Shown here one piece after another: positions 1-32,125 of a stretch of 32,125 bases of DNA. The first letter of the stretch is position 1, and each line of letters opens with the position of its first letter. The stretch comes from Nitrospirota bacterium. GTDB taxonomy: Bacteria; Nitrospirota; UBA9217. Below the pieces are notes generated by a model. The model worked only from the letters and a program-made list of their open reading frames with translations. It searched no databases and was not told the origin of the DNA. Position numbers and translations under genes: made by a program. The stretch is taken from contig DASPSR010000027.1 of assembly GCA_035623825.1 (NCBI GenBank), positions 1-32,125 of the forward strand. The letters run 5' to 3'.

Positions 1-2545
1 TTCACCGCAACTGCTCCCGATGGGCTGATGCTACCGTTCGCTCCCGCACTAGCCGTGATGGTAAAGGTGTTGATCGCGAATGTCGCCGATATCGTGTGGG
101 CAGTCGTTACAAGTGTGAACGTATAAGAGGTCTGGGCGCCAATCGAAACCCCGTCTACCTGGACATCGGCAATGGAATAGCCGGTAGTCGGCGTGATCGT
201 GAACGTCTGGCTTGCATTGTAATTCACCGCAACTGCTCCCGACGGGCTGATGCCGCCTCCCGTTCCCGCACTCGCCGTGATGGTGGGGTTAAGTCCGAAT
301 GTCGCCGATATGGTGTGGGCAGCCGTTACACTGCTAAATGTATACGACGTTATCGCTCCTTGCGAAACCCCGTCCACCAGAACGCTGGCTATGGAGTAGC
401 CGGTATTCGGCGTGATCGTGAACGTCTGGTTTGCACCGTAATTCACTACCACTGCTCCCGATGGGCTGATACCGCCGTTCGCTCCCGCACTCGCCGTGAT
501 GGTGGGGTTAAGTCCGAATGTCGCCGATATGGTGTGGGCAGCCGTTACACTGCTAAATGTATACGACGATACCGCTCCTTGCGAAACCCCGTCAACGAGC
601 ACGCTGACAATGGAGTAGGCGGTATTCGGCGTGATCGTGAACGTCTGGCTTGCACCGTAATTCACCGCCACTGCTCCCGATGGGCTGATGCCGCCTCCCG
701 TTCCCGCACTCGCCGTGATGGTAAAGGTGTTGATCGCGAATGTCGCCGATATGGTGTGGGCAGCCGTCACACTGCTAAATGTATACGACGTTATCGCTCC
801 TTGCGAAACGCCGTCCACCAGGACGCTGGCAATGGAGTAGCCGGTATTCGGCGTGATCGTAAACGAAAGGCTCCCGCCATAACTCACCAGAAACTGCTGA
901 GATGTGCCCGAGGACACAATGGTGCCTCCTGATTGGAGCGTGCCTCCTGCGCCTGCCGTCGCCGTAATAATGTTTGTGCCTTGCAGGAAGGCTACTGATA
1001 TGCTATGACCGGCTGTTACATTATAGAAAGTATACGAGGTGGGAGCTCCTACATTAGCACCATCGACTATCACTGCCGAAACATAGTATCCGGTCACCGG
1101 CGTGAACGTGAACGTCTGGTTTGCACCATAAGCAACCGATACCGAACCCGACGGGGTGATGGTCCCGTTCGCGCCCGCGCTCGCCGTGATAGTATTGGTG
1201 CTGAGCGTGAATGTCGCGCTGATCGTATGGTTGGCGGTCACATTGGTGAACGTGTAGGAGGTCACCGCTCCCTGCGAAACTCCGTCCACCAGAACGCTGG
1301 TGATGGAATAGCCGGCATTTGGCGTGATCGTGAATGTCTGGCTTGCACCAGAAGTCACCGACACCGAACCCGAGGGGCTTATGCTGCCTCCCGCGCCTGC
1401 GCTCGCCGTGATGACTGGGTTGAGCGCAAATGTCGCCGATATTGTGTGGTTGGCTATGACGTTGGTGAACGTGTAGGAGGTAACCGCTCCCTGCGAAACG
1501 CCGTCAACAAGCACGCTGACAATGGCGTAGCCGGCATTCGGCGTGATCGTGAATGAGCGGCTTCCGCCATAGCTCACCAGAAATTGCTCAGATGAGCTGG
1601 AGGATACAATAGTTCCTCCTGATTGGAGTGTGCCTCCTGCGCCTGCCGTCGCCGTAATGGTGTAGCTCCCCTGTGCAAAGGCTACGGCTATGGTGTGGTT
1701 TGCCGTTACAGTATAAAATGTATACGAGTTAGGCAAGCCTACGTTAACACCATCGACCGTCACTGCCGAAACATAGTATCCGGTCGCCGGCGTGAACGTG
1801 AACGTCTGGTTCGCACCATAAGTAACCGATACTGAACCCGACGGGGTGATGGTCCCGTTCGCGCCCGCGCTTGCCGTGATGACGGGGTTGGCCGCAAATG
1901 TCGTCGATATCGTGTGGTTGGCTATGACGTTGGTGAACGTGTAGCCCGAAGTAGGCAGCGGCGTTACCGCGACACCGTCCACCGAAACGCCGGTAAGATA
2001 GTAGCCGGCATTCGGCGTGAACGTGAACGTCTGTGATCCTCCATAAGCTACAGTTACTGATCCGGAGGGGGTGATGGTGCCGTTCGTGGCCGGGTTTACC
2101 GTGATGACAGGGTTGGCTGAGAAGCTCGCTTGTACCGTGCAGTTCTGAGTTATCGCGTTCGTTGTATAGGTTGTCCCGACAAGGGTTCCGCCGCAGGTGC
2201 CGCCCACTGTGTTGATATGATAGTTGAGATTCGGGGTAATTGTGAAAACCTGCGTTGTGTTGTAGCTCACCAAAACCGTTCCGGAAGGGCTGATGCTCCC
2301 GTTCGTACCCGCGGTCGCCGTGATAGCCATGAGGAAACTTGCGCTGATCGTATGATCGGATGTCACCCCGCTGAACGTATAAGAAGTTATTGGACCCTGC
2401 GAAACACCATCCACCAGCACATCGTCGACGGAATAGCCGGCATTCGGGGTGATCGTGAAAGTTGGGCTTGAATTGAGGTTCTCATTCAGTGCTCCGGAGG
2501 GCGTGATGGTGCCTCCTGGGCCCGCGCTGGCTGTGATGGTGAAGC
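1..2545 (-). repeat. Intragenic tandem repeats encoding the B-repeat-like stalk (unit ~219-245 nt)
   Basis: Near-identical blocks start at 282 and 501 (219 nt apart), 61 and 721 (660 nt apart), 921 and 1611, and 1061 and 1751 (690 nt apart). Confidence 0.9.
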
Positions 2546-3983
2546 TCGCCGGCGCTTCGGTCGTAAAGTTCCAGGTACTGTTGTTGGGGAGCGCTTTTCC
2601 AGCGACATCAGTGGCCCCCAGAGTCGTCGTAGGAGTTGTCGTAGAAATTATCGTAGCAGTGTAGGGGGTGGCATATGACAAGTCCTGTGAGGGTATGAAG
2701 ATAACCGCGGCTCCATTGGTTTTAACTTCCCCGGGGAGCGGTACTTTATTTGGATCGTTCTGAGCTACAAGTACGAACGTGGTCGGGGTGATCGAGCTTG
2801 CGAGCATTGATTCACTGAAGAGGGCGACAACCTGTTTATAGACCGACACATTATTTTGATTCGAGGTGGGCCACATGGCCAGCACGGACAGCGGTACGAT
2901 ATCCGCGGATTGCGGCCCTGTCGTGAACTGCCAGGTGGAATCAATTGCCATGTAGTTGCCTGCCAGGTCCTGCACGCCGTAATCAGTAAGTGAATACCCT
3001 TTGATTGTTACAACGTAGGTAGTCGAATGCGCGAGAGGACTGGCCGGCGTAAAAACAACGGTGTTCCCGTAACTCTTGATATCGCCCGGGATCGTGGTTG
3101 TTCCTTGGCTCACGATAAAATGAGTAGGGGTTATGGTGACCAGGTCCATCGGTTCGCTGAATGTGGCACTGATTGGTGTATTAACCGATACATTTGTAGC
3201 GTTGTTATTTGGGACGAGCGGTGCGACAGTCGGCGCTGTGGTGTTATAAGACGCTCCAGTCTGGAAATTCGATACAAAGGGGCTCGCCATCGGGGCCCCG
3301 GTTGTATCGGTCACGCCTGTCGAGATTGTGAGGACATAATTAGTGTTGCTGGCAAAATCGTTATCAGGATAAAATGTGGCCGCGTTTAATGTCTGATTAT
3401 ACTCAACACTTCCATAGTAGCCTCCGGCAGCGTTACTGAGCGAAATATTACTCGTCCAGATCGTATCCGGGTCCATCGGTTTACTGAACAAGATGGAGAT
3501 CGCTGTCCTGAGGCTTGCATTTTTTGATCGGTCGGCAGGCTGGATATCTACTACTCGTGGCGGCGGAAATGATTGTGTCGTAAAATAGAAAATCTGGGCA
3601 GTGGCCATGGGGATGCCATATGAGTCCGTTACGTCGGTGCTGACCCCGATCTTATATCTTGTATGCGGGTTCAGATTTTGTGACGGCGTGAAAACGGTAA
3701 CAGCGCCTACGGTGCTATATGAGCCTGCAACGGTGTTGCTGTCGGTATCTGATATTATGGGCACCGAAGACTCGTTGATGGTAGAAGCGTCCATAACTTT
3801 GCTGAACGTTAACGTGATCGTACCCGTGATAGGAAAGTCTGCAGTCCCATCGGAGGGGCTGACCGTGGTCACGCTTGGCGGTGTCTTATCAGGAGGCGGA
3901 ACGGGACCCAGGCGGCCGCATGCGGTGAGCAACAATGCCCCTGTTTGAATTAATACGAGAGTGATAAAGGTCAGCTTTTTCAT
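1..3983 (-). CDS. Giant surface lipoprotein: 4 SbsA/Big_5-like Ig domains plus at least 11 divergent InlB B-repeat (Flg_new_2-like) units; 3' end outside the window
   Basis: Not in the ORF track. ATG at 3983 follows GGAG. Translated by hand: MKKLTFITLVLIQTGALLLTA-C (lipobox), four 'P.V....P......V.....I...FS..MD...FTP...L...T.Y' domains, then ~73-80 aa repeats TITASAG.NG.I.PSG...TFTITP..GY....V.VDG.......YTF..V...HTI.A.F. The frame at position 3 matches the start frame (>1327 codons). Confidence 0.9.
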   Translation of the reverse strand, partial: MKKLTFITLVLIQTGALLLTACGRLGPVPPPDKTPPSVTTVSPSDGTADFPITGTITLTFSKVMDASTINESSVPIISDTDSNTVAGSYSTVGAVTVFTPSQNLNPHTRYKIGVSTDVTDSYGIPMATAQIFYFTTQSFPPPRVVDIQPADRSKNASLRTAISILFSKPMDPDTIWTSNISLSNAAGGYYGSVEYNQTLNAATFYPDNDFASNTNYVLTISTGVTDTTGAPMASPFVSNFQTGASYNTTAPTVAPLVPNNNATNVSVNTPISATFSEPMDLVTITPTHFIVSQGTTTIPGDIKSYGNTVVFTPASPLAHSTTYVVTIKGYSLTDYGVQDLAGNYMAIDSTWQFTTGPQSADIVPLSVLAMWPTSNQNNVSVYKQVVALFSESMLASSITPTTFVLVAQNDPNKVPLPGEVKTNGAAVIFIPSQDLSYATPYTATIISTTTPTTTLGATDVAGKALPNNSTWNFTTEAPASFTITASAGPGGTITPSGALNENLNSSPTFTITPNAGYSVDDVLVDGVSQGPITSYTFSGVTSDHTISASFLMAITATAGTNGSISPSGTVLVSYNTTQVFTITPNLNYHINTVGGTCGGTLVGTTYTTNAITQNCTVQASFSANPVITVNPATNGTITPSGSVTVAYGGSQTFTFTPNAGYYLTGVSVDGVAVTPLPTSGYTFTNVIANHTISTTFAANPVITASAGANGTITPSGSVSVTYGANQTFTFTPATGYYVSAVTVDGVNVGLPNSYTFYTVTANHTIAVAFAQGSYTITATAGAGGTLQSGGTIVSSSSSEQFLVSYGGSRSFTITPNAGYAIVSVLVDGVSQGAVTSYTFTNVIANHTISATFALNPVITASAGAGGSISPSGSVSVTSGASQTFTITPNAGYSITSVLVDGVSQGAVTSYTFTNVTANHTISATFTLSTNTITASAGANGTITPSGSVSVAYGANQTFTFTPVTGYYVSAVIVDGANVGAPTSYTFYNVTAGHSISVAFLQGTNIITATAGAGGTLQSGGTIVSSGTSQQFLVSYGGSLSFTITPNTGYSIASVLVDGVSQGAITSYTFSSVTAAHTISATFAINTFTITASAGTGGGISPSGAVAVNYGASQTFTITPNTAYSIVSVLVDGVSQGAVSSYTFSSVTAAHTISATFGLNPTITASAGANGGISPSGAVVVNYGANQTFTITPNTGYSIASVLVDGVSQGAITSYTFSSVTAAHTISATFGLNPTITASAGTGGGISPSGAVAVNYNASQTFTITPTTGYSIADVQVDGVSIGAQTSYTFTLVTTAHTISATFAINTFTITASAGANGSISPSGAVAV

Positions 3984-4061
3984 ATTATTCTTCTCCGCTT
4001 GTTCTGGGTGGTTACTAATTGCCTTCTAGTCTGTCCAGGAGACAAGCACGATCATGGCACA

Positions 4062-5402
4062 TCAGAACCGCTTACTGAGTCCTACGATGAATCTGTTGTT
4101 GATATAATTGTCGGAGTAATTTTCGGGACAATAGGAATTCGTGAACTCATATTCCAGATTCAGAGTAAGATCTGGCCGTATAATTCGGTCAAAGCTAACG
4201 CCGGTGTGCCAGAGGGATATGACTGTATATGGACTTACAGTATAATCCTCCAGCCGCTCGATACTTTCCACGATGTGGAACGTTAGGGTTGGTGACAATA
4301 CATGGGTCAAGAAACCGGTCAGACCGTAAGTAGTGTTCTCAAGATGATTCGTCTGAGCGTTTCGGTACTCGTAGTAACCTACTGAAACCTGATAGGTGGT
4401 CCGTGGGTCCGTCTTTGAGACGGTTCCAACATATAGGTCCTCTCTTCTCAGGACACGGGTAGGATCATGGATATAGTCGGACTTCATCTGGTACGCAACA
4501 GTGACCGTAGAATAGCGATGGGTTATGCCTGTGTCCCAGATCACATGATTGGTTGTGTAACAACACTGGTATGTGAAAATGCCCGTGGGAACTCCGCTAG
4601 TCCAATTCAGGAAGCTTTCCCCGATCAGCAAATATACGAATGAGTTTTGTGCATAGGTGTATTTCGGACCGGCATAAACGACGGTCTGATCATAATTCTG
4701 AACGTCATTTGTATCCTGCGTAAACCGTACTCCCGTAGTGAAAGTCACTTTCGATGAAAGATCCGTTATCATCTCGGCATAACCGATATTATCGACCGTG
4801 CCAATGGCGGTAGGGTCTTTATACCACGTGTTTACATATTTATACCCAAGAATTGGCGTATAGCGGGATTCGGACCTCATAACCAGGTAGGGGTTAAAAG
4901 TAAAGATATTCTCCCGGGTCACATTTACAAACGTGCTTTCCGTGGTCCAATCTCTCGCGGTATCGAGCGAAGCCCTCGTGAAAGTATCCAGAATATCGAT
5001 GAAGAATAAATTCTTTACCAGCTCTGTATGGTTATTAAGATTGGCCAGAATCGTAGAGTCACCTGTCTCGGAACGTTTCGCATAATACCGAAAATCGTAG
5101 GCCAGGTCGAGATGCCAGGTCCAGAGAGGTGTTTTATAATCGAGAGTGAAAGCCGGAATAACGCTGGTGATGTAATCGTCTACTTTGTTGTATCTCGTAA
5201 GAAAGACATTATCATTGTATTCTTCGCTCACCGCGATGGACGGTAGAGCCTTGATATCCGCCGACACCGCATCGCCAGGCCAAACAGTGAACGATAAAGC
5301 CAGCCCTATAAGAAACCAAAAGACGGGGCGTAAGGAGACCACCATGATGATTGTTAGATTACGAGTTCTCCGGGTTCGCGCCATTATTCCCGCCGTCTGC
5401 AT
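4062..5402 (-). CDS. PEP-CTERM system-associated outer membrane beta-barrel (TIGR03016-like); true start may be ATG 5345
   Basis: Signal peptide, then PSIAVSEEYNDNVF and DDYITSVIP. Alternating Tyr/Thr-rich beta strands, C-terminal Phe (VGLSKRF), located after the EPS kinase. Confidence 0.8.
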   Translation of the reverse strand: MQTAGIMARTRRTRNLTIIMVVSLRPVFWFLIGLALSFTVWPGDAVSADIKALPSIAVSEEYNDNVFLTRYNKVDDYITSVIPAFTLDYKTPLWTWHLDLAYDFRYYAKRSETGDSTILANLNNHTELVKNLFFIDILDTFTRASLDTARDWTTESTFVNVTRENIFTFNPYLVMRSESRYTPILGYKYVNTWYKDPTAIGTVDNIGYAEMITDLSSKVTFTTGVRFTQDTNDVQNYDQTVVYAGPKYTYAQNSFVYLLIGESFLNWTSGVPTGIFTYQCCYTTNHVIWDTGITHRYSTVTVAYQMKSDYIHDPTRVLRREDLYVGTVSKTDPRTTYQVSVGYYEYRNAQTNHLENTTYGLTGFLTHVLSPTLTFHIVESIERLEDYTVSPYTVISLWHTGVSFDRIIRPDLTLNLEYEFTNSYCPENYSDNYINNRFIVGLSKRF

Positions 5403-6369
5403 GGTCTGAGGCTTTTGACGTATCTTCGCCGTCAGTATCGTCCAGCGCTTTTACATCGTTTCCTTCATTGGCATACTCCAGCGCTTTTGCAGCATGTTCG
5501 CCATGAGTGTGGCCTAACTGTTTTACGTTCCTCTGGGACTCTGAATGGTAATAGTAGGGATAGAGGTTCTTTGCAAGGTACTTTGGTACATCATTGAATA
5601 CGGTGCCGAGGATGTTGTACCCCTTTATGGAAGAAATGGCCTGTGTCACGGCTTTCTTGGGTGTCCTAGCTGCATGGACGACGAAGATTATGCCATCCAT
5701 GTAGTCGCAGAGCGACAGGGAGTCAGCAGTCATGAGCACCGGGGATGAGTCAAAAATAATGTATCTGTCCCGATACCGGTGCTTTATCTCTCGTATCAGG
5801 GATCTCATCCGGTCCGAGGAGATAAGTACTGCCGGGTTCTCCACCTGGCTGCCCGCGGGCAGAACGACAAGCTTCCCAATTCCCGTTTTGATCAGGATGT
5901 CGGAGAGGGACAGGTCGTTACGATGTTGCAGATAGTCGCTCAGCCCGTATGGCTGGTTCAAGCCGAGATATCTATGGACACTTGGTTTCCTCAAATCCGC
6001 ATCGATGAGAAGGACTGTATGATCGATCTCGTGGGCGATGGCAACAGCGAGATTGATCGCGGTCACGGTCTTCCCCTCGCCGGCCTGGCTGCTTGTCACC
6101 ATGAGGGTATTCAGAAAATCCTTCTCGGTAACTTGAAAGATCTTCGCCCGAAGTTTCCGGTATTCCTCCGCTGCGGAAGAGTAGGGATCTGTTATGCTGA
6201 CAATATGCCGGTCAACGGAGGCTGGATCGACCCCCCCCTCGCTGACCTCAAAGACAGACGGGTCGCACTTGTTATAGGTGGTGGGCCAATAAGCACCACG
6301 GCCGTATGCTGCCTCAGGCTTTCTCAACTTTAACGCTTTTTCGAGTGCTCGTTCTATCCTGCTCATCAC
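5359..6369 (-). CDS. XrtA/PEP-CTERM-associated polysaccharide biosynthesis tyrosine autokinase (stand-alone BY-kinase)
   Basis: MSRIERALEKA N-terminus, AEEYRKLR, Walker A GEGKT, A' LLIDADLRKP, Walker B IIFDSSP, Tyr cluster YPYYY. Confidence 0.92.
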   Translation of the reverse strand: MMSRIERALEKALKLRKPEAAYGRGAYWPTTYNKCDPSVFEVSEGGVDPASVDRHIVSITDPYSSAAEEYRKLRAKIFQVTEKDFLNTLMVTSSQAGEGKTVTAINLAVAIAHEIDHTVLLIDADLRKPSVHRYLGLNQPYGLSDYLQHRNDLSLSDILIKTGIGKLVVLPAGSQVENPAVLISSDRMRSLIREIKHRYRDRYIIFDSSPVLMTADSLSLCDYMDGIIFVVHAARTPKKAVTQAISSIKGYNILGTVFNDVPKYLAKNLYPYYYHSESQRNVKQLGHTHGEHAAKALEYANEGNDVKALDDTDGEDTSKASDHADGGNNGANPENS

Positions 6370-6378
6370 TGTCCTCCG

Positions 6379-7947
6379 TTAAAAATGCAGACCTGTGAAC
6401 CCCAACCTGTAGAGTACTTCTGCGACAAGCACGAGTCCTATGAGCGAAAGGTAGGCTATGGTAGCGGTAAATACCTTTTTGTCAAGCATGGCTTCCGCGC
6501 GGACATCCGCCTCGGTGACAACAGAAGGCACAGCTGCCAGGACGGGCAGGCTCAACCCTTCCCGGAGAGTATCCTCATCCTTGAACGAATAATCGAAATA
6601 ATCCAGACCCACAGCGGCACCCACTCCAGCGGCAATACCGACCGCAAGGCCTGCGAAGATAAGAATGATCCTGTTCGGCTTGACGGGGATGCGAGGAAGC
6701 AGCGGCGTATCCACCACTCGGTACGTTGTGCTTTTATCTGCAAGCTCCATGTTCATCGATACCCGTGCATTCTCCAGTTTTTGCAAGAGATCATCATATA
6801 TCTTCTGATATACGTTCCGGTCTCGTTGTAGCCTCGACCACTCCTCCTGCTCCTTTGGCATTTGTCCAAGGATTTTGCGTCCCACATCCTGTTGCTTCGC
6901 CAGCTCGTCCATCCTCGCGCTCAAAGACTCGATTTCTGTTTCGGTCTTTTGCAACTCCTCTTTTATTTGTCGGTATACCGGGTTAAGGGCCCTCGTCTCC
7001 GCGCCCGCATTAAGATTTTTTTCCGGTGACGGTGCCTGCTCAACTTGCCTTTTCAGCTCTTCTATTTCACTTTTTACCTTGATGACTTCGGGATAGTCTT
7101 CAGTATACTTGGTCATCAATATCATGAGCTGGCTATTGAGGTAACTTAAGCGTGACTCCGGCGAACCTTCCTTGGATATAAATGCAATAGTAAGCTCTTT
7201 TTCACCAGAAAGCTGTTTTTGAAGACTTTCCCGTTTTCTCTGTAATTCCTTAAGCCTGATCTCTCCGTCGATGCGGGCGTTTTGAAAGTTCTCAATTCTT
7301 CCTAAGACCGTGGTTTCATTCTGTGGAACCATATGTGGGTTTCTTTCCCTGAAGTCCCGGATCGTTCTGTCGGAAAGCTCCAGTTTTCTCTTGTATTCCT
7401 TGAGCTGCGCTTCGATGAAGTCGTAAGCGCCCACGGCGTCTGACCGCTGAAATCGCACGCTATCCTCTATGAACTCTTTAACAAGAGTATCGACCAGGTC
7501 TCGTACCGCCTTCGGGTCGCTTCCCTGGTACGAAACCGTGAAGAGATCGGGCTCCCGCTCCCCGGAGCTGCGCATGGTTACCAGGAGGCTTTTCTGGATG
7601 CCTGCTGCCAGCTCATCATCCTGACTGGGAGTCTTCAGGTTTTTGTCCAGCTCAAGTTTCTTAATGACCCGTTCTATGATGCTCCTGCTTGTTATCCTGT
7701 TTCGGATACCCCTTTGCCTTTCTTCCGTCGTGACGGAAACCCCTACGCCCTGTATGAGCGGCTTGATGATCCCAACGTTATCGATAGAAACGGTGGCGCT
7801 TGCCTCATAGGTCTTAGACATGAGAAAACTTCCCCACGTAAAAAGCGAGAGCACAACGAGGGCCACGGAGAGCGCTAAGTATCTCCTGCGCTGGAGGATC
7901 CCTAAATATCGTTTAATATCAAAATCTTGTGAACTTTCGTCTAACAT
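6379..7947 (-). CDS. Polysaccharide chain-length determinant / co-polymerase (XrtA-system Wzz/GumC type)
   Basis: N-terminal TM followed by YEASATV, long coiled coil, YTEDYPEV motif, VVDTPLLPRIPVKPNR, then C-terminal TM segments. Confidence 0.9.
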   Translation of the reverse strand: MLDESSQDFDIKRYLGILQRRRYLALSVALVVLSLFTWGSFLMSKTYEASATVSIDNVGIIKPLIQGVGVSVTTEERQRGIRNRITSRSIIERVIKKLELDKNLKTPSQDDELAAGIQKSLLVTMRSSGEREPDLFTVSYQGSDPKAVRDLVDTLVKEFIEDSVRFQRSDAVGAYDFIEAQLKEYKRKLELSDRTIRDFRERNPHMVPQNETTVLGRIENFQNARIDGEIRLKELQRKRESLQKQLSGEKELTIAFISKEGSPESRLSYLNSQLMILMTKYTEDYPEVIKVKSEIEELKRQVEQAPSPEKNLNAGAETRALNPVYRQIKEELQKTETEIESLSARMDELAKQQDVGRKILGQMPKEQEEWSRLQRDRNVYQKIYDDLLQKLENARVSMNMELADKSTTYRVVDTPLLPRIPVKPNRIILIFAGLAVGIAAGVGAAVGLDYFDYSFKDEDTLREGLSLPVLAAVPSVVTEADVRAEAMLDKKVFTATIAYLSLIGLVLVAEVLYRLGFTGLHF

Positions 7948-7956
7948 GGAATCCTC

Positions 7957-8805
7957 CTAAAATATATTGCTGTTAACCACGACGATGTCACCGGGCTGCA
8001 GAAAGATGTTTCTATTGATGTTCCCGTTCATAACATCCTTTAATTTCACCTCGATGTTCTTGACCGAAGTCCCGTCCTTTCTTACCACAATAACGCTATT
8101 CTGACTTGCGAATTCCGTAAACCCGCCGGCACTCAGAACCGCATCAAGCGCAGTCATGCCTTCCGAAAAGGGAACGATTACCGGCGTCTTCACGGCTCCC
8201 GTTACCCGGATGCGCTGATCGAAATTATCCGGGATATAGATCACGTCGTTTGCGGCAAGTTCAATATCTTGCGAAACGTCGCCCCTTGCGACGAGCTGCG
8301 AAAAGTCAACGGATAGCTTCTGACCTCCTCGTAGTAGATAAGCGTTCTTCAAATCGGCGTTTTTCAGGGAGCCGAGTTGCGCCAGCAGTTGTATAAGCGT
8401 TGTATTTTTTCTCAGCGTTATGACACCGGATGAGGAAGCTCCAGTGGCCGTCGCACCTACCGTGGGTGTCCGCGAGACCCCTTCTCCGAACACGTATACC
8501 TTGAAGCTGTTGACCGCGGTCACCATAACGCTCACCACGGGAGTTTTCACGAATTTCGAAAACCCTTGTTCGAGTTTTACCTTCAGCTCCTGTGGGGTGA
8601 CCCCCGTAGCCTGCACATCTCCCAGGAGCGGCACGGAAATCTTCCCGTCGGGCCTTACCGGGACTGTGACGCTCAGTTCCTGGTTTCCCCATACCGATAT
8701 CTGCAGAACGTCCTCGTCGCCGATGATGTATCCGCCAGCCATTGCCGTCAGGTACATTGTAAAGATAAGAACAACCGCGACCATACAACTAGCCAACGTT
8801 CTCAT
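7957..8805 (-). CDS. wza: Polysaccharide export (OPX/Wza-family) protein, Poly_export plus 2 SLBB domains
   Basis: YIIGDEDVLQISVW, VRPDGKISVPLLGDVQA, ALDAVLSAGGFTEFA, LQPGDIVVV. Cleavable signal peptide with no lipobox. Confidence 0.9.
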   Translation of the reverse strand: MRTLASCMVAVVLIFTMYLTAMAGGYIIGDEDVLQISVWGNQELSVTVPVRPDGKISVPLLGDVQATGVTPQELKVKLEQGFSKFVKTPVVSVMVTAVNSFKVYVFGEGVSRTPTVGATATGASSSGVITLRKNTTLIQLLAQLGSLKNADLKNAYLLRGGQKLSVDFSQLVARGDVSQDIELAANDVIYIPDNFDQRIRVTGAVKTPVIVPFSEGMTALDAVLSAGGFTEFASQNSVIVVRKDGTSVKNIEVKLKDVMNGNINRNIFLQPGDIVVVNSNIF

Positions 8806-8813
8806 ATTGCCTC

Positions 8814-10169
8814 CTATCGCGCTCCCCTTCCGAAAAGCATGACCTTAATTGTTTCGATGAAAATCAGCAAATCGAGATAAAAAGAAACATTCTTTATATA
8901 ATAAAGATCATGTCTCAATTTTTCGACAGCATCTTCAACCGATGCGCCATAAGGATAACGTATCTGCGCCCACCCGGTTACTCCCGGCTTCAGAAAGTGT
9001 CTTTCGGAATAATAGGGAATGCACTTTTTCAGCTCACTGACGAACTCCGGTCGTTCAGGTCTCGGCCCAATGAAGCTCATCTCACCCTTGAGCACATTAA
9101 AGAGCTGTGGCAGTTCGTCGATCCTGGTCCTTCGAAGCAGTTTTCCGAGCCTCGTGACACGGGGATCATCCTTTTGCGCCCAGACAGCACCTGTGCTGTT
9201 CTCGGCGTCCTGACGCATGGTCCTGAACTTATACAGGACGAACGTCTTTTCCAGCTCCCCAACGCGCACCTGTCTGAAAAAAACAGGGCCCCCGGAGTCA
9301 AGCTTGATCATAAGCGCCACCAGAGGCAATAAAGGCATGGCCATAAGCAGGCACAGAAACGAAAATACCATATCGAATATCCTCTTACGGACTCTCTTGG
9401 AAGCGTTCATTCTGAAGCCATTGGAAAAAATGAACCAGCTCGGTGTAGTATTTTCAATGAGCAGCTTTCCCGTCATCTCTTCATAAAACGAAGGAGCGTC
9501 GATGACTTCGATGCCGCTGAATTTGCAGTTCAGGACGTCCTGAACCGGGAAAAACCCTCTCCGTTCAGAGAGGGACACCACGAGCTTGTGAGCTTGCTTC
9601 TGCCTGACTGTTTCCACAAGCCCATTTCCGTTACCGACGATAGCTTCTGGGGGAACCTGAGCCGACTCACCGGTCAGATTGACATAGCCCTTGAGTATAT
9701 GCTGATGGTTGGTTGTAGTGATGAGATCACCGATTTTCTTCGCTAGCGGACCAGTCCCGAGCACCAGGACCCTTCGTGCAAAGCCGGAAGAATGCATCAG
9801 GAGCGAATGTCCCGCGTGTAGCAGAAATTGGAATAGACCAAAGAAGCCGAGCGAGAAGATAAGCAGCCCCCTCCCGAGCATCAAAGAAGGCACGCTATAG
9901 TATACCGGGGTGAGTGTCAGGAACGAGACCACCAGCGCAATGAGGATGCGGATAGCGATCTCTCTTTTCCTCTGCTGTTTATCAGAATCATAAAGCTCTA
10001 ATAGATAGGAGGAAAACATGACGAACATCGCGAACACCAGTAGCCGCTGCACATCTAGAGTGTCAAGATAAATTTCACTCAAGGATCCAAATCTCAGAAG
10101 GCATGCTGCATGCACTGCCAAGATTGACAGCAACGCATCCCCTAGCACCAATGTCAACGTCGATTTCAT
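8814..10169 (-). CDS. Priming polyprenyl glycosylphosphotransferase, PEP-CTERM system type (TIGR03013-like)
   Basis: N-terminal TMs, VLVLGTG Rossmann-like segment, C-terminal Bac_transf motifs KRIFD, KFRTM, DPRVT, RIDELPQLFNVLKGEMSFIGPRPE, KPGVTGWAQ. Confidence 0.95.
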   Translation of the reverse strand: MKSTLTLVLGDALLSILAVHAACLLRFGSLSEIYLDTLDVQRLLVFAMFVMFSSYLLELYDSDKQQRKREIAIRILIALVVSFLTLTPVYYSVPSLMLGRGLLIFSLGFFGLFQFLLHAGHSLLMHSSGFARRVLVLGTGPLAKKIGDLITTTNHQHILKGYVNLTGESAQVPPEAIVGNGNGLVETVRQKQAHKLVVSLSERRGFFPVQDVLNCKFSGIEVIDAPSFYEEMTGKLLIENTTPSWFIFSNGFRMNASKRVRKRIFDMVFSFLCLLMAMPLLPLVALMIKLDSGGPVFFRQVRVGELEKTFVLYKFRTMRQDAENSTGAVWAQKDDPRVTRLGKLLRRTRIDELPQLFNVLKGEMSFIGPRPERPEFVSELKKCIPYYSERHFLKPGVTGWAQIRYPYGASVEDAVEKLRHDLYYIKNVSFYLDLLIFIETIKVMLFGRGAR

Positions 10170-10230
10170 GTTATGGAGACCTTAATAATATGCACTGGGT
10201 TAAATTTTCAAAGCCGAGGACTTGTTTTTG

Positions 10231-10276
10231 CAATGCTCCGCCCTCTCAGTTACAAGGGAATAACTGCAAGGGGGCG
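10231..10276 (-). promoter_or_regulatory. Hairpin with overlapping ops-like sequence GGCGGAGCATTG (candidate loading site for the NusG paralog)
   Basis: Minus strand CGCCCCCTTGCAGTTA-TTCCCTTG-TAACTGAGAGGGCGGAGCATTG. It sits 61 nt upstream of the transferase ATG and just downstream of the antiterminator gene. Confidence 0.45.
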
Positions 10277-10362
10277 TGATACACACTTCAAGATACGATG
10301 TGCTGCATGGAACGTTCTTGAAGGCCAGTCAGGTGAAACTCTCAGCTAAACCTCTATAGTTG

Positions 10363-10935
10363 TCAAACTGACTCAATGTCATGAACAGAGACCTTGACGG
10401 CAACACTCCTGCCGAGAAGTTCTATGTTCACCACAAACAGATATTCATTTTCACGCTTCGTGAGGACCCCTTCGGCGTATTTGAGCGGCCCGTTTTTTAC
10501 TCTTATCCTTGTCCCCTCCTTGAAATGGGGATAGATATCGATATCCTTGCCGCTCTCAATGAGAAGCCTCAGAGAAGCGATCTCTTCAGGAGCCGCGGGT
10601 GTCGGTTTGCCCGGCTCCAGGGCGATGAAGGCCACCACGCCTCGCGTCTTGAGCACATCGAGAAACGCGCCAGGATAAGGAGGCACCTGCACAAAGACAT
10701 ATCCCGGGAAAATGGGATATTCAATGAGTTTCCTTCGGTCTTTCCAATGGCTGATCCTCTTTACCAAGGGTAGAAAAGCCTCAACGCCTTTCCGTTGCAA
10801 TTCACAGAAGGCAACAAATTCATGCCGAGATTTCACATAGACGGCATACCAATTCGGATTTGTCGCTATCGCGCTCCGGTCCTGCACCATGGTCTCTGAA
10901 ATCGTACTTTCATGAACAACGGCTAACTGATCCAC
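10363..10935 (-). CDS. upxY: UpxY/RfaH-like specialised NusG-family transcription antiterminator
   Basis: WYAVYVKSRHE, FLPL...W.DR.K....PIFPGYVFV (NGN domain), and KOW GTRIRVKNGPL. GTG start lies 7 nt after AAAGGA. Confidence 0.88.
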   Translation of the reverse strand: MDQLAVVHESTISETMVQDRSAIATNPNWYAVYVKSRHEFVAFCELQRKGVEAFLPLVKRISHWKDRRKLIEYPIFPGYVFVQVPPYPGAFLDVLKTRGVVAFIALEPGKPTPAAPEEIASLRLLIESGKDIDIYPHFKEGTRIRVKNGPLKYAEGVLTKRENEYLFVVNIELLGRSVAVKVSVHDIESV

Positions 10936-11003
10936 AGCATTGTCCTTTCCACTCTATCAAAATCGAGAGTTTTGGGGTCGCCGCTCAACATCTTGATGCC
11001 GAT

Positions 11004-11903
11004 TTACTCTTCCCCTAGGCCAAGCGCCTCAAGCAGTGCAGAGCGGTTGATTGTGATCTTCGGCTCAGGCTCAGGCTGCTTGGAACCCCAGTAGAGATTT
11101 TCGAAATCGAGGTCCTCGACAATGTCTCTTACCATGGAGGCATCGACGGTTTTCTTCTCTTCGATAAAAGCCGTCAGTAAGAGATAATCACACATGATAT
11201 TCACCAACCGCGGGATGCCTTTGCAGTATTTGAAGATGACATCCATGCAACCATCGGAGAATATCACAGCTTCTCGGTTGCCTGCGACCTCGAGCCGATG
11301 AAGAATATACTCCTCGGTCTCTAATCTAGTCAGAGGATTAATGCGGCAACTAATACTAATCCTCTGCCGCAACTGCCGCAGTTCTGGACGGGCAAGGAGA
11401 TCGCGAATTTCAGGCTGTCCGACCAGGATGATCTGCAGGAGTTTGGCAGTATCGGTCTCGAGATTCGACAGCATCCTGATTTCTTCGAGAAGATCGGGCT
11501 TCAGGTTCTGCGCCTCGTCTATGATCAGCACTGAGTTGTTTCCTCGGGCATGCTGCTCGATCAGATAATCGTTAAGTTCATTTAACATATCGACCTTATC
11601 TTTGCCCTTTACATCAAGCCCAAAATCAGTGTTGATCATCGCGATGAGCTGATGGGAATTTACTTTGGTATTGAACACCCTCGAAAGGTTGATGTTTGCA
11701 TCGATCCGATTTATGAGATCGCTGATCAGGGTGGTTTTTCCGGATCCCACTTCCCCGGACAGAAGTATGAATCCGGCTCTTTCTTTTACACCGTAGTAAA
11801 GATAATACATGGCCCTTTTGTGGCTCCTGCTCATGTACAGAAAATCAGGATTAGGAACCAGTTCGAACGGTTTTGTCTTAAGATTAAAGAATGCTTCGTA
11901 CAT
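11004..11903 (-). CDS. XrtA/PEP-CTERM system-associated ExeA/GspA-family AAA ATPase (TIGR03015-like)
   Basis: MYEAFFNLKTKPFELVPNP, Walker A GEVGSGKT, Walker B LIIDEAQNL, LEEIRMLSNLE, LVGQPE, GIPRLVN. Confidence 0.92.
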   Translation of the reverse strand: MYEAFFNLKTKPFELVPNPDFLYMSRSHKRAMYYLYYGVKERAGFILLSGEVGSGKTTLISDLINRIDANINLSRVFNTKVNSHQLIAMINTDFGLDVKGKDKVDMLNELNDYLIEQHARGNNSVLIIDEAQNLKPDLLEEIRMLSNLETDTAKLLQIILVGQPEIRDLLARPELRQLRQRISISCRINPLTRLETEEYILHRLEVAGNREAVIFSDGCMDVIFKYCKGIPRLVNIMCDYLLLTAFIEEKKTVDASMVRDIVEDLDFENLYWGSKQPEPEPKITINRSALLEALGLGEE

Positions 11904-11981
11904 ATATCCTTCTTTGCGTTCTCGAGTTGGTGTACGGTGACGCTTATAGTGATCGTTTAGCCTCGGGAATATCCGCCTTAT

Positions 11982-12012
11982 CCCGGCGCGATTATCTTAA
12001 CATCGCTCCGGG
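11982..12012. other. GC-rich intergenic stem-loop
   Basis: CCCGGCGCGAT-9 nt-ATCGCTCCGGG, 10 of 11 pairs. No U-tract on either strand. Confidence 0.55.
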
Positions 12013-12018
12013 CTCTCG

Positions 12019-12396
12019 TTATTGTCCTGGGCTTTCTCCGCATCCACGCATCTTTTGATTGACTAATGATCTGAACTTATTGTAATCAAGCGGCTTTATC
12101 ATGCAATGAGACAAAGACTTATCGAAACGCTCAAGTGTCATCATCAGTTCTCTGCTTATGTTGTCAGAAAGGATGATGGTCGGAATCCTCGCCTGCTTCA
12201 GTTTTTCAAGGAGATACGCGCCAAAGGGATAGCTCGTTATGACCAGCCCGAAATCGTTGTCCTTTATTATCGAATCAACCTGATGGACATCGCAGATAGC
12301 GTTCGTCCCGTATCCCTCTTTTTCAAGAATCGCAGAGCAAATCCGCGAAAATCCAGACTCATCAAAAATCAGTATCTTTTTCTTTATCGTTTCCAT
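12019..12396 (-). CDS. Single-domain atypical (pseudo-)receiver protein
   Basis: CheY-like pattern KILIFDE ... LVITS ... PTIILS ... IKPLD. Ser replaces the phospho-acceptor Asp. Confidence 0.75.
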   Translation of the reverse strand: METIKKKILIFDESGFSRICSAILEKEGYGTNAICDVHQVDSIIKDNDFGLVITSYPFGAYLLEKLKQARIPTIILSDNISRELMMTLERFDKSLSHCMIKPLDYNKFRSLVNQKMRGCGESPGQ

Positions 12397-12413
12397 AATA
12401 TCGCAATTAAATA

Positions 12414-12429
12414 AGCAAGTTTAATGCCT
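12414..12429 (-). promoter_or_regulatory. Sigma-54 promoter for the leftward EPS operon
   Basis: Minus strand AGGCAT-TAAAC-TTGCT matches the -24/-12 consensus TGGCAC-N5-TTGC with exact spacing. Confidence 0.7.
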
Positions 12430-12490
12430 GTTGCAAGGGTGCTTGTTTTCAAAGCAATTCATAAAAAATTAATCCATAGAATGCATAAGG

Positions 12491-12613
12491 TGTTTCTAGA
12501 GGAAACATATATGCAAGAATACCTAAGTTTTATCCTGTATCCATTAGAAACACAATCAGGATTGCTGATATTAATTAACCTGTTCTGAATTATGATTGTT
12601 TCCTTAAGAAACA
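12491..12613. promoter_or_regulatory. Three palindromic TGTWTC-N5-GAAACA boxes, candidate enhancer (bEBP) sites
   Basis: TGTTTCtagagGAAACA 12491-12507; TGTATCcattaGAAACA 12536-12552; TGTTTCcttaaGAAACA 12597-12613. Confidence 0.75.
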
Positions 12614-12824
12614 TATTTTCTTGCTTGTGAACTTCACAAATCGATGATTCTGACCAAGCAGAAGATCGATAATACTTTATTCCTTCATCGGTCATTCCCT
12701 TCACAAAGAATTTCACTGGCTATCTATTAGGGCAATAGTTTCAATAATTTCTCTCTCTTTTCGTCATCATCGCACATACATGTTGCTTCGTCCCTCAAAA
12801 AGTCCCGGTGACACTATTCCTCAA

Positions 12825-12840
12825 CGGCATGTTTTTTGCT
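12825..12840 (+). promoter_or_regulatory. Sigma-54 promoter for the rightward surface-protein operon
   Basis: CGGCAT-GTTTT-TTGCT with exact -24/-12 spacing. Confidence 0.7.
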
Positions 12841-13204
12841 TTTGAAATTTACGAACTGATTCCAGATCTGCAAGTTTATATTATTTCGGTTATCAGTGCC
12901 GTCGGAACAGACATGGTCTTGAGAATACCAAGAAGAAGATCTTTCTTTTTTGTAATTCTGATTTAAGGAGATGATGGTTCAATTTTCTTTCGATAAGCCG
13001 GCTTTTTGAACTGGATGCAGCTACTTATACCATCATCAGAATGACGTAATTGATAGTGCCGAAGCCCTTTGGCATATCCGATAGTTATATACGATGAAGG
13101 CATGGAACGAGCCGATGTTTGCACTCTTTTATTTATTCACATTTCTTGCCTCATATTATTTGACAAACAATTAATTAATTTAAGTAATTTACGGGGGGGA
13201 GCTT

Positions 13205-16200
13205 ATGAAATTAGATTTTATTAGAAGCTTCAGGTTGCGGGCATGTACTATCTCTAGCCTGATCAGCTATTTGCTGAGAATCCAGTCCTCATCGACGCTG
13301 TCTCGCATTTTTAAGGACCTCGGTATTGTCGGATTAATCTGTCTGATCACTTTCGCAGGTATGCGCTCAGCGGATGCAAACTTATCTGGTGTAACAGCTA
13401 TATCCGCAGGATACCATTATACATTAGCATTGAAGAGTGACGGAACGGTTGTTGGTTGGGGTGATAACTCTAGTGGTACGACGGATGTCTCGGGCTTATC
13501 CGGGGTGAAGGCCATAGCTGCCGGATATGAACATGCCCTCGCGCTGTTGAACGACGGATCTGTGGTGGCTTGGGGTTGGAATTCTTATGGCCAGACCAAT
13601 GTGCCAGACCTTACCAGTGTCATTGCCATAGGAGCAGGATATGGCCATAGTGTAGCCTTACAGAGTAACGGCACGGTGGTTGCCTGGGGATATAACGGCA
13701 ACGGCCAAACGAATGTGCCTACGGGTTTAACCGGGGTAACTGCCATATCCGTAGGATACAATCATACTTTAGCTCTCAAGAGTGACGGCACGGTGGTTGC
13801 CTGGGGCGCCGGACAAGCCGGAGGGACTGGCGCGGATGATATGGGACAATCGATCGTGCCTACGGGCTTATCCGGTGTGAAAGCCATAGCAGCGGGCTAC
13901 CGATTTTCGGCAGCTGTCAAAAGTGACGGAACGGTGGTGGTTTGGGGAGACGACACTGATGGCGAGATATCGAATATGCCTGACGGCTTATCCAGTGTGA
14001 ACGCCATAGCAGCGGGATATCATCATATAGTGGCGATCAAGACCGACAAGACCGTGGTGGCTTGGGGTGCCGGGGGCATCGGACAAACATCACGCCAGTT
14101 TGATTACGAGCAGTCGATGGTACCGGCACTAGATGCATCCGGAGTGACCGCTGTAACCGCAGGGCAGGTCAATACCGAAGTTCTTAAGAGCGATGGGACC
14201 GTGGTGGGTTTTGGTGGAAACTCGGATGGACAGGTATCGCCAGATCTGCCCGTTTTGACAAAGGACAGTATTGTCTCGAACAATACCAACACAACCATTG
14301 CGGTACCCGGTAATACGGTCACCTTGAACATCACTGCATCAGGTATTATCAGCGCTCCGACCGCAACTATAGGCGGGGATGGTTTTAATATCCCCGGAAA
14401 TGCGGCGACCGTAAGCGGCAGCGGCACAAGCTGGACGGCATCATATGTTATGACTCCCAGTGACATTCAAGGGACCGTATACTTCATTATCAGTTACAGT
14501 GATTCGTACGGCAATAAAGGGGTACTAGAAAATCCTACGTTGGATGGAAGCACCGTTACTTTTTCTCTGGCCTCGCCAACAACCACAACTTTATCATCAT
14601 CGTCACTTACCCCGATATTCGGCGCATCCGTGACCTTCACGGCCGTCGTCAGCGGTACGACCGGCACGCCGACCGGTTCAGTGACATTCATGGATGGTAT
14701 AACGACCCTTGGCTTGGGACCGCTTAACGGTAGCGGGACCGCCGCCTTTGCAACATCTTCCCTCGGTATAGGGTCGCACTCGATTACAGCTACCTACACC
14801 GGAGATGCGACCGATTCCGCATCGACATCGAATACAGTTTCTGTGACCGTAAACAAGGCTTCTACATCGACGGCTCTCACAGTCACTCCCAATCCGTCGG
14901 TTTACGGCGGTTCGGTCACCTTCACGGCCACTGTCACAAGCAGCACGGCCGGTACGCCGACCGGTTCAGTGACGTTCCTGGATGGATCAACAGTCCTTGG
15001 CACAGGCCCTGTGTCCGGCGGCATGGCCACATATGCCACGACCACACTTGGTTTGGGGTCGCACTCGATCACGGCGGTCTACGGTGGTGACACAAGCTTC
15101 TCAACGTCAACATCACCTGCCGTCACGCAGACCGTAAACCAGGCTTCTACATCGACGGCTCTCACAGTCACTCCCAATCCGTCGCTTTACGGCGGTTCGG
15201 TCACCTTCACGGCCACTGTCACAAGCAGCGGAGGCGCGCCGACCGGTTCGGTGACGTTCAAGGATGGATCAACAGTCCTTGGCACAGGCACTGTGTCCGG
15301 CGGCACGGCCACCTACGCCACGACCTCCCTTAATGCGGGAACACATTCGATCACGGCGGCCTACGGTGGTGACACAAACTTTGTAGCGTCAACGTCACCT
15401 GTTACAACTCAGACCGTGAACCAGGCTCCGACAACGATGTCAATCGGCGCTCCTGCGGTAACGTACAACGCAAACGGCGTCGTGACTGTTGCCGTGAGCT
15501 CCTCTGGTTCCCCCGCTGTTACGGGTAGTGTGTCCTTAATCGTGGACAGCGGAGCGGCAACGACGCTGACATTGAGCAACGGTTCCGCATCCTTCACGAT
15601 CACCAGCCCGGGTGTGAGCAGCCATTCCTTAAGCGCATCATATGCTGCGCAGGGCAATTTCGCGGCGAGTTCGATTACCGGCACATTGACAGTAAACCCG
15701 GCGCCGACAACTACGACGATCAGCGCGCCTACGATTGCATATGGCGCAAACGGTAGTGTGACCGTTAAGGTGAGTTCGGGGACTCTCAGCCCCACGGGCA
15801 ACGTCTACTTGTATGTGGACGGCGCAACAACACCGATGCCGGGATCAATAACGGGCACCGGACAATACACATTCACAATTACCAACCCGTCTCTTGGTAC
15901 CCATAGCTTATCTGCATCGTATTTGGCGGACGGCAACTTCGCGGCAAGCTCAGCAACCGGCCAGTTGACCGTCGGTGGGTCAGCGACCACAACGACGATC
16001 ACCCAGCCTGCTACAGCCACGTATGGCGCACAAGCCAGCGTGACAGTGACCGTAAGCTCAGGGTCAGGGACGCCGACAGGCAGCGTGTCACTGAGTCTCG
16101 ACGGCACGCCATTGACGGGGCCGGGACTTGTTAATGGATCTACAACCTTCACGTTCAACAGCCCGGGTGCTGGCAGTCACGTCCTAAGCGCATCATATTC

Positions 16201-17572
16201 CGCACAGGGCAACTTCGCGGCAAGTTCGGGTACCGGCAATTTGATCGTGAATCAGGCAGTACTCACGGTGACGGCGAACAACGCGAGCAAGACCTATAAC
16301 ACTGCTAACCCGGTGTTCACGGCAAGTTACACCGGGTTTGTGAATGGGGATCCGCAGACAGTGCTTACCGGCACCCCATCACTGTCCACCACGGCAACAA
16401 CGGCGAGTTCAGTGGGCACCTATCCCATAAATGCGGTTGTCGGCAGTCTTTCGTCAACCAACTACAGCTTTAAATTTGTGAATGGCACGCTGACGGTGAC
16501 GCCGGCGTCGACAACAACAAGCGTCATCTCGTCTGCAAATCCATCGATATTAGGCGCTTCCGTGACATTTACGGCCACTGTTGCAAGCGGGACATCCGGC
16601 ATTCCAACTGGTTCGGTGACGTTCAAGGAGGGAACAACGACCCTTGGCACGGGAACGCTTAACGGCAGCGGGATAGCCACCTATTCCACGTCCGCTCTTG
16701 GTTTAGGGTCACACTCGATCACGGCGGTTTACGGCGGTGATGCGAACTTCGCCTCATCGACAACGCTGTCTGGCGTCAATGAGGCCGTAAATCAGATACC
16801 GACGTCTGCGCTAGTGACCGCCAATTCTAACCCGTCGATATTCGGAGGATCGGTCACCTTCACGGCTACTGTCACAAGCAGCGGGGGTACGCCGACCGGT
16901 TCGGTGACGTTCAATGATGGCGCATCGGCCCTTGGCACTGTCACTTTGTCCGGCGGCAAGGCCGCTTACACCACGTCCGCCCTGGTCGGGGGCGCGCACT
17001 CGATCACGGTGGCCTACAGTGGTGACACAAACTTTGCGACGACAACGTCACCCGCCATCACCCAGACCGTGAACACTACATCATCGTCAACGACCATCGC
17101 GTCAACTTTCGACCCGCTGGCCTATGGAGAGTCGGTCACCTTCACGGCAACGGTGACCCCGTCCGCGTCAACAGGGACGGTGACGTTCATGGACGGTGCA
17201 ACGACCCTTGGCACGGGCACCTTGTCAAGCGGCACGGCAACGTACGGTACCTCGGCATTGTCAGTTGGACCTCATAACATAACTGCGCAATATGGTGGGA
17301 ACACGAACTTCGCACCATCGAGTTCAGCGGCTCTTCCAGTTACCGTACTGATAGCCGATGGTAAGCTCGATGGTTCGGGGACTCAAGTTGATGTAACCGA
17401 TGCCCTCATGGCTCTTCGGATCGCTGCCGGAATAGATACCCCTACGGCCTCCGATCTTGCCCATGGAGACGTGGCCCCTCTGATAGATGGCCAGCGTCAA
17501 CCGGATGGGAAGATCGATATAGATGATGTCGTGGCAATCCTGAGAAAGGCGGCAGGACTACCAAGCTGGTAA
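13205..17572 (+). CDS. Large secreted surface protein: 7-blade RCC1/BLIP-II-like propeller, Ig-like group 3 repeats, MBG domain, C-terminal dockerin-like domain
   Basis: Seven AI.AG..H..ALKSDGTVV.WG repeats. About nine 'GGSVTFTATV...PTGSVTF.DG...LG..HSITA.Y.GD' Ig units. MBG-like LTVTANNASKTY...FVNGD. C-terminal ...VDVTDALMALRIAAG...GDVAP...PDGKIDIDDVVAILRKAAGL. Confidence 0.9.
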   Translation: MKLDFIRSFRLRACTISSLISYLLRIQSSSTLSRIFKDLGIVGLICLITFAGMRSADANLSGVTAISAGYHYTLALKSDGTVVGWGDNSSGTTDVSGLSGVKAIAAGYEHALALLNDGSVVAWGWNSYGQTNVPDLTSVIAIGAGYGHSVALQSNGTVVAWGYNGNGQTNVPTGLTGVTAISVGYNHTLALKSDGTVVAWGAGQAGGTGADDMGQSIVPTGLSGVKAIAAGYRFSAAVKSDGTVVVWGDDTDGEISNMPDGLSSVNAIAAGYHHIVAIKTDKTVVAWGAGGIGQTSRQFDYEQSMVPALDASGVTAVTAGQVNTEVLKSDGTVVGFGGNSDGQVSPDLPVLTKDSIVSNNTNTTIAVPGNTVTLNITASGIISAPTATIGGDGFNIPGNAATVSGSGTSWTASYVMTPSDIQGTVYFIISYSDSYGNKGVLENPTLDGSTVTFSLASPTTTTLSSSSLTPIFGASVTFTAVVSGTTGTPTGSVTFMDGITTLGLGPLNGSGTAAFATSSLGIGSHSITATYTGDATDSASTSNTVSVTVNKASTSTALTVTPNPSVYGGSVTFTATVTSSTAGTPTGSVTFLDGSTVLGTGPVSGGMATYATTTLGLGSHSITAVYGGDTSFSTSTSPAVTQTVNQASTSTALTVTPNPSLYGGSVTFTATVTSSGGAPTGSVTFKDGSTVLGTGTVSGGTATYATTSLNAGTHSITAAYGGDTNFVASTSPVTTQTVNQAPTTMSIGAPAVTYNANGVVTVAVSSSGSPAVTGSVSLIVDSGAATTLTLSNGSASFTITSPGVSSHSLSASYAAQGNFAASSITGTLTVNPAPTTTTISAPTIAYGANGSVTVKVSSGTLSPTGNVYLYVDGATTPMPGSITGTGQYTFTITNPSLGTHSLSASYLADGNFAASSATGQLTVGGSATTTTITQPATATYGAQASVTVTVSSGSGTPTGSVSLSLDGTPLTGPGLVNGSTTFTFNSPGAGSHVLSASYSAQGNFAASSGTGNLIVNQAVLTVTANNASKTYNTANPVFTASYTGFVNGDPQTVLTGTPSLSTTATTASSVGTYPINAVVGSLSSTNYSFKFVNGTLTVTPASTTTSVISSANPSILGASVTFTATVASGTSGIPTGSVTFKEGTTTLGTGTLNGSGIATYSTSALGLGSHSITAVYGGDANFASSTTLSGVNEAVNQIPTSALVTANSNPSIFGGSVTFTATVTSSGGTPTGSVTFNDGASALGTVTLSGGKAAYTTSALVGGAHSITVAYSGDTNFATTTSPAITQTVNTTSSSTTIASTFDPLAYGESVTFTATVTPSASTGTVTFMDGATTLGTGTLSSGTATYGTSALSVGPHNITAQYGGNTNFAPSSSAALPVTVLIADGKLDGSGTQVDVTDALMALRIAAGIDTPTASDLAHGDVAPLIDGQRQPDGKIDIDDVVAILRKAAGLPSW
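14846..15415 (+). repeat. Tandem duplication of a 285-nt Ig-domain unit
   Basis: ACCGTAAAC(A/C)AGGCTTCTACATCGACGGCTCTCACAGTCACTCCCAATCCGTCG... starts at both 14846 and 15131. Confidence 0.9.
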
Positions 17573-17677
17573 AAAGTCGTTCATGATGGCAGGGTCTCAT
17601 GGTATGGTCAGGCTTATAACGCTTACATGCGTCAGTGGTTACACGGCACGTATAAATATTTCAGGAGGATTAAATAC

Positions 17678-18223
17678 ATGAAAAAGAAAGCCCTATCGAG
17701 CTTGCTGATATTCGCTCTTGCACTGACTACTCTTACAGCCTGTGGCGGAGGTGGCGGAGGTGGAAGCAGCAGCGCGCCGCCGGTACAGCCTACCACGGCG
17801 GTCCTCACACTTTCGACCGCGGTTACCGGCTCGATTCCCGCATCTACCGTCATCGCCGGATATGACGTGACGATTACCCTCCCCGCGGGAGTAACGGTCA
17901 AGAGCACAACACCGCCGCAGACAGATGCCAGCGTCGTGGTTGGAACGGCCAATGGTGCCGCACCCGGGACCTATAACACCGGCTCCTTTTCACCAGCCAC
18001 TGGCAAGGTGCACATAGTATTCGTGAGCCCGCAAGGAAATGGATTTAACGGTCCTGGAGAATTCTGCAAAGTGAACTGCAACATTGCTGCAGGCTATTAT
18101 CCAACTGCAGCCGATTTCCAGCAGCTTACTTTTAAAGCTAGCGGTCTCAACAAAAATCCACAGCCCACGACTGTAGATCTAACCGGTCAATTATCCATGA
18201 CGGTCACGGCGGCCATCAATTAA
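17678..18223 (+). CDS. Lipoprotein with all-beta, possibly cohesin-like domain
   Basis: SD AGGAGG before ATG 17678 (track start 17627 is unlikely). MKKK-hydrophobic-LTA-C lipobox, Gly/Ser tether, then IAGYDVTITLPAGVTV ... VHIVFVS ... GF..GEF..V. Confidence 0.75.
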   Translation: MKKKALSSLLIFALALTTLTACGGGGGGGSSSAPPVQPTTAVLTLSTAVTGSIPASTVIAGYDVTITLPAGVTVKSTTPPQTDASVVVGTANGAAPGTYNTGSFSPATGKVHIVFVSPQGNGFNGPGEFCKVNCNIAAGYYPTAADFQQLTFKASGLNKNPQPTTVDLTGQLSMTVTAAIN

Positions 18224-18235
18224 GAAGTCTTCACC

Positions 18236-18754
18236 ATGAGAATAAGGGCTATCACATCTATAAGTATCAGCGTTGCCGTTGTGCTGCTTCTGTCGCTGTA
18301 CCGGCCTTCGCCGGCCTTCGCAACGTCTATAGTGACGATAACCAAAGCCAGAGAAGGGGTCTTTCTCCTCCAAGGTATCGGGATCGAGGATGCAGCTGCA
18401 CTTGATATCATTGTAGTGTACGATACCGCCACGCTCGCCAATCCCCGCGTCACTGAGGGTCCGCTCATTGCGGGGGCCATGACGGCGATAAACCCAAAGG
18501 TGCCAGGCACGGTACGGATGGCTGTCGTACGCCTTACGCCGGTGAAAGGCAGTGGAGTAATTGCAACGCTTGCCTTTGACCGCACCGGATCCTCTCCCGG
18601 GAAAATCACGTCGCTCAGCGTCAGACTTGCGAACATCAGGGGATCTTCGCTCCCTGCTCTGGTCCGGATAGAAAATGCATCTGAGGCATTCGGGACGGCT
18701 TCGGATTTACCGAACGATCAGACAATGACTACAGGAACTGCCATTGCACGGTAA
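18236..18754 (+). CDS. Secreted cohesin-like domain protein, probably C-terminally truncated
   Basis: Signal peptide ending AFA. AALDIIVVYDTATL...V..G ... PGTVRMAVV...PVKGSGVIATLAF matches the cohesin beta-sandwich pattern. Confidence 0.7.
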   Translation: MRIRAITSISISVAVVLLLSLYRPSPAFATSIVTITKAREGVFLLQGIGIEDAAALDIIVVYDTATLANPRVTEGPLIAGAMTAINPKVPGTVRMAVVRLTPVKGSGVIATLAFDRTGSSPGKITSLSVRLANIRGSSLPALVRIENASEAFGTASDLPNDQTMTTGTAIAR

Positions 18755-19150
18755 AACGGGCTCCGGAGCAATGTTAACACCTTCAATGATTGTTACGCTG
18801 TCATAATGGCGTGGCTGTCGGCCAGGGCCGGTGAAATCAGTGGTTGGCGGGATCCTTACCGCACCGGGGAGTGAACGGTACATTAGATAATATGGGGAAA
18901 ATATTCGCGTAAAAAAGTTTCTTGTGCATTTCTAGGATTGCAAAGGAGAAAGGACAGCCAAGGTATTCGTTTCCCCCTGTGAGCAAGAAAGTTACATCTG
19001 GCATAGCCAGGATTAGCCTCTCGCGCTCTCCGGCGGCAAATCCTTGATGCCGGTGATCGCCAGATCAGTTCTGGACTATAAAACTTCATCTGCTGAGGCG
19101 GTCACGGGAATACATGCGGTCTTTATAAAGAAAGATCTGCACATTTTTTT
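18755..19150 (+). pseudogene. Probable decayed 3' half of the cohesin-like gene
   Basis: A shifted frame from 18903 reads KKFLVHF*DCKGERTAKVFVSPCEQE...SQD*PLALSGGKS. This resembles my recollection of the C-terminal part of longer homologs; not searched. Confidence 0.5.
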
Positions 19151-19358
19151 TAAAGTCCCTGAGTTTTAGATTCAATGTTTTCTTCACCATCCACTTCCTT
19201 GCTCTGATGCACAATAAGGGGATATGCTCTTTCATTTAACGTGAGTTTCATGGCGAAACAACCAGCGTAGCCCAAAGCATTTAAAAATAATCTTCAGAGA
19301 TTATCAGGATTACAATAATATTTTCAGCGTTTAAGTTAGACATTGGAGGCTGTGTCCT

Positions 19359-21188
19359 ATGTGCGGGATCGTTGGATATGTCGGTAAAAACGGTTCTCTT
19401 CAGATGCTTGTGGAAGGACTAAAGAGGCTTGAATACCGCGGATATGACTCGGCGGGGGTGGCGTTCCAGAACGGGAGAGGTTTAGAAGTATATAAAACAA
19501 AAGGCAAGCTCAGAGATCTTCAGAGCATCCTCCCTGACCCCGCACCGGCCATACAGGTCGGGCTTGGGCATACACGGTGGGCCACGCATGGTGCGCCGTC
19601 TTCCGTGAACGCTCATCCGCATCGGGTAGAAGGTATTGCTGTGGTTCACAACGGGATTATTGAGAATTATCGCGAGCTAAGATCGCATTTGGAAAACGAG
19701 GGCCACCGGTTTCACTCAGAGACCGATACCGAAGTCGTGCCGCAGCTGATATCAAAATATCTTCGTCAGGGTGTTGCCATCGGCGACGCGATCCGTGTGG
19801 CCGTCGCGCAGTTACGGGGGACCTATGCCCTCGGGATCATAAGCGATAGCTGCCCGAACACGCTCTTCGCCCTAAGGAAAGGGAGCCCGCTTGTTCTCGG
19901 AATTGGCAGCGAGGCATTTTACTTCGCCTCGGATATCCCCGCGATCCTTCCCTACACACGGAAGTTCATATTCATGGAAGACGGTCATATGTGTACTCTC
20001 ACGCGCGACAACATTGACCTTCGTCATCTTGAATCAAACGCGGTCATATCATGCAAGGACAAGACGGTAGAGATCGGCTGGACGCCTGCCATGGCTGAAA
20101 AGTGCGGTCATGAGCACTTCATGCATAAGGAGATCTACGAACAGCCAGAGGCTATAAGAAATACCATCGGCGAGAGGATCAATGATCCGCTGCATTTCAT
20201 CATGGACCTTGGCGTTTATACTCAGAGGAGAGCAGACATACGGAAGCTGCACATCGTGTCTTGCGGCACATCTTACCATGCAGCGCTGATAGGCAAGTAC
20301 GTCATCGAGAGCATTGCTCGGATCCCGGTAAACGTCGAGATCGCTTCGGAATTCCGGTACCGGAACCCGATTGTTGAGCACGGCACGCTCTTTGTCGCCA
20401 TCACGCAATCAGGTGAAACCGCAGATACCCTTGCGGCTCAGCGCGAAGCAAAACGCATGGGTGCGCGGACCCTCACCATCTGCAATGTTGTGGGAAGCAC
20501 TTCCACGAGAGAGGCTGATTCTGTCCTTTACACTCGCTCCGGTCCGGAGATCGGCGTAGCCTCCACGAAGACGTTTACATCCCAACTGGCCGCTCTCTTC
20601 CTTCTTGCCTTCGGAGTGGCGATCGGACGGCGCTGTCTGACCGAGAAAGAAGCCGATGCAGTAAAGTCACAGCTCAGCGGGATTCCCTGCTTGATAGAAA
20701 AGATATTGAATAAAGACGCCGAGATCAAAGCACTTGCCAGAACCCTTATTCAGGCGAAGGATTTTCTCTATCTCGCACGGGGGATCAACTATCCCATCGC
20801 CCTCGAAGGGGCCTTGAAATTGAAGGAAATATCATATATCCATGCCGAGGGTTACCCGGCTGGAGAGATGAAACACGGGCCGATCGCGCTAATCGACAAG
20901 GATTTGCCAGTCGTTGTTCTGGCCCCCTCCAACGATCTCTTTGAAAAAGTCTTTTCCAATATCGAAGAAGTAAAGGCCCGGGGGGGTCGGGTAATTGCGG
21001 TAAGTGATTCTCCCGAAGCGCTGAAAGGCAAGGCTGATGACATTATCGAGGTCCCATCAACGCATCCGCTGTTCACGCCCTTCGTCAACGTCATTCCGCT
21101 CCAACTGCTCGCGTACCATGCCGGCGTCCAGAGGGGCTGCGATGTTGATCAGCCGCGTAATCTTGCGAAAAGCGTGACTGTTGAATGA
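19359..21188 (+). CDS. glmS: Glutamine--fructose-6-phosphate aminotransferase (isomerizing)
   Basis: MCGIVG, LEYRGYDSAG, GHTRWATHG, SQ/TQSGETADT, EMKHGPIAL, C-terminal DQPRNLAKSVTVE; 609 aa. Confidence 0.98.
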   Translation: MCGIVGYVGKNGSLQMLVEGLKRLEYRGYDSAGVAFQNGRGLEVYKTKGKLRDLQSILPDPAPAIQVGLGHTRWATHGAPSSVNAHPHRVEGIAVVHNGIIENYRELRSHLENEGHRFHSETDTEVVPQLISKYLRQGVAIGDAIRVAVAQLRGTYALGIISDSCPNTLFALRKGSPLVLGIGSEAFYFASDIPAILPYTRKFIFMEDGHMCTLTRDNIDLRHLESNAVISCKDKTVEIGWTPAMAEKCGHEHFMHKEIYEQPEAIRNTIGERINDPLHFIMDLGVYTQRRADIRKLHIVSCGTSYHAALIGKYVIESIARIPVNVEIASEFRYRNPIVEHGTLFVAITQSGETADTLAAQREAKRMGARTLTICNVVGSTSTREADSVLYTRSGPEIGVASTKTFTSQLAALFLLAFGVAIGRRCLTEKEADAVKSQLSGIPCLIEKILNKDAEIKALARTLIQAKDFLYLARGINYPIALEGALKLKEISYIHAEGYPAGEMKHGPIALIDKDLPVVVLAPSNDLFEKVFSNIEEVKARGGRVIAVSDSPEALKGKADDIIEVPSTHPLFTPFVNVIPLQLLAYHAGVQRGCDVDQPRNLAKSVTVE

Positions 21189-21498
21189 ATTGCTCCCCCA
21201 GCACAGTATATATATTTGGAATAAAAGGGAAATTGTCATCAGATCTGCGGTGCAATAAACGGCTGGAGCGCTTCCCGAGGACATTCGTTACCTAAGTATC
21301 ACTGTCATCCGGAAATACTGATCCTCTGCAAAGCAAATTGATACGAGAGCTGAAATGCCGATCCAATATTTCTCAGGTGGATCAGGACATTAGTGTTACA
21401 CTCCTTCTCAACTTCGTGTGGTTGTCACTACTTGTGAAAAAAAAACTTTTTTCCACAACGCGCCTCAGACGGATCACAGAAAAATCATGACGAGCACA

Positions 21499-22977
21499 TC
21501 ACTCCGTCCGTAACAGCTCGGGATTGGTGTGCGGTATGAATACGGCACCAAGGTACTCCTTCATGAACTCGGGATCGTCGTTCATGTGCTTATAGGTAAT
21601 CCTGGCAACGATCTCGCTCGCCGCGCTCGCGAGGTCGCCATTGGCAAGCAGCATTCGTGCACCCGTGAGCGATGAGTTTCCAAGGGGCCTTACGATTTCC
21701 GGGGGCCACGCGGGAAGCATGCCGATGCCGACCGCCTTCTCGGCATTGATGCCCGTGCCGAGCGCGCCCGAAACATAGACGCTCGCGATGTCCCTGAACG
21801 CTATGCCGACGGACCGGGTCAGCACGAGGAGCAGGGTGAACATGGCGGCCTTGGATTTCATGAAATTCTGGATCTCGCTCTGCTTGATATACAGAAAGTC
21901 TTCACATGTGCAGGCAATGGCGAAAGCTTTCTCCCCGTCTAAGTCAATCACCTGTTTTCCCGCAGGTTTTAACGCCCCACTCTTGTCGATAATCCCCGCC
22001 TTGTAGAGCTCATACAGCAGGCTAACCATGCCGGAACCGCAGATTCCCTCAGGCGTAGCATCATCAAAGGTCTTGCATAGAATGTCGCTCCCTCGGATCT
22101 CGACCTCGTAGATGATCCCCTTCTGCGCCCGTTTCCCGATCCTCGATATGCCCTCCTCGAGCGCCGGGCCTGCTGCTCCAGCGCCCACGATCATCCATTC
22201 CCTGTTTCCGATCACGATTTCGGCATTGGTGCCGACATCGATCAGGATGGAAATTTTTTCGGATTGAAACATGCCCGAGGCGATGATGCCGGCCGTGATG
22301 TCGCCGCCCACATAGCTGCCCGCGTTCGGGAATACATATACGATCGCTTCTGGGTTCATGGCGAGGGACAGTTCGGATGCGCGCAGGAATCCCGGCGTCC
22401 TCACCACAGGGACAAAGGGGTTTACAGGAATCGTGCTGATATCGAGGCCGAGAAAATAGTGGCTCATGACGGTGTTTCCCGCCACGGTCATGGCATGAAT
22501 GTCACGGGCATCTATCCCGGCCTCCCGGCAGAGCGCTTCAATGAGACCGTTTATCCCGTCCTTGAGCACTCGAGCAACGTCATCATCCGCATGATCTGTC
22601 ATTGAATATTGCATGCGGGTAATGATATCGCTCCCGTAAGCAACCTGGGGGTTCCCGATGCTTTTCACGAGAACGTCCCTCTGCGAGATATTATCGTAGA
22701 GCTGCCCGACAAGGTTCGTCGTTCCAAGGTCAAGGGCGATGGAATAAGATCGCTCTTTGCCTACATCGATCAGCCTGTATGCGTTCTCGATCCGTCCTAC
22801 AATACACGTTAGGGTCCTGCCCTCGAAGAGGAGAGAAGACGTCTTTCGCAAGACACCGAGAGGAATGTCCAATTGGGCAAGCCCCAGGGCATCTCTTATG
22901 CGCTGGTCATGGGCGCGCCGATCAACGTCAGACGGAAGTGGCAGAGTGATATTCCTCTGAAAAATCAATGAGATCAT
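21499..22977 (-). CDS. ASKHA-domain ATPase, RACo/DUF4445 family (reductive activator of corrinoid proteins-like), no Fe-S domain
   Basis: IALDLGTT, NPQ..YGSDIITR, AGNTVM, YVGGDI, IDVGTNAEIV, AAGPALE, GICGSG, LGNSSL.GA. Confidence 0.88.
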   Translation of the reverse strand: MISLIFQRNITLPLPSDVDRRAHDQRIRDALGLAQLDIPLGVLRKTSSLLFEGRTLTCIVGRIENAYRLIDVGKERSYSIALDLGTTNLVGQLYDNISQRDVLVKSIGNPQVAYGSDIITRMQYSMTDHADDDVARVLKDGINGLIEALCREAGIDARDIHAMTVAGNTVMSHYFLGLDISTIPVNPFVPVVRTPGFLRASELSLAMNPEAIVYVFPNAGSYVGGDITAGIIASGMFQSEKISILIDVGTNAEIVIGNREWMIVGAGAAGPALEEGISRIGKRAQKGIIYEVEIRGSDILCKTFDDATPEGICGSGMVSLLYELYKAGIIDKSGALKPAGKQVIDLDGEKAFAIACTCEDFLYIKQSEIQNFMKSKAAMFTLLLVLTRSVGIAFRDIASVYVSGALGTGINAEKAVGIGMLPAWPPEIVRPLGNSSLTGARMLLANGDLASAASEIVARITYKHMNDDPEFMKEYLGAVFIPHTNPELLRTE

Positions 22978-23116
22978 TGGTCTCCCACTGTTTATTACGA
23001 GGGGCAGAACGATTCATATCAATAACACAACCGGGAGAACGATGTCAATGGATTGTTGCATTCCGCGAGTAACTAGTGTGATCATGAGTGGTTAGAGTGA
23101 CTCATCGGCAACATGT

Positions 23117-23252
23117 TAGGGGAGGAAATCCGGGGGTCGCGTCAATCGATCGACCCTTGTGATCTATTGATACTAATACTGGCTCTCAAAGAGCGAAAGT
23201 GAGGCGGTGCGTAATAGCTGAAAGCCCCGTGCTTTAGCAGCAGGGCGTTGAC
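23117..23252 (-). mobile_element. Possible IS200/IS605-family end / short non-autonomous remnant
   Basis: Minus strand begins GTCAACGCCCTGCTGCTAAAGCACGGGGCTT, a GTCAAC followed by an imperfect hairpin with a TAAA loop. TTCCTCCCC lies ~125 nt further on. No transposase or nuclease ORF. Confidence 0.4.
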
Positions 23253-23373
23253 ATGCAGTAGACCGCCCTATAGGGAATTTTCAAAGTTTCGAAAAGTCGG
23301 TGTTTTAAACATCCCGGGGTTTCAGGAGCATATCACGCGGACAGCGATTGTGGCGGGAGATGTTGATTTGATT

Positions 23374-24606
23374 TCATTTTGTCACCACCACGATTCCCGA
23401 TTCCGTCACGATGCACCCTCGCAACCGGTCACTCTCATGGTCAAAGCCGATCTCCATTCCTTCAGGGATGGCGATGTTCTCATCGATTATTGTTTTCTTG
23501 AGCTTTGCCCCCCGTCCGACACGCACGTTCTCAAAGAGGATTGAATCCTCTAATAGGGCGTAGCTATTGACCTTACAGGAAGGTCCGAGGATCGACCGCC
23601 GAACCGTTGCTCCGCTAGTGATGCATCCTCCGCAGACAAGTGAATTGAGGTTTTGCCCGCGTCGGCCGTCGGCATCAAAAACGGTCTTTGCCGGAGGTAG
23701 GTTCCCCTGATTGGTCAGGATGGGCCAGCTGTAGTTGTATAGGTTCAACTGGGGGCTCACGCTGATCAGATCCATGTTTGCCTCATAGTAGGAATCGATG
23801 GTCCCGACATCCTTCCAGTAACCTCTCTCATTTGGTTCCATTCCGGGGACATAGTTATCGAAGAAACTGTAGGCACAGACCTTATCCCCTCCCTCGAGCA
23901 TCATAGGGATGACATGCTTGCCGAAATCGAGGTCATCGTACCTGCGTTTGCCTTTCTTGAGTACGTCGATGAGCTTAGTCGTGGAAAAAATGTAGTTTCC
24001 CATGGACGCAAAACAGGTGCCCCGTCCAGGGACCTGGGGTGGCTTTTTTGGTTTTTCCATGAACGAGGTGACTTGCAGGTCTTCATTGACACTCAGGACA
24101 CCGAACCGCGTCGCTTCGTCGGGAGTAACCTCGAGCGCGGCGATCGTAATATCCGACTTATCCATGCGGTGGTATGCCATCATTTGCGAGATATCCATCT
24201 TGTAAATATGGTCCCCACCGAAGATAACTACATATTCGGCGCCCGAAGACTCGATGAATCGCAGGTTCTGATAGATGGCGTCGGCAGTTCCCTTGTACCA
24301 CTGCTCACCGATGTGAGTCGTTTCTGGCGATATGGTATCGTAAAATTCGCCGAGCCCGACCCACTTCCCCCACGATTCTTTGATATGCTTGTTGAGCGAG
24401 TAGGCTTGGTATTGGGTGAGGATATAGGCCCTCTTGATGCCGGAGTTGAACATGTTGCTAAGCACGAAATCGACGATCTTGTATTTCCCGCCGAAGGGTA
24501 CCGCGGGCTTCGGTCTAGCGATCGTGATGGGGCTGAGGCGTTCTCCCTTGCCCCCGGCCATAACCATGGCGATGGTATTCCGCGATATGTTTCCATTCCC
24601 GAGCAT
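23374..24606 (-). CDS. glgC: Glucose-1-phosphate adenylyltransferase
   Basis: MAGGKGERL, RPKPAVPFGGKYKIVDF, WYKGTADAIYQN, GDHIYKMD, FMEKP, ASMGNYIF, DFGKHVIP, YWKDVGTIDSY. Confidence 0.97.
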   Translation of the reverse strand: MLGNGNISRNTIAMVMAGGKGERLSPITIARPKPAVPFGGKYKIVDFVLSNMFNSGIKRAYILTQYQAYSLNKHIKESWGKWVGLGEFYDTISPETTHIGEQWYKGTADAIYQNLRFIESSGAEYVVIFGGDHIYKMDISQMMAYHRMDKSDITIAALEVTPDEATRFGVLSVNEDLQVTSFMEKPKKPPQVPGRGTCFASMGNYIFSTTKLIDVLKKGKRRYDDLDFGKHVIPMMLEGGDKVCAYSFFDNYVPGMEPNERGYWKDVGTIDSYYEANMDLISVSPQLNLYNYSWPILTNQGNLPPAKTVFDADGRRGQNLNSLVCGGCITSGATVRRSILGPSCKVNSYALLEDSILFENVRVGRGAKLKKTIIDENIAIPEGMEIGFDHESDRLRGCIVTESGIVVVTK

Positions 24607-25021
24607 GCGCCCTCCTGCTGTTTATTGCCACAGAATACTAGCCCGATAATTCGCTGCTCTCGTAAAAATCATAGTATAGAATTGGGGAAAATACAAGGTG
24701 AAAGGCGAAAAAGTCTCGGCGCTGCTTGACACAGCGTAGTGTTAATGATACTACTAGGCCAAAAGCTGGATATATCGTTAATGATACTTACAATAGACGC
24801 TCACTTTTGTATATTCCAAAGGAGCCCCTTAAGTGAATGTGGCGGGCTGCAACCGCCGCATAGGTCTCTAGGCCCATATCAGCTATACTGACCACATGCA
24901 TTCCAAGGTTATCTTGCCCTGCTCTCAATGCTACGTGTGATAAGGTCTTTGCTGTGTTGGGATTTATGCTGAATGGTCTATATTCACCTGCAGACCGAAT
25001 GCATGGATAATGGATAAAGGT

Positions 25022-25450
25022 ATGAAAAAGAGCTTTTATAGGGATGGCATTAAATTTGAGTGCCAGGGTTCTGGCAAGTGCTGCATAACGAGGGGAAAGT
25101 ACGAGTATGTTTACATATCCTTCAAAGATCGCAAGCGACTTGCCGCTTACCTTGGCATTTCTACGGATACTTTTACGTCTAGATATGCCCAAAAAACCGA
25201 TGGCAGGTATCACATAAAAAATGTAGAAAAGGACTGCTTTTTTTATCAGAATAACCGTTGTACAGTATACGACGCACGTCCTTGGCAGTGCCGCACGTGG
25301 CCGTTTTGGCCTGAGAATATGAGCAGGACCGTGTGGGAAGAGGAAGTCGCATCCTACTGCCCTGGCGTGGGTAAGGGCAGGATGTACTCAGCGGAAGAGA
25401 TTGAAGAAATTCTGATAAAAAGGAAAGACGTAACCGGGTGCCTTGATTAA
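25022..25450 (+). CDS. YkgJ family cysteine cluster (Zn/Fe-chelating) protein; start 25010 or 25022
   Basis: FECQGSGKCC, C.F....C.VY..RP.QCRTWPFW, CPG.G.G. Confidence 0.88.
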   Translation: MKKSFYRDGIKFECQGSGKCCITRGKYEYVYISFKDRKRLAAYLGISTDTFTSRYAQKTDGRYHIKNVEKDCFFYQNNRCTVYDARPWQCRTWPFWPENMSRTVWEEEVASYCPGVGKGRMYSAEEIEEILIKRKDVTGCLD

Positions 25451-25555
25451 GGGCCAGAGAACAGGCCCGAGCATCAGGCTCATATGTTTCGGGCTTCAAT
25501 CCTCTTATTGTATCCTCCTTCCTGATTCACGGGGTCGCATTGCCGCTCAAATGCG

Positions 25556-26257
25556 TCATGAGCCCCCAGATTGCATTTTTTTAGCTTTCTTTTCGACAAA
25601 AGCTTCTAGGGCTTGCTTGGCTTCATGCGTGAGGTTAGAAAATTTTACCCCGTACTGTTTGAGCGTTGCACCTGTTGCCTGTTGGGGGATCCTGACAATC
25701 TCTCCCGTCGCTTGTATCCGTATAGACTCGGGAAGGAAAAAGGAACAGATTACCCGGTCTCCATGCGGGATGGTTTTATCGGTTTCAATGAGCATACCCG
25801 AAGTGCTGATATTTTGCGAGCGGCAGAAGAACGGCGTGTCATTCGTATTCCCGTCAACGGAGAGGCTGATAAGCACACGGTAGGTCTCCCTCCAGGTAAT
25901 GTCGAGGAGCTGTTGCGCTTTTGCTAAAATCAGGGCGGGACTTATCGGCCTCAGTATTACGGCATTCGCTCTGCACCGAGAGCTTAGCTCAATGTCTGCG
26001 CTGTTATTCGTGCAGATCATTATTATCGATACCGCGCCGAGTTCCGAATCTCCCCTGACCAAGGAACAGAACTTCTCGGTGGCCATACCAGGCATGTCGA
26101 GCTGGGTAATAATGAGATCGGCGCGCTCATCGCGATGGATCTTCAGAAGTTCATCGTTCGAAGCAGCAGTGAATACTTTGATGTCCGCTCGTTGCAGAAA
26201 GCTGTTCTTCTGCTGAAGAATACTGCTTATATCCTGCGCTATTATAATTTTTTTCAT
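25556..26257 (-). CDS. Atypical receiver domain plus PilZ domain protein
   Basis: Likely start MKKIIIAQD at 26257. Receiver ADLIITQLDMPGM. PilZ motifs RETYR (RxxxR) and NISTSG ((D/N)xSxxG), then GEIVR and YGVKF. Confidence 0.85.
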   Translation of the reverse strand: MKKIIIAQDISSILQQKNSFLQRADIKVFTAASNDELLKIHRDERADLIITQLDMPGMATEKFCSLVRGDSELGAVSIIMICTNNSADIELSSRCRANAVILRPISPALILAKAQQLLDITWRETYRVLISLSVDGNTNDTPFFCRSQNISTSGMLIETDKTIPHGDRVICSFFLPESIRIQATGEIVRIPQQATGATLKQYGVKFSNLTHEAKQALEAFVEKKAKKMQSGGS

Positions 26258-26826
26258 AATTTGTTCGCAGTCGTCCGCCCTCCTCCCCTCGCTTATCATT
26301 GCCGTTATGACTTTATGACCGGATAATGCCTTCAATATCGATTCGGGACCGAGATCGTGTAAGTGCTTTGATATTATAGCATAAAAGAATATGAAGCCGG
26401 AAGGTTTCAAAAAGGGTCATATGAGACCTTTTCAGAGGACTTCGCTCGACGGGAGGTTGGTCAGATTCTTTTTTTTATGGAGTCTTCGACGCGAATTAGG
26501 ACCCGGATTTTAGCTTTACGCGTTCCTAAAATAACAGGACCTATTTAGAAATTCCTTCGATTGCTAATAGGTAATGTCTTCCGCCTTAAAAGGGCGATGT
26601 CAATCTTTACGATATTTGATGTGTAGCCGCTCATAAATTCAGAACAAAACTTCGCGAGTACCTGGATATTTCATAATTCGAAATAGATCCATGTTCTTAG
26701 GAAGGACCCTCTGATTTCTTTTTTTGTTGCAGCGCTATGAAGACTATGATCGGCTTAGTAATAAAAGAGGATTGTTACTTGTTAGGGGCAGCCCTATCCA
26801 TTCGCGATTCAACGCCGCTTAACTTC

Positions 26827-27018
26827 TCATGATGAGTTCTTCTTGCCAGCCGCGAATATGTAGGCAAAAATCGCCAGAGCAGCAACAATGGATAATTTCA
26901 CAAATAGCATTATCATCTTGACAATCACCCCTGGAACCTCAATTGGAAGGTCATGCCATACTATCAGGGCTGAGACGGCAAAAGCGATAACCAAAATAAG
27001 GATTTGTTTACGATTCAT
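26827..27018 (-). CDS. Small hypothetical membrane protein (2 TM helices)
   Basis: SD AAGGAG 7 nt before ATG, two hydrophobic segments, basic ends. Confidence 0.7.
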   Translation of the reverse strand: MNRKQILILVIAFAVSALIVWHDLPIEVPGVIVKMIMLFVKLSIVAALAIFAYIFAAGKKNSS

Positions 27019-27664
27019 GGCCTATCTCCTTGTGATCCCGCATCTGTTCAACGAAAAAGTAATGTGAAACCCCTCGACCAAATACTATAGATATATAATA
27101 GCGCAAACGAACCAACTTAGGGTGAGAAGAGGCAATAATACAGGACAAAGTAATCCTGATCATGCTGTTTTCTGCCCTAATCTTGCGTTAGATTTGCGAT
27201 GCTCTGCAACTTTATATTCGCAATGTGCACTCGCCGTGTTGCCCTTTAAATAGGGAGATACACTATTACCGCTTTAGTATTATAATAGTATAATTTGCGT
27301 TTAACAAACTAAGTACATAAAATAGGTTGCTCTCTATCCGCTTTATAATCTTTGGACAAGTGATTATTTGTGCCAAAAAAATAAATTATGGATGCTGCGG
27401 CATATCCTAAGGAAGAAAATTCTAGGGGTTATCCAATAAAAAGGATACTCTTAAGAGAAAGGAGCGATAAACTGAAACCTTTCACTTCGTGTATACCGCC
27501 ATCAGCGTCCTTGTTTTTACTGCGATTTTATTTGGATTAGACTTTAGTTCCTTACGAATCAAATGCTCACGCTTCACTACAACAAAACTCTCTTCGTACC
27601 TGAGGTTGCCTTATCGTTTCTTTCTTGATAAACTAAAAGCATACATATAATTCTGAGGGTCATT

Positions 27665-30600
27665 ATGAACTACACCAAGATTACAAGTCTTTTTAGGCCT
27701 TTCAGGCTTCTCTTCGGCTCCTCCGACCCTGACAAAACCCGTAAGGTCCGGACAATCATTATTGTGGCATTCGCGCTTTTTTTCCTGTATTCAATTACTG
27801 GATTTTTTATCCTGCCGCCATACATAAAACGGATGGCAGTGTCAACGCTCAGCGACCAGCTCGGCCGCCGTGTAAGCATCGAATCGGTCAGCCTGAACCC
27901 CTATGTTCTCGTAGCCAGGGTCAGGGGATTCGAAATTAAGGAAGGTGACGGCAAGACGACCTTCCTGTCCTTTACCGGTCTGTTTATCGACCTGAAGATC
28001 GCATCCATCTACAAGAAAGGGCCTGTTATCCGCGAGATCAAGCTCGAAAAGCCATATGTCAATCTGGTCCGGGTGGATGCTAATACGTACAATTTTTCGG
28101 ATATCCTTGACAGGTTCTCCAAGAAACCCGAACAACCCGAGAAACCCGGTAAACCTCTTCTCTTTTCCGTGAGCAACATCCAGATCATCGATGGAAGCAT
28201 CGAATTCGATGACCGACCAGTGGGAACTAAACATGCTATTGCAAAAATAAATCTCACCATACCCTTCATCTCTGACCGTCCCTCCTATATCGAATCCTTT
28301 GTGGAGCCTTCATTCAGCGCTTTGGTCAATGGCACACCGCTGAATATACATGGAGATACCAAGGTCTTCGCTGACTCCCACGAGACCTCCTTGGACATCA
28401 GGCTCACGGATATCAATATCCCTTACTATCTGGCTTATGCACCGGCGCGGCTCAAGGTCAAGGTGCGGTCCGGACAATTGGATATCAACATAAAAGTCAT
28501 CTATCGCCAATATGCGGACCGGGCGCCGATGCTTTCAATGGCGGGCGAATCCAGGGTTCGGGACTTGAGGGTCGCCACACAGGACGGTAAGGACGAGTTC
28601 CTGCGCATCCCGCTTCTAAGCGTAAAGGACGTAATGTTCGATTTTGAGAAACAAAAGATCGAGATCAGCGCTATCGCGACCGAGAGGGGATTGGTGATGG
28701 TCTCACGTTCCGCAGATGGCCGCATAAACCTTTTGTCACTCATGGCCGCTCCGCCGCCGGCATCTCCACCGGGCAGGACAACGAAGACATCACCGCCCGA
28801 GACGACCCCTTGGACCATACAGCTCAATTCCTTCCTCGTGGATGGTTACACGGTCAGTGCATCGGATAGAAGCTTAACTGAGCCCTTTGGGATGACCGTC
28901 GACGAGATCAACTTCAAAGCACACAACATCTCGACCGAAGAGAAAGCACAGGGCACCTTCGCGTTGTCCATGCGTTTCGAGCGGAGGGGAAAAGCATCGT
29001 CCGATGGTGCGTTCACCGTGAACCCTCCGTCCGCCAGCATCAAGGTAAATGTCAAGGAGTTCCCGCTCAAGCCGTTCCAGCCGTTCCTGGCGGAACGGGC
29101 GCAGGTCATTCTTTCCGCGGGAATGCTGAATGTGACCGGCAATCTGAAGGCCCTCGAGACAAGTTCAGGTGGAATGAACGCTTCATTCAAGGGGAAGCTT
29201 TGGGTCAACAAACTTTCGCTGCTCGACAAGAGGAACGCTGAGGACCTGCTCAAATGGGATTCGCTGTATCTGGGCAAGATGGATATCAAAAACGAACCGC
29301 TCTTCGCTCACATCCGGGAGATCTCGCTTTCAAACTTCTATTCGCGCATCATCATCAACGCGGACAGGACCATCAATCTTCAGGAGGTATTTGCCGCATC
29401 AGTGCCAAAAGCGGCCAGTTCCCCGCTGCCGCAGACAACGGAAGCAGCTGCAGAGCAGAAACCGATACAGCCGCCCACGATCAGAATCGATAAGATCACG
29501 CTTCAGGGCGGGACGGTCAACTTCACTGACAACAGCATCACTCCTAGATTCAGCTCGAACCTGCTAGAGATAGGCGGACGTATCTCCGGCCTCTCGTCGG
29601 ATGTGAATTCGATGGGCGAGATCGAGCTAAGGGGAATGTATGACCGTTATGCGCCGCTCGAGATCACAGGCAAGGTCAATCCGCTCCGAAATGATCTGTA
29701 TGTGGAGCTCCGCATCGACTTCAAGGACATGGACTTGACGTCAATCAGTCCTTATTCGGGACGGTACGCCGGCTACACGGTCCAAAAGGGGCAGCTCTCC
29801 TTCCATCTTGATTACCTGGTCATCAAAAACAAGCTTGACGCAAAGAACAAGATCCTTCTCGACCAGTTCACCTTCGGCGACCGAGTGGACAGCCCTGACG
29901 CGACAAAGCTGCCAGTGAGGTTGGCCGTGGCCCTCCTCAAGGACCGGAACGGACAGATCGACCTTGATATCCCTGTCTCCGGAGATTTGAATGACCCGAA
30001 GTTCAGCGTGGGCCACGTGGTGCTCAAGATCATTGGGAACCTTCTCACGAAGGCCGCCACAGCCCCCTTCGCCTTGTTGGGCTCCATCTTTGGTAGTAGT
30101 GAACAGCTCGATCATGTTGAATTCGATTATGGCTCCGCCCTCTTGAATGACGGGATGAAAAAGAAGCTTGACACCCTCGTGAAGGCTCTGCACGAACGTC
30201 CCGCACTCGAAATGGACATCGTGGGCCACGTGGACTTCGATAAGGACCGTGAGGGGCTGAAACAATCCCTGATGCTTCGCAAAGTGAAATCCCAGAAGAT
30301 CAAGGAGATGGCCAGAAAAGGCGGCGAAGCGCCGGACTTTGAATCAGCAGTCGTGACGCCCGAGGAATATCCCAAGTACCTGAAGCTGGCCTATAAAGCG
30401 GAGAAATTTCCCAAGCCCAGAAACATCATAGGCATGGCCAAAGACCTTCCTGTGCCTGAAATGGAGAAGCTCATGCTTACCAATCAGAACGTGACAGAGG
30501 AAGAACTCAGGGCGCTTGCCGGGGATCGGGCTTTGGCGGCCAGAGATTATTTACTGCAATCTGGACAGGTTGAGCAGGGGCGTGTCTTCATTGTTGAGGC

Positions 30601-30667
30601 AAAAAAACTGGCAGGTGAGAAAAAAGAAGGCGTAAAAAACAGCCGTGTTGACTTCGAGCTGAAATGA
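27665..30667 (+). CDS. DUF748 domain protein (AsmA-like superfamily) with C-terminal OmpA-like region
   Basis: N-terminal TM plus GFFILPP, LGRRVSI..V.LNP, NFSDIL, SPYSGRYAGY, LPVRLAVALLKDRNGQIDLDIPVSGDLNDPKFS, C-terminal SRVDFELK. Confidence 0.9.
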   Translation: MNYTKITSLFRPFRLLFGSSDPDKTRKVRTIIIVAFALFFLYSITGFFILPPYIKRMAVSTLSDQLGRRVSIESVSLNPYVLVARVRGFEIKEGDGKTTFLSFTGLFIDLKIASIYKKGPVIREIKLEKPYVNLVRVDANTYNFSDILDRFSKKPEQPEKPGKPLLFSVSNIQIIDGSIEFDDRPVGTKHAIAKINLTIPFISDRPSYIESFVEPSFSALVNGTPLNIHGDTKVFADSHETSLDIRLTDINIPYYLAYAPARLKVKVRSGQLDINIKVIYRQYADRAPMLSMAGESRVRDLRVATQDGKDEFLRIPLLSVKDVMFDFEKQKIEISAIATERGLVMVSRSADGRINLLSLMAAPPPASPPGRTTKTSPPETTPWTIQLNSFLVDGYTVSASDRSLTEPFGMTVDEINFKAHNISTEEKAQGTFALSMRFERRGKASSDGAFTVNPPSASIKVNVKEFPLKPFQPFLAERAQVILSAGMLNVTGNLKALETSSGGMNASFKGKLWVNKLSLLDKRNAEDLLKWDSLYLGKMDIKNEPLFAHIREISLSNFYSRIIINADRTINLQEVFAASVPKAASSPLPQTTEAAAEQKPIQPPTIRIDKITLQGGTVNFTDNSITPRFSSNLLEIGGRISGLSSDVNSMGEIELRGMYDRYAPLEITGKVNPLRNDLYVELRIDFKDMDLTSISPYSGRYAGYTVQKGQLSFHLDYLVIKNKLDAKNKILLDQFTFGDRVDSPDATKLPVRLAVALLKDRNGQIDLDIPVSGDLNDPKFSVGHVVLKIIGNLLTKAATAPFALLGSIFGSSEQLDHVEFDYGSALLNDGMKKKLDTLVKALHERPALEMDIVGHVDFDKDREGLKQSLMLRKVKSQKIKEMARKGGEAPDFESAVVTPEEYPKYLKLAYKAEKFPKPRNIIGMAKDLPVPEMEKLMLTNQNVTEEELRALAGDRALAARDYLLQSGQVEQGRVFIVEAKKLAGEKKEGVKNSRVDFELK

Positions 30668-31051
30668 TGACGACCGATGAGACCGAATAGCACGGTTATA
30701 CGAGGACACGCTGAAAGCGGTAACGGTCTTATGGGTGGCGGTCAGGGTGAGCACGGTCCTTGGATTTTAAATCACGCATACAGGTTATACAAAACTCTCA
30801 TTTTTTGAAGAACCGCTTTATTTTTTTACCGCTAAGGCATTAAGTCGCTATGAGCTTTTTTCGAGCTCTTTTGTGATGTGCCACCAAAAGTCAGATCAAT
30901 CGAGCGAAATACTGCAGCAGGATGTATATTCAGGGCTTCACAGGTTTCCAAATTCAATAGTTTCCATTTAAAAAAGAAGGCTTCCATCAGCCCAGAATGA
31001 ATAAGCGATATCTAAAGTTGTTTCTTTAAGGCAGGCAGGAAAGGATCACTG

Positions 31052-31084
31052 AAAAAAACCCCGCCGAGATGCAAGAGGCGGGGT
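31052..31084 (-). terminator. Rho-independent terminator of the ferritin/Spy-like operon
   Basis: Minus strand ACCCCGCC-11 nt-GGCGGGGT followed by a T-run, ~46 nt after the stop at 31131. Confidence 0.8.
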
Positions 31085-31130
31085 AGTATCACGTCTTCAG
31101 GAGGCCCTTTTCTCCTGTTCTTCTGGCTAC

Positions 31131-31706
31131 TTACTGCATGTGCTCGTGCATCGGCATATCCTTATGTTCTGCGGCGCCGCCCATCATGCCACAGCCTGTT
31201 CCGTGGTCCGACTCCATCATCTCTTTAAGCTTCTTCCTCTGCTCCGGCGTCAGGATGGACTTCATCTCTTCATGCACCCTGACATGAGCAAGGAACATTT
31301 CCGTCCTCAGAGACTCGCTCTTTTTCGCCGCCGCCTCGACTGCCTTCATGTCCACCGGGTCCTTATCGAGAAGGTCCCTGAGCTCGATGCCGGCAATCAT
31401 CTCGTCCGCCCTCTTTTTTGTCATGTCCTTCATCGTCTTACTGTGCAGCGCCTTGAGCGCCTCTTTCTGTTTCTCGTCGAGGCCGAGACCCATGAGCTGT
31501 TTCCACATGGGATGATCATCGGCCATCATCATCCCGCCCATGCCGTGCATCATGCTCATGCCTTTGTGGTCCATGCTTTCCATCATACCGCACCCCATAC
31601 TCCCACCGGCCACACCCATGCAGCCACACATCTGCGCATGCGCATTCAAGGACAATGCTGAAATAAAGGTGATACTGAAGAATATACTGATCAGGGTTTT
31701 TCTCAT
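31131..31706 (-). CDS. Periplasmic Spy/CpxP-family (heavy-metal sensor-like) protein with Met/His/Cys-rich termini
   Basis: SD GGGAGG before ATG 31706, signal peptide ending AHA, LGLDEKQK and ILTPEQRKKL (LTxxQ) motifs. Confidence 0.85.
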   Translation of the reverse strand: MRKTLISIFFSITFISALSLNAHAQMCGCMGVAGGSMGCGMMESMDHKGMSMMHGMGGMMMADDHPMWKQLMGLGLDEKQKEALKALHSKTMKDMTKKRADEMIAGIELRDLLDKDPVDMKAVEAAAKKSESLRTEMFLAHVRVHEEMKSILTPEQRKKLKEMMESDHGTGCGMMGGAAEHKDMPMHEHMQ

Positions 31707-31760
31707 ACTCGAACCTCCCTTGGGCATTATCGTTTATGAGCTCTATGTAATATATAAAAC

Positions 31761-32125
31761 TTATTGACCGAGCAGCGTTGTAAATGTGTCGTGATGGCGC
31801 TCTTCAGCAGCAAGGATCTCTGCGAATAGATGCTGCGTGGTGTCATCGCCTTCCGCTGTTGCCTGCCTGATGATGTCCTTGTAGAGCGTGATGGCCTCTT
31901 CCTCGGCCTTGACGTCGGCCTTCAGCATCTGCTCCGGTGTACCGCCTACGGCGATGGGGTTGGGCTTCGTAGTAGGTTTCACGTCAAAATAGAAGAGACG
32001 CTCCGCGATCTTCTCCGCATGTTTCATCTCCTCCACAGAGATATCCTCAAACACCTCCATAAGAGAAGATGAGTTCAATCCTTTCACCATAATATGATGC
32101 CACATGTACTGGACGATCGCCTGCA
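31761..32125 (-). CDS. bfr: Bacterioferritin / ferritin-like protein, 5' end outside the window
   Basis: The frame stays open to the edge (QAIVQYMWHH). EEMKHAEKIAERL, AEEEAI.LY and EERHH supply di-iron ligands, and Met occupies the Bfr heme-ligand position. Confidence 0.8.
   Translation of the reverse strand, partial: QAIVQYMWHHIMVKGLNSSSLMEVFEDISVEEMKHAEKIAERLFYFDVKPTTKPNPIAVGGTPEQMLKADVKAEEEAITLYKDIIRQATAEGDDTTQHLFAEILAAEERHHDTFTTLLGQ

Follow-up and report, generated by a model that had tools for sequence, protein, structure and literature searches.

A candidate non-cellulosomal cohesin-dockerin-type cargo and anchor cassette in an uncultured Nitrospirota-like diderm

How could a very large secreted protein that ends in a dockerin-like domain, and not in a PEP-CTERM tail, be held at the surface of a diderm cell? 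This question is raised by a three-gene locus in a 32,125-nucleotide stretch of a Nitrospirota bacterium contig (DASPSR010000027.1, assembly GCA_035623825.1), hereafter the window. An earlier note had proposed that the first gene encodes a propeller-tipped Ig stalk with a duplicated dockerin-like tail, that the second encodes a lipoprotein capturing such tails and that the third encodes a secreted cohesin-like protein, the whole being coupled to EPS. These proposals were followed up using profile searches, predicted structures and related loci. The features discussed below are the following.

13205 to 17572, + strand: cargo gene for a Sec-exported RCC1-propeller/Ig-stalk protein with a dockerin-like tail, 1455 aa (ORF, Pfam, RBS).
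13382 to 14194, + strand: RCC1-like beta-propeller, about residues 60-330 (Pfam; boundaries approximate).
14612 to 17338, + strand: Ig-like stalk of Big_3_5 repeats and one MBG_2 (Pfam; outer boundaries approximate).
17339 to 17569, + strand: dockerin-like C-terminal tail, about residues 1379-1455 (family HMM, Dockerin_1 matches of relatives, PDB profile search, half-half alignment).
17678 to 18223, + strand: lipoprotein with a Gly7 tether and one predicted cohesin-like beta-sandwich, 181 aa (lipobox, AF2, Foldseek, synteny).
18236 to 18754, + strand: secreted cohesin-domain protein, short (truncated) form, 172 aa (Pfam Cohesin in the family, Atlas neighbours, dN/dS).
18906 to 19136, + strand: decayed C-terminal half of the long gene 3 form, present as a remnant (tblastn; out of frame, internal stops).

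The three ORFs are co-oriented on the + strand. The second had been called from 17627; its start was corrected to the ATG at 17678, which has AGGAGG 8 nt before it and gives a 181-aa product matching the database form P0015. Gene 1 and the lipoprotein gene are 105 nt apart, and the lipoprotein gene and gene 3 are 12 nt apart, short gaps as first described. A promoter and terminator scan found no terminator-like site on the + strand between the three genes (at or below shuffle expectation) and a search of the window against Rfam gave no match. The reported absence of a visible CAZyme domain was confirmed for all three genes using Pfam and NCBIfam.

Gene 1 has a strong RBS (GGGGGGGAG) before its ATG and a putative signal peptide with a long N-region, for which cleavage was placed by eye after ..MRSADA at about residue 57. 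Pfam matches agreed with the propeller-tipped Ig stalk of the earlier note. WD40_RLD matched residues 60-257 (E 7.4e-67), RCC1_2 matched 7 stretches and Beta-prop_TEP1 matched residues 239-303; the stalk was covered by Big_3_5 in 9 stretches (E 2.5e-150) and by MBG_2 at residues 1020-1097 (E 4.2e-21). The protein matched 0 NCBIfam families and therefore no PEP-CTERM model, and by reading, its C-terminus (...ILRKAAGLPSW) is free of any hydrophobic or basic stretch. The PEP motif, TM helix and Arg-rich end of PEP-CTERM/exosortase substrates are thus all missing from this protein, as the earlier note had seen.

The gene 1 tail consists of two loop/helix repeats, the second with an expanded GDVAP...PDGKID loop, and ends in Trp. 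It matched a family HMM at E 1e-35, and this family holds 1442 cluster representatives (50% identity) at E<=1e-3 and 331 at E<=1e-10. The family consensus is GDLxGxGxVDxxDALxALRIAAGL ... GDVAPLVNGxPQPDGKIDIGDVVVILRKAVGL. The two halves of the family aligned to each other over 30 columns (hhalign probability 92.4%, E 5.2e-7), demonstrating that the duplicated loop/helix is real, and the alignment has the two tandem loop/helix repeats by which dockerins are recognised. Among 26 aligned members 14 matched Pfam Dockerin_1 at E<=1 (best 1.2e-5), and the relative P0180 scored 39.5 bits against a cut-off of 22.9. The family profile found 12 PDB chains, nine of them with dockerin or cellulosomal names (best E 0.0057). 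The description of this tail as a duplicated dockerin-like domain therefore holds on the half-half alignment, the Dockerin_1 matches and the PDB profile. For the window's own copy, the last ~77 aa alone matched no Pfam family even at E<=10, the whole protein had no Dockerin_1 match and did not reach the gathering score of Pfam PF00404, and the single tail sequence found only weak EF-hand and AlgK matches in the PDB.

Canonical dockerins have 12-residue EF-hand-like loops with a D-x-[DN]-x-[DN]-G...D pattern. By reading, loop 1 of the gene 1 tail (DGKLDGSGTQVDVTD) has one residue more than in its relatives (GDLNGDGxVDxxD) and loop 2 carries an insertion of ~8 residues (GDVAP-LIDGQRQ-PDGKIDIDD), and it is plausible from these residues that the acidic ligand positions remain. 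Of the 150 best hits, 147 place the tail no more than 5 residues from the C-terminus, and across all 150 the last residue is Trp in 125 and Phe in 14 (Trp or Phe in 139/150). A strictly terminal position and a conserved last residue are not known to be typical of cellulosomal dockerins, and both features would suit a sorting signal just as they would a binding module. Other cargos of the tail family have ordinary Sec signal peptides, and some carry GH5 or GH43-like domains.

Bacterial lipoproteins have a lipobox of the form [LVI][ASTG][GA]C where the signal peptide ends. The window's gene 2 product, which begins MKKKALSSLLIFALALTTLTAC-GGGGGGG, has such a lipobox (LTAC, residues 19-22), and in 40 aligned homologues Cys22 is invariant and the GGG nearly so. 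Across the related loci described below a lipobox-like regex, relaxed to accept Pro/His variants such as LPHC, fitted 13 of 14. AF2 predicted one beta-sandwich (pLDDT 84.9, pTM 0.74). LTAC, the Gly7 tether and this model together uphold the original description of a tethered lipoprotein with a single domain. When the model was compared to the PDB using Foldseek, as the earlier note had advised, cohesins were the first 10 matches and about 30 of 41 among the matches listed. The TM-scores were moderate (0.33-0.53; 1tyj E 3.4e-4, probability 1.00, TM 0.46/0.49; 2xdh TMt 0.53), and non-cohesin beta-sandwiches including pilins and haemolysins appeared from rank 11. An Atlas feature search placed 13 of 30 matches in the Cohesin set (score 0.92). 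As a predicted structure, the lipoprotein thus has the cohesin beta-sandwich fold.

The sequence of the lipoprotein gave no such signal. None of 40 family members matched Pfam Cohesin (PF00963) at E<=1, the family profile found no cohesin in the PDB, and the single sequence showed only signal-peptide/linker similarity to SslE/AcfD there. Profile-profile comparison to the gene 3 cohesin family detected no homology (23.5% with signal peptides; 8.4% for mature domains). The proposal that this protein is a cohesin is backed by its predicted fold and not by its sequence. In the length range searched, 111 relatives were found at 90% identity, and a search for longer or fused forms gave one weak match (E 7e-4), which only weakly supports an absence of fusions. 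The dN/dS of the lipoprotein gene was 0.215 as compared to the homologue in one related locus (L001).

Gene 3 has a signal peptide by reading (...PAFA/TS). The window copy matched Pfam Cohesin below threshold (E 0.012, 16.2 bits, cut-off 24.1), and all 18 members of its family matched at E<=1 (best 7.5e-6). The family profile found ScaB cohesin chains 5nrm_A and 5nrk_A as its best PDB matches (E 0.05); the single sequence had no PDB match. By an Atlas model (pTM 0.68) the protein is predicted to have the cohesin beta-sandwich fold, as nine of the model's 10 neighbour rows were Cohesin-bearing clusters (TM 0.61-0.70), one of these with Cohesin on only 14% of its members. The neighbours include secretin (GspD-family) proteins fused to Cohesin (rows 3, 4 and 6). 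A separate AF2 model was discarded (pLDDT 52.2); its Foldseek matches, at E>=0.014, were an uninformative mixture of cohesins and Ig V domains.

Long relatives of gene 3 (~450-469 aa) have a cohesin, a linker, an Ig-like domain and a half-dockerin, which in one locus (L006) matched Dockerin_1 at E 0.001. Using five of these homologues, tblastn detected a remnant at 18906-19136 (E 1.2e-10 to 5.9e-4) in a frame that differs from that of the CDS, with the stop-to-stop ORFs broken at about 18933 and 19014. Gene 3 is therefore a truncated form and not an intact family member, and only the cohesin part survives in the window. Its dN/dS against L001 was 0.32. The earlier call of a secreted cohesin-like protein stands as to predicted fold and family Pfam matches, but what is left is truncated and its own Pfam score falls short.

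To compare the gene neighbourhood we searched genome contigs with the lipoprotein profile and obtained 14 related loci (about 240 kb), a small sample with 13 loci from Nitrospirota MAGs and one from a Geobacteraceae MAG. In all 14 the lipoprotein gene is closely preceded, on its own strand, by a tail-bearing ORF. These loci and the window together hold 16 tail-bearing ORFs, of which 15 are immediately 5' of a lipoprotein gene, one is immediately 3' and none is elsewhere. The cargo domains vary from locus to locus (RCC1, NHL, Big_12, Big_3_5, DUF2341/GH43-like, Peptidase_M6, PIG-L, Cu-oxidase-like and CHB_HEX_C), and the only constant parts are the tail and the lipoprotein. Neighbourhood conservation, another check named in the earlier note, thus came out in favour of the pair despite unrelated cargo domains, and the lipoprotein, which that note had called its weakest link, carries the strongest comparative support. 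Homologues of gene 3 were found beside the pair in six of the 14 loci. One lipoprotein has two tandem domains (L012), one is flanked by two tail proteins with 93% identical tails (L003), and one MAG has two separate cassettes (L008 and L009). Tail and lipoprotein identities were correlated (Mantel r 0.68, 0/5000 permutations); this was rejected as evidence for co-evolution because it is confounded by shared phylogeny. There are far more tail clusters (1442 at 50% identity) than lipoprotein relatives (111 at 90%), counts that differ in clustering and search methods and are not strictly comparable, suggesting that most tail proteins have no adjacent lipoprotein of their own. The recurrence of the gene pair suggests that cargo proteins may be attached to the cell surface by a plug-in mechanism.

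We lean towards reading the locus as a cargo/anchor cassette of cohesin-dockerin type, minimal and non-cellulosomal, in an uncultured Nitrospirota-like diderm. Gene 1 would be exported by Sec and would present its RCC1 propeller on the long Ig-like stalk, with the family-specific dockerin-like tail at the end. The gene 2 product would be lipid-anchored on its flexible Gly tether, and its single cohesin-fold beta-sandwich would bind the gene 1 tail, probably in a Ca-dependent manner, holding the cargo at the outer membrane. Gene 3 would supply a second, secreted cohesin module acting as an adaptor or extension; the order of domains in its full-length relatives is cohesin, linker, Ig-like domain, single dockerin-like loop/helix.

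The terminal position of the tail could also mean that it serves mainly as a C-terminal sorting or secretion tag, in the logic of T9SS CTDs and PEP-CTERM, with the lipoprotein as an export or retention accessory (for example pilotin-like or a receptor component) and not a stable anchor. The near-constant Trp or Phe at the end of the tail and the wide range of its cargos, with enzymes and cytochrome-like proteins among them, agree with a tag, and the secretin-Cohesin fusions hint that cohesin modules can sit on diderm secretion machinery. However, secretin, T2SS, T9SS and exosortase genes were found neither beside the cassette in the window nor as conserved neighbours in the loci, the tail has the signature of a folded two-repeat Ca-loop/helix domain and not of a cleavable peptide, and a tag with a receptor still implies binding of the tail to the lipoprotein. 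We consider such a tag unlikely. Little probability also attaches to a different pairing, in which the true partner of the tail is the gene 3 cohesin or cohesins encoded elsewhere and the lipoprotein binds, for example, EPS, peptidoglycan or a substrate. Gene 3 belongs to the only family here that Pfam Cohesin recognises, and the dockerin-like half repeat of its long forms recalls adaptor scaffoldins; yet gene 3 homologues are missing from most of the loci in which the lipoprotein is constant, the window copy is truncated, and cohesins are the best structural matches of the lipoprotein model.

The surroundings of the pair bear on two further explanations. In the window the cassette sits between an XrtA-type EPS locus and glmS, EPS genes or glmS adjoin it in L001, L005, L009 and L010, and glmS is also found in L002 and L008. 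Together with the generic EF-hands that the tail sequence found in the PDB, this would suit a Ca-dependent stabilising or polysaccharide/matrix-binding module that has no protein partner and was placed next to the lipoprotein gene by EPS co-regulation. But elsewhere the pair is surrounded by AMP-binding enzymes, an FAD oxidoreductase or other Ig proteins, and EPS co-regulation cannot explain adjacency in 14/14 loci because the pair persists in these differing surroundings and in the Geobacteraceae MAG; we judge this explanation decidedly unlikely. Adjacency could, lastly, reflect the shared ancestry of a few related genomes and no functional link at all, since nearly all loci come from one phylum and the sample is small. 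We hold this to be highly improbable: the cargo genes are non-orthologous, because their domain content is unrelated, and each nevertheless keeps the tail and a downstream lipoprotein gene, one MAG has two separate cassettes, and one locus comes from another phylum.

In textbook accounts, Gram-positive cellulosomes are put together by high-affinity cohesin-dockerin pairs. As in the type I and II systems of Clostridium thermocellum and Acetivibrio cellulolyticus (PDB 1tyj, 5k39 and 5nrm), the cassette has a C-terminal duplicated Ca-loop/helix module on a secreted cargo, a ~140-aa beta-sandwich in the lipoprotein whose predicted fold is best matched by solved cohesins, and many cargos for few receptor modules, with a tandem-cohesin form in L012. 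It differs from cellulosomal anchoring in its diderm host, in an anchor made of a lipobox and Gly tether in place of SLH or sortase, in its single cohesin and in the lack of a glycoside hydrolase in the locus. Unlike cellulosomal cohesins the lipoprotein is unrecognised by Pfam, and unlike cellulosomal dockerins the tail has an expanded second loop and a conserved terminal Trp. By the definition quoted in PMC13487519 a cellulosome is a scaffoldin with at least two cohesins plus dockerin-borne glycoside hydrolases; the window, with single-cohesin proteins and no CAZyme domain, falls outside this definition. The same paper describes a minimal single-cohesin/single-dockerin system in Cellulosilyticum lentocellum, which likewise pairs one cohesin-bearing protein with a dockerin-bearing partner short of a cellulosome scaffoldin. 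That organism is Gram-positive, with its dockerin on a GH5 cellulase and a CBM on its cohesin protein (PMC13487519), whereas the cassette has an RCC1/Ig adhesin-like cargo and a lipoprotein as its cohesin-fold member.

Cohesin- and dockerin-like modules outside cellulosomes have been described before (Peer et al. 2009, as cited in PMC5244752 and PMC10066038), and PMC5244752 calls their function there unknown. Excerpts from PMC10553843 and PMC5244752 report cohesin/dockerin 'adhesins' in ANME archaea and syntrophic sulfate reducers. These resemble the cassette in placing cohesin and dockerin on adhesin-like proteins without catalytic function in anaerobes, diderm Desulfobacterota among them, and adhesion or aggregate formation is proposed as their role. 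In contrast to the cassette they appear in these excerpts as domain hits, with no conserved cargo-plus-lipoprotein gene pair, and because the reports are built on domain hits and the lipoprotein is invisible to Pfam, the lists excerpted there cannot include the lipoprotein family. The cassette shares with the neighbouring PEP-CTERM/exosortase (XrtA) system a C-terminal tag on diverse secreted proteins and association with an EPS locus, but the tail lacks a PEP motif, TM helix and basic tail and is a folded domain of ~70 aa. Our full-text literature search returned no account of a diderm in which a dockerin-tailed protein is paired with a natural lipoprotein of cohesin fold, and no paper combining dockerin with PEP-CTERM.

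The strictly conserved cassette of two genes singles out one specific cognate pair in diderms that is cheap to test, and the lipoprotein points to a lipid-anchored receptor missed by domain databases. If the binding is true it would account for how uncultured anaerobes keep a very large group of secreted, tail-bearing proteins at the cell surface. Exosortase sorting, T9SS and lipoprotein display would then be joined by a further anchoring mode, and protein engineering would gain new orthogonal binding pairs. Tentatively, and with some doubt on our part, the Pfam-invisible lipoprotein cohesin family and the loop-expanded, Trp-terminated dockerin can be read more broadly as a general outer-membrane 'plug-in' retention system of anaerobic diderms, in Nitrospirota, Geobacteraceae and probably, going by Atlas neighbours, Thermodesulfobacteriota. 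The proteins served by such a system would fall into more than 1,400 clusters, with adhesins, hydrolases and cytochrome-like proteins among them, and each cassette would reveal a cognate pair. Proteins of the gene 3 type (cohesin plus half-dockerin) would be adaptors extending display into an XrtA-type EPS matrix, and the whole would be the diderm equivalent of cellulosome anchoring, unconnected with cellulose.

Coupling to EPS, as claimed in the earlier note, holds as far as conserved adjacency in the window and in 4/14 loci, and nothing beyond adjacency was found for it. The further claim that the cassette shares the EPS enhancer was unsupported. The palindrome array in question (12491-12613) is 600-700 bp upstream of gene 1, beside a divergent response-regulator gene, and the intergenic region 12397-13204 had no match to the sigma-54 -24/-12 pattern. 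The same array recurs before glmS.

The region was made up of three genes, all on the + strand, and no terminator-like sites were found between them on that strand:

13205-17572, + strand: gene 1, the cargo, 1455 aa, with a strong RBS ahead
17678 (start ATG), + strand: gene 2, the lipoprotein, 181 aa, its ATG 8 nt past AGGAGG
18236-18754, + strand: gene 3, 172 aa, with a signal peptide ending ...PAFA, starting 12 nt after the gene 2 stop

The N-terminal part of the gene 1 product formed an RCC1-like propeller (Pfam WD40_RLD, E 7.4e-67; RCC1_2, seven stretches), followed by nine stretches of Big_3_5 Ig-like sequence (Pfam, E 2.5e-150) and one MBG_2 domain (Pfam, residues 1020-1097), and the C-terminal end read ...ILRKAAGLPSW. 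Gene 1 matched zero NCBIfam families and hence no PEP-CTERM model. By eye, a putative signal peptide was visible as a hydrophobic core and a cleavage-like site (...MRSADA). The N-region ahead of this core was unusually long at ~40 aa (window 13205-13375), in contrast to the ordinary short signal peptides of other tail-bearing cargos. The gene 2 product began MKKKALSSLLIFALALTTLTAC-GGGGGGG.... The earlier note had therefore described this region accurately.

The last 80 aa of gene 1 alone matched no Pfam model and gave only weak EF-hand and AlgK matches against PDB sequences. An exhaustive phmmer search with the tail (the dockerin-like C-terminal module, the last ~77 aa) against 1.84 billion cluster representatives returned 1442 proteins at E<=1e-3, of which 331 reached E<=1e-10. 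When the best 150 of the 1442 (P0126-P0275, 41 to 5987 aa long) were re-scored with a family HMM, the domain lay <=5 residues from the C-terminus in 147, the exceptions being P0128, with two internal copies, P0142 and P0254. The final residue was Trp in 125 and Phe in 14 of these proteins, and the window's own lies at 17567-17569. Alignment of the window's tail with 25 short family members gave the consensus GDLxGxGxVDxxDALxALRIAAGLxxPTAxDLxHGDVAPLVNGxPQPDGKIDIGDVVVILRKAVGLxxW. Pfam Dockerin_1 was matched at E<=1 by 14 of the 26 aligned tails (best 1.2e-5) and EF-hand_1 by six. The tail profile matched 12 PDB chains, nine of them dockerin- or cellulosomal-named (best E 0.0057), the two halves of the alignment aligned to each other with 92.4% probability, and one tail relative passed the Dockerin_1 gathering score (39.5 bits). 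Together these matches identify the tail as a dockerin-type module that has diverged, with an expanded second loop and, in the window's sub-lineage, an atypical first loop as well. Dockerins are not usually known to end in a conserved aromatic residue, and the terminal Trp/Phe may contribute to a determinant for binding or sorting.

Of 987 candidates, 111 were related to the lipoprotein at E<=1e-3, and almost all of these measured 165-220 aa. The lipobox Cys was invariant and the Gly run nearly invariant in 40 aligned members. The lipobox and Gly/Ser-Pro tether (17678-17800) resembled the N-terminal part of SslE/AcfD, an E. coli lipoprotein (PDB 23px_A, E 0.034; NCBIfam SslE, E 0.0032), a similarity at the linker level only. 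The earlier note had called the lipoprotein a cohesin, and this call was supported by the predicted fold but not by sequence: Pfam Cohesin matched 0 of the 40 members and the lipoprotein profile had no cohesin match in PDB, while a confident AF2 model (pLDDT 84.9, pTM 0.74) returned cohesin entries as its first ten Foldseek matches against PDB and as ~30 of the 41 matches listed (best 1tyj, E 3.4e-4). TM-scores were moderate (0.33-0.53), normalised on a query including ~38 disordered residues, and pilins, alpha-haemolysin and others were among the matches from rank 11. An Atlas feature search placed 13 of 30 matches in the Cohesin set (0.92), and the nearest unnamed Atlas clusters were mostly Thermodesulfobacteriota (0.95-0.96).

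Scanning genome contigs with the lipoprotein profile identified 14 related loci, 13 of them Nitrospirota/Nitrospirae and one from a Geobacteraceae MAG, and all stop-to-stop ORFs in these loci and the window were searched with HMMs. In 14/14 loci a same-strand tail-bearing ORF ended shortly before the lipoprotein gene, and no further tail-bearing ORF was found in these loci, or in the window besides gene 1, except in L003 (6202-14151), where a second tail-bearing gene immediately downstream meant that two flanked one lipoprotein gene, their tails 93% identical. The lipoprotein of L012 (9782-10759) carried two tandem cohesin-like domains and would be a mini-scaffoldin. Two cassettes can occur in one genome, as L008 and L009 share one MAG. 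The cargo domains were unrelated between loci: RCC1, NHL, Big_12, Big_3_5, DUF2341/GH43-like, Peptidase_M6/BACON, PIG-L/DUF7402, Cu-oxidase-like and CHB_HEX_C. Scanning 53 of the best 150 tail proteins (those >=300 aa within the size limit) with Pfam added GH5, GDSL lipase, M23, Metallophos, FG-GAP, fn3, Laminin_G_3 and cytochrome c7-like domains, and 12 of the 53 had no Pfam family at E<=1e-6. Only the pair of tail and lipoprotein was universal across loci.

That tail and cohesin-fold lipoprotein always occur together, whatever the cargo, is most readily accounted for by a putative physical interaction of the two. The lipoprotein would anchor dockerin-tailed cargo at the outer membrane, and gene 3 would serve as another cohesin, of the adaptor type. 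Less probably, the tail is a sorting tag, an explanation kept alive by its strictly C-terminal placement and conserved final Trp. Published work reports cohesin and dockerin domains as putative adhesins, both in ANME archaea and in syntrophic sulfate reducers (PMC10553843, PMC5244752), a giant Omnitrophota ORF with nine dockerins (PMC10066038), putative dockerin-like and cohesin-like ORFs in Saccharophagus degradans (PMC2386152) and a minimal single-cohesin system in a Gram-positive bacterium (PMC13487519). No account of the cassette was found in the parts of the literature covered, and supplementary tables (e.g. S10 Table, PMC10553843) might list similar pairs.

Gene 3 showed no profile homology to the lipoprotein. 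It had 14 close relatives within a 94-301 aa length window, and its own match to Pfam Cohesin fell below threshold (E 0.012). Across a family of 18, including five N-terminal domains added from related loci, Cohesin was matched at E<=1 in 18/18 members (best 7.5e-6), and the best PDB profile matches were to a ScaB cohesin (5nrm_A and 5nrk_A, E 0.05). Nine of ten neighbour rows of the Atlas's own model (pTM 0.68) were Cohesin-bearing clusters (TM 0.61-0.70). The proposal of a secreted cohesin-like protein was thus supported by family and Atlas neighbours. A separate structure prediction was poor, and a fold search with it was uninformative. Several of the Atlas neighbours of gene 3 (window 18236-18751) were GspD-family secretin-Cohesin fusions, mostly from Acidobacteriota, which hints that cohesin modules may be used on diderm secretion machinery. 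A gene 3 homologue followed the lipoprotein in 6/14 loci, short in L001 and a 450-469-aa stop-to-stop ORF in five. Cohesin was matched in 4/4 of these long forms scanned (E 1.3e-4 to 7.6e-3). Beyond it they carried a linker rich in Pro/Ser/Ala, then a conserved domain (Big_12 in one, E 0.024) and a C-terminal DLNKDGKLD..DDFIFTANYL-type loop/helix (Dockerin_1 E 0.001, L006). A tblastn search of 18200-19400 with the five long forms matched one stretch, out of frame with gene 3 and interrupted by stops (E 1.2e-10 to 5.9e-4):

18906-19136: remnant of a ~450-aa cohesin/linker/Ig-like/half-dockerin protein, covering its C-terminal half, frame-shifted and stop-interrupted

Judged from these alignments, the window's gene 3 is a truncated form, the surviving N-terminal cohesin module of a ~450-aa protein. 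This cohesin-only form is apparently being maintained, with a dN/dS against L001 of 0.32 over 149 codons (0.215 for the lipoprotein).

Upstream of the cassette and divergent from it lay an XrtA/PEP-CTERM-type EPS locus (NCBIfam) encoding a TIGR03015 ATPase, an UpxY-family antiterminator, a TIGR03013 transferase, a TIGR03027 export protein, a TIGR03007 chain-length determinant, a TIGR03018 kinase and a TIGR03016 outer-membrane protein. This upstream block was completed by a small response-regulator-like gene, and glmS lay downstream of the cassette. EPS or regulator homologues were upstream in L001, L005, L009 and L010 and glmS adjoined the cassette in L001, L002, L005, L008, L009 and L010, counts that are lower bounds as several loci were short-flanked or had flanks filled by the cargo gene. 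Neighbours differed in the remaining loci, and the EPS context is a sub-lineage trait. The palindrome TGTTTC-N5-GAAACA was matched five times in the window with no more than 1 mismatch, where 0.06 matches were expected:

12491-12507, 12536-12552 and 12597-12613: three copies upstream of the divergent response-regulator gene
19244-19260: one copy ~100 bp before glmS
22255-22271: fifth match

L001 carried one exact copy (3009-3025) between the regulator gene and glmS, and the palindrome probably serves as an operator that links the EPS locus to glmS. The enhancer that gene 1 had been proposed to share with EPS was unsupported, as 12397-13204 had no match to the sigma-54 -24/-12 promoter pattern and the window had no Rfam matches. 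At 3-3983 on the - strand, a >1327-aa protein with Big_5 and Flg_new_2 (InlB B-repeat) domains, its 3' end, and with it any C-terminal tag (PEP-CTERM or tail), beyond the window, adjoined the gene for the TIGR03016 PEP-CTERM-associated outer-membrane protein. A 1000-aa DUF748 protein (27665-30667; Pfam 1013 bits), its C-terminus weakly OmpA-like, was unrelated to the cassette.
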